Below, in pieces: positions 1-64,000 of a stretch of 64,000 nucleotides of DNA. The notes under the pieces were generated by a model that did no database searches, was not told the origin of the DNA, and saw only the letters and a program-made list of their open reading frames with translations. The position numbers and the translations under genes are program-made. Each line of letters starts with the position of its first letter. Within the stretch, counting starts at the first letter, position 1. Location of the stretch: positions 1 through 64,000 of the IMG/VR virus record IMGVR_UViG_3300005613_000002; one strand, given 5' to 3'.

Positions 1-333
1 CTCAACCGTTGTAGTTGGTTCAACTGTTGTAGTTGGTTCTAATGTAGTTGGTTCAACTGTTGTAGTTGGTTCTACCGTTGTAGTAGGTTCTAATGTAGTT
101 GGCTCAACCGTTGTAGTTGGTTCTACTGTAGTACTAGGTTCAACTGTAGTACTAGGTTCAACCGTAGTTGTTGGTTCAACTGTAGTACTAGGTTCAACCG
201 TAGTTGTTGGTTCTACTGTAGTACTAGGTTCAACTGTTGTAGTTGGTTCTAATGTAGTTGGTTCAACTGTAGTGGTTGGCTCTACTGTAGTACTAGGTTC
301 AACCGTAGTGGTTGGCTCTACTGTAGTCGTAGG
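1..333 (-). repeat. Degenerate 18-bp tandem repeat encoding the EP(T/S)TT(V/L) hexapeptide
   Basis: Units such as gttcaactgtagtactag / gttcaaccgtagttgttg recur with period 18. Confidence 0.92.
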
Positions 334-648
334 TGCAGGACCTATTTCACATTCTTCTGGGTCAAACTCAACACTACTATTTATCTCATAACTCTCAATT
401 GATTCATTTTCAATACTTTCAACATATAAAACAAAAACACTAAGTAATGCTTCATATTCAGAATCAGACATATATGACAACTCGTCTGGAGTTGGTATTG
501 GATATTGATTTCCATCATAAGTAAAATAACCATTTGCAGTATCTGCTGATGTTGGATACGTCTTAGGGTATCCAACATCAATTACACCACCACTGGTTTT
601 TGTTATTGTAATTGATAATGACCTTTTATATCCTGAATATTCTGACAT
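1..648 (-). CDS. Partial virion-type protein with mucin-like (E-P-T/S-T-T-V/L)n repeats; runs off the left edge
   Basis: Not in the ORF track (no stop in window). Hand translation from ATG at 648: MSEYSGYKRSLSITITK...EECEIGPAPTTTVEPTTTVEPSTTVEP..., open towards base 1; GTATTTATA motif upstream at 672-680. Confidence 0.85.
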   Translation of the reverse strand, partial: MSEYSGYKRSLSITITKTSGGVIDVGYPKTYPTSADTANGYFTYDGNQYPIPTPDELSYMSDSEYEALLSVFVLYVESIENESIESYEINSSVEFDPEECEIGPAPTTTVEPTTTVEPSTTVEPTTTVEPTTLEPTTTVEPSTTVEPTTTVEPSTTVEPTTTVEPSTTVEPSTTVEPTTTVEPTTLEPTTTVEPTTTVEPTTLEPTTTVEPTTTVE

Positions 649-713
649 ACTATATTTTTATTTTATTTTAATATAAATACTACCTAATTTAAGTTGTGTG
701 TATATTAATAATT

Positions 714-2240
714 CTATTTCATTCCTGCTAGATTCTCAACAGTAAATACATCATTTGTATCAAGATATGTTATTTTATAATTATTATTACTAGCTTTTAA
801 AATTTCACAATTATAATCCTCATAAGCATGTGCCATTGAAGTGAAATTAATTCCCACAACATCATCTTTTATTGTATTATTATGAAAATCATCAATAGTT
901 AATGAACTTTTAAAACCATTTGCTATTGTATTATTAGTAAATCCAGTCCCAACTTCAACACTTTGAAAATCATTACCAATTGAGTTATTAGTAAAATTAT
1001 CACCAATCGCATCATTTCCAACAAATTTATTACCAATCATATTATCTTGGAAACTATCAGGAATTACATTATTTTTAAAATCATTTCCAATAACATTTTT
1101 CTGTGCATTAGTATAGATCATATTAGTTTGAAAATCATTACCAACTAAATTATTATTATTATTATAACCAAAAATATTACCGTTAGAATTTTTCCCTATT
1201 ATATTATCAGTAAAAGTATTACCAATCACATTACTATTGAAGCCATAACCAAAACTATTTCTCTGTACATCACCACCAATTGTATTATTATTAAATGAAC
1301 TATCAATCACATTTTCTTGAAAACTAAAATTAATTATATTACTATTAAACCAATTTCTAATTGTGTTTTCCATAAAATAACTACCATCAATAGTATTACA
1401 TTGAAAATATCCACCAACATTATTATTAAAAACTGTTGGTAGACCATCATCATGTAAAATAATAATGTTATTAGGTAATATTGAACCAGTTGAACTATTA
1501 TCATCATCATTTCTACCTACAAAAAATGAATTTTGAAAAACACAATCATCATAAGCACCATCAGTAGAAACAAATGTTAATGAATCATCATAATCATTAA
1601 TATCTTGTGCATCATCAGAATTTAAACACCAATATTCTGTTGTTGTATAATCAATAATTTTCGCCCAATATGTTGTAGCACTGACTGCATTATCAGTATT
1701 GGAGTCAGCTATTGAAACATAAGCACCATCACCAGATACTTGAACATTATCACCAAAACTATATGTTGTTGTACCAGTCCAAATTGGATAATCAGTTTGA
1801 TTTAACACCCATCTACGATTCATTACATTACGGAAATCATATCCGAAAATATTATTATTTTTCGTATCTTCCCTATAATTAATTACACCAGTAAATCCAG
1901 TCACAACTTCTTCATCGCCACCACTAAAACCTATATCAGACAACCAATTATCAGGATTCCAATCATAATGAATAATATCATTTGGGTAATTTTCACTATA
2001 AGCTATTGTTGATATCCCACTAACGCTTATTGCACTTACTAGTAATGGTTCAGTATCTCCACTATGAACTGCTGTATCACCTGTTCCACCTTCTAAAACT
2101 ACATCAGCGTTATTTCCATCAATTAAATAATGAATTGTTTTAAAATCAGTGATTAAATAATTTAATCCTTGATTTAAACCGTTTGTTTGAATTAGTGTAA
2201 CTAATTCTGAATATGTTACATCTGTTGTTATCTTTGCCAT
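714..2240 (-). CDS. Putative tail fibre/spike protein with small carbohydrate-binding-like module and C-terminal beta-helix repeats
   Basis: Many NxIGNxF-type repeats in the C-terminal half; WTGTTTYSFGD...YW segment resembles CBM5/12-like modules; structural-gene context. Confidence 0.55.
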   Translation of the reverse strand: MAKITTDVTYSELVTLIQTNGLNQGLNYLITDFKTIHYLIDGNNADVVLEGGTGDTAVHSGDTEPLLVSAISVSGISTIAYSENYPNDIIHYDWNPDNWLSDIGFSGGDEEVVTGFTGVINYREDTKNNNIFGYDFRNVMNRRWVLNQTDYPIWTGTTTYSFGDNVQVSGDGAYVSIADSNTDNAVSATTYWAKIIDYTTTEYWCLNSDDAQDINDYDDSLTFVSTDGAYDDCVFQNSFFVGRNDDDNSSTGSILPNNIIILHDDGLPTVFNNNVGGYFQCNTIDGSYFMENTIRNWFNSNIINFSFQENVIDSSFNNNTIGGDVQRNSFGYGFNSNVIGNTFTDNIIGKNSNGNIFGYNNNNNLVGNDFQTNMIYTNAQKNVIGNDFKNNVIPDSFQDNMIGNKFVGNDAIGDNFTNNSIGNDFQSVEVGTGFTNNTIANGFKSSLTIDDFHNNTIKDDVVGINFTSMAHAYEDYNCEILKASNNNYKITYLDTNDVFTVENLAGMK

Positions 2241-2249
2241 AATTGTTTC

Positions 2250-2510
2250 TTAAATTGTTATTAATTCATTAATCTCTTTAGCATAAAGAGGCTCATTTGT
2301 TTCACTTAATACAACACTTGCTTGTGATACTGTTACATTAGTTTCACATCCTTGATTATCTAAAAAATTTAAGGTATATGTATCTTCGTATATATCATCA
2401 AAAGTATCTTCTGATGGTATTGTATTATGCACATTACTTAATCCAGTACCAACTAAAGTTACTGTAATTGGAACAAATCCACTTGTTACTATATATCTAA
2501 TACTAATCAT
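2250..2510 (-). CDS. Small beta-rich virion protein (SprB-repeat-like motif)
   Basis: YTLNFLDNQGCETNVTV resembles the Y-x-V-T-V-T-D-A-N-G-C repeat of Bacteroidota surface proteins; fills the gap between genes. Confidence 0.4.
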   Translation of the reverse strand: MISIRYIVTSGFVPITVTLVGTGLSNVHNTIPSEDTFDDIYEDTYTLNFLDNQGCETNVTVSQASVVLSETNEPLYAKEINELITI

Positions 2511-2628
2511 ATCTTATTATTCATTTAATAAATACATCACAACTTTCATTTTGATAAAATTATATTTTAATATAAATACTATTAATTTATAAAATCAATA
2601 TTATTAAAATATTGAAACCATTTTAGAT

Positions 2629-4359
2629 TTATTGTTGATAATATATCCCACCAATATCAATAACAGTATTGTCTGGGTCAAGAGGATAATTCGGATTCCC
2701 ATTATCGATACATGGTGATAATGGATTAAGTGAAAAATCTTCATTTTCAGCATCAAGAAATAGTGGGTCAGTATTTAATGAATTTGAATCTAGTCCACTA
2801 TATGATAGATATTCATTAAACTCATTATATTCAAAATTATTATTAGAGGGTAAATTTGCTATTCTACCCGAAGATTGTTGATAACAATTATAGTTAACAG
2901 TTAATTCTGATAATGTCCCATTATCAATATATATGATAGAATTTTTTGCTTCACAAAAAATATTATTTTCAATAATCATATTAGTTACATTACTATTAAC
3001 CGCCCAAGCACAGACATGTCTTCCTGATGGGTCAGAACGTTGACTATTCCCCCAACCATATCCAGCATTATAACAAGTATTATTAATAAATTGAATATTA
3101 TCGACTTCTGACTCATTATTATGATAAAAATATTCAAATGAATATTCACAATTCCAAACAATATTGTTTTTATAAATAATATTTGTTTGATTTCCAGTTG
3201 TTGTTGCTGCTCCTTGATTTGTAAGTGCGGCATCATATATTTCCCATAATTTACAACCTTCAACAAGATTATCATGAGAAGCAGCCCAGAATTCAACACC
3301 ATTACCACATCTCACAGTACCATCACCATATCCTACAAGATATTTTCCACCAAGCCATGAAAAATCACAATCCCTTATTGTAATATGATGTGTATTACCA
3401 CCAGCAATTCCATATCCACCACAATAGTTTAACCATAGATTTTCATAAGTTATATAATTTTCATTTGATTCATTAAAAATATAATTCCCATGTAATAATC
3501 TAATGTCACTATAATAATTTGCTGGATTACCATTAGAATACATTCTCATTCTATCAATTGAAAAATCAAACATAAAATCACCCTGAATTGTAAGATCAGT
3601 AGTATTTGGATATTTAACACCACATGTAGTACTATCATTAAATATAACATTACCCACATCATGACTAAATTCAATATAACTAGCAGTTTCCCATATATTA
3701 GTATCAACTTCTATCCAATCATCAGTACTATTTGCTAAAGTTGAAATATGTAACATTGGTTTAGTTCCTGAACCATAAGCACCATATGTTACATCACCAG
3801 ATAAATCACCACTACTTGATGTAATGCTACCAAAGAAACTATCACCTCTTTTAAATAGAACACTATACCCTGCTTCAATTGAAACTGAGTTTACTTTATC
3901 AATTGTTCTCCAAGGAAATTCTGGTGAAGTGCCTAAATTCGAATCATTTCCAGTATTACTTACATAATATGCATTTGTTATAGGTTCAATTGTGGTCGTA
4001 GTTGTTGGTTCAATTGTAGTTGTACCACTTATAGGTTCTAATGTTGTTGTGGTAGTTGTTGGTTCTAGTGTTGTAGTTGGCTCAATAGTTGTTGTCGTAC
4101 CAGTTATGGGTTCTAGTGTTGTTGTGGTAGTTATTGTGGGTTCTAATGTAGTTGTAGTAGTAGTTGCAGTATTACCTGTAACTACCTCCATTGAATCATA
4201 TGCATCGAAAAAACCAATATCATCAACAGTTGATTCTAAACCAATTTTCATATGATAAATTGCTGTTAAATCAGGTATTATAATATATTTAATACCTTCA
4301 GTTGTTGCAGTAGTACCTGTTGTTAATGACTGTAATATTGTTTTTTTTATGAACTCCAT
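2629..4359 (-). CDS. Thr-rich linker plus right-handed parallel beta-helix (pectate-lyase-like) protein; candidate depolymerase/adhesin
   Basis: TTTTLEP repeats, then YYVSNTGNDSNLG...PWRTI start, NIIYKNNIVWN / NIQFINNTCYN coils and a DPLF...DFSL...SPCID C-terminus. Confidence 0.7.
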   Translation of the reverse strand: MEFIKKTILQSLTTGTTATTEGIKYIIIPDLTAIYHMKIGLESTVDDIGFFDAYDSMEVVTGNTATTTTTTLEPTITTTTTLEPITGTTTTIEPTTTLEPTTTTTTLEPISGTTTIEPTTTTTIEPITNAYYVSNTGNDSNLGTSPEFPWRTIDKVNSVSIEAGYSVLFKRGDSFFGSITSSSGDLSGDVTYGAYGSGTKPMLHISTLANSTDDWIEVDTNIWETASYIEFSHDVGNVIFNDSTTCGVKYPNTTDLTIQGDFMFDFSIDRMRMYSNGNPANYYSDIRLLHGNYIFNESNENYITYENLWLNYCGGYGIAGGNTHHITIRDCDFSWLGGKYLVGYGDGTVRCGNGVEFWAASHDNLVEGCKLWEIYDAALTNQGAATTTGNQTNIIYKNNIVWNCEYSFEYFYHNNESEVDNIQFINNTCYNAGYGWGNSQRSDPSGRHVCAWAVNSNVTNMIIENNIFCEAKNSIIYIDNGTLSELTVNYNCYQQSSGRIANLPSNNNFEYNEFNEYLSYSGLDSNSLNTDPLFLDAENEDFSLNPLSPCIDNGNPNYPLDPDNTVIDIGGIYYQQ

Positions 4360-6209
4360 TGTACAGCTTTCTTTCTCATTGTAACACTAATGTCTTTTTC
4401 TGGATATTTAATTTCAAACATAGAATCTTCTGTTGAGTATATAGTATTATTTATTATATTAATCTCACCAGTTGTTGTATCAAGAATTTCCTGAGAAATT
4501 ACATTACTAGAGTATAATCCACCTGTTTTATTATATGCTTTAAGTTCAATAATATTAATAACTCCATTAGCTTCAAGAATTTCTTTTTCAAGTTTACCCA
4601 AGAAAATATCTTGATTCATTTCATAATTATCAATATCCATATAATCTTTTACAATATTTATTACACTATTAGCAATCTGATTATCTGATAAATTCTCAAT
4701 ATAAATATCAATATCGAATGCTAAATTAAATATTTTCCCATCTGTAACTTCAATATAATCATTCATCATTCTAAACTGACTCAAATATTCAGTAATATTT
4801 TCTTTCAATAAACTATTACTTGAATTAGATAATTTACCATCTGAATCAATATCAAGAACTGGTATCACTACTTTATTATGTAATTTAAGAGCATTACCAC
4901 GGAATGGTGAACCGAACTTCCCGGGCATCTTATAAATTTGCAATAAATAATCAGTTAATGTTACATCTCTTTCTTGTGATGAAAAATTATATTTAATTAA
5001 TTGTCTTATTTGTTCAACACTTAAACCATCATTACCACCAATTGCTGGAATTGGATTTGAAACACTTAAACTCCTAACAACATTTTGTTTATAATCCTGA
5101 CGTGAACCATTTGAAACTAAACTATGCCCACCCATTTGAGTTAATACCTCAGAACCAATATTTGAATTTGAACCACCACCAATTCTATATTTAATAAATA
5201 ACGTATAATTTGCTTTAAGTTTTTCACCTAATGCTGTATTATTTAAAAAGTTTTCAAGAAAATATTTATTAGTTACACCTTCACTTAAAAAACCATCTTT
5301 AAATGCATCAACATCAGAATCACCTGACCCAAATGTTAATTTACAATAACCATTTTGTGTGAATTCTTTAATAAATTTCTTAGTAATATCCATCCAACGA
5401 CCAACTTTAGCACCATTTGCAATTAAACTAGATGATGAACTTTGAGTGTTTTCAACAAAAATTCTCTGTTGTGCTAAATAATTTACTTCATAATATCTAT
5501 CATCTGACGAATTAAATTCATCATTTGTTGGATTTGAATTATTTGTTCCTTCAACCAAGATTACACTATCAATTTCTATTACATCTGGGTCTGGTAATAT
5601 TACACTATAAAAAGGAATAACATCACTACTTGATATAATTTTCTTATAAATATTTGAACTACCATTTATAACTACCTCTCTTTTAGTAACAGTATAACTA
5701 ACAATAATTCCATTTGAATCTAAATTAGGGATTATTGAACGATTAGGGTCACCTAAATTACTCATAGTTGAACTCCAATCAATAACATTCTGAGTTTCAA
5801 AAATTTTACCACCACCAACTACTTGTGCTCCAGAATTTAAAACTGGATAATATGATGCATCAGGACTATCACCAAGTACAGGTATTAAAACTGAAAAATC
5901 AACAACAGTTACCGAAGGTCTTTTAGCTGGAATATTAAATCCCATATTCTTAGCAATATTCAGTATTGATGCCTTTTTTTGTGCATATTCAATTTGTGTT
6001 TCTTGAAAAGTTCTATCAGTATTTACACTTAAATTATTACCAACACCAGCATTTAAATCAATTAACATAGCACCAACACTACTATCAGTAAAATCACTTA
6101 AAACCTCTGGATAAGTTTGTTTAATTAACGAGACTAAATCGGTTCTCATTTCTCCGAAAGTTCTCGAACCATATCTAATTATATTGCTTGCTGTATCTGT
6201 TGTTGCCAT
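4347..6209 (-). CDS. Baseplate wedge subunit (T4 gp6 / baseplate J-like)
   Basis: Y..R.F..(I/M)...L N-terminus, DF..SS.G.MLIDL, and GG...LSVEQIR...FSSQERDVTLTDY motif; adjacent to gp25-like gene. Confidence 0.85.
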   Translation of the reverse strand: MATTDTASNIIRYGSRTFGEMRTDLVSLIKQTYPEVLSDFTDSSVGAMLIDLNAGVGNNLSVNTDRTFQETQIEYAQKKASILNIAKNMGFNIPAKRPSVTVVDFSVLIPVLGDSPDASYYPVLNSGAQVVGGGKIFETQNVIDWSSTMSNLGDPNRSIIPNLDSNGIIVSYTVTKREVVINGSSNIYKKIISSSDVIPFYSVILPDPDVIEIDSVILVEGTNNSNPTNDEFNSSDDRYYEVNYLAQQRIFVENTQSSSSSLIANGAKVGRWMDITKKFIKEFTQNGYCKLTFGSGDSDVDAFKDGFLSEGVTNKYFLENFLNNTALGEKLKANYTLFIKYRIGGGSNSNIGSEVLTQMGGHSLVSNGSRQDYKQNVVRSLSVSNPIPAIGGNDGLSVEQIRQLIKYNFSSQERDVTLTDYLLQIYKMPGKFGSPFRGNALKLHNKVVIPVLDIDSDGKLSNSSNSLLKENITEYLSQFRMMNDYIEVTDGKIFNLAFDIDIYIENLSDNQIANSVINIVKDYMDIDNYEMNQDIFLGKLEKEILEANGVINIIELKAYNKTGGLYSSNVISQEILDTTTGEINIINNTIYSTEDSMFEIKYPEKDISVTMRKKAVQWSS

Positions 6210-6219
6210 ATTTTATATA

Positions 6220-6618
6220 TTAAAAATTCAAATCTAATTCACCACTTTCATTAAATACGTCTTCACTATAAGTAAATTTAATATTTACATTTAATTGTGT
6301 CTCAGGAATAGGAATTCCATCATCATCAAGATTCCAATTAAACGTAACTTTATCTATTGTAAGTGCTGGTATATATAATGAAACCGTTTTTTTGATTTCC
6401 TGTTCTACTTCTGATGATGTTAATCTATCATTTGGTTCAAAGATATATTTCAATAAATTAGTACCATAGTCTGGTTCATAATATCTTTCACCCTTCTGGG
6501 TTAATAATAATAACAACAAATCAGAACTAAGCGCATCTTTCGTAACACTAGTCATTTGAAACAACTTGTTTGTTGTTACGTCATCAACAATTGGAAATCT
6601 GATATTATATGAATTCAT
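6220..6618 (-). CDS. Baseplate wedge protein, gp25/GPW-like
   Basis: LLLT.KGER...P.YGTNL...IFEP signature; 132 aa. Confidence 0.88.
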   Translation of the reverse strand: MNSYNIRFPIVDDVTTNKLFQMTSVTKDALSSDLLLLLLTQKGERYYEPDYGTNLLKYIFEPNDRLTSSEVEQEIKKTVSLYIPALTIDKVTFNWNLDDDGIPIPETQLNVNIKFTYSEDVFNESGELDLNF

Positions 6619-6633
6619 TTATTAAGTATTTCA

Positions 6634-6642
6634 TATAAATAC
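6634..6642 (-). promoter_or_regulatory. GTATTTATA motif (candidate late promoter) upstream of gp25-like gene
   Basis: One of about 17 intergenic copies just upstream of minus-strand starts; follows a terminator. Confidence 0.6.
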
Positions 6643-6649
6643 TTATAAA

Positions 6650-6679
6650 CAAAAAAATCCAGACTAACAGTCTGGATTT
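6650..6679 (-). terminator. Intrinsic terminator
   Basis: Inverted repeat aatccagact-aac-agtctggatt followed by a U-tract on the minus strand. Confidence 0.75.
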
Positions 6680-6704
6680 CCTATATTATTATATTTAATA
6701 TTGT

Positions 6705-7169
6705 TTATGCTTTAGGTTTACGCCCACGCTTACCCTTTGTTAATGCTTTTATTGCATCTTCTTCTTCTTTTTGCTTAATATATAAACTTTCGATTGATTC
6801 TTTAAGTACAGTAAGTTCATCATAACCATATTTTTTTATTACTCCACTATGTGCAAAAAAATCTGGTTTTGTTATTGAAAGCGTATCACTTTCACTAATT
6901 TCAACACCTGCCAAACATTTATCAATTTCCATTCTCTGTAAATTATCTGGCATTACATCAAAAATACTTTCATTAATCGTAATAACGAAATTAATTCCCT
7001 CTGTTAATAATTCAATCACTTCATTTGCTTTGCTTAATTTACAAACATCTTTTTTTTGTTTGTTATTACACAAAACTTTAAATTCTACCCATTGTGGAAT
7101 TGTTGTTCCATCACGGACTTCATCAAAAATTTTAACTACATCTTCTGATGCTACTTCAAGTTTTCTCAT
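6705..7169 (-). CDS. Hypothetical protein (weak resemblance to putative phage metallopeptidase fold)
   Basis: Full-length ORF on coding strand; FVITINE.IF...Q...ID..L pattern but no HExxH. Confidence 0.6.
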   Translation of the reverse strand: MRKLEVASEDVVKIFDEVRDGTTIPQWVEFKVLCNNKQKKDVCKLSKANEVIELLTEGINFVITINESIFDVMPDNLQRMEIDKCLAGVEISESDTLSITKPDFFAHSGVIKKYGYDELTVLKESIESLYIKQKEEEDAIKALTKGKRGRKPKA

Positions 7170-7178
7170 AAAATAAAA

Positions 7179-7613
7179 TTATTTGTTAATAAATGTATTA
7201 TATTTTGTCCTAATTTTTGTTATTTTTTCTTCTAAATCAACAAATATAGGATTTTTTTCTTCGAATTCTTTTTTGAATTTAGATAAATTTTCATCTGTAA
7301 ACTCAATCATATCACTTATGGTTAACTCAACCATTTCTTCAATTTCAATAAGAGTTGCCAATTGTTTATTCATTAAATCAGTCAATTCTATATCTTTAAT
7401 TTTTTTCTCATATTCTGAATTTAATTCAGCAGCTTCTTCTTTAGAAACTGTTTTCACATTTTCACCAATACGTTTATTAATCAATTCACTAGCATTTGTT
7501 TTTGAATTAGCTAATTCATTAATTTCATTTATTTTCTTTGCTGCCTCTGAATTAAATTCACCAGTATCTACAGCATTTTTTAAATTATTTAAAAAACTAT
7601 TTTCATTCTTCAT
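7179..7613 (-). CDS. Hypothetical coiled-coil protein
   Basis: E/K-rich helical ORF, tightly packed in operon. Confidence 0.7.
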   Translation of the reverse strand: MKNENSFLNNLKNAVDTGEFNSEAAKKINEINELANSKTNASELINKRIGENVKTVSKEEAAELNSEYEKKIKDIELTDLMNKQLATLIEIEEMVELTISDMIEFTDENLSKFKKEFEEKNPIFVDLEEKITKIRTKYNTFINK

Positions 7614-7624
7614 AATTTCAATTT

Positions 7625-8605
7625 TTAACCCACTGTTTCCATTTCAATTCCTTTAAATTTCCAGACTTCATGGGTATCGTTATATTTTATTCTTTTTACA
7701 TATTCATCAATTCTGTAACCAATCATTTCACCATATTCATCACTAACAAAAATACTATTAATATTTATAATTTCATTAAAAATTTCAGAATTTTCTTCAA
7801 TTTCACCTGTTTTAAATTTTATTGGAATGAAAAACTCAAACCGTCTATGTTCAAAACCAACAATTTTAACATGTAGAAATTCAGTTAATTGTTCAATTTT
7901 ATTTAAAACAGTAATATCATCACGAGACACTTTAATTGGGAATTCAAATTGTTTTGATAACTTAGAAATATCCTTTACTTCAAGTTTATCATAATCGACA
8001 TTAATATCTGTTTTAGTATCCCCACTTATAACAACCTCATGTTGATTTGTTTCTCCACTAAACACAATTTCATCATTATCGACATTCTGTAAATAATCTA
8101 ATGCTTTAACAAAACCAACTTCAACAGGTTTATTATTAAATATATGTTGAAGTTCAAAATCATCATCATTTGTTCTTCGTTCTTTAATATCTAATTCAAT
8201 AGATTCTGCAATTGTTTTACCTGCATGTTTGTGTTTATCATCAAAAAAACCATAATGTTCAAATCTTCTACCATATATGTCTTTCTTCCCATAACTACTA
8301 CCATGTTTATCAGCAGCAATTGCCATTTTACGTGGAGTTGCTGTTTTTATGAACTTATCTGCTTTTTTTAAAACATCATAATAATCTTTAACATATTTTT
8401 CATCAGTTTTACCAGCATAAAATTTTTCAAGTAATTGATTACGACTACGCATTCTTTGAGTGTGTTTATTACTTTCACCCAAATTGTTAGGGTCTGCTTT
8501 TAAAATTTCATGTTCAGTGTTAAATAAAGCAATACTAATTGCTGTCATTACCATATGAAATTTTAAATAGAACCAAAGGAGTATGTTTTTTAAAAACTTT
8601 GGCAT
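7625..8605 (-). CDS. Hypothetical protein with N-terminal hydrophobic segment
   Basis: 326-aa ORF; start abuts the stop of the upstream gene. Confidence 0.7.
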   Translation of the reverse strand: MPKFLKNILLWFYLKFHMVMTAISIALFNTEHEILKADPNNLGESNKHTQRMRSRNQLLEKFYAGKTDEKYVKDYYDVLKKADKFIKTATPRKMAIAADKHGSSYGKKDIYGRRFEHYGFFDDKHKHAGKTIAESIELDIKERRTNDDDFELQHIFNNKPVEVGFVKALDYLQNVDNDEIVFSGETNQHEVVISGDTKTDINVDYDKLEVKDISKLSKQFEFPIKVSRDDITVLNKIEQLTEFLHVKIVGFEHRRFEFFIPIKFKTGEIEENSEIFNEIININSIFVSDEYGEMIGYRIDEYVKRIKYNDTHEVWKFKGIEMETVG

Positions 8606-10005
8606 TATTCAGATACTGTTTCTAATGATTTTTCTTTATTAGTTTTAACTGCATTTTTATAAAACTCTGCACGTTTTTTTGTTACATTAGCTAAATGATA
8701 ATCTTCTTTAAAATCTTCATGTAATTGTCCACCAATTCGTTTTCTTAAATCAGCATCAAGTATTAAACTTTTTAAACCTTTTTTCCAATATTTTTGTGGA
8801 CGTTTTACTGATGGAATTAGAATACAATTCTCCATATGTTTACCATGTACATTATATGGTGGAATATCTGAACAAACAATAGGTAATTTTCTTGTCCAAC
8901 ATTCAACTTGTTTTAGATTGGATTTCATCCTATTAAATGAATTATCAGCTAGTGGTGCGATAACTATATCTGTTTCATCTAATACGTTTGCATACATATT
9001 AGCTTTTTTTGTCCAACGTCTTCCAAAATTACCTTCATCTTCATAAGATACATTTCTTTCGAAATTCATTAACCATTCTAAATAATCAGTATTAGTAATA
9101 ATTTTATGATTATCAGTTAATATTTTCTCATATACTAAATATATACTTTCTTCAGATGTGATACTTCTTTTGTTTGTGTTAAATATTTTCCCTCTATATT
9201 TTTCTCTTATTTCATCATTAATATTTGGTATTGAATCAATATCTCCTTTTGACTTATTTATTGCTTTAATTACTTCATTCGTCCACAATCCTAAATCTTT
9301 TAATTCATCAGCAAATTCTTGATTAAATGTAATATCTGTAGTACTTCCCTCAGTATCCCAACCAGCAATAATTATTTTAAATTTACCTTTAGTTGCTATA
9401 TCAGTATCCAACATATTTACAACATTTTTTAATTGTGCAATATCAATCATGTGTGATGAACCTGCCATATATGTTATTCTAACTTTACCATCTGGGTCTG
9501 GTTTCCAATTATTTCTAAATTGTTTCATCCATGATTCATCAACTGAATTATATAACACTTCAATATTATCTTTACCTGTTACTTTTTTTATTTCTTCAGC
9601 AAAAATATCTGTAGTTGTAGTTACGTAATCGCAAAGTTGTAAGTTTTGTATGATTGGAACATACATCTTTTTCTGTAAATTCATTTCATAAAATGGGTGG
9701 TCTTTATGTAAAACCCAATAGTCATCAACATCAACCATTAATAATGTTCCAGATGATTTCAATTCTTCAGCCAACTTATACATCTCTCTAATTTCAGGAA
9801 CAAGCTGACGATGATAATGTATAATATCGAATGTTTTTAAATATTCAATAACTTCAGGGTCTTTAAAATCTAATGAAGGGTTAATTTCAACGTGGAATTC
9901 ATCTGAATGATTTCTTTCAAGTTCCATTGCTGGTGTTTGTGTTCTAAAATAATTTACACCTGCACCATCTAAATTGTAAAATAATATTCTAATTTTATCG
10001 TTCAT
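8605..10005 (-). CDS. GT-B fold glycosyltransferase (GT4-like)
   Basis: G..YFR...P start, VDVDDYW, VTTTT..FA, DIVIAPL....FN..KS.LK..E....LPIVCSD.PPY. Confidence 0.8.
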   Translation of the reverse strand: MNDKIRILFYNLDGAGVNYFRTQTPAMELERNHSDEFHVEINPSLDFKDPEVIEYLKTFDIIHYHRQLVPEIREMYKLAEELKSSGTLLMVDVDDYWVLHKDHPFYEMNLQKKMYVPIIQNLQLCDYVTTTTDIFAEEIKKVTGKDNIEVLYNSVDESWMKQFRNNWKPDPDGKVRITYMAGSSHMIDIAQLKNVVNMLDTDIATKGKFKIIIAGWDTEGSTTDITFNQEFADELKDLGLWTNEVIKAINKSKGDIDSIPNINDEIREKYRGKIFNTNKRSITSEESIYLVYEKILTDNHKIITNTDYLEWLMNFERNVSYEDEGNFGRRWTKKANMYANVLDETDIVIAPLADNSFNRMKSNLKQVECWTRKLPIVCSDIPPYNVHGKHMENCILIPSVKRPQKYWKKGLKSLILDADLRKRIGGQLHEDFKEDYHLANVTKKRAEFYKNAVKTNKEKSLETVSE

Positions 10006-10089
10006 GTTTCTTATAAAATTTTATAAATTTATGTAATTTATTATAAATACTAAAAATAATACAAAATAACCACATTTGAAAGAATAAGT

Positions 10090-10116
10090 AAAAAAAAGCC
10101 AACATATTGTTGGCTT
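10090..10116 (-). terminator. Intrinsic terminator
   Basis: aagccaaca-ta-tgttggctt inverted repeat with U-tract on minus strand. Confidence 0.7.
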
Positions 10117-10150
10117 AATTAAATCAATTGGTATTATTGTGTTATTAGGA

Positions 10151-10480
10151 TTATTCTTTATCTATCTTTTTCTTTATTTTTGTAGATTTAGTTGTTACTT
10201 TAGGTGGAGTTTTTTTTCTTACCTTAGATTTAGGTTCGTTATTCATCAGATTGGCAAATTCAGCATCACTAACTTCTACTACGGTGATTAAATTTTCAAC
10301 TCTTAATTTACGTACTGACATCGGTAATGATTTTACTGTTAAATAAATTGATTTACCTGCCTTAATTGTAATTTTTTTTAATGTTAGATTATCAACATAA
10401 CTAATTTCCAATGGTGAATTATGTTTAAAATCACGTTTAGCACTAAGATTTGTTATATTTGTTATTTTATATATATTCAT
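10151..10480 (-). CDS. Hypothetical protein with Lys-rich C-terminus
   Basis: 109-aa ORF in operon packing. Confidence 0.65.
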   Translation of the reverse strand: MNIYKITNITNLSAKRDFKHNSPLEISYVDNLTLKKITIKAGKSIYLTVKSLPMSVRKLRVENLITVVEVSDAEFANLMNNEPKSKVRKKTPPKVTTKSTKIKKKIDKE

Positions 10481-10487
10481 AATATTA

Positions 10488-11318
10488 TTATTTTAGACCT
10501 TGTATTAATGTATCGCCATATTTAATCCCATCAAATCCCATTTTCATTGCTTTTTCAGCTATTGCTTTATTTTTTAGATTTACTGATGGCATATTATATT
10601 GTTGACTTAATTGTTCGAAATTAACATTAGGAAACCATATTTTACTTAATATTTCAACTGGTTCTTGACTATCTTTATATGTTAAACCTAATGAGTTTGT
10701 ATCAAGAAGATTATTAAAATCAATTTGATATTTAGTAAAACCTTTAGCTGGATTTAATGTAAAAAAATTACCAACAACAGAATTTTCTTTAATTGGTTCT
10801 TTTCTATAAGCAATTATTGATTGTTGATTAATGCTTGGTTTTTCTATTTGAACATTAGCATTATCTTCTTCTAATGTATTCAAAAATTGGTTTTCATCAC
10901 CACCATAATTATTAATAGTGTCTTGAACTACTACTTCTTCTAATTCTCTCGATTTTTCATAATCAAAAATATCTTGAATTTTATTTAAAACTCTACAAGC
11001 ATCAGTAACTTCCAAATTAATATGAATTGCTTTTATTGGTTTTTTTACAAACATTGATTTGAAATATCTGTGATGTCCATCACAAATTCCCATTCCATCT
11101 TCTTTATTAGCAAGCCATATTGGGTCTTTATCATCAATTTCACAATTTCCAACTTCATCAGAATAAACAAAATTCTGTAATGGTTTAATATTATCGTCTT
11201 CTGTTGGTGTTATTTCAATTAATTTATAATTAATACCTTCATCATGCAATCCTTCCAATATTACACTGTAAGGTGCTCTTAATTGTGGTAAATGATATGG
11301 TCTTCCGTTCTTTAACAT
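10488..11318 (-). CDS. ParB/Srx-like N-terminal domain plus possible ADP-ribosyltransferase-like C-terminal domain
   Basis: ICDGHHRY (ParB DGHHR motif); C-terminal YR...G.FF...Y...LD...GFDGIKY pattern. Confidence 0.55.
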   Translation of the reverse strand: MLKNGRPYHLPQLRAPYSVILEGLHDEGINYKLIEITPTEDDNIKPLQNFVYSDEVGNCEIDDKDPIWLANKEDGMGICDGHHRYFKSMFVKKPIKAIHINLEVTDACRVLNKIQDIFDYEKSRELEEVVVQDTINNYGGDENQFLNTLEEDNANVQIEKPSINQQSIIAYRKEPIKENSVVGNFFTLNPAKGFTKYQIDFNNLLDTNSLGLTYKDSQEPVEILSKIWFPNVNFEQLSQQYNMPSVNLKNKAIAEKAMKMGFDGIKYGDTLIQGLK

Positions 11319-11339
11319 TAAATTATTTTTATATAAATA

Positions 11340-11912
11340 CTACACTATGAATTTTTCAATTTCTTCATTAATAATATTATTTAATTTCTTTGATGATTCC
11401 ATTAAGGAAATTTTATCATTATCAACTAAATATAAATTATACGATATTTCATCAGGTAGCATTGTTTTAATTTTTGTATATTCTGCAATCTTCTCAGGAT
11501 TTTTATCCATATAATCATCATAAACATTAATTTCTTCTAATTCTTGATTATATTGTTCAATCTTTAATATCACATCACCCTTACCTTCATTTCCTCTTTT
11601 TAAAATAATATCATCAACAACAATTCCATGCATATTAAGAATATTTGTAACTTGTGGACGTAATTTTTCCCTTCTCGATGTTAATATTATAACATGAGTA
11701 TCTGGAGTGTTTTTCTCCTTATTTAATTGTGCAAGCACAGTTGGAAATGGGTTAATTTCAAAAATGTCTGTGTTAAGACTTTCCTTACGACCCCACCATC
11801 CAATATGTGGGTATTTTTGTCCAGTTTTTTCACTCCAAATTCTAATTCCTTCTTCTTTAAGTGGACTATCAATTAAACATCCATCAAAATCGAATACTGC
11901 TAATCTTTTCAT
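11340..11912 (-). CDS. HAD-superfamily phosphatase, RNA-repair ('Swiss army knife') type
   Basis: VFDFDGCL motif I, ILTSR motif II, K motif III, VYDD motif IV. Confidence 0.8.
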   Translation of the reverse strand: MKRLAVFDFDGCLIDSPLKEEGIRIWSEKTGQKYPHIGWWGRKESLNTDIFEINPFPTVLAQLNKEKNTPDTHVIILTSRREKLRPQVTNILNMHGIVVDDIILKRGNEGKGDVILKIEQYNQELEEINVYDDYMDKNPEKIAEYTKIKTMLPDEISYNLYLVDNDKISLMESSKKLNNIINEEIEKFIV

Positions 11913-12430
11913 TATTTATAAATTCTTTTATATATTAATTTTTTAAAATCTTCAATAGGAACTTTCACTATAAGGTCTTTACGTCCCACTCTACTATATC
12001 TTCTATAATATTTCAAATTAATTTTACTACAAAATGTAATTGCTTCACCATCTTCTTCATCAGCTTTTTTTATTCCATTTTCAACTAATTCTAATAAATC
12101 AATTCGTTTAACAAATTCAAAACAATCTACATTTTCAAAAGCAATTGTATCCATATATTCAGAACGAATCCACCCTGTTCTACCTATAACGTTAACTAAT
12201 TCAATCCATGCATAACCTAAATTAGTTCCTTCCTTCAAACTTTTAACATCAAAACGTTCATACTTGTTATCCTTAACACACACAACATCCCAATGTTCTA
12301 TCATATTTTGATTTTTTGTTGATAAGAAAGACTTATAATTGTTATTCCCCATCAATTTACAAAATAAAAGTTCACTTTCAGTTCCCTTTCTAGTATCATT
12401 AACTATTTTATTACTTAACCAATTATTCAC
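11912..12430 (-). CDS. Putative PD-(D/E)XK nuclease-fold protein
   Basis: G...E...EHWDV...FDVKS pattern; GTG start overlapping the upstream stop. Confidence 0.5.
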   Translation of the reverse strand: MNNWLSNKIVNDTRKGTESELLFCKLMGNNNYKSFLSTKNQNMIEHWDVVCVKDNKYERFDVKSLKEGTNLGYAWIELVNVIGRTGWIRSEYMDTIAFENVDCFEFVKRIDLLELVENGIKKADEEDGEAITFCSKINLKYYRRYSRVGRKDLIVKVPIEDFKKLIYKRIYK

Positions 12431-15400
12431 TATCCAGTACTTTCAATAAATTCAATTGCTTTTACTGGTATATCTTCAGGAGAAGCATATCTTTTACATG
12501 CTGCTCTATGTGTATAACAATAAAAACCCTTTTTATCTGCACCTAATGATACACCAGCAGATTTTGATGTTTTTTCTGTGAAACCTTTTGGTTTACTTAA
12601 ACCATGAACTCTACCACCTTCATGATAACTTGAACCACCAGTAAGATATTTAGAAATTTTTTCCTTCATATCTTTACTAATGTTTTTTGATCTCATTAAG
12701 GACTCTTTAGTGTTTTTATATTTTGTTTTTTTCTTTGATTCTTGTAATGGTTGTGATTTCATTATTTCAGTCACAACACCTTTTAATTTAAATGAAAACT
12801 GAATCTTTCTCCAATCAGTTAATTTATTAGACATAAATGGTTTCCCACCATTTTTTGTGTTAACAGCTAATGTTACATGAGGTATTTTATTATTTGTTGG
12901 GTAACCTGAAACTCCAACTGCCATAACTTTATCATCTAATCCATAATTAATAACATTAAGTTCAACTTCCTTACCTAAATCTTGTTCATATTTTGGGTCA
13001 ATTCTACCCATATTTAATGTCATATGATGTGCATACTCTTTCCAACCTTCAGGAATCATTTTACCAAACACACTTAACAATTGTTTATGTGATGTTTCAT
13101 CAAGTAATACACAACTATATAAAACATCACCATCCCAATCAGATGATTCTAACATTGTTTCTTGTTTTGATTCATCAAGTTTTAAAATTGTTGCATTTTC
13201 TTCTTTTGTTGAAAAAATTAATTCATTACCAACCATTTCATATTTTTTTGTAAAATCTTTAACATATTTTTTACCTTTACCTTTTTTCACATAAGCAATA
13301 GTTATATGTGGATGATAATTTGGAAATGTTGAAACATTTGGCAATTTTTTCATCACACTATTGATTTTATTTAAAAGTTCAGATTCTACATCAAATTTAA
13401 CAACATCAAAATCTTCATTCTCAAAAATTGATATTTTATTAACTTTAATCTTAATTTCCTTTAAGTCAAAATTTTCCTTATATAAATTGAAAACATCATC
13501 ATTAGTTACATTATCTTTAAATCCATATAATGCAGTAACATGTGGTTCATTTTCAATACCAAATTCACCATTAACCTCATAAATATCATCCTTATCAATT
13601 TTTGATGTCAAGTTACTCCATTTAGGAATATCAAGTGACAACATTAATACACCATATTCAACCTTTTCAGTTTTTGATTCATTTAATGTGACACTAGTAG
13701 ATTCATTTTTATTGACTAAACTTAATAATTCTTCTTTATTATTCAAGACTTTATCATTGTAAACTTTCAATAATAAAGATTTTTGCATATCACCAATTTC
13801 TTTTCCTTTTAAACCAGCATTCATTAAATCATTACCGTTAACGGCTAATTCAGCAGTAGTTTTAGGGTATTTACCCTGTAATAATTCATTTGCTGCATTT
13901 TGTAATTCAGTTGGAATTATTTTACTTTGTAATGATTTTGGTGAAATGACGAACATATTATGAGCTATAGACCTTGCACTAACTTTATTAGTTACATCAT
14001 GACTAAGACCTAAATCTAATGCTCTAATTTCTTTATATGTATCAATATCACCCTTCAAATTATTTTTATAAAATTCAGCAGGATTTTCTAATAATCTAGT
14101 TAATAAATAAATAAACTCACCCATTGTTTTCACTAAATCAAATGGACTTCTATCTATTGTAGATTGTTTAATGTCAAAACCAAATATATTATTAAATAAT
14201 CCAGTATCTTTTAATAATTGTGCACCACTTCTAATATTTCCTTTAGTTACAATTTTATCAAATTCAGTAATAACTCTTTCTGGTGGAATTTCTTTAATTC
14301 TTTCAGAATTTTTTTGAATCATACCCATTGTATTTGGTTCAATCGTAAAATTGAAACGAGATGAAAATTGTACAGCACGTAACATTCTTAATGGGTCATC
14401 AGCAAATGCTTCAGGATTAACAACACGAATTATTTTATTTTTTAAATCTTCTTGACCACCATATGGGTCAATAATATCACCATTAACATCTTTAGCTATC
14501 GCATTAATGGTGAAATCTCTACGTTCTAAATCTTTCTCAATCGGTAATTCATGATCTGAACTAACTTCAAAACCTTTATGACCACCAACACCTGTTGCCT
14601 TTTCTGTTCTTGGAATGGCGATGTCTATATCTTCTGTCGAACCTTTAGGTTTAAATTTTAACACCCCAAACGATTTTCCAACAGCATCAACTCTACCATA
14701 TTTTGATAATAGTTGTTCTAATTTATCAAAAGCAACACCAGTTATTAAGATATCTAAATCTTTAGATTCTTTACCTAAAAAACCATCACGTACAGCACCA
14801 CCAACTGAAAATATTTTCCCACCAAGTTCTTCAACTTCACCCTTAAATGGTAAATCTTCTAATGACATTAAATCTGCTTCATCAATCGTTTTCATTTCAT
14901 TATTTTTTGCAAAGTTATCATTTTCTAAATAACTATCATTATCTTTTGATATTTTTTCATCAAATCTTGCTTCAAAACCTTCATTAATTAAAACATTTCT
15001 GAAATCATATTTAGGGTTTTTTTGTTTTGCTCTCCTTAAAAATTCCTCAAACACTGGCTTACCTTCTTCAATTTTTGGCACATCTTTCCAATATGGGTCT
15101 TCATCAAATCTATCTTCTGGGTCTTTCATCATTACATTAGATTCACCAAGAAAAAAAGCAGTAGAACTACCTAATCTTTGAACTGTGATAAATTCAGTAG
15201 GTAATTTTTTATCCCAACGTTCTACGAAATTTATTAATCCAAGTTTATCTAATTTATCTAATATTACATTATGAACAACATTTGCTGATTCTTCAATATA
15301 TAAATTCCCTTCTTTATCAATTACACCTCTCACATATTGACCAATATTATCCAATGTATTAGGATTTTTTATGATTGTAACATTTTCATCCTTATATACA

Positions 15401-17862
15401 ATCTTTTCACCATCTTCACGGTTTTTTTGTGATTTAAAATCTTTTTCAAAATCATCAAACTCTGGCTTCATTCCATGTCTTCTTTCAAGATATTTATCAC
15501 CAACACCTTCAATATTTAATTCAGGTTCAAGATTATATCGTTTATTAACATATTTTTGTATTGATTCTTCACTATAATCCAATAGTCTACCAATTTCGAT
15601 AGTTATCTCAGGTGATTCATTTTTAAAATAACCACCATAACTTTTTAAAATTTCAACTAATCTTTTAGCCTTTCTTTCTGCTTCTGGTGTATCACGATAA
15701 ATAATTCTTCTATCATCATTATGGTTTGTTTGTTCAATTGGTATATCTTTAAATTGATTATTTATTATCGCATATTTTAAATAAGTACTATTAATTCCCT
15801 TTAAATTAAAGAAACCAACATCTTTTTTACCATTAACCATTGCAGCCATTGCATCTTTAGCATGATATGCTTCCGAAGCATCTATTGTTTCTTTCAGTGG
15901 TTTAATATTAAGGTTACTAATATCTCCTTGATTACAAGCAACACTTGTATTACCAAGACCACCTAACTTACATTTATCTTTTACTTCAACACTACTACTA
16001 CCTTTCATTGAAGAAGTAATACGTTCACTCATAATAAAACTATCAGAAGTAGCATCATCAACATGGTTATATTCTAAATCTTCAGCATACATTGCAGAAT
16101 TTGCTTTTAAATCATTTTCAATTGAAGGTGATGTGTCAGTTATATCATATGATGGAAAACCATCATTACCAATATTACCATCTGTAGAATATAAAGCAGT
16201 CCCATCTTCATCAACATTTAATTGTTCTGGTTGTTTATCTGATGTATTATAATAATTTCCAAATCCAACATCAAAAAAACCAATACTACCATCTTTTTTA
16301 TAACCTAAATTTTTTGGACTATAAAAATCAGTACTTTCAGAACCATATTTTTGTAATTCCTCAAATATTTTCAACAAACTAAAAAAGAATGTACCATCTT
16401 CGGTATTCTTATTAAAATAATTATCAATATCACTTTTATTAACTTTACCAACATATTTAGTGTTATGAAAATATTCTTCAAGAGCAATTCTATAATTAAT
16501 ATTAAATATATTATCAAACACATAATTCAATCTGTTTAACATTTTTTCAAAATATGGTACGTCTGTTTTTAGCTTTTCTAAAATAATCACATAATAATCT
16601 TTATCACCTTCTGTTTTTATTGAATAAACTTTATATGGTTCTGCAATATATTTTAATTCTTTGCCAATCAATGATAAATTCTCATAAGCTTCACTTCTAT
16701 CTGATGTTACTTTTAAAACTAAATTATTTCCAATATCATATGCTGAACCAAATGAACCTGAATCCATATATTCAAGAGTTACACCATATTTTTCAGCAAC
16801 TACATTAGCTATTTTATCAGCTAAATTCCTTTCAATACCTTCATTAATTGATTTTTTCTTTTCAATTATTTCAATTTTATTTAATGGTTCTCTATTATAA
16901 AATCCTAATTTAATTAAATGATCTTGTAGTGTAATTAAATTATTATAAAACTTTTTCTTATCTTTCGCAACATTAAGATTTTCTTTAATATTATTTACAA
17001 CAGCATGTAAATTTTCAACCATATATGGGACAGCACCCAATGGTTGTGTAGTTAAATTATCATTGTTTGATACAAAATGTACAAAATCTTCATTAATCAC
17101 ACTATCATTATCACCATCATCAACACTATATGGTACTTGCGCCCACATTCCATGACGAACTTCCCAAGTATTCCCTATGTCTGAAAGTATATCATCATTA
17201 CCATCAGCAAAATTATATAATTCATACATTTGATTTTTTTTATTTCTTAATGGATTATAATGTGTATTATATACTTCATCATTTAAACCATAATCAGTTA
17301 ATACTATTGTTGGTTGACCATATCTTAATACTTCACCATATGTACTTGGTCTACCCATATCACCAACCTCTTGGCTATAGTTATTAACGAATTCTATAAG
17401 TTCCATAACAAACTCATTCTCATGCATTTCTTCTTCAACACCAGCATCAAGAGTAAATAAATCCTTATCTCTCCAATTTTTTTGGTCATTTCTTTTTAAA
17501 TAATAAAGTAACGAGTTTAAATCTGGAATACCTGTTAATTCTTTAATTCTACTTTGAGTAACTTTTTTTGCTTTTTCTGAAAGAATCCAAGTATATTGAT
17601 TTTCATCAAAATCAAATACTTTTGTAACTATATCTTGAGTATCTTGATATGTACCAGCACCAGATTCGGCTTCATTTTGTGCTTGACCTTTAGGGTTTTT
17701 TGCTAATTTTAACACTACCTTATCATCAATATCATAAACTGCTCTACCAGTACCACTACCAATTTTAGTTAATTTTGCATTAGCATGTTTTATCTTACCG
17801 TTAAACGATCTAATATTTTGGATTTCGTTGATAAAATTATCAACATATTCATTATATATCAT
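12430..17862 (-). CDS. 1810-aa multidomain protein: two kinase-like domains, class II CCA-adding/poly(A) polymerase domain, two 2H phosphoesterase domains, small C-terminal domain
   Basis: Kinase 1: IGSGTGR, VLK, GD, DYG. Kinase 2: DSGSFG, VLK, TDF..KN, FFDVG. NTase: GGAVRD, DLD, RRDFTINA, DDPLRMLRA. 2H: HVT/HIT and HMT/HVT pairs. Confidence 0.88.
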   Translation of the reverse strand: MIYNEYVDNFINEIQNIRSFNGKIKHANAKLTKIGSGTGRAVYDIDDKVVLKLAKNPKGQAQNEAESGAGTYQDTQDIVTKVFDFDENQYTWILSEKAKKVTQSRIKELTGIPDLNSLLYYLKRNDQKNWRDKDLFTLDAGVEEEMHENEFVMELIEFVNNYSQEVGDMGRPSTYGEVLRYGQPTIVLTDYGLNDEVYNTHYNPLRNKKNQMYELYNFADGNDDILSDIGNTWEVRHGMWAQVPYSVDDGDNDSVINEDFVHFVSNNDNLTTQPLGAVPYMVENLHAVVNNIKENLNVAKDKKKFYNNLITLQDHLIKLGFYNREPLNKIEIIEKKKSINEGIERNLADKIANVVAEKYGVTLEYMDSGSFGSAYDIGNNLVLKVTSDRSEAYENLSLIGKELKYIAEPYKVYSIKTEGDKDYYVIILEKLKTDVPYFEKMLNRLNYVFDNIFNINYRIALEEYFHNTKYVGKVNKSDIDNYFNKNTEDGTFFFSLLKIFEELQKYGSESTDFYSPKNLGYKKDGSIGFFDVGFGNYYNTSDKQPEQLNVDEDGTALYSTDGNIGNDGFPSYDITDTSPSIENDLKANSAMYAEDLEYNHVDDATSDSFIMSERITSSMKGSSSVEVKDKCKLGGLGNTSVACNQGDISNLNIKPLKETIDASEAYHAKDAMAAMVNGKKDVGFFNLKGINSTYLKYAIINNQFKDIPIEQTNHNDDRRIIYRDTPEAERKAKRLVEILKSYGGYFKNESPEITIEIGRLLDYSEESIQKYVNKRYNLEPELNIEGVGDKYLERRHGMKPEFDDFEKDFKSQKNREDGEKIVYKDENVTIIKNPNTLDNIGQYVRGVIDKEGNLYIEESANVVHNVILDKLDKLGLINFVERWDKKLPTEFITVQRLGSSTAFFLGESNVMMKDPEDRFDEDPYWKDVPKIEEGKPVFEEFLRRAKQKNPKYDFRNVLINEGFEARFDEKISKDNDSYLENDNFAKNNEMKTIDEADLMSLEDLPFKGEVEELGGKIFSVGGAVRDGFLGKESKDLDILITGVAFDKLEQLLSKYGRVDAVGKSFGVLKFKPKGSTEDIDIAIPRTEKATGVGGHKGFEVSSDHELPIEKDLERRDFTINAIAKDVNGDIIDPYGGQEDLKNKIIRVVNPEAFADDPLRMLRAVQFSSRFNFTIEPNTMGMIQKNSERIKEIPPERVITEFDKIVTKGNIRSGAQLLKDTGLFNNIFGFDIKQSTIDRSPFDLVKTMGEFIYLLTRLLENPAEFYKNNLKGDIDTYKEIRALDLGLSHDVTNKVSARSIAHNMFVISPKSLQSKIIPTELQNAANELLQGKYPKTTAELAVNGNDLMNAGLKGKEIGDMQKSLLLKVYNDKVLNNKEELLSLVNKNESTSVTLNESKTEKVEYGVLMLSLDIPKWSNLTSKIDKDDIYEVNGEFGIENEPHVTALYGFKDNVTNDDVFNLYKENFDLKEIKIKVNKISIFENEDFDVVKFDVESELLNKINSVMKKLPNVSTFPNYHPHITIAYVKKGKGKKYVKDFTKKYEMVGNELIFSTKEENATILKLDESKQETMLESSDWDGDVLYSCVLLDETSHKQLLSVFGKMIPEGWKEYAHHMTLNMGRIDPKYEQDLGKEVELNVINYGLDDKVMAVGVSGYPTNNKIPHVTLAVNTKNGGKPFMSNKLTDWRKIQFSFKLKGVVTEIMKSQPLQESKKKTKYKNTKESLMRSKNISKDMKEKISKYLTGGSSYHEGGRVHGLSKPKGFTEKTSKSAGVSLGADKKGFYCYTHRAACKRYASPEDIPVKAIEFIESTG

Positions 17863-17879
17863 ATTAAATGTATTATACA

Positions 17880-17888
17880 GATAAATAC
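17880..17888 (-). promoter_or_regulatory. GTATTTATC variant of the late-type motif upstream of the 1810-aa gene
   Basis: Lies between the terminator at 17914-17943 and the ATG at 17862. Confidence 0.5.
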
Positions 17889-17913
17889 ATTATTATAGAT
17901 AAAAAGAGAAATT

Positions 17914-17943
17914 AAAAAAGCCAGATAATTATCTGGCTTTTTT
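17914..17943. terminator. Intrinsic terminator, probably bidirectional
   Basis: aaaaaagccagata-at-tatctggctttttt. Confidence 0.8.
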
Positions 17944-17950
17944 AATTTTT

Positions 17951-18634
17951 TTATTTCTTTTTGTTTTTTGCTTGTATTTCTCGAATTGTTTCCATAACGA
18001 CTGATTTTATTAAGTCTTTATTTTCTTCTAACACTTCTTTAATCCTTTCAACTGCATACATTTCAAGTATGGTACTTTTTATTGCTTCCTCTACAACAGG
18101 ACCGAAATTTTCGATTAAATAATTATTCACAATACCTTTAACTACCGCCTCATTCATATTTGTTGGTTGTACCTGTTGTTGTGGTTGATTTGGATATTGT
18201 AAATTATTAGGTTGTTGTAAATTATTGGGTTGTTTATGGTTAAAACCATCAATACTTTCAGCTATTGTTTTTTTCCTACCTTTTTCAAATTCAGCAAATA
18301 ATAATTCATCTCTTTCTTGTGATGCACCAATATTATTATTAAATGGTGGAACTACTGTTGTTTTTTCAGGTATATTATTTGCCACTTTTTCATTTATTGG
18401 TAATTTTGTGTCTTCACCATTTTTTTCAGCAACTTTATTTTCAACACTTTTAACTAAAACACTAGATGCGGTATCTTTTCCAGTATTTAACGATTCTACT
18501 AATCCATGTAAAAAACTATCACGAGGTGCTGTATTAGTCACAGTTTCCCCTAATTTAGTCGATACAATATTTTTCCCCATTTTACGGGTATCTATTTCTT
18601 CCCTAAGTTTATTCAGATTGATTTTTTCAGTCAT
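17951..18634 (-). CDS. Hypothetical protein with Q/N/P-rich linker
   Basis: QPNNLQQPNNLQ short duplication; helical C-terminus. Confidence 0.7.
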   Translation of the reverse strand: MTEKINLNKLREEIDTRKMGKNIVSTKLGETVTNTAPRDSFLHGLVESLNTGKDTASSVLVKSVENKVAEKNGEDTKLPINEKVANNIPEKTTVVPPFNNNIGASQERDELLFAEFEKGRKKTIAESIDGFNHKQPNNLQQPNNLQYPNQPQQQVQPTNMNEAVVKGIVNNYLIENFGPVVEEAIKSTILEMYAVERIKEVLEENKDLIKSVVMETIREIQAKNKKK

Positions 18635-18669
18635 TTTATAATTTTTTACTATTTTTTATAAATACTTTA

Positions 18670-19572
18670 TTATTTGAAAAAAGTCTTTTTTTCATAAGGT
18701 ATTGTTGGTGATTCGTTTTCTTTTAGTTTATTTAATTCTTCTTGTCTTTGTTTTTTTGCTATTTCAGAACTATTTTTAAAGAAAGAATCCTCTTTAGGTG
18801 ATTTTTGTTTAACTAATGTATCAAATAAGTTCGTTAATGTACCCACAATTGCATTTTGAGGTACTTTAGTCTTATCTTTGATGTTTATAATATCGAAATC
18901 ATTTCTATTGTTAATAACAACTAAAAAGCTTCCTCTACTTTTCTTATAAACTCTACTTGCTATATCTCTAAGTTTTAATACATCATCAGCAGTTATTTTC
19001 CTATTATTTTTATTTCCACGGGTAAAATCATCCCATTTAGTTTTTCTAATTCCAGCTTGAGTTGGTTCTGTTGGGGCAGTTGGTTCTAAAACGGGTTCAT
19101 TTTTAGATGAAACATATGCAATAATACTTGACATACCTTTATCTGAACCTTCTTTATATTTTGGTGGAATCATTACTGAACCATCATTATTATGAAATCT
19201 TTTACCTGTTGGGTAAACTTTTTCAATTTTATCGATATTAAACATTCGCCACCCGGGTTTTGTCCCACCTTCATCAGTCCAATAATCATGACCATAACTA
19301 TCACTACGTGTTGGTCTTGTATCAAATGTGTGACTGTTTTTTTTATTGTCTTGCCATGCTCTGATTACTCTATTGCCAGACGTTGACACACCAAGGACAT
19401 ACGGTCTAATTGTTCTATACCCTTTTTTATTTTCACCATCACCTGAATAATAAATATACAAATACTCGTGGTTTTCAATATATTTAATAATATCGGCATC
19501 ACTAACACTCTCAGTTAGTAATTTACGAAAATTTTTAATGTTGTCAAATAGTATTTTTACCTCTGTTAACAT
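18670..19572 (-). CDS. WYL-domain protein
   Basis: IYY.G...R.I.PY.LG...RAWQ...WRMF.IDKI pattern. Confidence 0.75.
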   Translation of the reverse strand: MLTEVKILFDNIKNFRKLLTESVSDADIIKYIENHEYLYIYYSGDGENKKGYRTIRPYVLGVSTSGNRVIRAWQDNKKNSHTFDTRPTRSDSYGHDYWTDEGGTKPGWRMFNIDKIEKVYPTGKRFHNNDGSVMIPPKYKEGSDKGMSSIIAYVSSKNEPVLEPTAPTEPTQAGIRKTKWDDFTRGNKNNRKITADDVLKLRDIASRVYKKSRGSFLVVINNRNDFDIINIKDKTKVPQNAIVGTLTNLFDTLVKQKSPKEDSFFKNSSEIAKKQRQEELNKLKENESPTIPYEKKTFFK

Positions 19573-19811
19573 TATGCAGTACCTGCGTTATATTCTCTAT
19601 TTTTATTATATTTATTTTTCGTTATTGATGATTGTCTGGTTTTAATGTCAGTTGCACCACCTACTTGCCCATTAACTTCACCCTTTCCTGCTTCATCACC
19701 AGTAGATAAAGCATCATCATGACCTGACACATAAACATCTTCTTTATCATAATCATTTCTAGCTACTTCTCTTTCTCTGTATTGTGTACTAATTTCTTCT
19801 AAATTGCTCAT
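19572..19811 (-). CDS. Small hypothetical protein
   Basis: 79-aa ORF with GTATTTATA motif upstream. Confidence 0.65.
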   Translation of the reverse strand: MSNLEEISTQYREREVARNDYDKEDVYVSGHDDALSTGDEAGKGEVNGQVGGATDIKTRQSSITKNKYNKNREYNAGTA

Positions 19812-19855
19812 GTTTTATTGTTTTAGTTTAATATTATCTAATTATAAATACAAAA

Positions 19856-20644
19856 CTATTCATATTTTACAAAAACCAGCGTGATATATTCTATTAAATG
19901 TGGTACTGTATCTAAATAATCAATTTCACTAATGTCATACCAACCATAATTGGTGTTCTCTTTATCTAAATTTATATCAGAATCATCACCATCAAATCTA
20001 CAAGCAAAAATATGTTCAATACTATCAGAATTTCGTTGTATAGTGAAAGATTTAACAAATTTATTTATTTCTAAATCAGTTTCTTCTTTAATTTCTCTAG
20101 CACATGCTTTTTCTGGTCTTTCACCTTTATCAATCCCACCTCCAACTAATGACCATTTTTTCGGCATCCAACTTTTAGGATAATCTGACCTTTTTAAAAG
20201 AAGAATTTTATTATCCTTATTCATTATAACTGCAACCACATTTTTTGTTGGTTCTTTTTTCTTTTTCTTCTTTGTTGTTTCAGTTAATCTTGGTGTTTGA
20301 TGTGGTTTTAAATCAGTATTCGGATTTCTAGTTATCTGTCTTTTAGTATCTTTAGACCTATCCACAGCATCTCTATCAGCATTTAATGTTCTATCAATAA
20401 ATGATTTCATTAATTCACCACCAGCTAAATTATATTGAGCATTATTATCATTATCTGAATTATAATAATCAAAAAAGTTTTTCAATCTTTTCATTGATTG
20501 ATAAGTAATTTCACCATTTTTTAACATAAATTTAGCACGTTTAACGCCCTCACCATTTGGATTTGATACTAATGTGGTTTGAATTAAATTCAATATTTCA
20601 GGTGGAATCTTATATGTGTTATTATATAGTTCTTTATTAGCCAT
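19856..20644 (-). CDS. Nudix hydrolase with extra N-terminal domain
   Basis: Nudix box GGIDKGE-RPEKACA-REIKEETDL (GX5EX7REUXEE). Confidence 0.9.
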   Translation of the reverse strand: MANKELYNNTYKIPPEILNLIQTTLVSNPNGEGVKRAKFMLKNGEITYQSMKRLKNFFDYYNSDNDNNAQYNLAGGELMKSFIDRTLNADRDAVDRSKDTKRQITRNPNTDLKPHQTPRLTETTKKKKKKEPTKNVVAVIMNKDNKILLLKRSDYPKSWMPKKWSLVGGGIDKGERPEKACAREIKEETDLEINKFVKSFTIQRNSDSIEHIFACRFDGDDSDINLDKENTNYGWYDISEIDYLDTVPHLIEYITLVFVKYE

Positions 20645-21263
20645 TACTATTATTTTCTAATAAGTTAATTATTTTATCTGCATCTTTTTTATCCAACTTT
20701 TTAATCCAACCAGCAATTTTTTCCAATTTTTTATCACGAACATCATTAGATTTACTTTTTTTTGTGATTTCGTTTTCTTTCTTTTTATCAACTAAACTAT
20801 CTTCACTAACAACAGTTTCATCTATTTGCTTTGGTGCTTTAAATGCTTTCTCAAAATGACTTTCAACAATTTTTATTATTTTTTTAGCATACGTAACATT
20901 CATTTCTTTACGTGGGTCAATACCGTCAGCAGATATTTTTCGATAATCTGATTTTAATTTCTTTGGGTTTTTATAGTAGAATTTAAGAATCTCAAGATAT
21001 CTATCATACATTAATTCACCTAAATCATTAAGTAAATTAGTTTGTTCTTCATTTTCTTTACCTTCCATAAAAGGCATTAAACTAAATCCAAATCGACCCA
21101 ACATATCATACCTAAATGGTTGTTGTCCAATTTTTGCATTCTTATCTGTTGTCCCACCTGCTTGACTTTCCAAATCTGAACCATTTTTAGGTATAGCATC
21201 ATTACCAATTAATTCACCATTACCATCTATTATTTCTTTTATCTTTTTCTTTTTTATTTCCAT
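20637..21263 (-). CDS. Hypothetical charged protein
   Basis: 208-aa ORF with GTATTTATA motif upstream. Confidence 0.7.
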   Translation of the reverse strand: MEIKKKKIKEIIDGNGELIGNDAIPKNGSDLESQAGGTTDKNAKIGQQPFRYDMLGRFGFSLMPFMEGKENEEQTNLLNDLGELMYDRYLEILKFYYKNPKKLKSDYRKISADGIDPRKEMNVTYAKKIIKIVESHFEKAFKAPKQIDETVVSEDSLVDKKKENEITKKSKSNDVRDKKLEKIAGWIKKLDKKDADKIINLLENNSNG

Positions 21264-21287
21264 TTCGAAATTTTATTATAAATACTA

Positions 21288-24200
21288 TTAAATTCCGTAA
21301 TCAACTTCAAAATCAGAATTATCTGGTTCATTTGCTTTTTCAACTTTATCAATATACATTTCAATCGTTTTAATTACTTCATCACCCATTGCTACTTTTA
21401 ATTTATCAAAAGTGTCATATTCTTTTGGTATATTAAATGCTTCAACAAATTCATTATAGAATTTATCATAATCATAGACATAGGGTTTCTCTACCTCAAC
21501 ATCTGGAAGCACATTATCAATTTCAACTGTTTTTATTTCTTTTAATTCTTCAATATTTTCATCATTCTTAATATATTTCTTATCTAATTCAATCTCAATA
21601 TCGCTTTTAGGTATTTCTATATCTGACCTAACTATTTCCATAAATATCCCATTATACGCACCAACATGATAAGCACTACCTTTTTTAATTAAAACTAAAT
21701 CACCCTTAGTGTAATCATCATTTATTGATTTAATACTAGGCTTCTTCAATTTTATCATCTTTTCATTAAGAAATTTTAACGCATTATCATAAACTTCATA
21801 ATGAACTTTATAATCATCATACATTTTAAAACCATCCCACACTTTTCTTGGGTCATAACCACTTTTATTCCAAAAATCAACTTCAACATGTTCTAAATGT
21901 AATGATTCATCAACACTATCTAAATCATAATTTTTCAATTGTAATTGATCTGAAGTAAATAATTCTTTAATTAAATCACCTTTATTTTTACCCTTTTTTT
22001 CAGTTCTAATTAATATTTTTTCAGCAATTTCAGGGTCAAATCCTGAAATCAACGAACCAATTTTCTTCGAAGTATAACCAACTCTACTATTAAATGCATC
22101 AAGATATTTCTCATAATTATAAGTGCCAGTCATATTTGGGTTTTCCAGTAAATCTTCAGCACTAATTAAAGCTGATGCAAATCTCATTTCGCCAGTTTCT
22201 TTGTCTTTAATCATTTTCGAATCACCATGTGATTTAACATAGCCTGTATTAATATAGTAAACAGTAGAATCTAATTCTGGTTCAGGTGGCATATAATTAA
22301 TGATTAATTTCATTTTATCATCAGGACTTAGTTCACTATCATCAGCATTGAATCCAATATCACCTTTATGTTTTTCAAATAATTCAACCGCTTGTTTTTC
22401 ACGTTGTTGGATTAATAGTTCCATATGAGCTTGCATCCCTTTTTCTCTACCATTTTTATCTTTTCCCCTATGCTTATATGCTGTTAATGTTTGTTTTACT
22501 TTACTCTTACTTGCGATTTTTTTCAATGGAATTTGCATGTATCTTATATCCTCAACATACTTATGATAATAATCAACAAATTCCTTTCCTTTACCATGTA
22601 AAATTAAATCAAAACCATTATCAAGAAATTCTTCAATATATTCCGACATAGTTTTAGATTTAATGGTATTACCAGTTAATTTGATTTTCTCCTTCATTTC
22701 ACCAGTTTTTTTATCCTTATATTCTGAAAGTAAGGCATAATTAATTCTAGCAAGATTCAAACAACTAATAAATTCACCATCATCATCAACTGCCATATAT
22801 GGTTTAGGCATTTCTTCCTCGTTAAATTTTTCAATAAGTGCTTGAATACCTGTTTCACCTTTATATTGCCACATTTCATCAATAGGTCTTTCATTTTCTT
22901 CTATTACTGTTTTATCATCTCTAACTCTAATATTTGATAATTCAGGAATTTGGAAATTTACACCATCAGTTACCGCCAATAATGGAATACAACCATAATC
23001 ATTAAACCATTTAATTGCATGTCTCAATTGAATTCGTGCAACACAAGTAATTCTACCAGCACAAATATTATCAGACCAGTTAAAACTTATGTGAGAACCT
23101 AACGCACCAAATAATGAGTTATTCAAAATTTTAATCGGTAATTGTTTAACTTTAAATTTTGCTCTATCTTCTGGAGTAAGCGTACCTTCTTTAAATTTAA
23201 TATATGCTTCATGGTCAATCTCTGCCAATAATTTTATTTCTTCCTCATTAAGTTCAAGATATGCTGCTAATTTCTTATAAATATTACGAGTTGTTGTCAT
23301 ATATAACAACATTTTTTCCATAACAGCAGTAATATCAAACATTGGGAATACCCTATCGGTTAATTGAATCATTGGATACAATGATGCATAATCAATCTTG
23401 ATAATTCTTTCTGAATAACCCTTTTTAAATGTTCTAGCTAAACCACCACTAAAATGTTCATAAGTATCAGGTATTGGTACAGCTAAATCATTCTCATAAC
23501 TCCATGCAGTCAACAATAAATTCCAAATAGATGCAGTACCCATCGTACATACACGATGAAAATTGGTAGGAACTATTTTAGCCAACATAAATGATGATTG
23601 ATTATATAATTCATCAACCTGTTCAGTTTCCCATAAATCATCAAGTAGGTATTGTCTAAGTAATATTTTACCACTAATAAACGTAATTTTTTTATTTGGT
23701 AGTGCTTCTTTTCTAAACCACTCAACAAATTCTTTATCAGCAGAAAGATATTTCTTTTTAAATTCTAAATGCTTTTCATCACTTAAAATCTTTTTATTAG
23801 CTTGAAGCTTATACATTTTCCTGCCTGTTTCTTGGAATTCATCAGGAATTTGTATGTACTCATTATTACTTTCATTAACCAAAAAAACTTTATTTTCAGA
23901 ATAAAACTTACCAATTGAATTATCTTCTCCTTTTATGTAAGTCCTATTTGGTTTAGCAATTTTTTCATATTTTGCGATATTTTTTAAGCCAACTGATTTA
24001 ATTTCAGTATTCATAGCAGCAGTTTTTTTTGCTGCGTGCATAATATCAATAATTGAATAACCCCACATTTCTGTAGCAGTATATTTATCAGCATTATTTC
24101 CGTACTTAACAGAAGTATTTCCTTTTCTACGTAATTTTGCTTTTGGGTTTAATCCAACAGGTAATGCGTTAATATCCATTCCTAGAATTTCTGCTCTACC

Positions 24201-24983
24201 CAAAATATAATCAAAATCAAAATTTTCTGAGTTATATCCTGCAATAATTGCAGGTCTTTTCAATTCGATTAAATTAAAAAAATCTTGAATTAATCTGATT
24301 TCTGATTCATCATCATCAATTTTATCGACCTCTAACACAATATTCAAATCTCGATTATCTTTAACACCAATAGCAAACATTCTCGAAATTTGATATCTTA
24401 AACCAGTTGTTTCAATATCAAAAGTAATTCTATGTACATCTTTATATTCCTCTAAACCTTTAAATAATCTTGATTTAGTTGAAATAAAAAATTGGTCAGT
24501 TGTTTTTAGTGTATGAAATAAATCACGATTTGGATAAACGAAATCACCATTATTCTTTTTCAGAAATTTACCACGTTCATCTTTAGCTTTTTCATATGGA
24601 TTTATCCCACCATTTTTAATGAAATCAAGAATATGTTTATATGATTTATTTGATGTTAATTTATAACAATATCCATCAGTTAATCTTTGCTGATTACCTG
24701 TTTTTAATTTAGTGATAGTAACACCAAACAAATTCTGCATACTCTTAAAACGTTCATCAGAATATCCATCATAGAATTTATGACCAGTTTTGGATAAATC
24801 TTTCATATACATGAAAGGTTCATATCTAACATCTATAATTTTCTTTTCTTTATTAGGTTCATGAATGACGCATTTTGCAACATTAGTCCTAGAATCAGTT
24901 TCTACATTAACTAAATATTTTAAGTCATCATTATAACCTTCAAGAAAACCTTTTATTTCACCTAATACATTTAATTTATCCAT
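21288..24983 (-). CDS. Family B DNA polymerase with 3'-5' exonuclease
   Basis: ExoI FDIETTG, ExoII YNSENFD, ExoIII YLLDD, motif A DYASLYP, motif B K...NSLFG, motif C AVTDG. Confidence 0.93.
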   Translation of the reverse strand: MDKLNVLGEIKGFLEGYNDDLKYLVNVETDSRTNVAKCVIHEPNKEKKIIDVRYEPFMYMKDLSKTGHKFYDGYSDERFKSMQNLFGVTITKLKTGNQQRLTDGYCYKLTSNKSYKHILDFIKNGGINPYEKAKDERGKFLKKNNGDFVYPNRDLFHTLKTTDQFFISTKSRLFKGLEEYKDVHRITFDIETTGLRYQISRMFAIGVKDNRDLNIVLEVDKIDDDESEIRLIQDFFNLIELKRPAIIAGYNSENFDFDYILGRAEILGMDINALPVGLNPKAKLRRKGNTSVKYGNNADKYTATEMWGYSIIDIMHAAKKTAAMNTEIKSVGLKNIAKYEKIAKPNRTYIKGEDNSIGKFYSENKVFLVNESNNEYIQIPDEFQETGRKMYKLQANKKILSDEKHLEFKKKYLSADKEFVEWFRKEALPNKKITFISGKILLRQYLLDDLWETEQVDELYNQSSFMLAKIVPTNFHRVCTMGTASIWNLLLTAWSYENDLAVPIPDTYEHFSGGLARTFKKGYSERIIKIDYASLYPMIQLTDRVFPMFDITAVMEKMLLYMTTTRNIYKKLAAYLELNEEEIKLLAEIDHEAYIKFKEGTLTPEDRAKFKVKQLPIKILNNSLFGALGSHISFNWSDNICAGRITCVARIQLRHAIKWFNDYGCIPLLAVTDGVNFQIPELSNIRVRDDKTVIEENERPIDEMWQYKGETGIQALIEKFNEEEMPKPYMAVDDDGEFISCLNLARINYALLSEYKDKKTGEMKEKIKLTGNTIKSKTMSEYIEEFLDNGFDLILHGKGKEFVDYYHKYVEDIRYMQIPLKKIASKSKVKQTLTAYKHRGKDKNGREKGMQAHMELLIQQREKQAVELFEKHKGDIGFNADDSELSPDDKMKLIINYMPPEPELDSTVYYINTGYVKSHGDSKMIKDKETGEMRFASALISAEDLLENPNMTGTYNYEKYLDAFNSRVGYTSKKIGSLISGFDPEIAEKILIRTEKKGKNKGDLIKELFTSDQLQLKNYDLDSVDESLHLEHVEVDFWNKSGYDPRKVWDGFKMYDDYKVHYEVYDNALKFLNEKMIKLKKPSIKSINDDYTKGDLVLIKKGSAYHVGAYNGIFMEIVRSDIEIPKSDIEIELDKKYIKNDENIEELKEIKTVEIDNVLPDVEVEKPYVYDYDKFYNEFVEAFNIPKEYDTFDKLKVAMGDEVIKTIEMYIDKVEKANEPDNSDFEVDYGI

Positions 24984-24988
24984 TTATT

Positions 24989-25912
24989 TTATATATAATT
25001 TTCACTACCAATTAGACATTCTGAATTACTTAATGAAATTGAAATCTTATCCGACTTTATTTCAACACTAGCATCACCATCATTTGATGGCATTGGGTCT
25101 GAATTATATTTTGATGATTCTTTATTCAACATTTCTTCTTCAGCCATTATTTGTTCTCTTTTTTTCATATAGTCCTCACCATTTTCATCGACAACCCTAT
25201 AACCATGTCTATGTATTTCATTAACTTTGTCATGTAACATTTGTTCCTTGTAATTTTCAGGATAATTATTAGACTCATAATAATTAGTGGAAATTATTGT
25301 TTTACATGGAATACAACAACAACACGGTTTATATTCAATAAATTCATTATCTTTTGTTGATTCAATAATACGTGGATTTTCACAAGTATATATTAAATCC
25401 ATATATTTTTTCGGTAAATCTTTAGCCATTTGCCATTTTTTCATTTTTGATAATGGAAACACCAAAGGTATCATTTTATCACAAATAGATTGATATGATT
25501 TATAAATTTTTTTTATATCATTTAAATATGGAATTGCGTCATCATTGGAAACGTATCCAATTTGTATTTCATCCACCTTTAAACTTTGTAAAAAAACAAC
25601 ACCAAACATCCAAATTGGTATCTGTTTAAAATATAAACTATCTTCACAAATATTAACATTCACACTTGCAGCATATTCAACATCATGTAGCAACTTTTCA
25701 TCACATTTATATGTATCATCATTAGAATTGAATTCATCTTGAAATTCTTTCATTAATAAACCAACACGATTCTTTTCCATCATGACTTTATTATAATTGT
25801 TTTGAATTTCAATATAAATCGGAATTACAGTATTTCCATCCTTTAAATTTTTCCATACCAAATAGGTAGAATCTAACCCACTTGAAAATAAAATAGCAAC
25901 TCTTTTACTCAT
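24989..25912 (-). CDS. queC: 7-cyano-7-deazaguanine synthase-like PP-loop ATPase
   Basis: ILFSSGLDST PP-loop; FPL..MKK; TC...PCCCCIPC Zn-binding motif. Confidence 0.72.
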   Translation of the reverse strand: MSKRVAILFSSGLDSTYLVWKNLKDGNTVIPIYIEIQNNYNKVMMEKNRVGLLMKEFQDEFNSNDDTYKCDEKLLHDVEYAASVNVNICEDSLYFKQIPIWMFGVVFLQSLKVDEIQIGYVSNDDAIPYLNDIKKIYKSYQSICDKMIPLVFPLSKMKKWQMAKDLPKKYMDLIYTCENPRIIESTKDNEFIEYKPCCCCIPCKTIISTNYYESNNYPENYKEQMLHDKVNEIHRHGYRVVDENGEDYMKKREQIMAEEEMLNKESSKYNSDPMPSNDGDASVEIKSDKISISLSNSECLIGSENYI

Positions 25913-25924
25913 TTATTTAAATAT

Positions 25925-28750
25925 TTATTTATTATTGTGTTTTTCTTTAATTATTTTGATTACATCACTGAGTACTGATTCATTCACATTAGATTCATAA
26001 TCTTCATTGTCCATTACTTTAACTATTTCTTTTCTTTTACCTTCTATTGATGAATAAACATAATCATCAATAGTATCTGGAAAAATTGGGACATATATAT
26101 TAACAGCATTCTTTTGACCAATTCTATGTAAACGATCACTAACTTGGTCATATTCACCAACTGAATATGGTAATGTTGTTACAAATAATTTACTTGCTGC
26201 TGTAAGGGTTAATCCATAATTACAAGTCTGAATACTACCAAAAAATGCTTTAATTACACTATATAAATCTTGAAATTGTTCTACGAGAATTGCACGTTCT
26301 TCAACAGTTTGGTCACCAGTATGTAATGCTGACATTTCACCAAATTTTTCAGCTAATTGATGTAAACTATCTTTAAAATAATCTACCACAACAACCTTTT
26401 CCCCTGTTTCAATAATATTTTCAATTAAATCAATTAAATGTTTAACCTTTATGGATGCCAAATATTGTCTTAATCTAATCATTATTGTTAGTGGATTCCT
26501 TGTAGGGTGTTCAACAAATTCATTAGCTATTCCAGATTCAATTTCATCATATATTCTTTGTTCATTATCAGTCATTTCTAAAATTACTCGCTGATATGTT
26601 TTATCTGGTAAATCAGTTAATACCTCAGATTTTCTTACTCTATGTGTAAATGGTGCAATTTTATGGAATAATTCTTCAAATCTTGTCTCTAACTCATTAG
26701 TAACATAACCCCAACCACCTTCAATATCATATGTCATACCACAATAATACTCATTGAAGTATTTCTTTGTTGCAAAATCTGTTGGTGATATTTGATTTAA
26801 AACAGTATATAACTCATGTGCTCTATTTGGTGCAGGAGTTCCACTTAAAAATATTTTACTTATTTCATTATTTTTAAATATTGTTTTTTTAAACGTTCTA
26901 TTGAAATTCTTAAATGTGTTAGTTTTACCATTTTTTAATTTTTGTGATTCATCACAAATAACAGCATCAATTTTACCAATATTTAATTCTTTCCATTTTT
27001 TATCAAATTTATCTTTATCTTTAGGATTAAAATAATCGTAATTTAATATAATATATTTAGCATCATCAATACTACATTTATTTTTTCTCCATTTTACAAT
27101 ATGTGAATTACTTTTTGTGAATTTAATTACTTCACCATAAAAATTAAATTTTAATGAATTTGGTGTAATTACTACTACTTTCCTAAAATTATTCATTTCA
27201 GCATAAAGTATTGCGCTAAGAGTATTATGAGTTAAAACACAATTATCCATCACATATAAATGGTCGTCAGAGTCAATTGAAATACATTGTGCTTCTTTTT
27301 TACCGACATATTTAACATCAACAATTGCTCGATTTGGTAAATATTTTGTTGGTGCTACAAATGTTTCGATTTTTCTTTTTAATTTAAATGGGATAAATTG
27401 TTGTGGTAACTTTATTGTGATTCTCCAATAAAGTTTTCGTTCATTATTATAATTAACATATTTAGGTTTAATTCTACCAATACCACCCAATGATTGTACT
27501 ATAAATTGTACATCATTAATCAATTGTTTTGATGCTAAAGTTAATTCAATAATTGAATCTTTTCTTGAATGTCCATCAGTATCTAATATCCCTTGTAGTA
27601 TTTCAAGTCTTTGTTCTATTGATGAAAACTTATAATCATCAGGAATAAATTTTGTGTATGAATTACAACCTTTTAAATTATATTTTTTTAATGCTTGATT
27701 AATATAGTTATTTTTACCATCAGCAGTTAAATAATAATCCTTCACTGATTCACCACTTAAAACCAAATTATGTTTTTCTGGAAGTCTTAATTTTATTTCA
27801 TTAATTATTCCTTCATCAATTGATGAAAAACCAATACCATTTTTCACACAAATACAACCATCACCTAACAAACAACCTAAAACATATGGATTTATCTTTA
27901 AAACACGTTCTTCTAACTCAATTGGTTTAACAATTGGTATATACCATTTATTATTGCCATTTTTAAATTGTAACCCACCATCAATTATATCACGTAGCGT
28001 TTTAGTTAAATATGGATTTTTTCTCCAATTACGAATATATGTATTAACATTCCACAAATGTTCATCACATGATTGTGCAGTAGTTCCATCATTAAATGTA
28101 AGTTCATAAATATCTTTTAAACCTTGCGGATAAACACCATTTACTTTTTTTACTTTCCCATCACTACCAATAACTAAATCACCAACATTAACATCACCCA
28201 TTCTAATCCATCCTTTTGGTGACAGTATTTTAGAATCAATCGGATTTGCTTTACCCAATCCCATTTCGTGAGAAATAAGTGTGCTACGAGTGATATTCAT
28301 AAACATTGCAGCAACAATTTGATGTGGATATAGAACAATACCTTCGTTCACAAACGAATGCATTTTTTCAGTATATTTTAGATAATTTGTTTCTAATTCT
28401 AATTTATACTTTACCCAATTTTCTTTTTTTATGTTTAATTCAGCAATAAATTTACGCTTTTCATCTTCATCTTTTTCAATCTTTTTAATTTGATTGATGA
28501 AAATCTTTCGACTATCTTCATTACCAAAATCAAAATGAATTTTGGTTGAATTCTTATATTTTCTAATTAAAAGATATAGCGATGAAGTACTAACTTCCCA
28601 TGCCATATTTATGGGACTCCATTTACGGGTATCCTCTGGTAGGTCTTTTATTCTATTTATTAATTGGTCGTTTATTTGAAATCGTAGAAAATAGTATTTT
28701 CTTCTTCTTATTCTTTCACAATGAACAACAAAAATAGGTGTTTGTTTCAT
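25925..28750 (-). CDS. SNF2/SWI2-family helicase interrupted by an intein
   Basis: HEMGLGK|T Walker A split by the intein; DESQ, SGTP and QxxDRLHRIGQ motifs. Confidence 0.92.
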   Translation of the reverse strand: MKQTPIFVVHCERIRRRKYYFLRFQINDQLINRIKDLPEDTRKWSPINMAWEVSTSSLYLLIRKYKNSTKIHFDFGNEDSRKIFINQIKKIEKDEDEKRKFIAELNIKKENWVKYKLELETNYLKYTEKMHSFVNEGIVLYPHQIVAAMFMNITRSTLISHEMGLGKANPIDSKILSPKGWIRMGDVNVGDLVIGSDGKVKKVNGVYPQGLKDIYELTFNDGTTAQSCDEHLWNVNTYIRNWRKNPYLTKTLRDIIDGGLQFKNGNNKWYIPIVKPIELEERVLKINPYVLGCLLGDGCICVKNGIGFSSIDEGIINEIKLRLPEKHNLVLSGESVKDYYLTADGKNNYINQALKKYNLKGCNSYTKFIPDDYKFSSIEQRLEILQGILDTDGHSRKDSIIELTLASKQLINDVQFIVQSLGGIGRIKPKYVNYNNERKLYWRITIKLPQQFIPFKLKRKIETFVAPTKYLPNRAIVDVKYVGKKEAQCISIDSDDHLYVMDNCVLTHNTLSAILYAEMNNFRKVVVITPNSLKFNFYGEVIKFTKSNSHIVKWRKNKCSIDDAKYIILNYDYFNPKDKDKFDKKWKELNIGKIDAVICDESQKLKNGKTNTFKNFNRTFKKTIFKNNEISKIFLSGTPAPNRAHELYTVLNQISPTDFATKKYFNEYYCGMTYDIEGGWGYVTNELETRFEELFHKIAPFTHRVRKSEVLTDLPDKTYQRVILEMTDNEQRIYDEIESGIANEFVEHPTRNPLTIMIRLRQYLASIKVKHLIDLIENIIETGEKVVVVDYFKDSLHQLAEKFGEMSALHTGDQTVEERAILVEQFQDLYSVIKAFFGSIQTCNYGLTLTAASKLFVTTLPYSVGEYDQVSDRLHRIGQKNAVNIYVPIFPDTIDDYVYSSIEGKRKEIVKVMDNEDYESNVNESVLSDVIKIIKEKHNNK
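27224..28249 (-). mobile_element. 342-aa intein with LAGLIDADG homing endonuclease, class 3 (Ala1, WCT)
   Basis: Begins ANPIDSKIL after GLGK and ends LTHN before Thr+1; block B CDEHLW, block F AQCISI, block G THN; LGCLLGDG and LQGILDTDG helices. Confidence 0.9.
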
Positions 28751-28772
28751 CTTAATTACTCATATTAAGTAA

Positions 28773-28802
28773 CAAAGATAATAAATTCTAATTAAATGTC
28801 AA
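28773..28802 (-). promoter_or_regulatory. Bacteroidota-type sigma70 promoter TTG-N19-TATCTTTG
   Basis: Exact match to the -33/-7 consensus, just upstream of the helicase gene. Confidence 0.65.
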
Positions 28803-29219
28803 TCAAATTACAGTAGTTTTGGTAATACTATCTGAAATAATAATATCAACATATCCGTTTATTGGTAGTTTTATTTTACCACACCCCTGTTCACCTAAAA
28901 AATCGATAACGAATTCACCATTAAAAATTCCTGATTTTTTTGTATCTTTAAGTTTAAATTTATATGTTAACGTATATAATTCTTCATTAGGAAATTTTGC
29001 TCTATCATCATTCAATACAAGATTAGCAGGAATATTTGCAATACGATACAAACCAGTATCGCTATCAAACATTGAAAATGTTACCGCAACATTTTCAAGC
29101 ATATCATCAGTAATCTCATATTCCTCTCTTATTTTTTGAATAAGTGGATATTTTAATATTGGATATGTACTATCTTTTTTTATAAAGAATTTTTTTATAT
29201 TAAATGTTGAATAATTCAT
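28803..29219 (-). CDS. Small structural protein (BppU N-terminal-like)
   Basis: FFIKKDSTYP.L...V.F.M...L.Y.F...DT...G.F.GEF pattern. Confidence 0.5.
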   Translation of the reverse strand: MNYSTFNIKKFFIKKDSTYPILKYPLIQKIREEYEITDDMLENVAVTFSMFDSDTGLYRIANIPANLVLNDDRAKFPNEELYTLTYKFKLKDTKKSGIFNGEFVIDFLGEQGCGKIKLPINGYVDIIISDSITKTTVI

Positions 29220-29268
29220 TAGTTACTTTCCTCCATATTATTTAAATATAAATAGTAATTTATTGTTT

Positions 29269-29826
29269 TTATAAAAATGATTTAAGTTGACTAATATAAT
29301 TAACAATACCTTCTCCACGTACTACATAATTATTTGCTTCTTCTATAGTAGTAAAACTATCAATTTCTAAATATGCTTGAGTCCTCATTAAATTAAGTGA
29401 ATTAACTAATATAATAAAATCAGATGGAAAAGAAACTTCACCAGTACGTAATGGGTCATATATATTTTTTACTGCGCTTACTATAATTGATACTTCTTGT
29501 ATTATTTCCGAAACCTCTAATTTATAATTTGCTTGTATTTCTTCTAATGTTGGAAATATTATATCAACAATTCTGTATGAAAATATTTTATTTATTTCAT
29601 CCCAATACAAACTACCTAAATATTGTGTGTCAGCACTATATGATGGAATTATTAAATCATAGTAACCATATAATTCCCATAATTCAGGTAGTTGATTTAA
29701 ACCATGAATTATCTTACCATATGTTACCCCATTATATGTGAACTGTTTAAATTCTTTTATTATTTTAGGTGTTCTAGGTATTATTTCAAATGTATTTATA
29801 ATACCGTTCTCTAATCTTGCTTTCAT
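29269..29826 (-). CDS. Hypothetical protein, possible tail-fibre assembly chaperone
   Basis: Follows fibre-like genes; beta N-terminus, helical C-terminus. Confidence 0.5.
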   Translation of the reverse strand: MKARLENGIINTFEIIPRTPKIIKEFKQFTYNGVTYGKIIHGLNQLPELWELYGYYDLIIPSYSADTQYLGSLYWDEINKIFSYRIVDIIFPTLEEIQANYKLEVSEIIQEVSIIVSAVKNIYDPLRTGEVSFPSDFIILVNSLNLMRTQAYLEIDSFTTIEEANNYVVRGEGIVNYISQLKSFL

Positions 29827-29830
29827 AATA

Positions 29831-30520
29831 TTATGGTTTTAAATTTAATACAATTGCTGTTCCTCTATACCAATTAGCATAATATATATCATCAGTAGGT
29901 ACTGTACCAGCAGTAATTTTTAAATTATCAGCACAAACGAAATTAGCTTTACCAACTGGAATAATATTAGAATTAACTGAATATTCATCAATACCAGTAA
30001 CTGCATTACTATTATTTGGAAAAGCGTTGATAAATAATGTTACTAAATTATTTGATAAGGTAGTGGTTGTTGCTGGTACAGTAAAAAAACTATTAAAATT
30101 GCTTGATATAGTTGTCGTATTACTTATATCAAAAGGTACTCCAGAAGTCGCACACCCTGAAAATCTATACATAATACCTGCTGTGGCAGATTTTGCTGAA
30201 GGTGTATTAAATGACACCAAACCTGATTCATTTCCAGTAGCTCGTTTCCAAAATAATCCTCTACCCCATAATGAATCATATGTATTATATATGTGATTCC
30301 AACCTGTTGGTGGAGTAGATGATATTGCACCACTATATTGACCAACTAATGCTATTAGTATTTCATCCTTATATAATTCAGTTGGATAAGTCGCACTCAT
30401 ATTATAAAATAAATTAGTATATACACCACTCCCTCTATAAACTGGATATGCTGTTGGTATATAGGGAGGTTGTTTCTCACTTATCACCATTAACATTTGA
30501 CCTATACTTGGAATACTCAT
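29831..30520 (-). CDS. Beta-rich virion/fibre-associated protein
   Basis: TPPTGW...FWKRATG.E pattern seen in phage fibre accessory proteins. Confidence 0.5.
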   Translation of the reverse strand: MSIPSIGQMLMVISEKQPPYIPTAYPVYRGSGVYTNLFYNMSATYPTELYKDEILIALVGQYSGAISSTPPTGWNHIYNTYDSLWGRGLFWKRATGNESGLVSFNTPSAKSATAGIMYRFSGCATSGVPFDISNTTTISSNFNSFFTVPATTTTLSNNLVTLFINAFPNNSNAVTGIDEYSVNSNIIPVGKANFVCADNLKITAGTVPTDDIYYANWYRGTAIVLNLKP

Positions 30521-30546
30521 ATTGTTTAGTTTTTTCTCTGAAAATT

Positions 30547-31830
30547 TTATATCTTTTCTGATGCAGTTAAAAACACGTCTTCTGTCCCAGAACTAGCATT
30601 CCATATATCAAAATATAAATAATATAATCCTGCTGCTGAATAATCAACAATATTACTTGATTCATGAACAAAACTACTTGAAACACCAATTGTATAACCA
30701 CTTAGGTTAACAAGAAATACTTTCTGTGTTTTATTTTGTTTTAAATTTGTAACCACAAAATTTATTGGTCCTGTTGGTGTACATGAAATAATCCCCGAAG
30801 TTGAACAATCAATTGTTCCCGTATTATCTATTGTTATTTCTGTTAAATCAGTTCCAATTTTATTGTATGTTACTGAACTATCAATTGGTGTAGCTGTTGT
30901 TGCAGTATCAGCACTTAATGCATGAGTTGCAGTATTAGCACTAGATGCCGTACCAGTTAAATCACCAATAAATGTCGGTGCTGTAACATCACCAGTAAAT
31001 GTATCCCCAGATAAATTAGCTTTTGAAGATAAATCATTAGTTAAATCAGTTACTTGATTTTGTGTTATTGTTATAGCAGACTGAGCATAATGAATATCTG
31101 TATTACCAGTATGACCATCAATTGATTCGGTGTTACCTGTTATTCCATTATTTAATATTCCTAAATCATTACTTAAATCAGTTACTTGATTTTGTGTTAT
31201 TGTTATAGCTGATTGTACATAATGAATATCAGTATCACCAGTGTGATTACTAACCGTTTCTGTTAAACCAGTAACATCACTAGTTTTAGTAAATCCAGTA
31301 ATGTCTGACATTTCAAAGTGAATGTTTGTATTACCAGTATGAGTTTCAATAGTTTGAGTTAATCCAGTAACATCAGAACCTAAATCATATGTAATAAATT
31401 TAGATGTTGCAGCATCCCAATAAGCATAACCACCATCTAATGGTGTATCTTCTCTACCAGCTATAGCAACTAATGTATCACCACTCCAACCAACTCTCAA
31501 CATCCCATCATATGTTGCACCAAAAACTGCTGTTTTACCAGAACCATCAACATTAAGCACAGCTAGTCCTGAAACCTCACCAATTGCAATTGGTAGTGTA
31601 TTTCCACTACGCATAAAAATAAAATCATTTTCAGAATAAATAAACTCACTATTCACAACATTTATCATTCCATCAACATTTAAGTTGCCTGATAAGTCCA
31701 TTGATGTACCATTAATTTGACCAGTAAATGTTGCACCAGATAAATCAGCTTTACCTGATACATCAGCACTAAAATCACCTGTAAGTAAATATTGTTTTCC
31801 CGTAATTAAATCAGTTGTAAGTATTGACAT
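30547..31830 (-). CDS. Tail fibre protein with HTGxTxIH repeats
   Basis: KADLSGATFTG and GDLTGTAS.A..A fibre motifs; three HTGxTxIH units. Confidence 0.75.
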   Translation of the reverse strand: MSILTTDLITGKQYLLTGDFSADVSGKADLSGATFTGQINGTSMDLSGNLNVDGMINVVNSEFIYSENDFIFMRSGNTLPIAIGEVSGLAVLNVDGSGKTAVFGATYDGMLRVGWSGDTLVAIAGREDTPLDGGYAYWDAATSKFITYDLGSDVTGLTQTIETHTGNTNIHFEMSDITGFTKTSDVTGLTETVSNHTGDTDIHYVQSAITITQNQVTDLSNDLGILNNGITGNTESIDGHTGNTDIHYAQSAITITQNQVTDLTNDLSSKANLSGDTFTGDVTAPTFIGDLTGTASSANTATHALSADTATTATPIDSSVTYNKIGTDLTEITIDNTGTIDCSTSGIISCTPTGPINFVVTNLKQNKTQKVFLVNLSGYTIGVSSSFVHESSNIVDYSAAGLYYLYFDIWNASSGTEDVFLTASEKI

Positions 31831-31839
31831 AATTTTATT

Positions 31840-32094
31840 TTAAATATAAGTATATATTGCTCTATTATTCCAAACAAATGTTGATGTTTGAAGTCCATTT
31901 GGAAATAATGTAATATTCCAAACATTACCAGTTTTTTTTATTTTTTTTATACTCCAAACTGGTCTACTCTGGGAATTACCATTATTAGAAACACCAATAT
32001 AATATTCTGTTGATGATACTTCATCTATTAATGTTATTGGGTCATAAGTTTGAATTACTGAACCTGAATCTGATATATCTGTCATGTCTGCCAT
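31840..32094 (-). CDS. Small hypothetical virion protein
   Basis: 84-aa ORF in fibre cluster. Confidence 0.6.
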   Translation of the reverse strand: MADMTDISDSGSVIQTYDPITLIDEVSSTEYYIGVSNNGNSQSRPVWSIKKIKKTGNVWNITLFPNGLQTSTFVWNNRAIYTYI

Positions 32095-32114
32095 TTTGAA
32101 TATTTTTTTATTTG

Positions 32115-32591
32115 TTAACCTCTTTCATCCATATGATAATTTTCATCATAACATTCATCATGAGTTTCCTCATAACATTCATCATTATAATTATCGTAAT
32201 TTTCAGACATATATTCATGTCTATGTTGATTATTTCCTAACCCTTTTACTCTTTTTTTAAGAGTGGCACTTATTCCATCACCAAGTAATCCTAAAGTTAC
32301 TGCATCAAAATTACCAAAAGGATGACCACTTATTTCAGTGTAAAATCTAAATAATATGTATGTACATAATACCGTAGTTAAATATCTACGCCAATTATCC
32401 CTAAACCAAAATCTCCAACTCCATTTTTTTGGTGTTTTTCTGCTTTCTTTATCTCTACCACTTGTTTCAGTTAATCCATAAATGAAATAACCTATAATAA
32501 AAAACCACATATAACCAAACATTACAATCATTGTAACACCTTCACCAAACATTATTTGAAATAATTCATTTATTTCATCGTTATTAAACAT
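32115..32591 (-). CDS. Membrane protein, possible holin
   Basis: Two to three hydrophobic segments and a highly charged acidic C-terminal tail. Confidence 0.5.
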   Translation of the reverse strand: MFNNDEINELFQIMFGEGVTMIVMFGYMWFFIIGYFIYGLTETSGRDKESRKTPKKWSWRFWFRDNWRRYLTTVLCTYILFRFYTEISGHPFGNFDAVTLGLLGDGISATLKKRVKGLGNNQHRHEYMSENYDNYNDECYEETHDECYDENYHMDERG

Positions 32592-32628
32592 TTTATTTAA
32601 ATTTAATTATAAATACTAATTTATATTA

Positions 32629-33075
32629 TTATTTTGATTTATTTTCCAAATAAATCACACCATTCGAACTATCTATTAATGCTTGATGTTCAGATTCAAC
32701 ATAATTACAATAAATAAACATATTATCACCAAACTGTTCAATTTGAAGTTTAAGTGTAACTGTTAAATCGAATAATAATTGTGGATATGAATTAATTAAT
32801 GAAATTGGTGCAACAATTCTCATTTCACATTCATCATTATGCCACTTACATACATCAAATTCACCATTTTCTAAAGCACTTTGAGCATCTTCTTCATTAT
32901 CAAACCAATACCACCCATCTATAGGAAAATCATATGTATCTTTTAATTCTTTACTTAATTCATAATCTCGTGCTATAATAAAATTAGCACCATAAATTAA
33001 ATTAATTCCATCTTCTGTTTTATAAAATCCATCTGTCATAATATTCAATTTAAATGTTATCCAGCTATTGTCCAA
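32629..33075 (-). CDS. Hypothetical protein
   Basis: GFYK...L.YGANF...FPIDGWYWFD; in operon. Confidence 0.6.
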   Translation of the reverse strand: MDNSWITFKLNIMTDGFYKTEDGINLIYGANFIIARDYELSKELKDTYDFPIDGWYWFDNEEDAQSALENGEFDVCKWHNDECEMRIVAPISLINSYPQLLFDLTVTLKLQIEQFGDNMFIYCNYVESEHQALIDSSNGVIYLENKSK

Positions 33076-34151
33076 CCCTTATCTGTTGCAATTTGTCTTT
33101 CAGCAGCAGTTAATAATGCTGCCCCATAATTTCCAGTTATTGTAATTGTTTGTGATGTTACACCTGATGCTAACCCATTAAATATATCCACCAATGCTTC
33201 TTGACCTAATAAACAATTATTATAACTTATACTGATTGATGTCCCACTTAACACACCAGCAGATAATGAGAAATTATAATAAAACATATTTGTAAAACTA
33301 GTACCTCCTGATGTATTTAACATTGGTATTGTTTGTAATGAAGTACAATATTGAAACATCGAATAAAATGTTGTTGCCCCTGATGTATTTAAATATGGTA
33401 TGGTTCTTAATGTTTGGCAATATGTAAACATATTACCAAAATATTGAACATTTGATGTATCTAATAATGGTATTGTTTCTAATGAATTACAATACATAAA
33501 CATATATGTTAAATCAGTACCTTTTGATGTATCTAATGATACTAACTTTTGTAATTTATAACAATAATAAAACATATATTCAAAATCTGAAATATTATTA
33601 GTACCAATAAATTCGAATTGTTCTAATAGACCAGTTTTAGTATCATCATCAGATATTAAAATTTGAGTAAAACCAGTACCTGCCATTCTAATATCTAACC
33701 AACCATTACAATAATCAACAGTATCTTGTTTAACATTTAAATAACAATTTGTTAAAGTTTCACCAGATTGTGGTGTTACAACAACAATTGCCTGTCTATA
33801 TCCTTTTGAGCTTTCAGTAGTTACATCATAATCACCATAATTTAAATAGTCATCATATTGTACACCACTAGCAACATCAGTATCTGACACTAAGGAAGAT
33901 TTATTATAAACTTTTACATTATATGCACCACTAAAATCTAATGTTAAAAAAGTACCATTTTCATAAACAGCATGTAATCCAACAAATATTTCATTTCCTT
34001 CAACTATCGTATAACCAGTTGTAATATCTAACCAATCAGTTGGTCTAGTATATGAATTATCATATATGTCTTGCCAATATTGCTCAGTCCATTCTGGTGT
34101 TGTATCTCCACCACTTCCTATCATTGGTAATTTAAAAGTTCCTATTGCCAT
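33057..34151 (-). CDS. DUF285/BspA-type leucine-rich repeat protein
   Basis: Four to five repeats of (L/D)TS.G..F..MF.YC.SL.TIP.L. Confidence 0.8.
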   Translation of the reverse strand: MAIGTFKLPMIGSGGDTTPEWTEQYWQDIYDNSYTRPTDWLDITTGYTIVEGNEIFVGLHAVYENGTFLTLDFSGAYNVKVYNKSSLVSDTDVASGVQYDDYLNYGDYDVTTESSKGYRQAIVVVTPQSGETLTNCYLNVKQDTVDYCNGWLDIRMAGTGFTQILISDDDTKTGLLEQFEFIGTNNISDFEYMFYYCYKLQKLVSLDTSKGTDLTYMFMYCNSLETIPLLDTSNVQYFGNMFTYCQTLRTIPYLNTSGATTFYSMFQYCTSLQTIPMLNTSGGTSFTNMFYYNFSLSAGVLSGTSISISYNNCLLGQEALVDIFNGLASGVTSQTITITGNYGAALLTAAERQIATDKGWTIAG

Positions 34152-34152
34152 T

Positions 34153-37100
34153 TTATTTAAATATATTTATTGTTACTGAAATATCATCTGTTGGTTCATT
34201 CATTGCATAAAGTTTAACACTACCACTACTTGAAACTGTTTTAGGTAACACATTAGCTGTTTGAATAATTGTAACACTATCATTATCAGGAATTACATCA
34301 ACAATACTACTTGATGTAATATTTCCATTAGATAAATCATATTCCCAATATCCTGAAACTAAACTCCAAGATGTTGATGTTAATGTTAATCCTGTAACTT
34401 GGGTTGTAGTAGTAAAACCTGTAATTTGATTCATTTCAAAGTGAATAGATGTATCACCAGAATGTGAATTAAAATTAGTTTCATTACTAGTTATAGCATT
34501 CGCATATTCAACACTTTGTGCTTGTAAATCTGTTGAAGTATATGGCACTGTTGGTACAACCGAAACATTACCAGCAGTTGTTGCTGCTCCTACTGCCCCA
34601 ATTATCTGACTGAAACGTGTTCCAGAAATTATTTTAACTGCATTAATTCGATATTTCCCTGTAGTACCATACGATGCTGAAGTACGAATTGTAATTCTTT
34701 CAACAATTACCATTTCAGCAAATAATGATGTTATATCACCAAAATATAATGACTGTGGTTCTTCAGCTAATGCTGCTGTTGCTGTTGCATATGAAAATTG
34801 TGGACTAACAACAATAGCTCGATAATTTTGACTACCAACATCACTAGATACTGGCACTCTAATCACATAATAATTTGCATATCTATTGTTTAACATTTCT
34901 GTTTCAGTAAAACCACTACCATCCCAAGTATAATAATTAGGATAAGTACCTGTAACTATAGCATAATTTGATTGTGTTGTTTGGAAATTAGTTTCACCAC
35001 TTCCTGTAAAATATAATGTAGTATAACTATCTTGTATCCAAGCATCAATATTAGATTTTAAGTCTTCATCAGCAATAATTCCTGCTTCTAATCCAAATGT
35101 ATTATTAGCGTTAGTTGGACTTGATGGTTGAATTTCATATGTGCCATCAGTAAATCCAAATCCTGAAACTTTATATGTACCAGTAGTTCGATGACTTTCC
35201 TCATGCGAATTCCAATCCATTGTACCATGTATCTCTCTAGTACCAATTGTAGTGTTTTTGGGACGTATACTTACCATTAAATCAGTGAAATTCCAAACAG
35301 TATTACTCCATACAAAATTTAATCCATCAGTACTATAAAGATACCAATCTAATGTATTTGCTGTGTGTCCTGATGAAGTCCAACTTGTACCTAAAGAATA
35401 TCTAACTCCTTTCCAATAATAAACGATTTCAGTTCCATGAGTTAAAGTTATTGTTCTATTTGTACTATTATAACTAACATCAATATTTTGATTATCAATA
35501 AAACCTGTCAACAAATTAGCTTCATCATTAGCTGTTTCTGTTGCACCAGTAATTGTGTTTATTAATTCAGTATTCCCTGTTATACCATCATTTAAATTTG
35601 ATAAATCAGATTCTAAACCAGTCACTTGTGATTGAGTTATTGTTATAGCTGATTGCACATAATGAATATCAGTATCACCTGTGTGATTACTAACTGTTTC
35701 AGTTAAACCACTTAAATCATTATTTAATGAATTAATACTTTCAGTATTTCCAGTTGTTTGTCCAGATAATGTGTAAATTAATTCAGTATTTCCAGTAGTT
35801 CCAGTATGTGTATGACCCAATGCAAACTCTTGTGCTGTATCACCAGTAATCCACGCAGGTTTATTAGTTAACTCATTCCAATCATGGATTGTCGTTCCAC
35901 CACCTTTTGGCATTGAGCCGAACTTATCAACTTCAATAAATTGTGCTTCAAGAGTATTACTTAAATCAGTAATTCCACCTTTAACAATTATAAATGCCCT
36001 AAATAAACCATTGCTAGACATATTATTTTCCCATTGGAAGTTCTCACTATACATTCCATCAATTGCGTCACTCATAGTACCATACTCACCCTGTCCATAT
36101 TGGATTCTTATGAGATTAGATGAAAACAATACTGCTCTTTGCACATAAAAACTATTTGTTTTTGTAACAATACGACTCCCTAAAGGATTTTCCCAATAAT
36201 TAGTGTCAATTGAATTAGTATCACCATATTCAGTACCATCACTAAGTCTATATCTTAAATTTGATGGTGCTGTTAATGATGACATCATTTTCTGGTGAGG
36301 ATTAAAACCATCATCAAGATAGAAATTAACACCACGCTGAAAAAGTATTCCAGCATTTTTATCAATTTGTAAATTACTACCATTTGAATTAATAATATTT
36401 CCATCAACATTAAAACTCTTTAAACCATCCAATAAATCATTAAATTGCGATTGTCCATCTGTAATAACATCAGGAAGATTATTCACTGCATTAACATATG
36501 TTAAATCTGAATGTATTACTGCACCAATTATAATATGAGTTCGTCTTTGTATTGGAGTAAATTGTGTTGTTTGTTGAGCAATTGTACCACCCGTTGTTAA
36601 TCCAATATATGTGATAATGCTTGAAGCAATATAAGTTAAAGTAATCCCAGTTTCACCACTATAATTAATAATATTTTGAGTTGGGTTATTTGGGTCAGTA
36701 TGATTATCGACAAGCAATCCTTTACCTTCACTAAGATTAAAAGTAGTTCCACTTGCCCCATTCATTGATAAGGTAAATCCAGATATTACACCATTTGCAC
36801 CAAATAATTTAATTTTGTTTATTTCTGATGTATTATCAATAGTAACACCACTTACTATATTTAAGTCTGATTGTAATTGTGCTGTAGTACCTGTATCAGT
36901 CTTTCCAGCTAAATCATTAGTTAAATCAGTTACTTGTGATTGAGTTAATGTTATAGCAGACTGAGCATAATGAATATCAGTATCACCAGTATGCGTTTCA
37001 ACTGTTTCAGTTAAACCAGTTAAATCTAATAAATCTGCTTTACTCGCTAATGCAGATTCTAAACCAGTCACTTGTGATTGAGTTATTGTGATAGCTGATT

Positions 37101-37350
37101 GTGCATAATGAATATCAGTATCGCCTGTGTGATTAGTTACAGTCTCAACTAAATTAGCCGAAGTACTACCTGTAAATTGTTCTAAATTTAATGTTTCTCC
37201 AGATAATTTATAATCAGCAAATGAATCAATAGTTCCCTCTTGTTCAATTATTAAATCACCAGATATTCGAGTTGTTCCCGATAAATTTAATGTATCGCCT
37301 GTAGTTTGTTCAAACTTACTATTATCTAAATTTCTTTTAGTATCAATCAT
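34153..37350 (-). CDS. Large tail fibre protein with HTGDTDIH repeats
   Basis: 1065 aa, T/G/N-rich; three HTGDTDIHY.QSAIT.TQSQV repeats plus HSGDTSIH. Confidence 0.75.
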   Translation of the reverse strand: MIDTKRNLDNSKFEQTTGDTLNLSGTTRISGDLIIEQEGTIDSFADYKLSGETLNLEQFTGSTSANLVETVTNHTGDTDIHYAQSAITITQSQVTGLESALASKADLLDLTGLTETVETHTGDTDIHYAQSAITLTQSQVTDLTNDLAGKTDTGTTAQLQSDLNIVSGVTIDNTSEINKIKLFGANGVISGFTLSMNGASGTTFNLSEGKGLLVDNHTDPNNPTQNIINYSGETGITLTYIASSIITYIGLTTGGTIAQQTTQFTPIQRRTHIIIGAVIHSDLTYVNAVNNLPDVITDGQSQFNDLLDGLKSFNVDGNIINSNGSNLQIDKNAGILFQRGVNFYLDDGFNPHQKMMSSLTAPSNLRYRLSDGTEYGDTNSIDTNYWENPLGSRIVTKTNSFYVQRAVLFSSNLIRIQYGQGEYGTMSDAIDGMYSENFQWENNMSSNGLFRAFIIVKGGITDLSNTLEAQFIEVDKFGSMPKGGGTTIHDWNELTNKPAWITGDTAQEFALGHTHTGTTGNTELIYTLSGQTTGNTESINSLNNDLSGLTETVSNHTGDTDIHYVQSAITITQSQVTGLESDLSNLNDGITGNTELINTITGATETANDEANLLTGFIDNQNIDVSYNSTNRTITLTHGTEIVYYWKGVRYSLGTSWTSSGHTANTLDWYLYSTDGLNFVWSNTVWNFTDLMVSIRPKNTTIGTREIHGTMDWNSHEESHRTTGTYKVSGFGFTDGTYEIQPSSPTNANNTFGLEAGIIADEDLKSNIDAWIQDSYTTLYFTGSGETNFQTTQSNYAIVTGTYPNYYTWDGSGFTETEMLNNRYANYYVIRVPVSSDVGSQNYRAIVVSPQFSYATATAALAEEPQSLYFGDITSLFAEMVIVERITIRTSASYGTTGKYRINAVKIISGTRFSQIIGAVGAATTAGNVSVVPTVPYTSTDLQAQSVEYANAITSNETNFNSHSGDTSIHFEMNQITGFTTTTQVTGLTLTSTSWSLVSGYWEYDLSNGNITSSSIVDVIPDNDSVTIIQTANVLPKTVSSSGSVKLYAMNEPTDDISVTINIFK

Positions 37351-37385
37351 TTTATCAAAATATTATATAAATAAATACTTAACAA

Positions 37386-38669
37386 TTATAGTGGGTTTAC
37401 GATATTCCAAAAATAATTATTATATATAAATGTAAATGAACCATAATCAGTATTAATTACCCCAGATGTTTCATTATTAATCAAATTACCATTACCATGA
37501 ACAGTTATTGGGTATGTTCCAGCATTACCGCTTATATCTGCCACCACTACTCTTTTCTGACCAGATTCTGGTGTATCATAGAGATACACATTAGTAGAAC
37601 CAGTAGTACCAGAAACACCACTAATTCCTACATATTCATCATATTGTGCCACATAAAATGTTGACCCAGATGTAACACCAGTAACATTTTTCACTGTTAG
37701 ACTTGTTGCACCAGAAGCAGCACTAGTATGAACAACCACATTATCACCAACAACACATACATTTGTATCACCACTTCCAATAATTTTTCTATATTGAAAT
37801 GTGTTTCCATCCATACCACTATACACACCAACACCTAAAGACCCAATATTTTCACCTTGATATGTTGAAGCTGATAGGTAAATAAATGCTTCATCTTCTC
37901 TAAAATTAACTAAATTAGGTGTTTCACTTTTAAATGATCTAAATTTCAATAAATTATCTTCAGTAAAGGAATATGGTCTTACACCTATTGTAATTGTATC
38001 ACCTGTAGTTATTGAACCTTCAACAGCATTAACTACTGCATTTGTCCCATTATTATATACTGTACTATCAGTCCAACTCGTATTTGCATAAGGTAATGAT
38101 GTACCACCAGTATAATAACGAGGTAAATCAGTAGTTTGAAAAGTACCTATCAATTCAGATACATCACCATCAATAAATGTCCAACCAAGTAAATCAGACC
38201 CTGAAACATATTCACTCCAAATCCAAGATTTACTAGTGCCAGTACTATAATATGCACGTTTATTTATACCATCAGAAGGTGTACCAACATGAATAATCCC
38301 ATCACTACCCCTATAATAATTATTATATAAACAAACATAATCCCCATCAAAACTATCATCAGCCAATTGGTCAATAGGTAATGATTGTAAACCATTAAAA
38401 CCACTAAAATATCCAAGATTAGTAGCACCACTAATATAATCACAAATAATACCAAATTTCACAACAAGATCAACATCATCAACACCATCTTTATACCAAT
38501 ACTCGATATTATTAACTAAAACAGTTAACCCAACATATCTTTCACTTATTGGTAATTCAGCATTTGCTGCACTTGCTGATAAATATGAGGTATTACCACT
38601 ACTTAAATACTTAGAATCAATTGGTTTACCTGCTTTTATTTTTATATTGTCATTTAAAATTATTCCCAT
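37386..38669 (-). CDS. Virion structural/fibre protein
   Basis: PIDSKY...RYVGLTVLV N-terminus; C-terminal DISGNA...ITVHGN...YGSFTF.Y...WNI module. Confidence 0.6.
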   Translation of the reverse strand: MGIILNDNIKIKAGKPIDSKYLSSGNTSYLSASAANAELPISERYVGLTVLVNNIEYWYKDGVDDVDLVVKFGIICDYISGATNLGYFSGFNGLQSLPIDQLADDSFDGDYVCLYNNYYRGSDGIIHVGTPSDGINKRAYYSTGTSKSWIWSEYVSGSDLLGWTFIDGDVSELIGTFQTTDLPRYYTGGTSLPYANTSWTDSTVYNNGTNAVVNAVEGSITTGDTITIGVRPYSFTEDNLLKFRSFKSETPNLVNFREDEAFIYLSASTYQGENIGSLGVGVYSGMDGNTFQYRKIIGSGDTNVCVVGDNVVVHTSAASGATSLTVKNVTGVTSGSTFYVAQYDEYVGISGVSGTTGSTNVYLYDTPESGQKRVVVADISGNAGTYPITVHGNGNLINNETSGVINTDYGSFTFIYNNYFWNIVNPL

Positions 38670-38674
38670 TTTGT

Positions 38675-39814
38675 TTAAGTATTTCTAAATTCAATTATTT
38701 CGGTTAATTCAGTTTGATAATTACTAATGTATAATTGATATGTTTGACCACTCCAATATGTGGTAGACACACCAGTAACAGAATCTAAATCAGGAAATAA
38801 ATTACCACCAGAAGACACCGAACCACCAATATTACCATTATTTATTGTATCAACATACCATTTAGTTTTAAACGTACTAGCAGTTGGAATTGCAAACCAT
38901 ATATAATCATCATTAGTACTATTATAATCAATACTAATTGTTCCATCGCTTGTTTCAAGAACACTTGTTCCACCAGTAATTAATGCTGCTGTAGATGATG
39001 GTCGATTAAGACCTGCACCAACACCACCACTTGCTACCTTACCATAAAAATATGGATAAATACCAGTAATTGTCAGTGTTGACCCTGTTGTAACACCAGA
39101 TGGTAATGCAGTACTATATGTACCACCAGTACTATTCAATGGTTGTTCACCTTGACTATAATAAACATTATTTAAAATAGTATTACTACCACCAGTAATA
39201 CTAAATGAAATATCATATACTGAATTTCCAGTATATGTAATACCTTGTATTATGTATTCATAAGTAATCGCCTCACCACTCGTAAAACCACTTGTTCCAT
39301 ATGGTGGTGTTATTGAACCTCTATCAAATACCGAAGTACCCGTTATATTTATAATATCACCAACCTGATAAATTAATGTTGTTGGGTCAATACTAAATGT
39401 GCTTGATGGTTGTGTTATTGTTGGATATAATGTAGGAACTAACATATCATGAAGAATATCAACAATTTGTTGATTATATAAATAATAACCAGTTCCAGTA
39501 ACACCACTTACATTACCAGTAATACCACCAACATCAACACTAGCATGTTCATCATAAGGATAAAATCCACTACCACCAGCAGTTGCTCCAGAAGCTAAAA
39601 CAATTTTTTGTAGATCATGTCTGTAAGTTAAAACATACATATTGGTTGATGAACTTGCACCACTTGCCGTAACAATAATATTACCACCAGCATCATTTGA
39701 TAATGTAAACCCACTAGTTGACAGTATTTGAGTCTGACCAGATAATCCTAATAATACATCTGTTGTTTGTTTAAACTGTAAGTTCTCCAAATTTGGACGA
39801 CTAAAAAAACTCAT
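38675..39814 (-). CDS. Virion structural protein (T/G/S-rich beta)
   Basis: Beta-rich ORF heading the fibre transcription unit. Confidence 0.6.
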   Translation of the reverse strand: MSFFSRPNLENLQFKQTTDVLLGLSGQTQILSTSGFTLSNDAGGNIIVTASGASSSTNMYVLTYRHDLQKIVLASGATAGGSGFYPYDEHASVDVGGITGNVSGVTGTGYYLYNQQIVDILHDMLVPTLYPTITQPSSTFSIDPTTLIYQVGDIINITGTSVFDRGSITPPYGTSGFTSGEAITYEYIIQGITYTGNSVYDISFSITGGSNTILNNVYYSQGEQPLNSTGGTYSTALPSGVTTGSTLTITGIYPYFYGKVASGGVGAGLNRPSSTAALITGGTSVLETSDGTISIDYNSTNDDYIWFAIPTASTFKTKWYVDTINNGNIGGSVSSGGNLFPDLDSVTGVSTTYWSGQTYQLYISNYQTELTEIIEFRNT

Positions 39815-39952
39815 ATATTTATTATTTTTTGTTAAATTTATTTAAATTTCCTTGTAACTAACTGACCGTACCCCTAGTTACCAAATTCAAACTTTTTAGT
39901 TTGAATTCATTTATAATAAATACAAAAGTTTTAAATTAAAATCATCATTAAC

Positions 39953-39986
39953 AAAAAAAACCCGTAAGAAATTTCCTACGGGTTTT
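39953..39986 (-). terminator. Intrinsic terminator closing the TROVE-like/ARPP-like unit
   Basis: aaacccgta...tacgggttt hairpin with U-tract on minus strand. Confidence 0.8.
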
Positions 39987-40036
39987 CATAAAACAAAATA
40001 TGTTTTACTAATTCATTATAATATGTGAAATTTAAT

Positions 40037-41131
40037 TTACATACTAAATTTATCTTGTTTCCTAGCTTTACGTCTTAATTCATTTACTTCTCTAAAAGCA
40101 TTTGGATTAAACGTTTCTTTTTTTACAATCGATACCAAATGATTAAATTCGTTTTCAGTAATAACCTGACCAACATAACCATCATTCTTTAACACATAAC
40201 TTTTTGCTCTTGAAGTACTACTATTCCCCTCAGAATCTAATGTAGCATCAAATGTAAATTCAAGAAGTTCTTGAACTTTTTCATGTACACTTAAAGTAAT
40301 ATTTTCTTTAGTTTTCTTTAATGCTTTTTCCATTAAATCAAGAAAATGTTCACGATTACTTTTTTTCAAGTTATTATATGTATCAGTAAATTCTTGTTTC
40401 GATGTTTTATCTTTCACTTCAGATATAATTGCAAGCGAACCATAACAATCACGAATCATCATATCCCATACTTGTTCGGCATAACTAAACGATGGGAATT
40501 TATCAATAGCAACAATTTCTTCATCAATTAATACTATAATACCAATCAAATTTTTTGGTCTTTCAAAATGAGCAATAAATTGTTCAAGTTTTTCATCATA
40601 CTTTTCGAAATATTTATTCAAATAATTACCAGTACTAGAAACAGTGTCTTTACCCAATTTTTCAATAGCTGGATAAATTCTTGAATAATCACCATTTTCA
40701 CCAATATTATCGAACAACATTTCACGCATACTAACTGGTATCATACGAAATTCTTGAGAATTTCTAAAATGACCTGTTTCAGAACCTTGAACACATCCAG
40801 CATCATGATAAGTAACAGTTTTATTCTTATCAATATAACCACCTTTAATCATTGCATGATTTTGCGCTTTTTGTTTTGTGATAACTGCCATTTGTGTTGG
40901 AACTATCACTTCCTTATTTTCTTTATTAGTCAAATCCATTTGACCATAAGAACTATTACTTGATACCAACGCAGTCAATGGATTAGCAAAACGAGTATCC
41001 AATGAATATTCAGCGTCTGTTGTTAAACAAACAATCTGCATGTTCATAATTGATTGAACAATTATATTTCCATCCACATCCTTAACTGGACGACAACCTT
41101 TTAATAGTTCTGTAAAATCTCTTGTATTCAT
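40037..41131 (-). CDS. ARPP-1 (DUF6569)-like protein
   Basis: Q-N-H...G-C-V-Q-G resembles the ARPP-1 QNR...SCVEQG pattern (from recall); 12-nt gap to the TROVE-like gene. Confidence 0.5.
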   Translation of the reverse strand: MNTRDFTELLKGCRPVKDVDGNIIVQSIMNMQIVCLTTDAEYSLDTRFANPLTALVSSNSSYGQMDLTNKENKEVIVPTQMAVITKQKAQNHAMIKGGYIDKNKTVTYHDAGCVQGSETGHFRNSQEFRMIPVSMREMLFDNIGENGDYSRIYPAIEKLGKDTVSSTGNYLNKYFEKYDEKLEQFIAHFERPKNLIGIIVLIDEEIVAIDKFPSFSYAEQVWDMMIRDCYGSLAIISEVKDKTSKQEFTDTYNNLKKSNREHFLDLMEKALKKTKENITLSVHEKVQELLEFTFDATLDSEGNSSTSRAKSYVLKNDGYVGQVITENEFNHLVSIVKKETFNPNAFREVNELRRKARKQDKFSM

Positions 41132-41143
41132 ATCGCTAAATTT

Positions 41144-42772
41144 TTATGCGTTTACACTTATTTTATTATTTCTCTTAACTGATGATGTTGAAATACTCAA
41201 CACTTGATTTTCCAACCAACGTTTTGTATCAATTTCAAGTAGTCTTGCTTGAATTTGTGGTTGTATTGCTACTGGATTATTAACTGCCATTGTAACAACA
41301 TCTGAACCTAATTTCCTAACATCAGCACCCATTTCAGCACTAGTTATTGGTGAAATTTGATATATTGGGATATTGCTTCCAGATTCATTTCTCCAAATAG
41401 AAATTACCTCATTAGTTAAACCATCATATGAATTTTCATATCCATCAGTTAAGATAAAAATTGCATCATATGGTTTTGTTGCATCTTCTTTCTTCAACAA
41501 CCAAATAAATGTGCTTGCCAAATCAGTAGTCTCACCCTCAGTTTCACAAAAATTAATATTCTTTGTTGACTTAGTTAATACCCTTGCAGTAAAATCTGCA
41601 ATTGCTCTTGGTGTATTTTTTGATTCTACCTTGTTCCCATTCATTGAATTACTTCTATCTACAATAACACCAATATTTTTATAATAGAAATCTTTAATTT
41701 TTTTCTTTTCAGCAAGATTATCAATAGCTATTTTTAATTCTTCTGTCCAACCATTTTCATAACCTGTTTTATATAATGCAAGAAAATCAGTAGCTTTTTC
41801 AACATTTACATGTTTTTCAACACCCAATTTTGCTGTTGATTTAGTTTGACGAACTTGTTGATTAATTGATGTCACTTCAACATTTTTTCTGATTAAAGCC
41901 TTTGTTGCTTCTCTCTGAATTTTTGTTGACCACATTGAATGATATTGTGGGTGTTTCGTGCTTGAAACCAAACCTATCAATATTTCTTCAGGAACTGTTT
42001 TAATTCCATTAATATCGGTTTTTGCTTTTTGATAATCACTTAATAATGGAAAATCAGCCACATTATAATTTAAATTATTATCCATTTTAAATAAAAACAT
42101 CAATAATTTAAATGCACGAAGTGAATCGCCATTAAAATATTTCAAAATTAAATTATTTGCAATAGACATTTCTTTAGCATCACTAAACAAACCATTATTA
42201 ACTGCTTGTTTACTAGCAATTGAAATTAAAATGCTTGTCTTTTTTTGACCATAGACATGTTTTAATATTTCAGCAATTTTATTACGATATTTCAATGAAT
42301 AAAATTCAATATTTGATTGACCCCAAATATATCCAAGTATAATTTTCCTTGTTCTTTCGTTGTTAACTTTTAATTTTTTCAAATCCATAAACAAACGAAG
42401 CACATATGGAATACCATTTTCACCAAGATTATTCAATGCAGTTAGAACTGCTTTATCACAAACCCCATTATCATACCAATCAATTGGATTAACAATATTA
42501 CATGCACCACCTTTTAACGTGTTTTTAAACTCATTTAACAACACTTCAGATATATAACGACCAGTTGCACCCTTTTGAGTTGCAATAATCAATGGTAGCT
42601 CCTTTGAGAGATTATATTGACTATTAATCTGTGCACGTATAGCATTCAATTGTTCATCTCTACTGTGATAGTAAGTGGCACTACTCTTAGCACCAGAAGC
42701 AATTGTTAAGCCGTCTATCAAAGACTGTTTGATAGAACTAAGCATTCTCTGTGTTAATACCAAATTTTCCAT
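41144..42772 (-). CDS. TROVE/Ro60-like protein (helical N-terminal region plus C-terminal vWA domain)
   Basis: vWA MIDAS: VIVDRSNSM, TDLA, ILTDG; about 380-aa helical N-terminal region; size and architecture fit Ro60-like proteins. Confidence 0.65.
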   Translation of the reverse strand: MENLVLTQRMLSSIKQSLIDGLTIASGAKSSATYYHSRDEQLNAIRAQINSQYNLSKELPLIIATQKGATGRYISEVLLNEFKNTLKGGACNIVNPIDWYDNGVCDKAVLTALNNLGENGIPYVLRLFMDLKKLKVNNERTRKIILGYIWGQSNIEFYSLKYRNKIAEILKHVYGQKKTSILISIASKQAVNNGLFSDAKEMSIANNLILKYFNGDSLRAFKLLMFLFKMDNNLNYNVADFPLLSDYQKAKTDINGIKTVPEEILIGLVSSTKHPQYHSMWSTKIQREATKALIRKNVEVTSINQQVRQTKSTAKLGVEKHVNVEKATDFLALYKTGYENGWTEELKIAIDNLAEKKKIKDFYYKNIGVIVDRSNSMNGNKVESKNTPRAIADFTARVLTKSTKNINFCETEGETTDLASTFIWLLKKEDATKPYDAIFILTDGYENSYDGLTNEVISIWRNESGSNIPIYQISPITSAEMGADVRKLGSDVVTMAVNNPVAIQPQIQARLLEIDTKRWLENQVLSISTSSVKRNNKISVNA

Positions 42773-42859
42773 AGTTACATTTTAAACTTTAATTATTAAT
42801 AAAAATAACATTTACGAACAGTATTATACGTATTCGATTAAATAATGTTACAAAAATTC

Positions 42860-42920
42860 AAAAAAAAAAATGAGCAAAAATTTCAACGTAATTAAACATC
42901 AAATTTCCCGCCCATTGCTC
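42860..42920 (-). terminator. Long hairpin plus U11 tract between the ncRNA array and the TROVE-like gene
   Basis: Minus strand GAGCAA...AAAUUUGAUG/CGUUGAAAUUU...UUGCUC then AUUUUUUUUUUU. Confidence 0.55.
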
Positions 42921-42956
42921 TTTGTTTAAAAAAAACATTACTTCCTTACAAATAAA

Positions 42957-43047
42957 GGAAAGAAGTGTGATTGTATTTTTTGTACGTTTGTGTCGCCACT
43001 ATCTGGGCGACAAATTTCAATTTACTGTAAACACAATAAGTTCTTCC
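42957..43047 (-). ncRNA. Y-RNA-like element D (conserved stem plus GC hairpin, no tRNA fold)
   Basis: GGAAGAAC.UAUUGUGUUUACAGUAA...; AUUGUGUUU pairs with AAAUACAAU; inner UGUCGCC/GGCGACA hairpin. Confidence 0.6.
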
Positions 43048-43176
43048 ATAAAACAAATTTTTTGAAAAAAATCAATATTTTACTATTGATAAAAACCATT
43101 TTTAACCTACACATCATTTTACTGATGATTCAAATGTTAGGTGGGGTGATGTTTTTATAAACATCCAAAAAACTTT

Positions 43177-43329
43177 GGGAATATTTTTAAAGTATTTGTT
43201 GCTTTTTGTGTGCAAGTTTTAACGACTTGTGACTTTACCGTTTGTCTATATCCCCAATTTTATTTTTTATTGGTGGGGATAGAAGGATTCGAACCTTCAA
43301 TAATTACTGTAAACACTTATAGTTTTCCC
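43177..43329 (-). ncRNA. Y-RNA-like element C: circularly permuted tRNA (T arm-acceptor 3'-CCA-spacer-acceptor 5'-D arm-anticodon arm) inside the conserved stem
   Basis: GAAGG-UUCGAAU-CCUUC-UAUCCCC-ACCA (43298-43271) precedes GGGGAUA-UA-GAC...GUC-A-CAAGU-CGUUAAA-ACUUG (43255-43213). Confidence 0.8.
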
Positions 43330-43467
43330 TTAATATCTTTAACCTATTGAACTGTGTGTTTATGTGAGGCACTACTTGGAATGTAATTTATCAGTTTTAC
43401 TAGCCTTTTCATGTTCATTCAATTTAGGAATCCGTTTCCATTTTGTTTGGATTCTTAGGTCAAATTG

Positions 43468-43602
43468 TGGGGAGAATCGGATTCGAACCGATAATCTATT
43501 GATTTCAACTCAATTGCTTTAACCTATTACTGTAAACACTAATAGTTCTCTTTTAAAGAGTAATGAGATAGTATTATTTGTTTTTGTTTTTGCTATCTCC
43601 CC
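43468..43602 (-). ncRNA. tRNA-like element B with the conserved stem inserted in the D-arm (anticodon-loop triplet UGA)
   Basis: 7-bp GGGGAGA/UCUCCCC acceptor, AUUGA/UCAAU anticodon stem, AUCGG-UUCGAAU-CCGAU T arm; about 62-nt insertion after C11. Confidence 0.75.
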
Positions 43603-43835
43603 ATTTATTAAATCCTGTAATTTTAATTAATACTTTATGTTTCTCTCTTTTCAGTAGCGTACATATCTCGTTAATCCTAAATTACAGAATTATTTTTTTA
43701 AATCTAAGCACCATGCCATTTCATAGGTATTAAAACCGCCAAAATTGGGGGTCTGCTTAAATTTATTTCATTATTTTAAAGAACTTTAAGCCAGTTACGT
43801 TTACATAAAGTAAAGAGGCTTTACTGACTATCATG

Positions 43836-43923
43836 TAGCGGGAGAGGGATTCGAACCCCCGTTAAACCTTATTCAGGACTCCGTGCTTATGAGACAGGTG
43901 AGATACCGCTTCTCCATCCCGCA
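43836..43923 (-). tRNA. tRNA with CAU anticodon (Met or Ile2) and a 20-nt variable arm; no encoded CCA
   Basis: UGCGGGA/UCCCGCU acceptor, GAG/CUC D stem, CUCAUAA loop, GGGGG-UUCGAAU-CCCUC T arm. Confidence 0.75.
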
Positions 43924-43937
43924 ATATATTTTTTATA

Positions 43938-44064
43938 AAAGGATAGTTTATTTGTTATATGTTGTTTTTACAAAGTTGGATTTGAACCAACGGCATACTG
44001 CTTATAAGGCAATCACTCTAACCGACTGAGTTATTTGTTACTGTAATAACAATTAGTTTCCTTT
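43938..44064 (-). ncRNA. Element A: tRNA-Ile(UAU)-like cloverleaf (43967-44040) whose acceptor stem is extended by the conserved stem
   Basis: ACUC/GAGU D stem, AUUGC-CUUAUAA-GCAGU, GUUGG-UUCAAAU-CCAAC; outer AAAGGA/UCCUUU and UUGUUAU/AUAACAA pairs. Confidence 0.8.
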
Positions 44065-44108
44065 AATATTTTCATCATTTTATATGAACGTTTTGTCCTA
44101 AGACGATA

Positions 44109-44138
44109 CAAATGTAAACATTATTTTTTAATATACAA
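44109..44138 (-). promoter_or_regulatory. Bacteroidota-type promoter TTG-N19-TACATTTG upstream of the ncRNA array
   Basis: Exact consensus and spacing about 45 nt before element A; a GTATTTATA motif also lies at 44177-44185. Confidence 0.65.
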
Positions 44139-44224
44139 CACTTTTTATAAAAAAATTTAAATTATACGTCTGGGATTATAAATACATAAATAATTTCAAA
44201 AAGTTTATAAATTTTAATAAATTT

Positions 44225-46018
44225 TTATTCTTTTTTTGTAACCACTTGATTCTTACGTTCTTCGATTAGTCTATCTCTAATACTAATCTGTTTTGAATAT
44301 ATATCATCAGGGTCAATAAAATCATCTTCGGAAACCTCAACAATTGGTTCAGTATTGTTTTTTAGTTCTACTTTCTCATTTTCAATATTAATTGACTCAA
44401 CATCTGACTTAACAGTTTCATCCTTAATAAGATTAGCACCTTCTTTAATTGGTTCATTTTCTTTTTTTATCTTATTATATTGCTCCAACATATCATTTAG
44501 AGGCTCATTTACTGGTTCATTTACAGTATCATTATTTGCTTTACCAATAATTTCACCTTCAGTAATTTGACTTGCAGCAACATGTACTTTACTCATATTA
44601 CTTTCTAATTTATCAATATCTGTAGAATCATGATGTTTTTTACCTTGATTTAATTTATCGTATTTATATCTATCATCTTCAATTCTAATTTCCATTGTAT
44701 CATTATTGAATATACAATTTTCAAAAGTCTGTCCATCAGCAGCAAACCTAGCTTTAATAATTCTAATATTAGCTAATTGTGATACTTTTTGGTCTGGAGT
44801 TTTTGCAACACTCATAAAAAAGTGAGCTTTTTGTATTCTTTTAATACTACCACCACTTTGATGTGCTTCAACATATTCAGCATCAAAACCTGAACGATTA
44901 GATTGTATTGCAGTCCATGCTGGAATATCGAAATCAGAAGATAATGTCTCAAAACCTTTAATAATGGCAAGTTCAGCTTCATTCCTGTCTGCGGTTTTTT
45001 TATGTGATTCAAGACAATCAAGATAATCTAACACCAACATATCGAATTTATAACCAAATTTTTTCTCATGCGATAACATCCAATTACGTACATCAGTAAT
45101 TGTTGTATTTTCTTGACTAAATTTCTTGATTATTAATTTACCTCTGTTTGTTTCTTTAGCAACACCATGTATGATTTCTTTAATTTTAGCATTTTCAATA
45201 TCATCATCCATTTTACTTAATGCGACTTTTGACCATATTGTATAATGCTTACGTTTTACCTGATCTTTAGTATCTTCAAATATGATTTGTGCAACATTAT
45301 ATTCACCAAGATATGCTGTATTTGCAATTTTCGTTAAAATTGTTGTTTTACCAACACCACTAGGTGTAAGTATTACACCAATTTCACCTTTACCTAATCC
45401 ACCACCAGTTAATGAATCTATAACTTCAATACCTGTTGGTATTGTTTTCCTAAATTCTTTTCTCAATGTTCTATCAATATTATCGAAAATTTCCTCACAA
45501 TCATCACCAACTTCACCAATTAATGATACTTTTTGAAATTTTTCTTCAATTGTAGTTACTGTATGTTTATTTTTTATTTCACCAGATTTGGTTTTATCGA
45601 TAATAAATTCACCTAATTTTCTATATTCTTGTTGTTTAATGAAATTATTGGTAGCTTTTTGTACTACATCACCATCATTTAATGTTTTTCTATTAATAAC
45701 ATTTTCATTCCATAATTCAACCTGTTTTAAAACACCAAACAATACTTCACTTTCAATTTCATTATTTGGTGCTTTATATCTATTTATTGCTTGGCGTATA
45801 CTCTTATTTTGATAATTTGGGACTTTTTCAAATTCTCTATAAAATTCAATAATTATAATAAAAAATCTTTTAATGTTTGGGTCATCGAAATATTCAATTG
45901 CTAATGATGGTAATACTCTTTCAGCGAATTCTGGTTCAACCAATAATTGCCAAATAAGTTTCAATTGAAATTCATGCCCTAAATATGAAGTAATTGTATT
46001 TTCTGATGTTTTACTCAT
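44225..46018 (-). CDS. Replicative DnaB-like helicase (T4 gp41-like)
   Basis: TG...D.LTGGG...GEI.VI..PSGVGKTT, VLDYLD, WTAIQSNR, K.RF. Confidence 0.92.
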   Translation of the reverse strand: MSKTSENTITSYLGHEFQLKLIWQLLVEPEFAERVLPSLAIEYFDDPNIKRFFIIIIEFYREFEKVPNYQNKSIRQAINRYKAPNNEIESEVLFGVLKQVELWNENVINRKTLNDGDVVQKATNNFIKQQEYRKLGEFIIDKTKSGEIKNKHTVTTIEEKFQKVSLIGEVGDDCEEIFDNIDRTLRKEFRKTIPTGIEVIDSLTGGGLGKGEIGVILTPSGVGKTTILTKIANTAYLGEYNVAQIIFEDTKDQVKRKHYTIWSKVALSKMDDDIENAKIKEIIHGVAKETNRGKLIIKKFSQENTTITDVRNWMLSHEKKFGYKFDMLVLDYLDCLESHKKTADRNEAELAIIKGFETLSSDFDIPAWTAIQSNRSGFDAEYVEAHQSGGSIKRIQKAHFFMSVAKTPDQKVSQLANIRIIKARFAADGQTFENCIFNNDTMEIRIEDDRYKYDKLNQGKKHHDSTDIDKLESNMSKVHVAASQITEGEIIGKANNDTVNEPVNEPLNDMLEQYNKIKKENEPIKEGANLIKDETVKSDVESINIENEKVELKNNTEPIVEVSEDDFIDPDDIYSKQISIRDRLIEERKNQVVTKKE

Positions 46019-46092
46019 GTTATTAATAAATTATGTATGAAAGTGACTGCTGATATAATTAAAATATCAACAGTTACAACTGAATCTTAAAA

Positions 46093-46707
46093 CTAGTACG
46101 TTTTAAGATTTTTCAAAACATTTTGTCGTCTTGAAAATTGGAATTCTCTAATTTCACCAATTGAAAAACCACCATAATTTATCAAATCGTAATCATCCCA
46201 AATGTTTTTTAAATCGCTTGTTTTAATTTTAATAAAAATTTCATCAACAATATCATCAACCACATCAAGAACATCTAATGAATATCTTGCAACAGGATTA
46301 AAACCATCAACATAAAAAATTCTCTCAACTATTGGTTTTTGATTAATATATAAACCAATTTTACATTCAACACCCCTAATCACCTTATTATTACCATTTG
46401 AATCTAAAACCTTATATGTGATAGATTGTGGATTGTATCTCATACTACGTCTTTGTTCGTATGGATACAATTTAATCATATTTTGATTATATTGATAGAA
46501 ATCCAATTCATCAGAAAATACTGTCTCATAACTATTTTTTGATAATATTTTTTGTAATCGAGTTATTGCGCTTGGTAAAATGTCCCTAATATCAATCGAA
46601 TATCTAGTAAGTGGGTTAAAGTTATCAGCATTAAAAGCACACTCACATAATAACACACCCTTTTGATGAAGGGTAAACCTAAATTTATTGTTATCTCTCT
46701 CTGTCAT
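46093..46707 (-). CDS. Hypothetical protein with internal duplication
   Basis: FNADNFNPLTRYSIDI and FYVDGFNPVARYSLDV are two copies of one motif. Confidence 0.7.
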   Translation of the reverse strand: MTERDNNKFRFTLHQKGVLLCECAFNADNFNPLTRYSIDIRDILPSAITRLQKILSKNSYETVFSDELDFYQYNQNMIKLYPYEQRRSMRYNPQSITYKVLDSNGNNKVIRGVECKIGLYINQKPIVERIFYVDGFNPVARYSLDVLDVVDDIVDEIFIKIKTSDLKNIWDDYDLINYGGFSIGEIREFQFSRRQNVLKNLKTY

Positions 46708-46774
46708 TATTAAAAATTGATTATTAATATCTATTACAAATATACCTTAGAATTTTATTAAAAGAAAGTCTTTT

Positions 46775-47827
46775 TTATAAAGTAACTTTATTATTTTTCA
46801 GATATTCCATAAGTAATTGTTTCTCATGTGATATGACTGTATAGAATGGTTCAACATATTGTACAAAAGTACTACCATACACACTTAAAAAGTCATCTTC
46901 CATCATCATTTTATATAAATTCTTACTTCCCCTATCTTCAGGAGATAATGGTAATTCTAATGATAGTAATGCTTCATCAGCATTTTCATCAAGTAATGGC
47001 TCACGTAAATTAACTAATTTAAAATTAGTTTTTAATTGTGGTACACCATTTATTAAATTTTCAAAAACTTTTAATGGTTTCTTTTTATTTAAAACTCTTT
47101 CTTTATTCAAAGAATCTGCCTTTTGACAAATTTCTCTAACAGTCATAGTTTTAAACTTTAACTCTGGGAAATGTTTTAAAAGTGTATTTTCACCCATTCC
47201 TTTTATTCCATGCACATTATCAGCGGTATCACCACAAAGAATTTTCATAATTAATGCATTAGTATAATGGTGATTAAAATGCATAATATAATTTATTTTA
47301 GTCACAGGTTGACTAATATTTGGAAATATGATTGTAATATTTAAATCAAGTAATTGTGCAAAATCTCTATCATTTGAAAATAAAAATATTTCCTCAATAT
47401 TATTATATTTTAAACAATATGCAGCAATTAAATCATCACCTTCAATATTATCAACTTCAATTTGTCTTAAAAATAATTCTTCAACATATGCTTGAACTCT
47501 TAATCTTTGTTTTAATATTGATTCTTCCTTCTCTTTTTCCTTGCGTATTTCAGCAGCAGTTAATTCAATTTTCTTATGCCAATCCTTATTTTTTCGATTT
47601 GCTTTATAATCTCTATCAATACGATATCTATAAACACCACCACCTTCACCATCCCAAGCAACAACGACTTTATTAATCATATGTTCCTTAATTAACTTAC
47701 GTGTTGTGGTTATGAATTGATATAACCCACCAATATGTCCAAATTTCTCAGTGTGTATATCTTTAGCACCATGATATGAACGTTTAAGTAAATAAGAACC
47801 ATCAATTAATAAAGTACGTATTTTCAT
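46775..47827 (-). CDS. 5'-3' exonuclease / flap endonuclease (T4 RNase H-like)
   Basis: LLIDG, VAWDG, EGDDLI, SNDRDFAQL, GDTADN..GIKG.G. Confidence 0.92.
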   Translation of the reverse strand: MKIRTLLIDGSYLLKRSYHGAKDIHTEKFGHIGGLYQFITTTRKLIKEHMINKVVVAWDGEGGGVYRYRIDRDYKANRKNKDWHKKIELTAAEIRKEKEKEESILKQRLRVQAYVEELFLRQIEVDNIEGDDLIAAYCLKYNNIEEIFLFSNDRDFAQLLDLNITIIFPNISQPVTKINYIMHFNHHYTNALIMKILCGDTADNVHGIKGMGENTLLKHFPELKFKTMTVREICQKADSLNKERVLNKKKPLKVFENLINGVPQLKTNFKLVNLREPLLDENADEALLSLELPLSPEDRGSKNLYKMMMEDDFLSVYGSTFVQYVEPFYTVISHEKQLLMEYLKNNKVTL

Positions 47828-47830
47828 TGT

Positions 47831-48982
47831 TTATTCTTCAGATTTATCTGTTGGTTCTCTATCAATAAGACTTTCACTAAATGTTTCCTCTATAACATTA
47901 CCATCTTCATCCATTGGCTTTGACTTAAATTCAATATCATCAATAGTTAATGAATCATTATTAAATTTCTTACGGAAAAAAAGTATATGTTCTTTCTTAT
48001 AAGCATTTTCATTATCCTTATCACCATAAATAAAACCATGTGGTGTTGAAATAATTTTACCTTCTAAAGAAATACCACCCCAATCACCATCAACATGGTT
48101 CTTAGCAATATTAACTTTATTTTCAAAACCATAATTTAATTCACGTTTTAATGATGTTGCTGTTACTCTACGAGTTCCATGAGTTAAAATACCACCAAAA
48201 TGATAACTAAGTCTTGAACCAAAATAAGATACTTCACCACCTTTATGTTTAACAACCTTATTCATTGAATCATACCATATCTTCTGAACTGCTGCAAGTG
48301 TTGCTGTATATTCAGAATCAACTTTTCTAGTGCTTGGAATTGCGTGATTAAGTAATGACATAAATGTTTTCTCAAATGCTCCAGCATTCCACATATTATT
48401 ATCTGAGGTATCTTTTTCTAATGCATCAATTGTTTTTATACAATTTAATGTTCCGAATGAATCAATTGCGATAAATATGTTTCGAGGTAATTCCCCACTT
48501 TTTTGCATATCAAGAAAATCATAAATCGCTTTAGATAAATCTTCTATACTTGCCTCTTTTCTATCTTTATTTTGTTTAATTCCGTAATTATCAAGCAAAT
48601 ATTTATTATTAACTAAAAGATATTCACCATCCCAATCAAAACCCATTAATGTTAATCTTTTGTTACCTTCATCAATATTGTTTTCAGTATCAATTATGAT
48701 TGGGAAATCACCCATTTTCTGTGCATTTACAATTGATTTCATTAATGCTGTTGACTTACCAGTATTGGAATATCCACGAAAAAGTGTTACATATCCTCTT
48801 GGAACTCCGGGCATTCCAGTTGCCTCACGTAATCCATCATCAATCGGAATCCAAACTAATGGTTTAGATGGAACTTTATCAGCACCAATTTTTTTCTTAA
48901 AATTATCTAATGAGAATTTTTTTTTGGGTGTTGGTTTGCGCACCTTATCATTTGTAGGCACAGTAATTGTTTTTTTTGCCAT
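47831..48982 (-). CDS. RecA/UvsX-like recombinase
   Basis: GVPRG.VT...GYSNTGKST Walker A, IIDTE, IAIDS, KHKGG. Confidence 0.85.
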   Translation of the reverse strand: MAKKTITVPTNDKVRKPTPKKKFSLDNFKKKIGADKVPSKPLVWIPIDDGLREATGMPGVPRGYVTLFRGYSNTGKSTALMKSIVNAQKMGDFPIIIDTENNIDEGNKRLTLMGFDWDGEYLLVNNKYLLDNYGIKQNKDRKEASIEDLSKAIYDFLDMQKSGELPRNIFIAIDSFGTLNCIKTIDALEKDTSDNNMWNAGAFEKTFMSLLNHAIPSTRKVDSEYTATLAAVQKIWYDSMNKVVKHKGGEVSYFGSRLSYHFGGILTHGTRRVTATSLKRELNYGFENKVNIAKNHVDGDWGGISLEGKIISTPHGFIYGDKDNENAYKKEHILFFRKKFNNDSLTIDDIEFKSKPMDEDGNVIEETFSESLIDREPTDKSEE

Positions 48983-49002
48983 ATAATTCTTTTTATATTA
49001 TT

Positions 49003-49030
49003 AAAAAAGGGAAAATAAATCCCCTTTTTT
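49003..49030 (-). terminator. Possible intrinsic terminator
   Basis: aaaaaaggg...ccccttttttt imperfect inverted repeat. Confidence 0.45.
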
Positions 49031-49045
49031 AATTATCATTATTTT

Positions 49046-50326
49046 TTAAAATGGTAAGTCATCATAATTATCTGAATCGTTATCAGATGTATCATCAGCA
49101 GGTACAGTATCTATAGGTGTAGTAGCAACTGGCTCAGTTTCCGCTAATACTTGCGCTTTAGGTTTAGTTTCCGCTAAAGCTTGTGCTCCAACATCCATTG
49201 CATCATCCTTATATTCAGTCACTTTAGATTCAGTAATTGTACCAATAGTAACATTATTATTAGTATGTGTTGCAGTAAGATCAGATGCTTGCTCAAAATT
49301 CTTATCAGTATCAGCATCAAGATTACGACTACGATTATTTGCTAATTCTTCCAAATCTGGACGACCCGGGAATACCCAACGTTTATTATTTTGGTCAGAA
49401 TCATCCCAATATGGACTTGTACCACTAACAAGCATCTCTAAATACTCATGAGGTGTAACATTAGGTGCTTTTTTTGGTAAAAACACATCTCTCCAACTAA
49501 TATCATCATCCAACCATTCTCTTGCGATTATTGGGTCTGTATGTAGCTTAGATTTACCTCGATATGTGATAGCTGAAATGGTTTTATATACATGACCATT
49601 AAATTCACTGTCAGCCATCATAATAGTTAAATCAGTTCCATTTTCAGGGTCAGAAAAATCTGCCTTTTGAGTAGAATAATATTCTTCTAAAATTGGAAGT
49701 AACTTATCTAATGAACCTTGATTTCTATAATTGTGTTTAAATCTCCAGAATTTAACACCATCTTTTTCTAATCCTTTATCAATTCCACGAACAATATAAA
49801 ATTTCTTAGCATCCCATTTAATTGCTTCTTTATAAATTTCATCATTTTTCGCTTTAACTTTAAGTTGTGCATCATTCATATTTTCTTTCTTAATTCCCTT
49901 CAATGATGGGTCTTGTTTTGAAAGAAGTTCTTTATGTTTTGCACATGCTGGACATGGTGCTGGCACTAATACTTGATTACCATTCATATCCAAAATAGGT
50001 TTACCTTCACCATCAAGTTTTGGTACTTTTGGGTCATTATGTGCTGGACAATAAACTATTGTCCCATGTTTTTTCTTTCCACCTGATGCATTAGATGTTA
50101 CCACATGGAAAAATGCTTCTTCAATGTGTCGTTTACCTGCTTTAGGTGGTAAAATTCTAAAAATTTCTTTTGGTTTTCGAGGAACAAAATATTTAGCTAA
50201 TAAGTCCTCTCGTGATTTTCTTCCACCGCCTTGAGTTTGTTTTTTTTGAAATTCGGTGAACATTTTTTTCAATTGAGATAAATCACCACCTTGGGTGTTC
50301 ATCTGGTTTCCATTTTGATTTTCCAT
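49046..50326 (-). CDS. Single-stranded DNA-binding protein (T4 gp32-like)
   Basis: FRILP...FFH...CP...CPAC Zn motif, D..NG.DL.I, acidic C-terminus ending DDLPF. Confidence 0.8.
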   Translation of the reverse strand: MENQNGNQMNTQGGDLSQLKKMFTEFQKKQTQGGGRKSREDLLAKYFVPRKPKEIFRILPPKAGKRHIEEAFFHVVTSNASGGKKKHGTIVYCPAHNDPKVPKLDGEGKPILDMNGNQVLVPAPCPACAKHKELLSKQDPSLKGIKKENMNDAQLKVKAKNDEIYKEAIKWDAKKFYIVRGIDKGLEKDGVKFWRFKHNYRNQGSLDKLLPILEEYYSTQKADFSDPENGTDLTIMMADSEFNGHVYKTISAITYRGKSKLHTDPIIAREWLDDDISWRDVFLPKKAPNVTPHEYLEMLVSGTSPYWDDSDQNNKRWVFPGRPDLEELANNRSRNLDADTDKNFEQASDLTATHTNNNVTIGTITESKVTEYKDDAMDVGAQALAETKPKAQVLAETEPVATTPIDTVPADDTSDNDSDNYDDLPF

Positions 50327-50372
50327 AATTAATATATTTCAGTATTATTATTTCAGTAATTAAACATTGCTA

Positions 50373-50403
50373 CAAATATAGCCTTCATTTTATATAAATA
50401 CAA
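50373..50403 (-). promoter_or_regulatory. Bacteroidota-type promoter TTG-N20-TATATTTG overlapping a GTATTTATA motif
   Basis: Heads the replication operon. Confidence 0.55.
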
Positions 50404-50441
50404 GTGTTTTTAAAAAAATACTTTGTTTTTTTTATTCGGTT

Positions 50442-51857
50442 TTAAACATTTAAAATCCCATCGTTAACGACTGTAAATGAGAGGGTTTCTTTATTTTCAT
50501 AATAGTCACCATTTTTTAATCTAATCTGTAATTTATAGTCTTGTGGTATTAACCACGAAGTATCAAGATTAAAATAATAACCACTATTTGTTCTGTTAAC
50601 TTGTGTAAATGGAATGATATCTACCTCATATTTACTACCAACTGTCATAAACAATCGATATTCAATATCTAAAGGTAAAAAAATATTTTGATTTGGATAT
50701 AATTCTTTAATAGTTAATTTTATCTTTCTTATTCCACCATTTCTAATTTTTTCTCTTTCTCCAATCCCCCAAAAATAAAAATAATAATTATCCATTACAA
50801 TTTGATTAGATTGGTCGAATGTTAAATATTTATCTTGTGAAATTAAATAAAATTCACCATCATGTGTTGTTTCTCTATTATTGTTAGTAATTGACCATTC
50901 ATCTCTAAATATTACTGCATCTGGATATGAATCAGAATCAACATTAATAGTAACTTTATAAACACCTTTTTGAACATTAACAATTGAATCACCAGTTATT
51001 GTTGTTAACAAATTATCTTCATTATCATAAATCTTCACACTATTAACTGTAACATTTTGTTTAATACCACCAGAATTAACATATAAATATAAATCATTAT
51101 CTTTATCTAAATAAAAATAATTTCTATCATCAACAATTGTATCATCAATTGTTGTTTCCAAATATGGTTCATATGCAGTATTAGTTTCTTTCGCATGGAA
51201 TCCAACAGCTTGTCTAAATTCAGTTTCTATTTCTTCATAAGCATCAGGAAATTTAATTCCAACACCATATGAAGTTCCAGTAAATATTGTTGTTCCAGTA
51301 TATCCAGTACCAAATAATCTTTGATTAACATAATCAGTTATATCAATATCAATATTCTCATTTCCCTTTTCAAATCTTTCAGTCCCTAAAATTTTAGTAA
51401 CTCCTGAACTATATAAACCATCAACATCCCAAGAAACACCAGTTTTTCCTGAATACCAGTTCGGTACTTGTTCTTCTAATCCAGTTGTTAAATAATCATC
51501 ATAAACAAAATCATAACCACTACCTTCATCCCAATCTTGATTGACATTAAATAACTCTAAATCAAAACTTGATGCCCTTTCAATAGTATCTGAATATGAT
51601 TTTTGACCAATATATTGAGAAGCATAGCTAATTGTATTTGTTAAGTGTAAAACATGTTTTTCAATATTATTTGGATTAATTAATCCTTGTATAATTCTTT
51701 CCCTAAGATTATCGAAATCAATATCTAAGATAAATCTACTAACCTGCTCATTTAGTGTACCGTATGATATCTCAGTAACTGGATTCTGAGAATTGTTCGT
51801 GATATTATTTTCTATCAGCGTAGCATTTTTTGAAAAATATGACCTAAATATTGACAT
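50442..51857 (-). CDS. Virion structural protein (beta-rich, baseplate/tail-associated)
   Basis: W.EG.GYD, Ig-like C-terminal segments; late-type motif upstream. Confidence 0.6.
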   Translation of the reverse strand: MSIFRSYFSKNATLIENNITNNSQNPVTEISYGTLNEQVSRFILDIDFDNLRERIIQGLINPNNIEKHVLHLTNTISYASQYIGQKSYSDTIERASSFDLELFNVNQDWDEGSGYDFVYDDYLTTGLEEQVPNWYSGKTGVSWDVDGLYSSGVTKILGTERFEKGNENIDIDITDYVNQRLFGTGYTGTTIFTGTSYGVGIKFPDAYEEIETEFRQAVGFHAKETNTAYEPYLETTIDDTIVDDRNYFYLDKDNDLYLYVNSGGIKQNVTVNSVKIYDNEDNLLTTITGDSIVNVQKGVYKVTINVDSDSYPDAVIFRDEWSITNNNRETTHDGEFYLISQDKYLTFDQSNQIVMDNYYFYFWGIGEREKIRNGGIRKIKLTIKELYPNQNIFLPLDIEYRLFMTVGSKYEVDIIPFTQVNRTNSGYYFNLDTSWLIPQDYKLQIRLKNGDYYENKETLSFTVVNDGILNV

Positions 51858-51886
51858 CTTCTTTTTTCATATAAATACGATAAAAC

Positions 51887-51914
51887 AAAAAAGACTACAC
51901 TTGGTAGTCTTTTT
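51887..51914. terminator. Intrinsic terminator
   Basis: aaaaagactac-acttg-gtagtcttttt. Confidence 0.78.
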
Positions 51915-51933
51915 AATATGATATTTTTAGATT

Positions 51934-53892
51934 TTATTTAATATTATTTTTAATTAAAATTTGAACTGCTTCTTTTTTTGACATACCATCATTAAAACCT
52001 CTATTATTTAATACCTGTCTTGCAGTCTTTATTTCTTCTTCATTAATTAATGGTTTATCATCATTTTTTTCTTCGGTTAATTTTCTCATAAAACCTAAAC
52101 TTCTAGTATCAGTTTCTTTTGTACCTCCTTGACCCCTAAGAGTGACACCACCTTTTACTTTCCCATCAACAGAAAATTCATTTCCGTTAGCATCTTCATA
52201 TCTATCACCAACATTACCTTGATATTCCTCATAATTATCATCTTCATCTATTGCTTTATTAACACCCTTTTCATCAGTATTTAATTTAGATAAATCATCT
52301 TCAGTTCCATCATTATCTAATATATCACTCAATGGATGGTCATCACCTACGTTTTTTGGTGAATATCCAAGTAAAACATCTTCCATTTCTTCTTGTGATT
52401 TATCTGAATCATTACTAATTTCATTTTTATCAGGTTCATCACATTGACCACTTTCCATTTTATCTAACTTAGTATAATAATCTGGAATTTCAGTTAAATG
52501 GTCAATTGCTATCTCCATTGCAATCAATGGGTCATCAGTATGTTCTAATTCTACAGCTAGACCCCTAATTATTTGTCCTGTATCAAATTCTTTAGCAGAT
52601 TTATTATCACCCAAACCACCACTTAATTCATCACCAGTTTCTTCTTTCTCTTTTTCAATTTGATTAACTTCTGGCTCACTAATTTGAACTTCTAGCTCAT
52701 TTTCAGTATCTTTTTGAGCTACATCATCATCTTCACTGATATTAACACTAGTTTGTGTTTTTTTCTTTAGTGTTGGATATTTTGTTTTTGATTTAAATTT
52801 TTGTCCGATTGGGTCAGGGTAATCACTTTTTTGTCCAGTTTCATTTAATCCTGTACCACCCTCATTTCCTGTCGCTAAAAAATTCTCGTATATTTTAATT
52901 GATTCTTCTTTAATTTTTTTTAGAAATTCTTCATGAGTAAAATTTTTACTAGTCATACCATATTTACTCAATTCATCATTAATATTATGAATTGCTGTTT
53001 TTATCACATATTGTTTTTGTTCTTTAGTTAAATTACTCATATGTTTTCTAGCACTATAACCAATAATATTATTATCATCTTGAGTAGCTACATTATCTAA
53101 ATTTTCATTAGTTGACGATATTCTTTTAATTTCATCATTTATTTCAGAAGTTGTTAAAGAACCATGTGGTCTACCTTTTTTTCTGGTTAAATTATCAATT
53201 GCATTATTTATAATTGCTCTCTTATTCTCAGGTAAACTATCAACTGGTGAATTATTGTTTTCATCAACATATTTATTTAATTCAGGTGCTTGTACTCTAA
53301 CATCAGGATTTGTTGGTTTTTCATCAGCATATGCTTTACCAGTTTGTAATCTATCTGAACCACCACCAAATGGATATGAATCAATCTTTTTTACAGCATT
53401 CACATATTCTTCATCAATTTCTGGTTCTTTTTCATCATAATCAATATAATCATCAATTATATCAAATAACTGACTACCATATTTAGCATTAAAATCTTTC
53501 AAATCATTTTCTTCCATATCAACAGATTCACCACTAGCAATATCATCAAAACTAAAACTAGTTAATATTACATCATTAACATTATATACACCATCTTGAT
53601 CTCCCTCTGTAGCATTTGATTTAAATGTAAATGTTATATTATTACCATTATTATCTAAACATAATAATTCTACAAATGTATCATCATCATTTGTTTGTGT
53701 ATTACTTTGTTTAACCTTTATTTTTTTTGATAACAATCCATTAAATGCAAAATCTAAAACGCTTTTAGAATTTAAATTATTAGTAGTGTTACCCATGAAT
53801 TCATTAACACTTATTTTATTAACTCTTTCCATCATTTCGAAAAGACGTTCTTTACCATTATTATTTTTTTTATGTGTTTTCATTTTATTCAA
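51934..53892 (-). CDS. Acidic head-associated protein with DUF5661-like motif
   Basis: GLAVELEHT...AMEIAIDHLTEIPDYYTKL; D/E-rich. Confidence 0.55.
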   Translation of the reverse strand: MNKMKTHKKNNNGKERLFEMMERVNKISVNEFMGNTTNNLNSKSVLDFAFNGLLSKKIKVKQSNTQTNDDDTFVELLCLDNNGNNITFTFKSNATEGDQDGVYNVNDVILTSFSFDDIASGESVDMEENDLKDFNAKYGSQLFDIIDDYIDYDEKEPEIDEEYVNAVKKIDSYPFGGGSDRLQTGKAYADEKPTNPDVRVQAPELNKYVDENNNSPVDSLPENKRAIINNAIDNLTRKKGRPHGSLTTSEINDEIKRISSTNENLDNVATQDDNNIIGYSARKHMSNLTKEQKQYVIKTAIHNINDELSKYGMTSKNFTHEEFLKKIKEESIKIYENFLATGNEGGTGLNETGQKSDYPDPIGQKFKSKTKYPTLKKKTQTSVNISEDDDVAQKDTENELEVQISEPEVNQIEKEKEETGDELSGGLGDNKSAKEFDTGQIIRGLAVELEHTDDPLIAMEIAIDHLTEIPDYYTKLDKMESGQCDEPDKNEISNDSDKSQEEMEDVLLGYSPKNVGDDHPLSDILDNDGTEDDLSKLNTDEKGVNKAIDEDDNYEEYQGNVGDRYEDANGNEFSVDGKVKGGVTLRGQGGTKETDTRSLGFMRKLTEEKNDDKPLINEEEIKTARQVLNNRGFNDGMSKKEAVQILIKNNIK

Positions 53893-54331
53893 ATATTATA
53901 GGATTATTTTTACCAAAATCTCTCATTAATACTCCTGCAAGAGCATTTGCTTCATTTTCTTCATCACTACCCGTTTCTCCTGAATTCGGATTTAATTTAC
54001 CTTCTTTATCTTGTTTATTGTGAATGAATTCATGTGCAATTGTTCTTAAAATATCAGCTAAGTTTCTATTTATTGCAATAACAATAATTTTATTATCTTC
54101 AACCTGATATTGCCCAAACGATTTCATTTCTTGAGCTAATTTTTTATCATAGGAAAGTTCAACGCTTGGAAAATCACCATTTAATTCGAGTCTATCATTA
54201 AGAAATTTAACAAATTCAGTAACAATTTCATCTCTTTTTTCAGTTGATAATACTTCTTCGTTTAATTTATTAACTCTTTTCATCATTTGAAAGAGTCTTT
54301 CCTTAGAACCATGTGAATGATTGATTTTCAT
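53885..54331 (-). CDS. Zincin-like HExxH metallopeptidase
   Basis: LRTIAHEFIH..Q followed by E.EANA.AG. Confidence 0.7.
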   Translation of the reverse strand: MKINHSHGSKERLFQMMKRVNKLNEEVLSTEKRDEIVTEFVKFLNDRLELNGDFPSVELSYDKKLAQEMKSFGQYQVEDNKIIVIAINRNLADILRTIAHEFIHNKQDKEGKLNPNSGETGSDEENEANALAGVLMRDFGKNNPIIFE

Positions 54332-54333
54332 TA

Positions 54334-55041
54334 TTAAACATCATTAAAACTATTCTGTACATCACCTTTTGATTTTAATGGTAATTCATCAAAATCAGCA
54401 ATATATGTACCATCAGGTAATTCTCTAATTCCTTTACTTGCTTCTTTTTCACGTTGTTCATTAAACCAATTCCCAGACCAAAAATCATTCAAATTATAAT
54501 AATATGGATGTGAAACATTTTTCTTATCTACAAGTTTTTCAGTGTTTGTTGGTTCACGAACTTCTTCCACTTCAGCACTTAAATTAGTTAATTTACTATC
54601 TAATGCTGTTGTCATACTATTAAGACTTTCTAATTGGTCACTAATGCCCTTCATTGCCTCAATATTATGTTTAATTATTTCGTTTTGAATATCATCAACT
54701 TCTTCTGCTGGTTCAGCGTCTGGTATTGCTTCAACTGGTGGTTCTTCACCTGTTGATTGTTCTTCACTACCTTGGTCAAATTCAGGAACAGGAGGTTCAG
54801 CACCAATTGGTTTATCAGTACCTATAGGTTGGTCATTAGATGGTTCAGGGGGTTGTTTTCCACCATCTGGTTTAGGTGCATCTTCTTGGTCACCAACTTC
54901 AGTTAATGGTACATCATCAAATTCATCACCATCTTCAACTAATGGTTGATATTTAGGTGATTCATTAATTTTATAATCATAATTATATTTAATCTTTCTA
55001 AGATGTTCTTCGAAAAGATTTGATTTTTTTTCAGCTTCCAT
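54334..55041 (-). CDS. Acidic Pro/Glu-rich protein, scaffold-like
   Basis: P/E-rich linker and coiled-coil segment. Confidence 0.55.
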   Translation of the reverse strand: MEAEKKSNLFEEHLRKIKYNYDYKINESPKYQPLVEDGDEFDDVPLTEVGDQEDAPKPDGGKQPPEPSNDQPIGTDKPIGAEPPVPEFDQGSEEQSTGEEPPVEAIPDAEPAEEVDDIQNEIIKHNIEAMKGISDQLESLNSMTTALDSKLTNLSAEVEEVREPTNTEKLVDKKNVSHPYYYNLNDFWSGNWFNEQREKEASKGIRELPDGTYIADFDELPLKSKGDVQNSFNDV

Positions 55042-55051
55042 TTAGTGAATA

Positions 55052-55228
55052 TTAATAATGTTCTCTTAATAATTGTTTACCGTTTTTTGTAACGTAAATT
55101 TTATCAACACGCTCAATTAATCCTTCTCTTTCGTCAAGAATTACTTTTTTTGGATTAACTGTTTCTGTTTTTTTACCTTCAGGAACACCAATAAAATCAC
55201 TAAGTGCTTTATCTACATTTTTTTCCAT
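55052..55228 (-). CDS. 58-aa hypothetical protein not in the ORF track
   Basis: Hand translation MEKNVDKALSDFIGVPEG...GKQLLREHY*; GTATTTATA motif at 55246-55254. Confidence 0.7.
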   Translation of the reverse strand: MEKNVDKALSDFIGVPEGKKTETVNPKKVILDEREGLIERVDKIYVTKNGKQLLREHY

Positions 55229-55264
55229 AGTACTTATTATTTTAATATAAATACTATGTTATAA

Positions 55265-55945
55265 TCATTTTGTCAAAAATGTGATTATATATCTTTTAAG
55301 TTGTTGGAATTTTGGAAGTTTTTTGTAGTAATTTTGATATGTTTCACCTTCCAAATCATCATATATATCTGTGGTTCTTTCACCGATTCTAGTTAATATT
55401 TCATCAATATTAAACTTAAAAAATTCATACATTTTAAGATTAATACCAGATATTTGATTCCCCTCTTTAAGGTCAATACTAGATGTTTGACCACCTTTTT
55501 CATGTTTTGATAAAATATAAAGCATTTCATTTTTATAATTATATATTGTATCAATTTTTTTAGGGAGAACATCCATAAGGTCTTCAATATATCCTAACTG
55601 AAAAAAAACTGGGTCTAAATTAACGTATGTATATTTTGGAGTAAAATAAAATTGAGGTATGAATTTAGTAAAATTATCTATCCCTTTAACATGTGATGAT
55701 CTATTTTCATCATAACTAAACTCCCAATATAACTCATTACCTACAATTTTGTTGTGTAATATGTTTGCATTTTGAATAATATCATTATCAGGATTACATT
55801 TTTTCATAAACAACCATCCAACATACAAAGTTGGTAGTGTTTTATCGATTTTATCATATTCAATTGGCTCATTATAGTAATTAATATAATCAACTTTAGT
55901 ATGATTAACTAAATCCTTTTCGTAAATAATATTAGCTATTTTCAT
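55265..55945 (-). CDS. Hypothetical protein
   Basis: 226-aa ORF; PTLYVGW motif; near-consensus Bacteroidota promoter upstream. Confidence 0.65.
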   Translation of the reverse strand: MKIANIIYEKDLVNHTKVDYINYYNEPIEYDKIDKTLPTLYVGWLFMKKCNPDNDIIQNANILHNKIVGNELYWEFSYDENRSSHVKGIDNFTKFIPQFYFTPKYTYVNLDPVFFQLGYIEDLMDVLPKKIDTIYNYKNEMLYILSKHEKGGQTSSIDLKEGNQISGINLKMYEFFKFNIDEILTRIGERTTDIYDDLEGETYQNYYKKLPKFQQLKRYIITFLTK

Positions 55946-56001
55946 ATTTTTCGATATATGGGTGACAAGATAATTATTTTTTAGTTAAAATACAAGGTTT
56001 A

Positions 56002-56604
56002 TTATTTTGTTTCAAACTTATAACCATATTTATCAATTATTAGTTTATCTCTTTCCATAATAATTTCAATTGTTTTATCGTTATGATATTCACTATAATG
56101 TGAATGTTGTGAAGTATTTATCTTTTTAGTGTTATATAAAATTTCCTTTTGTTCTTCATTTAATGGAAAATTATTTTCATCAAAACATTTAATTAAATCT
56201 TCTTCTAAATTTTCAAATCTACATATAAAATCAGGATATATATTAAAGACTTTATTATGTCGAAAAGTATAGACACCAATATTGTCTCTATTACAAATAT
56301 TCATATTTATATCATGTAACATTCCCTTTTGTTCATACAATAATTCCATAAATTCTGGGAATGTTTTATTTTTTGAAAATTTACCATGAACATTAACACC
56401 AAATATATACCATGAAACATACCAATCAAACGGATTTCTTATTGTTCCGAAAATAAATTTATTTTTCGGTCTAACATTTAATCCTAAATGCTTTTGATGT
56501 GGATTCCACTTTGTTTTTGAAATATTATCATCTAAATATGTGCTAACAAACGTACCAGCACATTTTTGTAAATGAACATATATGAATTTTGGATGTCTAA
56601 CCAT
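56002..56604 (-). CDS. Sulfotransferase family 2-like protein
   Basis: FIYVHLQKCAGT (5'-PSB loop), F.TIRNPFDWYVS (3'-PB), RFENLEED. Confidence 0.8.
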   Translation of the reverse strand: MVRHPKFIYVHLQKCAGTFVSTYLDDNISKTKWNPHQKHLGLNVRPKNKFIFGTIRNPFDWYVSWYIFGVNVHGKFSKNKTFPEFMELLYEQKGMLHDINMNICNRDNIGVYTFRHNKVFNIYPDFICRFENLEEDLIKCFDENNFPLNEEQKEILYNTKKINTSQHSHYSEYHNDKTIEIIMERDKLIIDKYGYKFETK

Positions 56605-56607
56605 AAT

Positions 56608-57606
56608 TTATTTTTCTCTTAATATTTTACAAATTCTTTCAGCACTATGTCCATCACCAAATGGACTGTTATAATTAATCTCATAATCATTAATATGAGT
56701 TTGAAAAGTATCAAACAAATCTTCAGGTTTATCTATCATAAATGTACTTTGTCCTATCGCTTCTGGTCTTTCAGTTACTTTTCGACATGTTAAACATTTT
56801 TTATTAAAAAATGAACATTCTTCTTGAATCCCACCACTATCTGTAATAACTAATCTTGTTTTAACTAATAGTTTTAATAATTTATCATGTGACATTGGTT
56901 CAACCACTTTCACATATTTAAACATTTCTTTATATTTTTGTACATTAGGATTTGGATGTAATGGTAGGATGAATTCATAAGCAATATAATGTTCAGCTAT
57001 TTTTTCTAATTCCTTAAACCATTTTTCCATTTCAACATGATTTTCACGTCTATGCATTGTGATTAATATTTTATTCTTATATTCACAATCTTTTTTATAT
57101 GGTAATAAATTATCAAGAACTGTGTTACCAACATCATATTTTAATCCACCAATTCTTTCGTTATTTAAAACTTTTACTGCATTAAATGTTGGACATAGAT
57201 GAATATCAGTGATTTGTGATACTAATCTACGATTTTGTTCCTCTGGATATGGATTTGAGTTATCATATGTTCTTAAACCTGCTTCAAGATGAATTACTTT
57301 TATTCTATGATGAAATGCTGATAATGCGACAGCTAGTACTGATGTTGTATCACCCTGAACTAAAACATAATCAATGTCTTCTAAAATATTAGAAAATATT
57401 GACATTATAGATTTTACTATATTATCTAACCTATTATTATTATCATCAATAATATCGATATGATAATCTGCTTTCTTTTCTTTTAATAAATCTTTATGTT
57501 GTCCAGTAAATAGTGTAATATATTTAATATTATTTGAATCAAACTCATGCATTATTGATTTCAGTTTAATATATTCTGGTCTTGTTCCGTATGCTATTAA
57601 TATCAT
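56608..57606 (-). CDS. wecB: UDP-N-acetylglucosamine 2-epimerase
   Basis: GTRPEYIK, TGQH, VQGDTTS, HLEAGLR, T.HRREN, TDSGGIQEE, FGDG.SAERI. Confidence 0.93.
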   Translation of the reverse strand: MILIAYGTRPEYIKLKSIMHEFDSNNIKYITLFTGQHKDLLKEKKADYHIDIIDDNNNRLDNIVKSIMSIFSNILEDIDYVLVQGDTTSVLAVALSAFHHRIKVIHLEAGLRTYDNSNPYPEEQNRRLVSQITDIHLCPTFNAVKVLNNERIGGLKYDVGNTVLDNLLPYKKDCEYKNKILITMHRRENHVEMEKWFKELEKIAEHYIAYEFILPLHPNPNVQKYKEMFKYVKVVEPMSHDKLLKLLVKTRLVITDSGGIQEECSFFNKKCLTCRKVTERPEAIGQSTFMIDKPEDLFDTFQTHINDYEINYNSPFGDGHSAERICKILREK

Positions 57607-58178
57607 AATTTGATTTTTAATTCTTTTATTTGATTATATAAATCACCCAAGTCAATTTCTGATTTATTATTTAAATTATATTTTTTATCTGTTGTTCCAC
57701 AACCACCACTTCTATTCATTATCAAGTCAGTTGTTATAATTTCATTAGATAATTTATCAATATTAAATTTTTTGGAAACCAAATCGATAAACTTTTCTTC
57801 ATTACCTAATATGTCTTCATGAAAAACAATTATTACTTTTGATTCAAATTTATTAAAAAATTTAATATAATCAGCAATACCTCTTAAATAAATATCTATT
57901 ATTTCATTTTCTGAAAATCTTCTCCATTTTTTAAATGATGAAATAAAATTTCCACTTTCTTTTAAAACAATAATAAAATTTTCACCTAATTCTATATTTG
58001 GTTTACAATGTTTAGTTGCAATGAAACTGGTTTTAATGTATGAATCTTCAACATTTTTTGGTTTTTGAACTTTAGAATGCATTGATTTATAATTATTATC
58101 TAAATTATTTTTAATTAAAAACTCAACATAATTTGTTCCAGTTCTAGGTAACCCATATATTTGTATCTTATTCATCAT
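57603..58178 (-). CDS. Sulfotransferase-like P-loop protein
   Basis: IYGLPRTGTNY motif. Confidence 0.55.
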   Translation of the reverse strand: MMNKIQIYGLPRTGTNYVEFLIKNNLDNNYKSMHSKVQKPKNVEDSYIKTSFIATKHCKPNIELGENFIIVLKESGNFISSFKKWRRFSENEIIDIYLRGIADYIKFFNKFESKVIIVFHEDILGNEEKFIDLVSKKFNIDKLSNEIITTDLIMNRSGGCGTTDKKYNLNNKSEIDLGDLYNQIKELKIKL

Positions 58179-58791
58179 TCAATTTCTTTAATATTAAATA
58201 AACAATATTTAAACCACTATATGTTTCATTCACTGCAACAGAATTACTTCCATTCAATATACTCTCAACACGAACACATTTTTCATTCACTAATTCTTCT
58301 ATTTCAGGAAGATTTACCCTTGGATAATCAAAAGTAAGAATTAAATAGCCATTAGTTTTTACCTGTTTAAATAAATTATTAATTGCTTTTTTTCTTTCTT
58401 CTTCTTTTGGTATATGTTCTATTGTTGACACATTTAAAACAAAATCAAAAGTGTTTTCAAATTCTTTATTTTCTGTTGTAATATCATAATAGAAAGTATC
58501 TCTAACCTTTGATTCAGAAATATCAGAATGAACACATTCACCAATTTCAGTTAACATATCTCTAAATATAACATGCACTCCTTCAAAACCCCAAGAACTA
58601 TTATGTATTTTTGGTTTTATCCCATTTTTATTTTCATTAATGAAATCATTCACATATCTATATTCATATGGTCTTGACCACATTTTAGGTCTCACAAACT
58701 TTTCATCATAGACATCATTATTTGATGCAAATCTAAAATCTATTACTTTAAAATTATTCATCTTTTTATATTTTATAATCCAATATGCCAC
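58168..58791 (-). CDS. Class I SAM-dependent methyltransferase-like protein
   Basis: WSR.YEY, FDFVLNVSTIEHI, GYLILTFD. Confidence 0.65.
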   Translation of the reverse strand: MAYWIIKYKKMNNFKVIDFRFASNNDVYDEKFVRPKMWSRPYEYRYVNDFINENKNGIKPKIHNSSWGFEGVHVIFRDMLTEIGECVHSDISESKVRDTFYYDITTENKEFENTFDFVLNVSTIEHIPKEEERKKAINNLFKQVKTNGYLILTFDYPRVNLPEIEELVNEKCVRVESILNGSNSVAVNETYSGLNIVYLILKKLNDE

Positions 58792-59534
58792 AAAAATTTT
58801 TTATTTGTGTCAAATTTTATTTTTTCTTGCCAAACTCTTTGAGGTGGAAATGCTTCCCAATTATCAGCTATTGGTATTACTTCATCATTTAATGGAATTC
58901 TAACCTCATAACCCAAACCTAAATAACAATTAGTAAAAAGTGTTTCAGATTGACCAACTCCTGCATAATTTATTAAATTATTTCTTTCATCATATGGTAA
59001 TTTACCAAATTTCTTTTTCACTTTTTTCAATATTTCTTTAGTTGAAACACCAACACCACCTGAAACATGTTTTCTATTTAAATTATTCTCGAAATTTATA
59101 GATGTCAATGCTAAAAACCCTAATTTTTCATCAGAAAACTCATTAATTGCAATTTCGTAATATCTTGGGTATATTGTAATTAAATCATCTTCACAAAAAA
59201 ACCAAAAATCATAATCATTTTCAAAAAGATCAAAAGCATAGCTATATGCACCTAATGAACCACCTTTATTTTCTCTATTAAATACCATTATTTTTCCGCT
59301 TGGTATTTTTTTATTGTTAAGGGATTTAAGATATTCTTCACATTCATTAGTAATTTCATTTGATTGATTATTAATAATTATAACATCCATATTCTCAACA
59401 CCAGAATTCATTATTATATCATTATTAATATTTAACTTTAAAACAGAAAGTGTTTCATCAGCATTTGCTGGACTAGCTGAAGCAATCCCCCTTCTCGTCC
59501 CAAAATAAGTACAATAAATTTTACATGTTTTCAT
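58773..59534 (-). CDS. GT-A fold glycosyltransferase
   Basis: NRENKGGS.GAY, FFCEDD (DxD-like). Confidence 0.6.
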   Translation of the reverse strand: MKTCKIYCTYFGTRRGIASASPANADETLSVLKLNINNDIIMNSGVENMDVIIINNQSNEITNECEEYLKSLNNKKIPSGKIMVFNRENKGGSLGAYSYAFDLFENDYDFWFFCEDDLITIYPRYYEIAINEFSDEKLGFLALTSINFENNLNRKHVSGGVGVSTKEILKKVKKKFGKLPYDERNNLINYAGVGQSETLFTNCYLGLGYEVRIPLNDEVIPIADNWEAFPPQRVWQEKIKFDTNKKFLWHIGL

Positions 59535-60012
59535 AATCGCTCACTAATATTGACATTATTTTTGAATTAATCCACTCACCATTCTTTAATACTTCATCCC
59601 TTTTAATACCTTCATCAACAAATCCAAATTTTTTATATAATCTAATTGCTCTTTTATTTGTTTCCAGAACCTCTAGTGATATTTTATGTAGATTACATTC
59701 ATTAATAATTATAGGAATAAATTGACGATATGCTTCACTAGCATATCCTTTTCCTCTATAATCTTTATGGATATCAGCACCAATATAAATATTTTTATTT
59801 TCTTTAGACCAATTGCTTGTTCTGAAATAACCAATTGATTCACCATTTAACATTATAATAAAAAATAATGGCTTTGTATTAAAAAACCAATCGTAAGTTT
59901 CTTCTAATGAAAATTGACAAGAATTGTGTAAATATTCTTCACAACATTCGTTTCTAACCTCATTAAAAAATGGTATATCTTTATATGTTAATCTTCTAAT
60001 TCCTATTTTCAT
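59521..60012 (-). CDS. GNAT N-acetyltransferase (PseH-like)
   Basis: IH.DYRGKGYA, LEVLETNKRAI.LY.K.GF..EG. Confidence 0.88.
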   Translation of the reverse strand: MKIGIRRLTYKDIPFFNEVRNECCEEYLHNSCQFSLEETYDWFFNTKPLFFIIMLNGESIGYFRTSNWSKENKNIYIGADIHKDYRGKGYASEAYRQFIPIIINECNLHKISLEVLETNKRAIRLYKKFGFVDEGIKRDEVLKNGEWINSKIMSILVSDYENM

Positions 60013-60680
60013 TTTACTATATTTTGAATCGGTGTTATTAATTCATAATTATTTTCACTATCACAACTATAATCAATAATATTTCCTAAACTAAAAAAAG
60101 TTACACGATATTCATCTTTATAATCTTTAAGTCCAATATTATTATCTAATAAATATTTTGAAAAATTTAATTGATAATTACTATCAAACCAATCATTAAA
60201 ATCAACAGTTTTAATGATTTTTTTTATTGTCTTACTTGAAATAATTCCATTGGATATCCTACAATGGAATGGTAAATTAAAAGATTTATCATCACCAGCT
60301 AATGAACATAAATATGTACCTTCTTCATATAAATCAATCAATTTTTCATCAAAATTATCACAAGCTGGAACATAATCATCTTCAATTAAAATATGATAAT
60401 CAAAATCATCAACATAACGCTTTAATGCTGTTAACCATTGTCCATATGAAAAATATTTATTTTCACAATCAACAATTTGTATTCTATTATCTTCAGGAAT
60501 ATCATAATAAGAATTATTTACTTTTGATAATGGTTTCATTATAGTTATTTGTGAAATATTATTTCTCACATTATTTATCTGTTTAATATGATTATTCAAT
60601 ACTTTTTTATAATAAATCATATCAACAGCAGGTTTCACCCTTCTACCATTCCAAGTTGCAATAATATAATTAATTCTCAT
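60009..60680 (-). CDS. Putative GT-A glycosyltransferase
   Basis: N.YFSYG, HILIEDDY. Confidence 0.55.
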   Translation of the reverse strand: MRINYIIATWNGRRVKPAVDMIYYKKVLNNHIKQINNVRNNISQITIMKPLSKVNNSYYDIPEDNRIQIVDCENKYFSYGQWLTALKRYVDDFDYHILIEDDYVPACDNFDEKLIDLYEEGTYLCSLAGDDKSFNLPFHCRISNGIISSKTIKKIIKTVDFNDWFDSNYQLNFSKYLLDNNIGLKDYKDEYRVTFFSLGNIIDYSCDSENNYELITPIQNIVK

Positions 60681-60689
60681 ATGTATTAT

Positions 60690-61874
60690 TTACCACCCCT
60701 TTTTTATACAATCAACAATATATTCTCTTTCTTCTTTAGTTACCCACCAACCAACAGGAATACTTATTAATCTTGGAGTAATTTTATCGAGATTAGGAAG
60801 GATTGTCTTATAATCCCTAACACATGTATGAATATCATTTCTTTCATGAACCTGACTAACCATGATGTTACATTCTTTCATCCAATCCATGAATTCTTGT
60901 TTTCTATCAACATACATGGAGTAAATCCAAAATGCTGAATCCATTCTTGTGTCTCTTTCAAGTAATTCAACACCATTCACACCTTTCAATGCATCATCAT
61001 AATATTTAGCGTTTTCTTTATGTTTATTAATAACATTAATATCTACTTCTTTCAAATTCTCCATACCAATTGCAGCATTCACATCATTCATATGAAATTT
61101 ATAACCCCATTCTTCTATGTCTGCTTCACATCTAAAGTCTTTTTTATTATTATCCCTATCAATACCATACCAACGTAATAATTTTGCCCTTTTATATAGA
61201 TTATTATGTGGCAGTACTAATGCTCCACCATCTACGCTTGTAAAGTGTTTAATGGCTTGAAAACTGAAAGTACAGATGTTTCCATGACTACCAATTGGTT
61301 GTCCCTTAAATTGACTTCCAAATGCATGTGCGCAATCCTCTATAACACTTGGTTTAAACCCAAAATTAAATTCTGACCAATTTTGTATCTCTTTAATTCT
61401 ATCAAGATCAACAGGGTAACCACCCCAATGAACAAGCATAATTGCTTTAGTTTTAGATGTTATTTTTCTTGCAAGATCATCTAAATCCATATTTAATGTT
61501 TTAGGGTCAACATCTACCCATTTAATATTTAAATTATTTGCAAGAATTGGAAAATTACTAGCAGTGCATGTTAATGGTGTCGCAAGTACTTCATCACCAT
61601 CATTAATACCATCCCAATTATGATTAGTTTGATAATTATCATGTACCTGCATTCCTTTAAATGGTTTTTTTAATAAATGTAATGCTAGATGTTCAGCAGA
61701 TGTTGCTGAATTAGTTGTTACAACATAATCATTTTTAAATCTATCTTTTAGTTTTTCTTCAAATTCATCTACTTTCGGTCCTTGACCTATGTAACCTGAA
61801 TCTAAAACTGCCCCTGCAACATCTTTTGCAGTATTTGACATATAAACCTTAAACAATGGAATTATCTTTTTCAT
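60690..61874 (-). CDS. DegT/DnrJ/EryC1/StrS PLP-dependent sugar aminotransferase
   Basis: NSATSA.HLAL, VHWGG, IEDCAHAFG, FSFQAIKHFTSVDGG (PLP Lys), GYKFHM. Confidence 0.93.
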   Translation of the reverse strand: MKKIIPLFKVYMSNTAKDVAGAVLDSGYIGQGPKVDEFEEKLKDRFKNDYVVTTNSATSAEHLALHLLKKPFKGMQVHDNYQTNHNWDGINDGDEVLATPLTCTASNFPILANNLNIKWVDVDPKTLNMDLDDLARKITSKTKAIMLVHWGGYPVDLDRIKEIQNWSEFNFGFKPSVIEDCAHAFGSQFKGQPIGSHGNICTFSFQAIKHFTSVDGGALVLPHNNLYKRAKLLRWYGIDRDNNKKDFRCEADIEEWGYKFHMNDVNAAIGMENLKEVDINVINKHKENAKYYDDALKGVNGVELLERDTRMDSAFWIYSMYVDRKQEFMDWMKECNIMVSQVHERNDIHTCVRDYKTILPNLDKITPRLISIPVGWWVTKEEREYIVDCIKKGW

Positions 61875-61885
61875 CTTATTTTATT

Positions 61886-62605
61886 TTACCAAACACATAT
61901 TTTATTTAATGTTTTTGCACCTACATGATATCCTCTTGTTGGTTTCATTCCCATTTGAGTATCTAATGTAGAACCGATATCAATATAAGTATTATTTTTA
62001 TTCATAAAAACCCATAACTCATAAGTTAAGATATTAGCAAGAGGTCCTGCTGCAAAAAGAAATATTTTATCTTTAGAATTTTCATAATCTTTCATTATTT
62101 CACTAAACACATTATAATCCTTTAACCATGCATCAGTACCAACATGATATGTTTTTTCAACATTAAATGGTAATAATGAAGTATCTGCCTTATCATTTAC
62201 AACCATTACAATATCATGATTATTCATTTCTGGAACAAATTCAGATAAAAAACGTTTATAATTTGAATTAACATAAATATTTGCCCAAGTCAAATGTTCT
62301 TCATCTTGACATGACTTAGTTTTCATATATTTATATTTTTCCTGACCAACACAACAAGGACATGCAATACCAATATAATATCCATCATCAGTTGTCGTAT
62401 ATGAATATTCTAGTTTATTTCTAACACCAACATATTCATTCATATTTGGGTCATATCTAAATTCACCATTTTTTTGATTCCGTAAATCAATAAATTTATT
62501 TTCTAATATCATTAATTCACCATCACCCCATCGTGACAATGAAAAATGTTCATTAGACTTAATTTTATTTAAAAACTTATCAAAATCACCACCAAATGTT
62601 TTCAT
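61886..62605 (-). CDS. GT-D fold (DUF1792-like) glycosyltransferase
   Basis: FSLSRWGDGEL; FLFAAGPLA; IDIGS. Confidence 0.6.
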   Translation of the reverse strand: MKTFGGDFDKFLNKIKSNEHFSLSRWGDGELMILENKFIDLRNQKNGEFRYDPNMNEYVGVRNKLEYSYTTTDDGYYIGIACPCCVGQEKYKYMKTKSCQDEEHLTWANIYVNSNYKRFLSEFVPEMNNHDIVMVVNDKADTSLLPFNVEKTYHVGTDAWLKDYNVFSEIMKDYENSKDKIFLFAAGPLANILTYELWVFMNKNNTYIDIGSTLDTQMGMKPTRGYHVGAKTLNKICVW

Positions 62606-62606
62606 C

Positions 62607-63341
62607 TTATTTAATTTTATTTACAGTATCCCAACCACAATCAATACAATGAAAACAAACCTTATCTCTAACACCATAATGTGCGTTTTTTGTCCAAGAA
62701 GCATTTTCATCATTACCAAATTTCATCCCAACTTTAAAATCTGAACTCCACAAATTTTTATTACTAATTGGATGTGGTGGGACAAATGTATTAATACCTC
62801 CATACTTTTGTGCTAAATATGAAAACATAATATCTTCACCATTATCCCAAGTAAAAGGTTCTTCATACCATAAATATTTTGCCCATTCTTGTCTAAAAAA
62901 CCAAGCATGACCAACTAAATCTACACGTTTTGTTTTATTTAATTGTTCACCATTCCATCCAATTTTATCGAAAGGTAAATATGATTTCCCTTTAATAATA
63001 ACACCACTACCACCAAGAATACCATTTGTTTCAGGATTTTCAATTGTTTCAAGACAATTCTTTAACCAATCTTTTTGTGGTATTGTATCATCATCAAACA
63101 TCGCAACATATGGAGTTTTCAATAATAATGGAACTGTAAATCTTCCAAAAAATTTAGTATTCCAATTACACGTATATGTTTTTATTTCTTTATCTTTTGG
63201 AAGATATTGTCCAACATCACTTTTATTATACCAAACATGAATATTTTCACTCTTTACTTCAATTGATTGATCTTTAATTGCTTGAATCTGTTGTTCAAGT
63301 GTGTGTGGTCTTTTATAAACATTTAATATTACACTTACCAT
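62607..63341 (-). CDS. GT2-family glycosyltransferase
   Basis: VILNVYKR, MFDDDTIP, VDLVGHAW, GEDI.FS. Confidence 0.8.
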   Translation of the reverse strand: MVSVILNVYKRPHTLEQQIQAIKDQSIEVKSENIHVWYNKSDVGQYLPKDKEIKTYTCNWNTKFFGRFTVPLLLKTPYVAMFDDDTIPQKDWLKNCLETIENPETNGILGGSGVIIKGKSYLPFDKIGWNGEQLNKTKRVDLVGHAWFFRQEWAKYLWYEEPFTWDNGEDIMFSYLAQKYGGINTFVPPHPISNKNLWSSDFKVGMKFGNDENASWTKNAHYGVRDKVCFHCIDCGWDTVNKIK

Positions 63342-64000
63342 AATTTACCTATATATTTTTGAGTATATACACCACCTTGCCCATCAATTCTAACATCACC
63401 ATGTAATTTTGAATCACCATTACCATCATGATAAACTAACGAATTTTCAGTTCTATATATCTCGTTATTTAAATAACCAATTGCGTCACCAATTTGAGTC
63501 CAAGCACGAACAGGGACTCCAGCTTTACAAACTTCATCAGCATTAACCTCAAGCATTTTATATTCCATAAACTCAATTACATCAATATCAATTAATGCAA
63601 TTCCATCAACAAAATGCTTATTTGACCACCAACTTTCGAATTCAGATGTTTCATTAAATGACCATAAATGTGGTGCTATCGCCATTATATTGCTGTTTTT
63701 TTCTTTTTTATTAAAAAATAAATCTGTTAATACATTTAAGAAATCTTTTGATAATATAAAATCATCATCCATCTGTAATACAGCATGACATTTTACTTCT
63801 TTTAAAATTTCCCACATCTGATTATAACAATACCAATGCAATACTTTTCCATTTGGTTTTTCATTTTTTATATAATGAATATTAGGATAAATATTAAGTA
63901 AATTATCATATCTTTCATCATCAGAACCATCATTTAATAATACTAATTTAAATGTATATTTTGTTGGTTCATTATATAATTGTGAAATAATTCTTTCTAC
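63335..64000 (-). CDS. Partial GT2-family glycosyltransferase; true start lies beyond the window
   Basis: The frame stays open upstream of the track's 63841 start: VERIISQL...LLNDGSDD...; QMDDDF DxD motif. Confidence 0.78.
   Translation of the reverse strand, partial: VERIISQLYNEPTKYTFKLVLLNDGSDDERYDNLLNIYPNIHYIKNEKPNGKVLHWYCYNQMWEILKEVKCHAVLQMDDDFILSKDFLNVLTDLFFNKKEKNSNIMAIAPHLWSFNETSEFESWWSNKHFVDGIALIDIDVIEFMEYKMLEVNADEVCKAGVPVRAWTQIGDAIGYLNNEIYRTENSLVYHDGNGDSKLHGDVRIDGQGGVYTQKYIGKLW

Follow-up and report, generated by a model that had tools for sequence, protein, structure and literature searches.

Does the 1810-residue protein encoded at this phage locus serve RNA repair, does it act on proteins of the host or phage, or does it combine the two? 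The window, by which we mean the whole stretch of 64,000 nucleotides analysed, is part of a 321 kb phage genome. A sequence-only reading had proposed an RNA-repair cluster, with two kinases, a CCA-adding enzyme and two 2H phosphoesterases in one polyprotein, accompanied by a HAD phosphatase. One part of that proposal stands: the class II CCA enzyme, the pair of 2H domains and the HAD phosphatase are genuine, with catalytic motifs intact, and they are genetically coupled. The kinases and the other N-terminal domains, however, do not fit. We favour, with a probability of roughly 0.55, a protein in which a C-terminal tRNA-end unit and an N-terminal polyvalent-like unit share one polypeptide.

The giant ORF (12430..17862(-), ATG start) is a genuine single gene and is also one gene call in the public assembly. 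At a GC content of ~27% stop codons make up ~8% of random codons and so, by simple arithmetic, 1810 codons would remain open by chance with a probability of ~1e-70. The nucleotide ranges proposed earlier were converted to residues and each was examined; all the listed domains were found in place. The term polyprotein is unsupported because the giant protein has no protease domain. The sequence-only reading was silent on residues 537-997, which hold an NleE-like domain and another without a recognisable match, and on a small domain at the extreme C-terminus.

The class II CCA-adding or poly(A) polymerase placed at 13710-14870 (residues 997-1384) is confirmed by profile matches, and we assign it to residues about 1005-1395 (13678..14850(-)), comprising head, neck, body and tail. 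The region matches Pfam PolyA_pol (E 2.9e-22) and the RNA-binding domain (E 3e-15), and CCA-adding enzymes are the top matches in the PDB (E 4e-30). The NCBIfam model for CCA tRNA nucleotidyltransferase is covered from position 17 to 394 of 396 with 168 bits, compared with 108 bits for PcnB and 77 bits for A-adding enzymes. This score falls under the NCBIfam equivalog cut-offs, so that specificity for CCA, as opposed to A alone or poly(A), is putative. Across 34 relatives the motifs GGxVRD, DxD, RRD..N, DPxxG, DDPLR and ER..E do not vary, and no other part of the giant protein is as well conserved as this region (70-78% identity).

The head domain is homologous to that of E. coli Cca (NCBIfam NF008137, E 8e-46), a class II CCA enzyme carrying an HD domain. 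The latter reportedly displays 2',3'-cyclic phosphodiesterase, 2'-nucleotidase and phosphatase activities, in work attributed to Yakunin et al. in 2004. In both systems a single gene product or operon would bring CCA addition together with phosphatase and cyclic-phosphodiesterase chemistry. Unlike E. coli Cca, the phage would draw its end-cleaning from a pair of 2H domains plus a stand-alone HAD enzyme, non-homologous to HD, and its CCA part is fused to about 1000 residues of kinase and other modules.

Both 2H domains proposed, at 13205-13665 and 12765-13130, are present with their paired histidine motifs. The first (residues 1400-1560, 13183..13665(-)) carries H1441xT and H1519xT, the second (residues 1570-1705, 12748..13155(-)) H1613xT and H1662xT. 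The second is the core component, found in 53 loci, mostly as the exact C-terminus or as its own gene just before that for HAD. It resembles the CPD of fungal tRNA ligases; Pfam tRNA_lig_CPD is the sole match in 33 of 34 orthologs, and HHxT and HxTxA are invariant. In this it resembles the CPD of fungal and plant Trl1 (LIG-KIN-CPD), although the giant protein has no ligase domain. The first 2H domain is an accessory, present in 24 of the 78 related loci fetched. Beyond the second lies the small domain (phrog_3666, residues about 1735-1810, 12433..12660(-)), which ends the polypeptide in every one of the 23 predicted proteins that bear it.

The first 2H domain is LigT/ThpR-like and Acb1-like, and bears directly on an alternative. 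The giant protein may be strictly a polyvalent counter-defence effector, packaged or made early, whose domains work on host targets independently of one another. In the manner of Acb1, the 2H domains would then destroy nucleotide-based immune signals (2'-5' or cyclic oligonucleotides) instead of healing RNA ends, HAD and a Nudix hydrolase would clear the nucleotide products, and the CCA enzyme would be an independent passenger. Pfam Acb1, the anti-CBASS 2H family, matches this domain with 28 bits (cut-off 27) and likewise matches all 35 orthologs, at best with E 8.7e-11; solved Acb1 structures match with E 1e-3. However, RNA cyclic phosphodiesterases of LigT/ThpR type match equally well or better, and the domain, unlike Acb1, is embedded beside a CCA enzyme. 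Since the Acb1 match is as consistent as that to LigT, a role for the first 2H domain in degrading immune signals is possible. Exactly such a function was predicted for 2H domains of polyvalent proteins by Iyer et al. 2017 (PMC5512222). For the protein as a whole we consider this explanation unlikely: the core 2H domain matches the tRNA-ligase CPD family only, the supposed passenger is the best-conserved part, and 2H without CCA is almost never found. Among 143 N-terminally anchored relatives, 75 of the 78 that bear 2H also bear CCA.

The HAD phosphatase (11340..11912(-)) lies two genes downstream, as had been noted, separated by one 172-residue ORF (11912..12430(-)) with a one-base overlap with both neighbours. 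The intervening ORF, a candidate for a PD-(D/E)xK nuclease fold, is sporadic, occurring in only nine related loci. The order of giant ORF then HAD is seen in 51. Conserved HAD residues are D8xD10, T/S78, K111 and D132-D133 (motifs I-IV). The enzyme is of the Swiss-army-knife RNA-repair type (Pfam HAD_SAK_1), a family said to originate with Burroughs and Aravind in 2016. HAD_SAK_1 matches 20 of 20 orthologs (best E 3.8e-11); the window's own copy, at 23.4 bits, falls slightly short of the Pfam cut-off (25.6) and in motif I has Cys in place of the Thr found in most orthologs. There is also a weak match to a T4-Pnkp-type PHROG. Membership of an RNA-repair-associated family argues against the counter-defence explanation. 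The family is the predicted linear phosphatase of jumbo-phage RNA repair, where it is likewise stand-alone (PMC7824862), but here the conserved partner is the giant kinase-CCA-2H protein and not an RNA ligase or polynucleotide kinase encoded alongside.

Terminator-like hairpins enclose a predicted transcription unit of giant ORF, 172-residue ORF, HAD and two conserved downstream partners, orf276 and orf109 (10151..11318(-)). One hairpin (17909..17948(-)) is directly upstream of the giant ORF, where the new unit starts, and the other (10096..10116(-)) follows orf109, where it ends. The Nudix hydrolase (262 residues, 19856..20644(-)), whose upstream position is conserved in 59 related loci, sits in a separate unit. 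Baseplate genes 6-8 kb away are in keeping with a counter-defence effector; the replication genes on the other flank are not.

What might the CCA enzyme act on? Three tRNA-like RNAs without encoded CCA had been suggested as substrates. ARAGORN and Rfam confirm two of these (43835..44040(-)), Met-CAT at 43835-43923 (89 nt) and Ile-TAT at 43967-44040, whereas the third (43476-43531) is only a partial tRNA-like match, whose 28.8 bits fall just short of the gathering score (29). The suggestion is plausible but too narrow, as the genome encodes 46 tRNAs and a tmRNA, and 43 of the 46 tRNAs, most of them outside the window, lack an encoded CCA; only three possess it.

Such numbers suit another explanation, pure housekeeping, in which the CCA enzyme only matures these tRNAs, 2H and HAD belong to unrelated nucleotide metabolism, and damaged RNA is not repaired. 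Phages commonly encode CCA enzymes that stand alone (PMC7824862), and the CCA gene is kept in tRNA-rich relatives and missing from a tRNA-poor one. Complete relatives with the CCA gene have 34-55 tRNAs, and 10 where that gene stands alone elsewhere; the sole complete relative without CCA, 2H and HAD has three, a correlation that depends on one CCA-less genome and on genomes that are related and not independent. Only four tRNAs are seen in a relative, 91% complete, whose giant ORF does bear CCA. We judge this explanation quite improbable since it leaves unexplained why 2H is almost always accompanied by CCA, as well as the conserved, adjacent Swiss-army-knife-type HAD. It also fails to account for relative G003, where CCA and the second 2H domain form a separate 531-residue ORF between the kinase ORF and HAD, which indicates that the two constitute an independent module. 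In addition, cyclic phosphates are not a normal product of primary 3' processing of tRNAs.

The N-terminal half is a different matter. The kinase-like domains assigned to 17280-17780 (residues 28-194) and 16255-16790 (residues 357-536) are confirmed by fold and by conserved residues, each with G-loop, Lys, Glu, Asp and D(Y/V)G. Module A (residues 1-335, 16858..17862(-)) has a kinase core at about 28-200, followed by a segment that is conserved although disordered (206-254) and then by a helical extension. Of its residues, G35, G37, K52, E66, D168, S173 and D190-Y-G are shared without exception by 40 relatives. Module B (residues about 345-550, 16213..16830(-)) has just the N-lobe, catalytic loop and DVG, with G372, K384, E391, D512, N518 and D531 conserved. 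In both, the residues for ATP binding and phosphotransfer are intact and the C-lobe is missing. Identity is only about 30-68% (mean column identity 47% in the 40 relatives), and no Pfam, PHROG or PDB sequence model matched either domain in profile searches. Ser/Thr protein kinases are the best structural neighbours.

Could these kinases phosphorylate RNA 5'-OH ends for ligation, making all the domains one RNA-repair knife as first proposed? The protein-kinase-like fold does include small-molecule kinases, with APH(2'') and MTR kinase among the Foldseek matches, loss of the C-lobe takes away the usual peptide-binding platform, and kinases and second 2H domain occur together even in relatives that lack CCA (L051, L062). 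Nevertheless we know of no RNA 5'-kinase with a protein-kinase fold; T4 Pnkp, Trl1 KIN and Clp1 are P-loop enzymes. A protein-kinase fold without C-lobe rules out a P-loop polynucleotide kinase and implies that these two domains are not the source of the 5'-kinase step in known RNA repair. A P-loop AAA_33 kinase is encoded elsewhere in the genome, as are Rnl1-like and Rnl2-like ligases, reminiscent of the T4 Pnkp/Rnl1 pathway but 120-250 kb away. With protein-modifying domains, including the NleE-like one, adjoining the kinases, the all-repair model is very doubtful.

Module C (residues 601-785, 15508..16062(-)) has a conserved Cys motif, K..C..GG..C-N-Q-G-D, at 628-647, then an alpha/beta domain (about 655-779) resembling the NleE cysteine methyltransferase and DUF2023 (PDB 4r29, 2guk). 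It covers only NleE residues about 82-220, and the Cys motif ahead of it is phage-specific. This fold also matches small proteins named 'hemocin immunity', so the domain may serve in binding and not as a methyltransferase. Module D (residues about 786-985, 14908..15507(-)) is confidently modelled, although fold comparison gave no recognisable match; among relatives there are also stand-alone versions of about 190 residues and tandem copies. These two domains, about 460 residues, have no known tie to RNA repair, and the N-terminal ~1000 residues as a whole are outside any known RNA-repair kit.

The polyvalent proteins of phages and conjugative elements, described by Iyer, Burroughs, Anand, de Souza and Aravind, offer a close comparison. 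Their components include C-lobe-less Ser/Thr/Tyr-type kinases, Pol-beta NTases, 2H, GNAT, ART and ParB (PMC5512222). Like them, the giant phage polypeptide joins disparate enzymatic domains, and its relatives are strongly mosaic. Because those relatives shuffle modules with ART-PolyVal, GNAT, NlpC/P60 and ParB, as well as NleE, Pfam domains, we regard a polyvalent-like role as most likely for the N-terminal unit; the same mosaicism is compatible with the counter-defence effector. Unlike polyvalent proteins, however, the giant protein has no MuF, portal, metallopeptidase or processing peptidase domain, the Pfam Kinase-PolyVal model did not match its kinases, and its NTase is a full tRNA CCA-adding enzyme ('CCA' occurs 0 times in PMC5512222). 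The first two of these points also count against the counter-defence effector. Iyer et al. argue that polyvalent 2H domains are not repair enzymes, being without association with RNA ligases. At the present locus too, the ligases are distant.

Returning to our favoured reading, we infer the following activities, substrates and order of steps. A 2H phosphodiesterase, with the Trl1-CPD-like second domain as core enzyme, would open the 2',3'-cyclic phosphate at a tRNA end. The resulting monophosphate would be taken off by the Swiss-army-knife-type HAD, a step assigned to this enzyme because the genome, in a departure from the Trl1 pathway, has no Tpt1 for 2'-phosphate removal; RtcB was not found either. 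The class II enzyme would then add or rebuild CCA. Routine clients would be the phage's own tRNAs, and damaged phage or host tRNAs may be handled in the same way, with anticodon-loop breaks passing to the ligases and P-loop kinase encoded elsewhere. The scheme offers no explanation for the persistent fusion of repair enzymes to kinases.

The domain combination, unfamiliar to the sequence-only reading, is indeed absent from the literature searched, as is any description of the family, yet it is common in metagenomic jumbo phages. With more than 2000 related proteins and about 60 syntenic jumbo-phage contigs, the family is large, and its members identify a syntenic locus shared by AT-rich jumbo phages (about 300-370 kb) of an uncultured clade. 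For the phage analysed here it is plausible, judging from sequence, that the C-terminal half and the co-transcribed HAD form a module for tRNA 3'-end maturation or repair, while the N-terminal ~1000 residues most likely act on host or phage proteins in the style of polyvalent proteins.

The giant ORF (12430..17862, minus strand) encodes 1810 amino acids, with a CCA domain (residues ~1005–1395), two 2H domains and a terminal domain in its C-terminal part and modules A–D in the N-terminal ~1000 residues. It is an uninterrupted frame and a single gene call in the source assembly. The base composition implies that about 8% of random codons would be stops at this GC content (~27%), so that a chance open frame of 1810 codons is astronomically unlikely; a chance or fused frame is also ruled out by its retention as a gene in some 60 syntenic contigs. 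The source record is 321,624 bp in length with direct terminal repeats and a completeness estimate of 100%. The window represents the first 64 kb and nearly all of its genes lie on the minus strand. No close cultured relative of the phage was found. The closest matches of the DNA polymerase are only to Salinibacter phages, at 26% identity, and residues 1–1000 of the giant protein match only two Xanthomonas jumbo phages, at 28–30% identity across one kinase domain. A QueC-like gene of the 7-deazaguanine pathway (24989–25912, minus strand) is placed between those for a family B DNA polymerase (21288–24983, minus strand) and a primase/helicase (25925–28750, minus strand), which suggests that the phage modifies its DNA.

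The CCA domain matches the Pfam PolyA_pol head at residues 1018–1146 (E 2.9e-22), together with its RNA-binding domain, and passes the gathering score with 79.8 against 23. Class II motifs A–E (GGxVRD, DxD, RRD, D..G, (E/D)DxxR and ER..E) are all present and invariant in 34 relatives, and the best PDB alignments are with solved CCA-adding enzymes (E 4e-30). The domain covers positions 17–394 of the 396 in the NCBIfam CCA tRNA nucleotidyltransferase model PRK13299 and human TRNT1 chains align to residues 1017–1385, indicating a full head-neck-body-tail enzyme, not a bare nucleotidyltransferase head. In the ranking of NCBIfam models CCA addition leads with 168 bits, below the equivalog cut-off of 290, followed by PcnB (108) and A-adding (77). 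Such scores favour, and do not establish, a CCA-adding specificity over A-only, CC-only or poly(A) addition. No other part of the family is as well conserved: identity here is 70–78%, as against some 30–68% for modules A and B, where the mean column identity is 47%.

Each 2H domain displays two H-x-T motifs, beginning at His1441 and His1519 in the first (residues 1400–1560) and at His1613 and His1662 in the second (residues 1570–1705), and these are conserved in alignments A3 and A4. The second domain matches Pfam tRNA_lig_CPD at residues 1604–1688 with 32–38 bits against a cut-off of 23, over only positions 135–222 of the 250 in the profile. Thirty-three of 34 orthologs match this fungal tRNA-ligase CPD family and no other 2H family; a profile search of PDB sequences with this domain gave no match. 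The first domain, at residues 1439–1540, matches LigT, 2_5_RNA_ligase2 and Acb1, and also the ThpR NCBIfam model. The Pfam scores are 28 bits for Acb1 and 26.6–31.3 for 2_5_RNA_ligase2, both against a cut-off of 27, and LigT-type (best E 8.5e-14) and Acb1 (best E 8.7e-11) models each match 35 of 35 orthologs. Among PDB entries the LigT-like PH0099 (1vdx) aligns with E 3e-5 and Acb1 with E 1e-3. A class II CCA-adding or poly(A) polymerase followed by two 2H phosphoesterases, as the sequence-only reading had proposed, is thus borne out by Pfam matches and intact motifs.

The Acb1 matches of the first 2H domain support the main rival explanation, that the 2H domains have a strictly polyvalent, signal-degrading role, as does an argument that polyvalent-type 2H domains do not accompany ligases (Iyer et al. 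2017, PMC5512222). For the first domain, cyclic oligonucleotides and RNA ends with a 2′,3′-cyclic phosphate are both candidate substrates. We judge the signal-degrading role unlikely and prefer one in the healing of RNA ends. The genome also encodes two ligases elsewhere, an Rnl1-like one within the tRNA region and an Rnl2-like one; RtcB and Tpt1 are absent from the genome. The C-terminal domain (phrog_3666, residues 1735–1810, window positions 12433–12660) forms the exact C-terminus of all 23 predicted carrier proteins and is also found, as a hypothetical protein in its own right, in the Bacillus phages Internexus and Goe21. A role as a targeting or docking tail is possible.

The product of the HAD gene (11340..11912, minus strand) has the sequence DFDGC at residues 8–12. 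It scores 23.4 bits against HAD_SAK_1, under the cut-off of 25.6, and also matches a T4-Pnkp-type PHROG. All 20 orthologs match HAD_SAK_1 (best E 3.8e-11) and HAD motifs I–IV are conserved among them (D8xD10, T/S78, K111 and DD132–133). The HAD domain assigned here from sequence is real. HAD_SAK_1 is listed as a stand-alone linear phosphatase of jumbo-phage RNA repair (Iyer et al. 2021, PMC7824862). A prediction of a complex between the second 2H domain and the HAD protein gave scores of 0.00, 0.50 and 0.00, which are neutral as to binding.

One terminator-like hairpin (17948–17909, minus strand) is directly upstream of the giant ORF and another (10116–10096, minus strand) marks the other end of a unit comprising the giant ORF, orf172, the HAD gene, orf276 and orf109; eight such sites are observed in the region compared to 1.9 expected. 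The first three of these genes are joined by one-base overlaps. The 172-aa product of orf172 (11912–12430, minus strand) carries an E..D..DxK pattern, and the atlas clusters closest to it are similar to two nuclease folds, NOV_C and PDDEXK_5 (T7 gp5.3-like). It occurs in nine of the 78 related loci fetched from IMG/VR and may have entered the operon as a mobile or accessory nuclease. The gene orf276 (10488–11318, minus strand) adjoins the HAD gene in 52 loci. An invariant D-G-H-(H)-R motif in its product recalls ParB/Srx (sulfiredoxin-fold) domains, an assignment that found no support in Pfam scans of 16 orthologs or a PDB profile search. Upstream, a Nudix hydrolase that is extended at its N-terminus by ~120 residues (19856–20644, minus strand) is conserved in 59 related loci. 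Its best NCBIfam match, sub-threshold, is RNA pyrophosphohydrolase (RppH).

Relatives are numerous. When residues 1–1000 were searched against 1.84 billion cluster representatives, 2184 proteins fell within E<=0.001 and 202 of them within E<=1e-30, and a word-index search recovered more than 155 long relatives of 1000–2900 residues, many on contigs of 300–366 kb. By domain-wise phmmer searches, this region resolves into the four modules A–D, each of them mobile. Approximately 60 of the 78 IMG/VR loci share the gene order orf208, Nudix, orf79, orf300, orf227, giant ORF, HAD, orf276, orf109 and glycosyltransferase. Across the 78, the NleE-like module is found in 59 loci, CCA in 57, the second 2H domain in 53, HAD in 51, the first 2H domain in 24, module D in 23 and the C-terminal domain in 16. 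All of 143 N-terminally anchored relatives keep the modules that they have in the order A-B(-B)-C(-D)-CCA-2H. CCA is included in 109 of them, and 75 of the 78 with a 2H domain also have CCA. In one related genome (G003) the kinase ORF closes with module C, and CCA and the second 2H domain are encoded by an ORF of their own (531 aa), followed by HAD, whilst another (G001) has a stand-alone CCA gene elsewhere. These arrangements indicate that fusion of kinase and CCA domains is not obligatory.

Residues 1–1000 gave no match in Pfam, PHROGs, NCBIfam or PDB sequence searches, and the kinase-like stretches were therefore assessed by predicted structure. An AlphaFold model of residues 1–600, based on a 40-sequence alignment, has a mean pLDDT of 75.5. 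Foldseek matched it to MAP kinases, ULK1, APH(2'') and the TYK2 tandem kinase at a probability of 1.0, and among Swiss-Prot models the tandem kinases JAK, RSK and GCN2 are matched across module A (residues 1–335) and module B (residues ~345–550). In alignment A1 both domains keep the G-loop glycines, the β3 lysine, the αC glutamate, the catalytic aspartate and the aspartate of D(Y/V)G, and the conserved columns map onto the matching structural elements of Ser/Thr/Tyr protein kinases. Domain A has serine in place of the expected catalytic-loop asparagine. The structural alignments end at about residue 155 of CDK2-type kinases, leaving out the C-lobe (activation segment, APE and αF–αI). On this modelling the two domains are probably active phosphotransferases with a protein-kinase fold that lacks the C-lobe, a kind of truncation also described for the kinases of polyvalent proteins (Iyer et al. 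2017, PMC5512222). Neither Pkinase (PF00069) nor Kinase-PolyVal (PF18762) has a match anywhere in the genome at E<=1; we therefore treat the domains as a distinct sequence family and claim membership of neither.

The sequence-only reading had assigned two kinase-like domains to an RNA-repair polyprotein. The domains are real, in common with every other range it had given (by sequence models for CCA, 2H and HAD, by structure for the kinases), and polynucleotide kinases are rejected on grounds of fold: both model as protein kinases and not as a P-loop NTPase with a Walker A motif. The only AAA_33 P-loop kinase in the genome is encoded by a separate 163-aa ORF at 94.9 kb. The term polyprotein is also dropped, since the giant protein has no protease domain and there is no evidence of cleavage. 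Residues 206–254 and 552–600 (window positions ~17101–17247 and 16063–16209) are predicted to be disordered, with pLDDT <50, yet are strongly conserved in 40 relatives, for example as ...EDG.A.FST...IG.D.FP.Y...DTSPSI... Such stretches might serve for docking, be sites of cleavage or become folded when a partner binds.

Module C (residues 601–785) has an NleE/DUF2023-like fold, which is known elsewhere from a bacterial effector whose targets are host cells. Matches to the fold also include small proteins under the name ‘hemocin immunity protein’, at 30–32% identity. Assignment as an NleE-type cysteine methyltransferase would call for the fold together with the SAM-binding residues Arg107, Glu191 and Tyr212; module C is a candidate methyltransferase or binding domain. 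Preceding the NleE-like domain, at residues 628–647 (window positions ~15922–15981), is a cysteine motif, K-x-x-C-x-L-G-G-x-G-x-T-S-x-A-C-N-Q-G-D, invariant in 37 of 37 aligned relatives. Module D (residues ~786–985) gives a confident structure model for which Foldseek against PDB, VIA-wide, AFDB clusters, an ESM Atlas fold search and an atlas feature search returned only uncharacterised matches. It also exists as stand-alone proteins of ~190 residues and as tandem copies in relatives; a stand-alone paralogue, in a 194-aa frame, is encoded at 171,495–171,908 (plus strand) of the whole genome, outside the window.

How does the giant protein compare with known systems? With at least eight modules, and dozens of architectures among 143 relatives, it resembles the polyvalent proteins (Iyer et al. 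2017) in that a single phage polypeptide unites enzymatic domains of unrelated kinds, and in the mosaicism of its relatives. The signature domains Kinase-PolyVal, ART-PolyVal, LPDs, MuF and metallopeptidase gave no match in the giant protein itself; of these, ART-PolyVal occurs in relatives. Since relatives swap the modules of the N-terminal part with ART-PolyVal, GNAT, NlpC/P60 and ParB domains, this part would represent polyvalent-protein-like effector or regulatory modules. A further mark of polyvalent proteins is delivery with the DNA, as judged by virion packaging and a late-gene context; the locus has baseplate genes 6–8 kb away on one side and Nudix and DNA polymerase genes on the other. 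The C-terminal part, as a combination of CCA, 2H and HAD, has a non-homologous counterpart in the ‘multifunctional CCA addition/repair’ enzyme of bacteria. In that enzyme the phosphodiesterase- and phosphatase-type chemistry predicted here comes from an HD domain.

Bacterial defence systems favour tRNA as a target, and jumbo phages bring extensive tRNA sets of their own. Here 46 tRNA genes and a tmRNA are encoded, most of them at 122–160 kb, and CCA is encoded in only three of the 46. Three tRNA-like RNAs in the window had been proposed as substrates; two are tRNAs, one of them the CCA-less tRNA-Ile(TAT) at 43967–44040, and the third is a sub-threshold tRNA-like match. Among related, complete genomes, six with a CCA gene at this locus or elsewhere (G003, G004, G005, G011, G012 and G013) have 34, 34, 42, 48, 54 and 55 tRNA genes, respectively. 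G001, with its stand-alone CCA gene and no HAD at the locus, has 10, and G002, complete by its direct terminal repeats and devoid of CCA, 2H and HAD, has three. A 91%-complete record with CCA and only four detected tRNAs is a counter-example. That CCA presence tracks the size of the tRNA arsenal is suggestive only, the comparison being among related genomes with a single one lacking CCA.

Several features of the tRNA complement may be recorded. A 37-kb region outside the window (122,564–159,617 of the whole genome) holds 44 tRNAs and the tmRNA (132,007–132,367). At 159,544–159,617 is an amber-suppressor-type tRNA with anticodon CUA (CTA), labelled Pyl by ARAGORN, which may point to TAG being reassigned in part of the genome. 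In the window, tRNA-Met(CAT) (43835–43923, minus strand) is 89 nt long, a length that an insertion, intron or long arm might explain. With 28.8 bits, a partial tRNA-like element (43476–43531, minus strand) falls narrowly short of the Rfam threshold, and a permuted-tmRNA-like match (43247–43298, minus strand) is weak, at 23.8 bits against a threshold of 47.

Our preferred reading, to which we assign a probability of about 0.55, is that the CCA and 2H domains and the HAD protein constitute a module for tRNA 3′-end maturation and healing. A 2H domain would open the 2′,3′-cyclic phosphate, HAD would take off the remaining phosphate and the CCA enzyme would then add or rebuild CCA. A far-reaching extension, which we consider very doubtful, makes the whole giant protein one tRNA-centred machine in place of a set of independent effectors. 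The kinases would act on RNA or tRNA-bound factors, for instance as RNA-end kinases of a new class or as tRNA-damage sensors and regulators, and with the 2H domains, HAD and the conserved neighbouring Nudix they would restore attacked tRNA 3′ ends and so shield the ~46 phage tRNAs. The threats would be host attacks in which the CCA end is cut or blocked chemically, and might include tRNases that leave cyclic phosphates and toxins that pyrophosphorylate.

Phage CCA enzymes, Swiss-army-knife-type HADs, 2H domains and polyvalent proteins are already known. The literature searched holds no description of truncated kinases, an NleE-like domain and a CCA/2H unit at one jumbo-phage locus, nor of an apparent link between such a family and large tRNA arsenals. 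In one clade of uncultured jumbo phages a CCA-adding enzyme is kept hard-wired to predicted cyclic-phosphate- and phosphate-removing enzymes, and the locus offers a concrete, testable system for the way in which a phage matures and defends its own tRNAs. The N-terminal half adds a sequence-novel, minimal protein-kinase-fold family, an NleE/DUF2023-like domain and the widespread domain D, all unannotated and present in over 2000 metagenome proteins. Should the kinases act on RNA or the translation apparatus, this would be new enzymology.

What the first reader, a model, noticed from the sequence alone, without database searches (positions are those of the whole stretch)
40037..44138. Candidate new system: phage TROVE/Ro60-like + ARPP-like operon preceded by an array of Y-like RNAs with differently permuted tRNA folds
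Seen directly: four elements (43938-44064, 43468-43602, 43177-43329, 42957-43047) share a 5' strand of the form purine-rich-AACU-W-W-W-(R/U)-UGUU(U/AU)-ACAGUAA, invariant UUACAGUAA at 44038, 43527, 43304 and 43022. Each pairs with an A-rich 3' strand preceded by an A5 run, forming a closing helix, an internal loop and a second helix. The stem joins a tRNA at the acceptor end (A), the D-arm (B) and the variable loop with permutation (C), or carries a plain hairpin (D). The array has its own promoter and terminator and lies immediately upstream of a helical+vWA gene. Established: Ro60/TROVE proteins bind a bulged stem of Y RNAs encoded next to them, and bacterial YrlA RNAs are tRNA mimics. Inference: this is a divergent Ro60-type RNP using one protein-binding handle on several tRNA-shaped cargos, as decoys or for repair against tRNA-targeting defences; alternatively the stem is a splicing/processing signal. 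The motif differs from the canonical Y RNA Ro-site as I recall it.
Basis: partly seen in the sequence, partly recalled or inferred. Interest (0 to 1): 0.93.

Follow-up and report, generated by a model that had tools for sequence, protein, structure and literature searches.

The report
Divergent Ro60-like RNP with tRNA-shaped RNAs
A huge phage encodes a very divergent relative of the Ro60 RNA-binding ring, paired with an ARPP enzyme-like protein, just downstream of small RNAs that graft one conserved stem onto tRNA-shaped bodies at different points; the same module also sits inside tRNA gene arrays of many bacteria and appears undescribed.

Summary
Four RNAs on the minus strand (43938-44064, 43468-43602, 43177-43329, 42958-43047) share one "handle": helix P1, an internal loop containing AACU, helix P2, then an invariant U(A/U/C)CAGUAA. 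The handle joins a tRNA-like body at the acceptor end (A), inside the D loop (B) or at the variable region of a circularly permuted tRNA (C), or it carries a plain hairpin (D). Covariation in about 76 related phage loci supports every helix.

The 542-aa gene has no Pfam TROVE hit. A confident model (pLDDT 91.6) matches only Ro60 structures (TM 0.52), with an intact vWA MIDAS motif. An ARPP-1 gene follows it in 65/65 phage loci and 55/57 cellular loci, and one relative is a fusion of the two.

Distant relatives in Planctomycetota, Myxococcota, Bacteroidota and other phyla carry the same 5' consensus GGGAACU-N-U(A/U)CAG directly upstream. They lie inside co-oriented tRNA arrays (391 tRNAs on the gene strand, none opposite). 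The cargo anticodons are hypervariable.

The best reading is a new, widespread variant of the Ro60/Y-RNA (YrlA-like) ribonucleoprotein linked to tRNA biology. Protein binding to the handle and the biological function are inferred, not shown.

The parts
43938..44064 (-). Element A. The handle (P1 AAAGGA:UCCUUU, internal loop AACUAA, P2 UUGUUAU:AUAACAA, then UACAGUAA) runs into the short acceptor helix of a tRNA-like body with anticodon UAU.
   Evidence: Sequence. tRNA called by ARAGORN at 43967-44040 and by Rfam at 61.8 bits. In the class A alignment of 30 orthologues, P1, P2 and the tRNA arms show compensatory changes. Model R1 hit at 43939-44063, 35.5 bits.
43835..43923 (-). Plain tRNA-Met(CAU) without a handle. 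It is a conserved member of the array and carries an 18-nt variable-region insertion in this phage.
   Evidence: ARAGORN and Rfam. A CAU tRNA is present in all 17 related loci scanned.
43468..43602 (-). Element B. A tRNA-like RNA (acceptor GGGGAGA:UCUCCCC, anticodon loop GUUGAAA) with the handle inserted in the D loop as a hairpin capped at P1.
   Evidence: Partial Rfam tRNA hit at 43476-43531, 28.8 bits. Alignment A6 with the native fold is 99.2% paired, has 9 compensatory pairs, and 0 of 500 shuffles reach it.
43177..43329 (-). Element C. A circularly permuted tRNA-like RNA: handle 5' strand, T arm, acceptor 3' strand plus ACCA, 15-nt linker, acceptor 5' strand, D arm, anticodon arm, A/C-rich linker, handle 3' strand.
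   Evidence: Sub-threshold permuted-tmRNA hit over the T arm, acceptor and CCA. The 40-sequence alignment A3 is 97.4% paired, 23 of 36 pairs show compensatory changes, and 0 of 500 shuffles reach it. R1 scores 131.9 bits.
42958..43047 (-). Element D. The handle carries only a GC-rich hairpin (P3 GUA:UAC, then UUG:CAA, then GUCGCC:GGCGAC). It is the element closest to the gene.
   Evidence: RNAalifold on 23 orthologues predicts 27 pairs, 10 of them with compensatory changes. R1 full-length hit at 41.9 bits, E 4e-6.
42858..42925 (-). Terminator-like hairpin followed by U11, at the end of the RNA array.
   Evidence: strand folding gives -21.3 kcal/mol, z -5.6, with 0 of 200 shuffles as stable. 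Analogous GC stems with U runs are seen in related loci.
42823..42851 (-). Sigma-70-like promoter match (GTAACA-17-TATAAT) ahead of the Ro60-like gene.
   Evidence: Consensus scan with 10 of 12 matches. This is a consensus match only.
41144..42772 (-). Gene for a 542-aa divergent Ro60-like protein: an all-alpha HEAT-type ring (residues 1-356) plus a vWA domain (366-529) with MIDAS residues D372-x-S374-x-S376 and D443.
   Evidence: No Pfam, PHROG, NCBIfam or PDB sequence hit. AF2 model with pLDDT 91.6 and pTM 0.89. Foldseek top 12 PDB hits are all Ro60, E 2.5e-7, TM 0.52-0.53 over about 576 columns, with the next hit at E 0.02. BFVD top hits include Ro-like and TROVE proteins. Conserved MIDAS motif.
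40037..41131 (-). Gene for a 364-aa ARPP-1 family protein, the obligate downstream partner.
   Evidence: Pfam PF20208, E 2.9e-15, 56.8 bits against a cutoff of 27. Adjacent in 65/65 phage loci and 55/57 cellular loci that have room downstream. Fused to the Ro-like protein in P0260. Invariant C113, Q115 and H92.

Best explanation
The locus encodes a ribonucleoprotein of the Ro60/Y-RNA kind in a very divergent form. The 542-aa protein is a Ro60-like HEAT ring with a vWA cap. The RNAs encoded just upstream on the same strand are its Y-RNA-like partners.

Their shared handle is P1, an internal loop with (A/G)ACU, P2, and then the U(A/U/C)CAG(UAA) junction. I infer that this handle is the protein-binding module, analogous to the bulged stem of Y RNAs. 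The variable cargo is a tRNA-shaped module, or in classes D and E a plain hairpin. The handle displays the cargo in different orientations: acceptor end blocked (A), elbow or D loop occupied (B), or acceptor CCA end and anticodon both free on a permuted body (C, which is YrlA-like).

The ARPP protein, which has conserved Cys, Gln and His residues, is inferred to be the catalytic or effector partner of the ring. The whole module is inferred to work on or with tRNAs, for example in surveillance, repair or protection of tRNAs, or as baits for tRNA-targeting enzymes. This fits its embedding in tRNA arrays and the hypervariable anticodons of the cargo.

Shown by computation: the protein fold, the RNA structures, the covariation, the gene-RNA-ARPP linkage and the tRNA-array context. 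Inferred: that the protein binds the handle, that the RNAs are stable, the role of ARPP, and the biological purpose.
For: Protein:
- The high-confidence model matches only Ro60 structures, full length.
- The MIDAS motif is conserved across 48 relatives down to 21% identity.

RNA:
- Every helix of classes A to D is supported by compensatory changes.
- P1 and P2 still pair (95.8% and 82.2%) with changes on both sides at all 16 positions in a cross-phylum, model-fitted alignment. Slid controls pair at 49% or less.

Linkage:
- The handle occurs only next to the gene. This holds in the window, in 76 related loci upstream on the gene strand, in all 8 true handles among 120 loci that share the 14-mer, and in a 26%-identical 462-kb phage.
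- In 25-30%-identical cellular homologues the same GGGAACU..U(A/U)CAG consensus lies directly upstream.

Parallels with known Ro60 systems:
- Y RNAs lie upstream of Ro60 on the same strand.
- YrlA has the order T arm, acceptor-like stem-loop, D arm.
- M. smegmatis YrlA is cut by RNase P and CCA-tailed (PMC4201824).
- Phage Ro60 binds upstream Yrl RNAs (PMC12135203).

ARPP: it forms an obligate pair with the Ro-like gene and is sometimes fused to it.

Against simple tRNA precursors:
- Classes D and E have no tRNA cargo.
- 14 of 40 class C loops lack U33, and some acceptor stems are closed by 4-5-nt loops without CCA.
- The cargo anticodon is the most variable column, while the neighbouring tRNA-Met is invariant.

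tRNA link: 391 tRNA genes in 62 cellular loci are all on the gene strand.
Against: - No sequence-level membership in TROVE. Pfam finds nothing at E <= 1 in 48 members, and the family profile finds no Ro60 chain in the PDB.
- TM 0.52 indicates the same fold but is not a close match.
- The handle lacks the published Ro-binding motifs, and no Y-RNA family hit was obtained.
- Binding, RNA accumulation and RNA ends are untested. There are no expression data.
- A terminator and a promoter lie between the array and the gene in the window. In L263 ORFs separate them by 1.5-3 kb. Co-transcription is therefore not required.
- The cross-phylum alignment was fitted to the model, which biases the pair counts.
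- No PNPase, RtcB or RNA ligase partner was seen within 28-58 kb of the window.
Confidence: 0.55

Rival explanations
1. The handle is a processing or splicing signal. A protein-assisted machinery, possibly the Ro-like/ARPP pair itself, excises it. That would release or re-join functional tRNAs from leader/trailer (A), D-loop intron (B) and permuted (C) precursors. This would be analogous to bulge-helix-bulge processing of archaeal and algal intron-containing, split and permuted tRNAs.
For: - The handle sits exactly where introns, leaders and permutation junctions sit.
- Most class C genes encode NCCA after the acceptor 3' strand, as expected if the ends are freed.
- In class B the tRNA 5' segment is complementary to the insert, like an exon-guide pairing, with two compensatory changes.
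- ARPP has conserved Cys, Gln and His residues suggesting catalysis (PMC9503650).
- Class A bodies score as good tRNAs.
Against: - Classes D and E carry the handle with no tRNA to mature.
- The handle geometry (P1 of 5-7 bp, 4-nt and 5-7-nt loop strands, P2 of 8-11 bp) is not a 3-4-3 bulge-helix-bulge.
- Cargo anticodons differ freely between orthologues and often lack U33.
- Some class C acceptors are closed by short loops without CCA.
- Class A acceptor helices are only 4-5 bp with conserved mismatches.
- No splicing endonuclease or RNA ligase is seen nearby.
- The class B guide-like helix is reached by 27-29 of 500 shuffles.
Confidence: 0.15
2. The handle elements are cis-regulatory leaders of the Ro-like/ARPP operon. 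They would act as protein-binding autoregulatory sites or as tRNA-status sensors that control termination, not as trans-acting RNP partners.
For: - They are always upstream and co-oriented.
- Element D lies next to a strong terminator hairpin.
- The 3' strand of its P1 can alternatively pair with a downstream GAAGAAG-like repeat seen in related loci.
Against: - There are up to five elements per locus, each with elaborate tRNA-like cargo.
- In the window a promoter-like site follows the terminator.
- In L263 the elements are separated from the gene by ORFs.
- The alternative hairpin is weak in the window (z -1.1).
Confidence: 0.1
3. The handles are generic host-nuclease (for example RNase III or RNase E) processing stems of a phage or array tRNA transcript, and the neighbouring Ro-like gene is unrelated to them.
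For: Long imperfect stems flanking tRNAs are common processing sites in phage tRNA clusters (general knowledge). Ordinary tRNAs lie in the same arrays.
Against: - The invariant single-stranded or non-canonical motifs (ACU, U(A/U)CAG) are conserved from phages to Planctomycetota and Myxococcota, despite 25% protein identity and GC content ranging from 27% to over 60%.
- Only the one to five RNAs nearest the gene carry the handle, not the dozens of other array tRNAs.
- The handle is strictly linked to the gene pair.
Confidence: 0.07

Closest known systems
Bacterial and phage Ro60 (Rsr)/Y RNA ribonucleoproteins, especially YrlA-type tRNA-mimicking Y RNAs (Salmonella rsr-yrlBA-rtcBA, M. smegmatis, mycobacteriophages, Thermus phage phiLo)
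   Same: - A ring-plus-vWA protein fold.
- Small structured RNAs encoded upstream on the same strand.
- The 5' and 3' ends form a stem with an internal loop and a conserved 5'-strand motif.
- A tRNA-like module ordered T arm, acceptor-like stem-loop, D arm (class C).
- A 7-bp acceptor with CCA, as in M. smegmatis YrlA, which is cut by RNase P (PMC4201824; PMC12135203).
   Different: - The protein is not detected by the Pfam TROVE model or by a family-profile search of PDB sequences.
- The RNA motif is (A/G)ACU..U(A/U)CAG, not GGUCCGA, GNCGAAN0-1G or CGAA, and there is no Rfam hit.
- Class C keeps a full anticodon arm, and the handle leaves from the variable region.
- The same handle is also grafted at the acceptor end, at the D loop and, in Myxococcota, between the D and anticodon arms.
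- The partner gene is ARPP, not RtcB or PNPase.
- The module is embedded in tRNA arrays.
Circularly permuted tRNA genes (Cyanidioschyzon merolae, some archaea) and archaeal intron-containing or split tRNAs processed at bulge-helix-bulge motifs
   Same: Class C has the gene order 3' half, linker, 5' half. The insertions sit at non-canonical tRNA positions (D loop, variable region, acceptor end).
   Different: - There is no bulge-helix-bulge geometry.
- The context is bacterial and phage, with no splicing endonuclease or ligase seen.
- The same stem also occurs on non-tRNA hairpins.
- The cargo anticodons are not conserved.
Two-piece (permuted) tmRNA
   Same: The local order T arm, acceptor 3' strand, CCA, linker, acceptor 5' strand. 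Rfam gives a partial tmRNA_permuted match of 23.8 bits.
   Different: The match is below the gathering score of 47. There is no tag reading frame or pseudoknots. A D arm and an anticodon arm follow instead.
[quoted passage not shown]
   Same: The cellular relatives of the gene pair lie inside dense co-oriented arrays of 10-38 tRNA genes. The literature notes RNA-processing and translation genes near such arrays.
   Different: A Ro60-like/ARPP pair with handle RNAs was not found described as an array component in the papers searched.
ARPP-containing conflict systems (ARG-centred; ARPP with HIRAN, WYL or deacetylase partners; PMC9503650)
   Same: The same ARPP-1 domain with a conserved Cys and Gln.
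   Different: The partner here is a Ro60-like ring with RNAs, which is not among the neighbourhoods listed in that paper.

Membership tests
Ro60/TROVE protein family | Toroid of HEAT-like alpha-helical repeats closed by a C-terminal vWA domain | tested here: met
   AF2 model with pLDDT 91.6 and pTM 0.89. Foldseek top 12 PDB hits are all Ro60, E 2.5e-7, TM 0.52-0.53, about 576 aligned columns, with the next hit at E 0.02. BFVD top hits include Ro-like and TROVE proteins.
Ro60/TROVE protein family | vWA MIDAS motif (DxSxS ... D) | tested here: met
   D372, S374, S376 and D443 are invariant or nearly so in 48 relatives.
Ro60/TROVE protein family | Sequence match to the Pfam TROVE model or to solved Ro60 sequences | tested here: not met
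   No TROVE hit at E <= 1 in any of 48 members. phmmer and the family profile find no Ro60 chain in the PDB.
Ro60/TROVE protein family | Binds Y RNA on the outer surface and single-stranded 3' ends in the central hole | not testable with these tools
   Needs biochemistry or an experimental or AF3-type complex structure.
Y RNA / YrlA | Match to a curated Y-RNA-type covariance model | tested here: not met
   cmscan of 42600-44400 at E <= 10 gives only tRNA, a sub-threshold permuted tmRNA and chance hits. The gathering-score scan of 18 distant loci finds no Y-RNA family.
Y RNA / YrlA | Conserved Ro-binding motif on the 5' strand (GGUCCGA in animals; GNCGAAN0-1G or CGAA in bacteria and phages) | tested here: not met
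   The 5' strands read GGGAAAACU..GUGUUUACAGUAA and similar. The published motifs are from PMC4201824 and PMC12135203.
Y RNA / YrlA | 5' and 3' ends pair into a stem interrupted by an internal loop or bulge | tested here: met
   P1, internal loop and P2 with compensatory changes.
Y RNA / YrlA | tRNA-like module ordered T arm, acceptor-like stem-loop, D arm | tested here: met
   Class C: the T, acceptor and D helices are 99-100% paired with covariation, and the GGUUCRAnUCC T loop and GG of the D loop are conserved.
Y RNA / YrlA | Encoded next to, upstream of and co-oriented with the Ro60 gene | tested here: met
   All model hits are on the gene strand.
Permuted or intron-containing tRNA genes processed at bulge-helix-bulge motifs | 3-nt bulge, 4-bp helix, 3-nt bulge at the exon-intron or permutation junction | tested here: not met
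   The handle geometry is P1 of 5-7 bp, loop strands of 4 nt and 5-7 nt, and P2 of 8-11 bp.
Permuted or intron-containing tRNA genes processed at bulge-helix-bulge motifs | The cargo is a conserved, decoding-competent tRNA (fixed anticodon, U33) | tested here: not met
   14 anticodons in 30 class A orthologues. 13 anticodons in 40 class C, of which 14 of 40 lack U33.
Two-piece tmRNA | Rfam tmRNA_permuted score at or above gathering, and a tag reading frame | tested here: not met
   23.8 bits against a gathering score of 47, covering model positions 36-95 only. ARAGORN reports no tmRNA in the window.
ARPP-1 (PF20208) | Pfam score above the gathering threshold | tested here: met
   56.8 bits against 27, E 2.9e-15. 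Orthologues in distant loci score E 3e-19 to 4e-38.
ARPP-1 (PF20208) | Absolutely conserved Cys and Gln (as described in PMC9503650) | tested here: met
   C113 and Q115 (plus H92, Q90 and C229) are invariant in 5 sequences at 23-33% identity.

The most novel reading that the evidence does not exclude
This is a previously unrecognised, ancient Ro60-like/ARPP ribonucleoprotein that serves as a dedicated accessory of tRNA arrays in bacteria and huge phages. One protein-binding handle displays tRNA-shaped baits whose anticodons diversify rapidly. The ring and its ARPP enzyme could then sense, sequester or repair damage done to tRNAs by anticodon nucleases or by enzymes that modify the tRNA end. 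A rarer alternative is that it is the first protein-guided maturation pathway for permuted or intron-bearing tRNAs in bacteria.
Probability: 0.3. Interest if true: 0.92.

Novelty: new variant of a known kind. Interest (0 to 1): 0.82.

Why it matters
What the tRNA-like modules of bacterial Y RNAs are for is still open. Here the same question appears in a sharper form.

- A large protein family (307 clusters at 50% identity) is invisible to the TROVE profile.
- It is strictly paired with a putative enzyme, ARPP.
- It is physically embedded in tRNA arrays.
- It is served by RNAs that present tRNA bodies from several defined attachment points, with fast-changing anticodons.

This gives testable handles on Ro60 biology, on the function of ARPP, on why tRNA arrays spread on mobile elements and huge phages, and on tRNA-centred phage-host conflict. 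It also adds a new, widely distributed structured-RNA motif and natural examples of permuted and insertion-bearing tRNA scaffolds in bacteria and phages. Cultivable carriers exist, for example Stieleria magnilauensis, Novipirellula sp. SH528, Rhodopirellula spp. and Minicystis rosea, so genetics is feasible.

Tried and rejected
- Sequence searches of the 542-aa protein against Pfam, PHROGs, NCBIfam and PDB sequences, including a 48-member profile, found nothing useful. Only structure comparison was informative.
It became useful only after filtering for the full 5' strand.
- Strict exact-pair searches and duplex-energy z-scores against mononucleotide shuffles did not discriminate handles in GC-rich cellular loci. 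The recurring bipartite duplex geometry and the model-based alignment were used instead.
- The look-up of encoding contigs for distant homologues mostly gave short contigs. Only L198 was informative.
- The idea of clade-specific co-evolution between the motif variant and the protein was dropped. UACAG and UUCAG co-occur within single loci, and only L198 and one L247 element use UUCCG.
- The class B alternative helix is reported as suggestive only.
- Reading class C as a chance junction of two tRNA genes was rejected. Its acceptor strands pair with each other at 98.9% with covariation at all 7 pairs, and the flanks form the handle. Partial R1 hits covering model positions 31-106 in tRNA arrays are such dimer junctions and were ignored.
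- No promoter upstream of the array could be confirmed.

Full report
**Context.** The window coincides with the first 64 kb of a 321.6-kb viral contig from IMG/VR (L062, 100% identical, with the same coordinates). GC content is about 28%. All genes around the finding are on the minus strand. A DnaB-like helicase lies at 44225-46018. A 1.1-kb non-coding stretch follows, then ORFs of 542 aa (41144-42772) and 364 aa (40037-41131).

**Observation.** TTACAGTAA occurs at 43022, 43304, 43527 and 44038, all on the minus strand, plus one unrelated site at 2459. Shuffles expect 1.47 matches in the whole window on both strands. The extended 5'-strand pattern is confined to the array. ARAGORN and Rfam find a tRNA-Ile(UAU) at 43967-44040 and a tRNA-Met(CAU) at 43835-43923. 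They also find a partial tRNA at 43476-43531 and a T-arm/acceptor/CCA segment resembling permuted tmRNA at 43247-43298.

**The RNAs across relatives.** The 542-aa protein has several hundred close relatives (60-85% identity) on contigs of up to 320-365 kb. I fetched 76 IMG/VR loci. The motif recurs upstream of the gene, on the gene strand, in nearly all of them. The elements fall into five classes:
- A: the handle continues from the acceptor end of a tRNA-like body.
- B: the handle is a capped hairpin inside the D loop.
- C: a permuted tRNA.
- D: the handle plus a GC hairpin, next to the gene.
- E: the handle plus a small hairpin. This class is absent or degenerate in the window.

**Structure and covariation.**
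- Class C (40 sequences) is 97.4% paired on the proposed structure. Compensatory changes occur at 23 of 36 pairs, no shuffle of 500 reaches it, and slid controls pair at 55% or less.
- Class B in its native fold is 99.2% paired with 9 compensatory pairs.
- Classes A, D and E give the same P1 and P2 with RNAalifold.

The handle is therefore built as follows. P1 is GGGAA:UUCCC or an equivalent. An internal loop follows, whose 5' side is (A)AACU. P2 is NNAAAGUGUUU:AAAUACUUUNN, with G:U to A:U and U:A to A:U exchanges. Next comes an invariant (A/U/C)CAGUAA. In classes D, E and part of A the GUAA of that motif pairs with UUAC to form P3, which leaves ACA facing an A/C-rich strand. A covariance model built from class C recovers C, D and A full length in the window. 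It recovers B only weakly (21.3 bits, E 0.04-0.11) and finds nothing else in 64 kb.

**The cargo.** The T loop, the GG of the D loop, U8 and the other tRNA landmarks are conserved. The anticodon is not.
- Orthologous class A elements carry 14 different anticodons among 30, including UCA and UUA.
- Class C carries 13 among 40, and 14 of those 40 lack U33.
- Class B carries 7 among 14.

An anticodon position is the single most variable well-occupied column in both the class A and class C alignments. The handle-free tRNA-Met next door keeps CAU everywhere. Most class C genes encode NCCA followed by an A-rich linker, but a few close the acceptor with a 4-5-nt loop.

**The protein.** No sequence method recognises it. 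A first model built from close homologues (pLDDT 76.5) already matched only Ro60 structures. An exhaustive search gave 307 representative clusters. A 48-sequence alignment down to 21% identity produced a model with pLDDT 91.6 and pTM 0.89. The 12 PDB matches of that model with E <= 0.001 are all Ro60: Xenopus and human Ro60, D. radiodurans Rsr and Thermus phage phiLo Ro60. The best E is 2.5e-7, TM is 0.52-0.53 over about 576 columns, and the next hit has E 0.02. The best viral predicted-structure matches include "Ro-like RNA binding protein" and TROVE proteins. The vWA MIDAS motif (DxSxS...D) is conserved. I therefore class the protein as a structural member of the Ro60 fold that fails the sequence definition of TROVE.

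**The partner.** The next gene is ARPP-1 (E 2.9e-15). An ARPP gene directly follows the Ro-like gene in 65/65 phage loci with enough downstream sequence. The same holds in 55/57 cellular loci, counting ten cases that my distance rule rejected because their stop-to-stop ORFs begin upstream of the Ro-like match end. Pfam confirms it in Planctomycetota, Myxococcota, a deltaproteobacterium and a metagenomic clade. One relative (P0260, 884 aa) is a fusion of the two. The Cys and Gln said to define ARPP (PMC9503650) are invariant here. That paper lists other ARPP neighbourhoods but not this one.

**Distant relatives and tRNA arrays.** A scan of one genome per species found 62 loci at 25-30% identity. 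They come from Planctomycetota, Myxococcota, Bacteroidota, deltaproteobacteria, Gemmatimonadota, a gammaproteobacterium and some archaeal bins. In these 480 kb ARAGORN finds 391 tRNA genes, every one on the strand of the Ro-like gene. Sixteen loci hold 10-38 tRNAs. The pair is therefore an accessory of long tRNA arrays (compare PMC8421152, PMC4758250).

Directly upstream of the gene, one to three RNAs carry the same 5' consensus, GGGAACU-N4-5-G(Y)NNN-U(A/U)CAG, in completely different sequence backgrounds. They have the same bipartite P1-loop-P2 pairing geometry.
- In Stieleria, Rhodopirellula and Novipirellula, a tRNA-like RNA has UUACAG as its own acceptor 5' strand, followed by a hairpin-type element. 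Across nine planctomycete sequence variants of this RNA the anticodon is CUU in six, UUU in one and UAG in two. The 3:70 position is never Watson-Crick.
- In Myxococcota the permuted tRNA is opened between the D arm and the anticodon arm.
- A metagenomic clade (L198) has three elements using UUCCG in place of UUCAG, two of them permuted.
- The only GenBank phage with a homologue is an unannotated 462-kb uncultured phage, and it has the handles too.

In a model-fitted cross-phylum alignment P1 is 95.8% paired and P2 82.2% paired, with changes on both sides at all 16 pairs. Slid controls pair at 49% or less. The caveat is that this alignment was fitted to the structure.

**Interpretation.** The arrangement reproduces the logic of Ro60/Y-RNA systems. 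These features are described for bacteria and phages (PMC4201824; PMC12135203):
- a ring protein;
- upstream co-oriented small RNAs whose ends form an interrupted stem with a conserved 5'-strand motif;
- a tRNA-like module ordered T arm, acceptor-like stem-loop, D arm.

I therefore take the handle to be the protein-binding module and the tRNA-shaped parts to be functional cargo. Binding itself is inference.

The main rival is that the handle is a processing or splicing signal. Several findings weaken it:
- classes D and E have no tRNA cargo;
- the geometry is not bulge-helix-bulge;
- anticodons are non-conserved and often lack U33;
- some acceptors are closed by loops;
- no endonuclease or ligase gene is nearby.

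It is not excluded. ARPP is an uncharacterised putative enzyme, most class C genes encode CCA, and class B shows a guide-like complementarity, though this is only suggestive. Cis-regulatory and generic-nuclease readings fit fewer facts.

**Novelty.** Rfam has no family for the handle. Pfam has no family for the protein. Full-text searches found no description of a Ro60-like/ARPP pair, of these RNAs, or of their link with tRNA arrays. That is absence within the library searched, not proof. I rate this a new variant of a known kind: a Ro60/Y-RNA-type RNP with a new protein family, a new RNA motif, a new partner and a new genomic context.

**Limits.** There are no expression or binding data. The promoter of the array is not identified. 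TM 0.52 shows the same fold, not functional equivalence. Exclusivity of the handle was tested only in the window and in fetched loci, not in whole genomes.

Noticed in passing
window 43335-43462 (-): A block of about 125 nt between elements B and C (ACCUAAGAAUCC..GGAUUC..UGAAUGAACAUGAAAAGGCU..) is conserved in 8 related phage loci and is probably another small RNA. The fold in the window is not exceptional (z -1.4).
   Followed up: partly
window 43785-43832 (-): A conserved hairpin (CAGU-AAAGCCUCUU..-ACUG) lies just after tRNA-Met and is present in 6 related loci. Function unknown.
   Followed up: partly
L008:1330-1375, L014:3340-3385 and 26 other related loci (not in the window): A third array motif, AUUCCCNG-UUGUCCCUGUGGCAAC-ACAAACUU-CNGGG, has a covarying outer stem. 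It is a candidate structured RNA of these phages.
   Followed up: no
window 43835-43923 (-): The tRNA-Met(CAU) of this phage is 89 nt long because of an 18-nt insertion in the variable region. Most relatives have a 72-76-nt version.
   Followed up: no
window 43468-43602 (-), class B generally: tRNA nucleotides 4-10 (GAGAUAG) are complementary to the 3' strand of the handle (CUAUCUC). This would compete with the acceptor stem and with P2. There are two compensatory changes (L015, L053), but 27-29 of 500 shuffles do as well.
   Followed up: partly
L237:139-577 and 6302-6520: A 204-kb contig binned as Bacteroidales and carrying a distant Ro-like gene also has a GOLLD RNA (165 bits) and a group I intron within 4 kb, among tRNAs.
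   Followed up: no
window 25925-28750 (-): An SNF2-family helicase ORF is interrupted by a LAGLIDADG homing-endonuclease-like domain, in an intein-like arrangement.
   Followed up: no
L212:7046-9379: In Stieleria magnilauensis a 777-aa HIT + PLD-like + ResIII/helicase protein directly follows the Ro-like/ARPP pair. It may be a further component in Planctomycetota.
   Followed up: no
L201 (JBAZIW010000001.1, 362,763 bp) = L032: A huge-phage contig of this group is deposited as a scaffold of a 'Candidatus Paceibacterota' MAG. This is a likely mis-binning or a host hint.
   Followed up: no
L204-L226 (Planctomycetota), RNA just upstream of the gene: Position 3:70 of the acceptor-like helix is never Watson-Crick (A.G, U.C, C.C or A.A) although both sides change. 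This suggests a required non-canonical pair within the UUNCAG motif.
   Followed up: partly

What the first reader, a model, noticed from the sequence alone, without database searches (positions are those of the whole stretch)
40037..42772. ARPP-like protein as obligatory partner of a divergent TROVE-like protein
The genes are 12 nt apart, bounded by a hairpin/U-tract upstream and a strong terminator downstream, so they form a discrete two-gene unit. The ARPP-like protein has conserved-looking Q-N-H and G-C-V-Q residues and no known function to my knowledge. In this context it could be the nuclease, ligase or adaptor acting on the RNAs, analogous to PNPase or RtcB with canonical Rsr.
Basis: inference. 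Interest (0 to 1): 0.6.

Follow-up and report, generated by a model that had tools for sequence, protein, structure and literature searches.

The report
Ro60-like ring, ARPP partner, tRNA-like RNAs
A jumbo phage, and many bacteria, carry a fixed trio: a very divergent Ro60-type RNA-binding ring protein, an uncharacterised ARPP enzyme-like protein predicted to dock on the ring's metal site, and a new family of tRNA-like RNAs, usually inside tRNA gene arrays, which makes a new kind of Ro particle testable.

Summary
The window is the first 64 kb of a 321.6-kb phage. Gene 41144-42772(-) has no Pfam hit, but its model (pLDDT 93) matches Ro60/Rsr over the whole length (VIA-align Z 18.0, rmsd 4.4 A, 411 residues), with an invariant vWA MIDAS motif. 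Gene 40037-41131(-) is an ARPP-1 protein (E 2.9e-15) with conserved AQ(D/N)H and C-(I/V)-Q motifs.

The pairing holds in both directions. ARPP lies directly downstream in 56 of 58 testable Ro-like loci, and the Ro-like gene lies upstream of 69 of 70 testable ARPP loci. Some genomes encode both as one fused protein. A complex prediction passes its controls (ipSAE 0.64 against 0.00) and places invariant ARPP Glu190 at the MIDAS.

A third part was found. It is a roughly 130-nt structured RNA, not in Rfam: a covarying stem scaffold around a tRNA-like body whose anticodon triplet varies. It lies upstream of the pair in phages and bacteria, with four units in the window. In bacteria the module sits inside co-oriented tRNA gene arrays.

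The best reading is a Ro60-type RNP with ARPP as its effector and these RNAs as its Y-RNA analogues, acting on tRNA-related RNA. The chemistry is unknown.

The parts
44161..44202 (-). Promoter-like 42-nt element (TTTTTGAA...ACGTATAAT) ahead of the RNA array
   Evidence: Direct repeat D4, 71% identical to the copy ahead of the gene pair. ACGTATAAT occurs on the - strand of the window only at these two sites. Promoter function is inferred.
43928..44074 (-). Scaffold RNA unit A. Outer stem AAAGGA/UCCUUU, AACUA internal loop, helix GUUAU/AUAAC and UACAG junction, around a tRNA-like body (ARAGORN 'tRNA-Ile', anticodon TAT, 43967-44040)
   Evidence: Full-length match to covariance model R1, which was built only from bacterial sequences (57.2 bits, E 6.8e-11). 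ARAGORN and Rfam call the core a tRNA. Orthologous copies in related phages keep the backbone but carry 16 different anticodon triplets.
43835..43923 (-). tRNA-Met(CAU), initiator-like, 89 nt with an insertion in the variable region
   Evidence: ARAGORN and Rfam (44.3 bits). It is conserved right after unit A in most related phage loci.
43468..43602 (-). Scaffold RNA unit B. tRNA-like with a 7-bp acceptor stem (GGGGAGA/UCUCCCC) and the scaffold as a capped hairpin inserted before the D-arm
   Evidence: Copy of the 27-nt repeat D1. Partial tRNA match at 28.8 bits. R1 partial hit at 43466-43535. MFE fold z -3.2. The topology is my reading of the sequence.
43177..43330 (-). Scaffold RNA unit C. 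Scaffold 5' strand, T-arm and 3' acceptor strand with ACCA, then a 13-nt spacer, the 5' acceptor strand and the scaffold 3' strand (permuted order)
   Evidence: D1 repeat copy. Weak permuted-tmRNA match at 43247-43298 (23.8 bits, below gathering). The MFE fold shows the long-range helix GUGUUU/AAAUAC, the acceptor hairpin and the T-arm.
42958..43047 (-). Scaffold RNA unit D. The same scaffold around a plain G+C-rich hairpin
   Evidence: D1 repeat copy. The MFE fold shows the outer stem, the helix AUUGUGUUU/AAAUACAAU and the hairpin, z -3.0.
42858..42925 (-). Hairpin plus U11, the probable terminator of the RNA array
   Evidence: MFE -21.3 kcal/mol, z -5.6, 0 of 200 shuffles as stable.
42823..42864 (-). 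Promoter-like element ahead of the gene pair
   Evidence: Reference copy of repeat D4. GTAACA-17-TATAAT scores 10/12.
41144..42772 (-). Ro60-like protein: HEAT-repeat (TROVE-like) ring plus a C-terminal vWA domain with MIDAS (D372, S374, S376, D443)
   Evidence: AlphaFold2 model with pLDDT 93.1 and pTM 0.91. The top 12 Foldseek hits are all Ro60/Rsr/TROVE, E 2.6e-7 to 2e-4, TM about 0.5. VIA-align gives Z 18.0, rmsd 4.4 A, 411 residues. The MIDAS residues are invariant or nearly so in 66 sequences.
40037..41131 (-). ARPP-1 domain protein, the predicted effector docked on the MIDAS
   Evidence: Pfam PF20208, E 2.9e-15. Invariant residues include Q90, H92, C113, E190, R227 and Y230. Complex prediction ipSAE 0.64 against best control 0.00.
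39956..39987 (-). Intrinsic terminator after the pair
   Evidence: 14-bp stem with 5 G-C pairs, followed by a T-run.

Best explanation
The locus encodes a three-part ribonucleoprotein module of the Ro60 type.

1. The 542-aa protein is a highly divergent Ro60-like ring: HEAT repeats closed by a vWA domain.
2. The 364-aa ARPP protein binds the vWA domain, with its invariant Glu190 (FVAEFE motif) completing the MIDAS metal site. Its conserved Gln/His/Cys pocket stays free, so it acts as the catalytic effector of the particle.
3. The structured RNAs encoded just upstream play the part that Y RNAs play for canonical Ro60, as bound cofactor, gate or substrate. Each has a covarying 5'/3' stem scaffold with conserved internal loops (ACU...) and a U(U/A)ACAG junction, holding a tRNA-like body.

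The module is embedded in co-oriented tRNA gene arrays in bacteria and sits in a phage with more than 45 tRNAs. Its most likely job is therefore surveillance, repair or processing of tRNA or tRNA-like RNA, with ARPP acting on a ribose or RNA-end group.

Shown here: the fold, the pairing, the fusions, the RNA family with its structure and linkage, and the array context. Inferred: physical binding (prediction only), which RNA is bound, and all chemistry.
For: Fold: pLDDT 93; top 12 hits all Ro60/Rsr, next hit at E 1e-2; Z 18.0, rmsd 4.4 A, 411 residues. The MIDAS residues D372, S374, S376, D443 and G444 are invariant or nearly so across a family at 20-45% identity.

Pairing: ARPP is directly downstream on the same strand in 56 of 62 Ro-like loci. 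Four of the six without it are contig ends. From the ARPP side, 69 of 70 testable metagenome loci have the Ro-like gene upstream. Fusions: P0387, 884 aa, with ARPP-1 at residues 565-823 (E 9e-30), and L050, an 843-aa single ORF. No third protein gene is conserved.

Complex: ipSAE 0.64/0.64/0.65 against a best control of 0.00, at least 87% contact agreement, partner pLDDT 85. That mark was reached by 58 of 80 solved complexes and 2 of 110 mismatched pairs. The interface is MIDAS residues 374-376, 414-416 and 443-452 against ARPP residues 24-29 and 184-191, which include invariant E190.

RNA: the alifold consensus has 20 of 30 pairs with compensatory changes. 94.9% of cells are paired against 32-42% when partners are slid, and the covariation score is 0.436 against about 0.07, with 0 of 500 shuffles reaching it. 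Model R1, built from bacteria only, finds window unit A (E 6.8e-11), about 40 of about 55 testable bacterial loci, 42 of 53 phage loci searched and an unrelated 462-kb phage (E 2.9e-17). In 10-Mb genomes the top hit (148 bits) is only at the pair's locus, and the next full-length hit is at or below 59 bits. In the phage's own genome the scaffold 5' motif occurs five times, four of them upstream of the pair.

Arrays: 468 tRNAs in 631 kb of bacterial loci, all on the pair's strand. Ten loci have at least 20 tRNAs.
Against: There is no sequence-level match to TROVE or vWA_Ro60. hhalign to a canonical Ro60-type protein aligns only the vWA domain, at 39% probability.

The RNA does not match Rfam YrlA or Y_RNA. 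Its topology also differs from YrlA: the stem leaves from the acceptor end rather than the anticodon-arm position (compare PMC4201824).

Binding is a model score, obtained with my own alignments, so the calibration counts hold only roughly. No expression data could be obtained.

About 15 testable bacterial loci have no R1 hit at E <= 1e-3. ARPP's published contexts are ADP-ribose-centred conflict systems, not RNA quality control (PMC9503650).
Confidence: 0.55

Rival explanations
1. The module is a weapon or shield in tRNA-centred conflicts between phages, mobile elements and hosts. The tRNA-like RNA with its fast-changing anticodon is a bait or decoy for anticodon nucleases or other tRNA-targeting effectors, or a guide that pairs with a target anticodon. 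The Ro-like ring holds it, and ARPP inactivates or marks what is captured.
For: The anticodon triplet differs among otherwise alignable copies: 16 triplets in 24 unique phage copies, including TCA, TTA, ATC and ACA, and many in bacteria. Loop positions 33 and 37 are largely kept. In the phage alignment the three anticodon columns are among the most variable of the core. ARPP was defined in predicted anti-viral ADP-ribose systems (PMC9503650). The module occurs in phages, huge phages and patchily across phyla, in variable surroundings.
Against: Both proteins are well conserved, at 72-86% identity across a large phage clade. That is not the fast evolution typical of conflict genes. PADLOC gives no hit. 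In the close Pirellulaceae group the anticodon is no more variable than some D-loop and T-loop positions, and CTT dominates.
Confidence: 0.2
2. The pair is a dedicated maturation machine for the scaffolded transcripts. The stem scaffold is a processing signal, as in split or permuted tRNA genes. ARPP cuts or joins at the internal loops to release, circularise or re-join tRNA-like bodies.
For: The same scaffold surrounds different bodies. One phage unit has permuted order, with ACCA followed by a spacer and then the 5' acceptor strand. Bacterial loci also carry a second, shorter unit. The scaffold has conserved internal loops flanked by covarying helices.
Against: ARPP shows no nuclease or ligase fold or motif. 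Its structural neighbours are only other ARPP clusters. The Ro60 family is known for binding RNA, not cutting it. The reading of the permuted units rests on single-sequence folds and my own inspection.
Confidence: 0.12
3. The proteins act on a non-RNA substrate, such as an ADP-ribose or nucleotide derivative or a protein bound at the MIDAS. In that case the adjacency to the RNAs and tRNA arrays reflects only shared mobility or an insertion hotspot.
For: ARPP's published prediction concerns sugar and ADP-ribose moieties (PMC9503650). vWA MIDAS sites usually bind proteins. About 15 testable loci lack a clear R1 hit, and 22 of 62 loci have no tRNA within reach.
Against: The Ro60 fold is an RNA-binding ring. 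The RNA is on the same strand, directly upstream, from phages to Planctomycetota, Myxococcota and Bacteroidota. It is the only strong R1 hit in 10-Mb genomes. All 468 tRNAs are co-oriented with the pair.
Confidence: 0.08

Closest known systems
Ro60/Rsr with Y RNAs (YrlA), including Rsr-Y RNA-PNPase (RYPER), the rsr-yrlBA-rtcBA operon and the Thermus phage phiLo Ro60-Yrl complex
   Same: The protein is a ring of HEAT repeats closed by a vWA domain with a MIDAS. Structured RNA genes with a 5'/3' stem, a conserved internal loop and a tRNA-like domain lie right next to the protein gene (PMC4201824, PMC12135203). The particle works with an effector enzyme.
   Different: There is no detectable sequence match to TROVE or vWA_Ro60. 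The partner is an always-adjacent ARPP protein rather than PNPase or RtcB. The RNA is not YrlA by Rfam. It keeps an anticodon arm with a varying triplet, and its stem leaves from the acceptor end. The module sits in tRNA arrays. In canonical Ro60 the role of the MIDAS is stated to be unclear (PMC12135203); here it is predicted to hold ARPP.
ARPP in ARG / rhodanese-phosphatase-centred systems (Iyer, Burroughs, Anantharaman, Aravind 2022, PMC9503650)
   Same: It is the same domain (PF20208), with the family's conserved Cys and Gln. ARPP again appears as one member of a tight gene pair.
   Different: None of the listed partners (ARG, R-P phosphatase, HIRAN, WYL, aminosugar deacetylase) is present. 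The partner here is a Ro60-like protein plus an RNA. This clade adds an invariant FVAEFE glutamate, predicted to contact the MIDAS.
MIDAS-ligand pairs such as integrin I-domains with ligand Asp/Glu and Rea1/Mdn1 MIDAS with Ytm1/Rsa4 UBL domains
   Same: An acidic residue of the partner is predicted to sit at a DxSxS...T...D metal site. These structures are among the vWA matches.
   Different: The host protein is an RNA-binding ring and the ligand is an enzyme-like domain. Metal coordination was not modelled.
tRNA array units / L-arrays (PMC4758250, PMC8421152)
   Same: Dense, co-oriented runs of 20-47 tRNA genes with embedded protein genes tied to RNA metabolism.
   Different: The papers read name an HNH endonuclease, rtcB, dpsA and all4315 as linked genes. 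They name no Ro-like or ARPP gene and no scaffold RNA. In my full-text search, the only listed paper combining an array term with 'trove' (PMC6333295) had that word once, and I did not inspect that occurrence.
Permuted or split tRNA and two-piece tmRNA genes
   Same: Phage unit C has a T-arm and a 3' acceptor strand with ACCA encoded before the 5' acceptor strand.
   Different: The Rfam match is far below threshold (23.8 against 47 bits). There is no tag reading frame. The unit shares the scaffold of the other units.

Membership tests
Ro60 / TROVE (Pfam PF05731 plus PF25045 vWA_Ro60) | Significant match to the TROVE and vWA_Ro60 sequence profiles | tested here: not met
   hmmscan of P0001 finds no family at E <= 1. 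A search of the phage's whole genome with PF05731 finds nothing at E <= 10, while the control genomes are found. A profile of 66 relatives does not find Ro60 among PDB sequences.
Ro60 / TROVE (Pfam PF05731 plus PF25045 vWA_Ro60) | Ring of HEAT-like helical repeats closed by a C-terminal vWA domain | tested here: met
   The model has pLDDT 93.1. All top matches are Ro60/Rsr, with Z 18.0, rmsd 4.4 A and 411 aligned residues, spanning model residues 16-514 against Ro60 residues 28-537.
Ro60 / TROVE (Pfam PF05731 plus PF25045 vWA_Ro60) | MIDAS motif DxSxS...T...D in the vWA domain | tested here: met
   D372, D443 and G444 are invariant, and S374 and S376 nearly invariant, in 66 sequences at 20-45% identity.
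Ro60 / TROVE (Pfam PF05731 plus PF25045 vWA_Ro60) | Binds Y RNA on the outer surface and misfolded RNA ends in the central hole | not testable with these tools
   No protein-RNA modelling or experiment was available.
ARPP (Pfam PF20208) | Profile match above the gathering score | tested here: met
   56.8 bits against a cut-off of 27, E 2.9e-15, residues 56-287.
ARPP (Pfam PF20208) | Absolutely conserved Cys and Gln (PMC9503650) | tested here: met
   C113 and Q90 are invariant, and Q115 and Q118 nearly so.
ARPP (Pfam PF20208) | Linkage to ARG or rhodanese-phosphatase genes, or to HIRAN, WYL or deacetylase | tested here: not met
   The only conserved neighbour is the Ro-like gene.
Bacterial Y RNA (Rfam YrlA RF02553, Y_RNA RF00019) | Match to the covariance model | tested here: not met
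   No YrlA or Y_RNA match in the window at E <= 10. In L008 a 19.2-bit partial YrlA match falls far below the gathering score of 69.
Bacterial Y RNA (Rfam YrlA RF02553, Y_RNA RF00019) | Encoded next to the Ro gene, with a 5'/3' stem, a conserved internal loop and a tRNA-like domain | tested here: met
   The topology differs from YrlA.
Bacterial Y RNA (Rfam YrlA RF02553, Y_RNA RF00019) | Bound by the Ro protein | not testable with these tools
   This needs immunoprecipitation or EMSA.
tRNA array unit (at least 20 tRNA genes at 2 or more per kb, PMC4758250) | Gene number and density around the module | tested here: inconclusive
   The criterion is met in 10 bacterial loci, for example 47 tRNAs in 13.5 kb in L033. 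It is not met in the window itself, which has 2 tRNAs plus 3 further scaffold units. The phage's 45 other tRNAs lie at 122-160 kb.
Catalogued anti-phage defence systems (PADLOC-DB 2.0) | Match to any model | tested here: not met
   0 families for both proteins at E <= 1.

The most novel reading that the evidence does not exclude
A new class of Ro particle in which the vWA MIDAS, whose role in Ro60 has never been explained, is the docking site for a dedicated enzyme (ARPP). The bound tRNA-like RNA carries a changeable anticodon that sets the particle's specificity, as bait for tRNA-targeting enzymes or as a guide that pairs with a target tRNA or codon. That would be an RNA-programmed tRNA surveillance or conflict machine, carried along with tRNA arrays by phages and bacteria.
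Probability: 0.2. Interest if true: 0.9.

Novelty: new variant of a known kind. Interest (0 to 1): 0.78.

Why it matters
Ro60 is conserved from bacteria to humans and is a major autoantigen, yet what its vWA MIDAS site does is still stated to be unclear (PMC12135203). This branch of the fold has a fixed, sometimes fused, protein partner predicted to sit exactly on that site. That gives a simple mutational test.

The finding also gives ARPP, a domain with only a computational prediction, its first RNA-linked context. It adds a new structured RNA family of the Y-RNA kind with a full anticodon arm. It names the first conserved protein-RNA module embedded in the large tRNA gene arrays of Planctomycetota, Myxococcota, Bacteroidota and huge phages, whose biology is poorly understood. 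Several carriers are culturable strains, so the hypotheses can be tested directly.

Tried and rejected
- **Family scans.** NCBIfam, PADLOC and PHROGs scans of both proteins gave nothing usable.
- **PDB by sequence.** Sequence searches of PDB with P0001, P0002 and the 66-sequence profile found no relative.
- **First model.** The first AlphaFold model, made from close relatives only, was poor (pLDDT 66.8, TM about 0.28). It was replaced by the model from the diverse alignment.
- **hhalign.** Comparing the family with a canonical TROVE protein and with a weak TROVE-like protein aligned only the vWA part, at 39% and 2% probability.
- **Phage records.** Megablast of the locus against GenBank phage records found no match. 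tblastn found one unannotated 462-kb record.
- **Sequencing runs.** None was listed for the locus, so read laying was not used and there are no expression or RNA-end data.
- **ESM Atlas.** No non-ARPP look-alike of ARPP was found.
- **Other tRNAs in the phage.** I considered whether the phage's other tRNAs are also scaffolded, because R1 gives 'full-length' hits of 40-55 bits there. I rejected this: the scaffold motif is absent there.
- **A shared promoter.** I considered whether the UUACAG motif is a promoter. I rejected this because it is conserved from an A+T-rich phage to G+C-rich Planctomycetota and Myxococcota, and lies inside a covarying RNA structure.
- **Third protein component.** I looked for one and found only antisense shadow ORFs.
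Full report
**Setting.** The window is the first 64 kb of a 321,624-bp IMG/VR virus record with direct terminal repeats, so it is a jumbo phage. G+C is about 28% and nearly all genes are on the - strand. The two genes lie between a replication block and genes without Pfam hits. The replication block holds a DnaB-like helicase (44225-46018), a 5'-3' exonuclease and a RecA-like ATPase.

**The observation.** ORFs 41144-42772(-) (542 aa, P0001) and 40037-41131(-) (364 aa, P0002) are 12 nt apart. A 14-bp hairpin with a T-run follows the second gene at 39987-39956. Upstream, a strong hairpin with U11 (42925-42858, z -5.6) is followed by a sigma-70-like site (42851-42823). That site lies inside a 42-nt element, and a second copy of the element sits ahead of the upstream RNA array at 44202-44161. 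The string ACGTATAAT occurs on the - strand of the window only at these two places. The two genes are therefore a discrete unit, and its promoter-like element is shared with the RNA array.

**What the proteins are.**

- P0002 is an ARPP-1 domain protein (PF20208, 56.8 bits, E 2.9e-15).
- ARPP was defined by Iyer et al. 2022 (PMC9503650). They describe a fold of its own with an absolutely conserved Cys and Gln. They predict it acts on ribose or ADP-ribose moieties, perhaps through a covalent Cys adduct. The contexts they list are ARG/rhodanese-phosphatase systems, HIRAN, WYL and an aminosugar deacetylase.
A89, Q90, H92 and C113 are invariant and Q115 nearly so. Further invariant residues include R136, E190, R227 and Y230.
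- The ESM Atlas structural neighbours of P0002 are only other ARPP clusters.
- P0001 has no Pfam, NCBIfam, PADLOC or PHROG match, and the phage has no canonical TROVE gene.
- A profile search of 1.84 billion representatives found 354 relatives of P0001, mostly 500-560 aa long.
- With a 66-sequence alignment of these (20-45% identity), AlphaFold2 gives a confident model (pLDDT 93.1, pTM 0.91).
- The top 12 Foldseek hits are all Ro60, Rsr or TROVE structures, including Thermus phage phiLo Ro60. E-values run from 2.6e-7 to 2e-4 with TM about 0.5, and the next hit is at E 1e-2.
- VIA-align gives Z 18.0, rmsd 4.4 A and 411 aligned residues over model residues 16-514.
- The vWA MIDAS residues D372, S374, S376 and D443 are invariant or nearly so.

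P0001 is therefore a Ro60-like ring protein by fold. It is not a member of Pfam TROVE by sequence.

**Is the pairing obligatory?**

- A scan of one genome per species with the family alignment gave 62 loci, one of them the same 362,763-bp contig as phage locus L095. They come from Planctomycetota (many Pirellulaceae), Myxococcota, Bacteroidota and others.
- An ARPP homologue lies directly downstream on the same strand in 56 of them. Four of the six without it end at the contig edge. The other two are the most distant relatives, and these stand next to a transporter gene.
- From the other side, a metagenome scan with the ARPP alignment gave 80 loci. Of 70 with enough upstream sequence, 69 have the Ro-like gene directly upstream.
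- P0387 (884 aa) and the L050 ORF (843 aa) are fusions of the two proteins. L034, L035 and L045 may also be fused, but this is unresolved: their long ARPP-bearing ORFs are start-codon-extended and overlap a separate Ro-like ORF in another frame.
- No third protein gene is conserved.
- Within the phage clade both proteins are 72-86% identical and recur on the same contigs of 300-370 kb.
- An unrelated 462-kb phage, LR756500.1, has the same pair.

**Predicted contact.** The complex prediction gave ipSAE 0.64, 0.64 and 0.65, against 0.00 for all three controls. Contact agreement was at least 87% and partner pLDDT 85. That mark was reached by 58 of 80 solved complexes and 2 of 110 mismatched pairs. 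Because my own alignments were used, these counts hold only roughly. The confident interface joins the MIDAS face of the vWA domain (374-376, 414-416, 443, 445-452 and following) to ARPP residues 24-29, 184-191 and 244-275. It therefore includes the invariant Glu190 of the FVAEFE motif. This is the classical way a MIDAS holds a ligand. The conserved Q/H/C residues are not in the interface. This is a model, not a measurement.

**A third component.**

- The 1.45-kb non-coding stretch upstream (42773-44224) holds two ARAGORN/Rfam tRNAs and a 27-nt repeat in four copies.
- In 61 cellular loci ARAGORN finds 468 tRNAs in 631 kb, all on the pair's strand. Eighteen loci have at least 10 tRNAs and ten have at least 20, up to 47 in 13.5 kb in Minicystis rosea. 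The module therefore sits inside tRNA gene arrays.
- The last 'tRNA' before the Ro-like gene is peculiar. It has no proper acceptor stem, and conserved flanks extend well beyond it.
- RNAalifold on 27 copies gives a structure of about 130 nt, made up of:
  - a 9-bp terminal stem;
  - an internal loop with invariant ACU;
  - two G-C pairs;
  - a 5-bp helix (GUCAU/AUGAC);
  - a U(U/A)ACAG junction;
  - a D-arm, an anticodon arm and a T-arm.
- Twenty of the 30 pairs show compensatory changes. 94.9% of cells are paired, against 32-42% when partners are slid. The covariation score is 0.436 against about 0.07, and no shuffle of 500 reaches it.
- A covariance model built from these bacterial copies (R1) finds:
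  - window 43928-44074 at full length (E 6.8e-11);
  - about 40 of about 55 testable bacterial loci;
  - 42 of 53 phage loci searched, whose alignment keeps 93% of pairs (model-fitted);
  - the 462-kb phage (E 2.9e-17).
- In 10-Mb genomes the 120-148-bit hits occur only at the pair's locus, and the next full-length hit is at or below 59 bits.
- In the phage's own genome the scaffold 5' motif occurs five times, four of them in the array upstream of the pair.
- Rfam sees only the tRNA core. YrlA scores 19 bits against a gathering score of 69.

The phage's 27-nt repeat is the 5' strand of this scaffold. By inspection and single-sequence folds, unit A holds a tRNA-like body. Unit B has the scaffold as a capped hairpin inside a tRNA-like RNA with a 7-bp acceptor stem. 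Unit C has permuted order, with ACCA, a spacer and then the 5' acceptor strand. Unit D holds a plain hairpin. The reading of units B to D is my inference.

**The anticodon.** In related phages the body of unit A keeps its backbone but carries 16 different triplets in 24 unique copies. These include TCA, TTA, ATC and ACA, and also Leu- and Ser-type anticodons on a short-arm tRNA. In the phage alignment the three anticodon columns are among the most variable core positions. Bacterial copies also vary, with CTT, TTT, TAG, ATT, ATG, ACG, AAG, CTG, CGT, TGA and others. In the close Pirellulaceae group, however, the anticodon is no more variable than some loop positions.

**Interpretation.** The best-supported reading is a Ro60-type RNP with three parts: a ring, a MIDAS-docked ARPP effector, and scaffolded tRNA-like RNAs as Y-RNA analogues. 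It probably acts on tRNA-related RNA. The rivals are a tRNA-centred conflict device, a dedicated processing machine, and a non-RNA function with coincidental linkage. These are weighed in their own sections.

**Comparison with what is known.**

- Canonical bacterial and phage Ro60 proteins have adjacent Y RNAs with tRNA-like domains (PMC4201824, PMC12135203). Jumbo phages are known to carry TROVE proteins now and then (PMC7824862).
- No paper in the searched library mentions DUF6569, PF20208 or the ARPP domain other than PMC9503650, and that paper does not contain the word TROVE and lists no Ro or vWA context. The only listed paper that combines a tRNA-array term with 'trove' (PMC6333295) has that word once, and I did not inspect that occurrence.
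- The L-array paper names other linked genes.
- I therefore rate the finding a new variant of a known kind.

**Limits.**

- There are no expression data, because no run was listed.
- There was no protein-RNA modelling.
- The counts of R1-positive loci were read by hand from the tables.
- Only table 11 was used.

Noticed in passing
own genome outside the window, about 122,000-160,000 (+): There are 45 further tRNA genes, several of them unusually long at 84-96 nt. There is also a tmRNA (132007-132367) and a tRNA with anticodon CTA, an amber-suppressor type, at 159544-159617. The window itself reads cleanly in table 11.
   Followed up: partly
window 43835-43923 (-): An initiator-like tRNA-Met(CAU) is conserved immediately after scaffold unit A in most related phage loci. 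The window's copy is 89 nt, with an insertion in the variable region. Relatives range from 72 to 89 nt.
   Followed up: partly
L033 about 800-2600 (= L221:1378-3072), Minicystis rosea: The same tRNA array that holds the divergent Ro-like/ARPP pair also holds a canonical Ro60 gene, about 3 kb upstream on the same strand (TROVE E 4.9e-43, vWA_Ro60 E 1.6e-64).
   Followed up: partly
Pirellulaceae loci, e.g. L008 5526-5597: A tRNA-Cys(GCA) lies exactly 23 nt before the scaffold RNA in about ten loci. A second, shorter scaffold unit follows the first, for example at L008 5737-5844.
   Followed up: partly
L062 5026-6573 and L063 5665-7140: The most distant Ro-like relatives have no ARPP gene. They follow a CitMHS/TrkA_C transporter gene. 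They may be a sister clade with another role.
   Followed up: partly
window 42823-42864 and 44161-44202 (-): A 42-nt promoter-like element is shared by the RNA array and the gene pair, which suggests co-regulation.
   Followed up: partly
own genome 219836 (-): This is the fifth match to the scaffold 5' motif, far from the pair. It was not examined.
   Followed up: no
L205: This is the one ARPP locus with more than 1.2 kb of upstream sequence but no Ro-like hit. The cause was not resolved.
   Followed up: no
L222:796-2454 (-), Stieleria magnilauensis, about 200 kb from the pair: A separate 553-aa protein has weak TROVE (E 7e-8) and vWA_Ro60 (E 9e-13) matches. These genomes therefore hold a second, less divergent Ro-like gene.
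   Followed up: partly
window 33057-34151 (-): A 364-aa protein has DUF285 repeats (E 1.8e-15). It lies among large ORFs without Pfam hits downstream of the pair.
   Followed up: no
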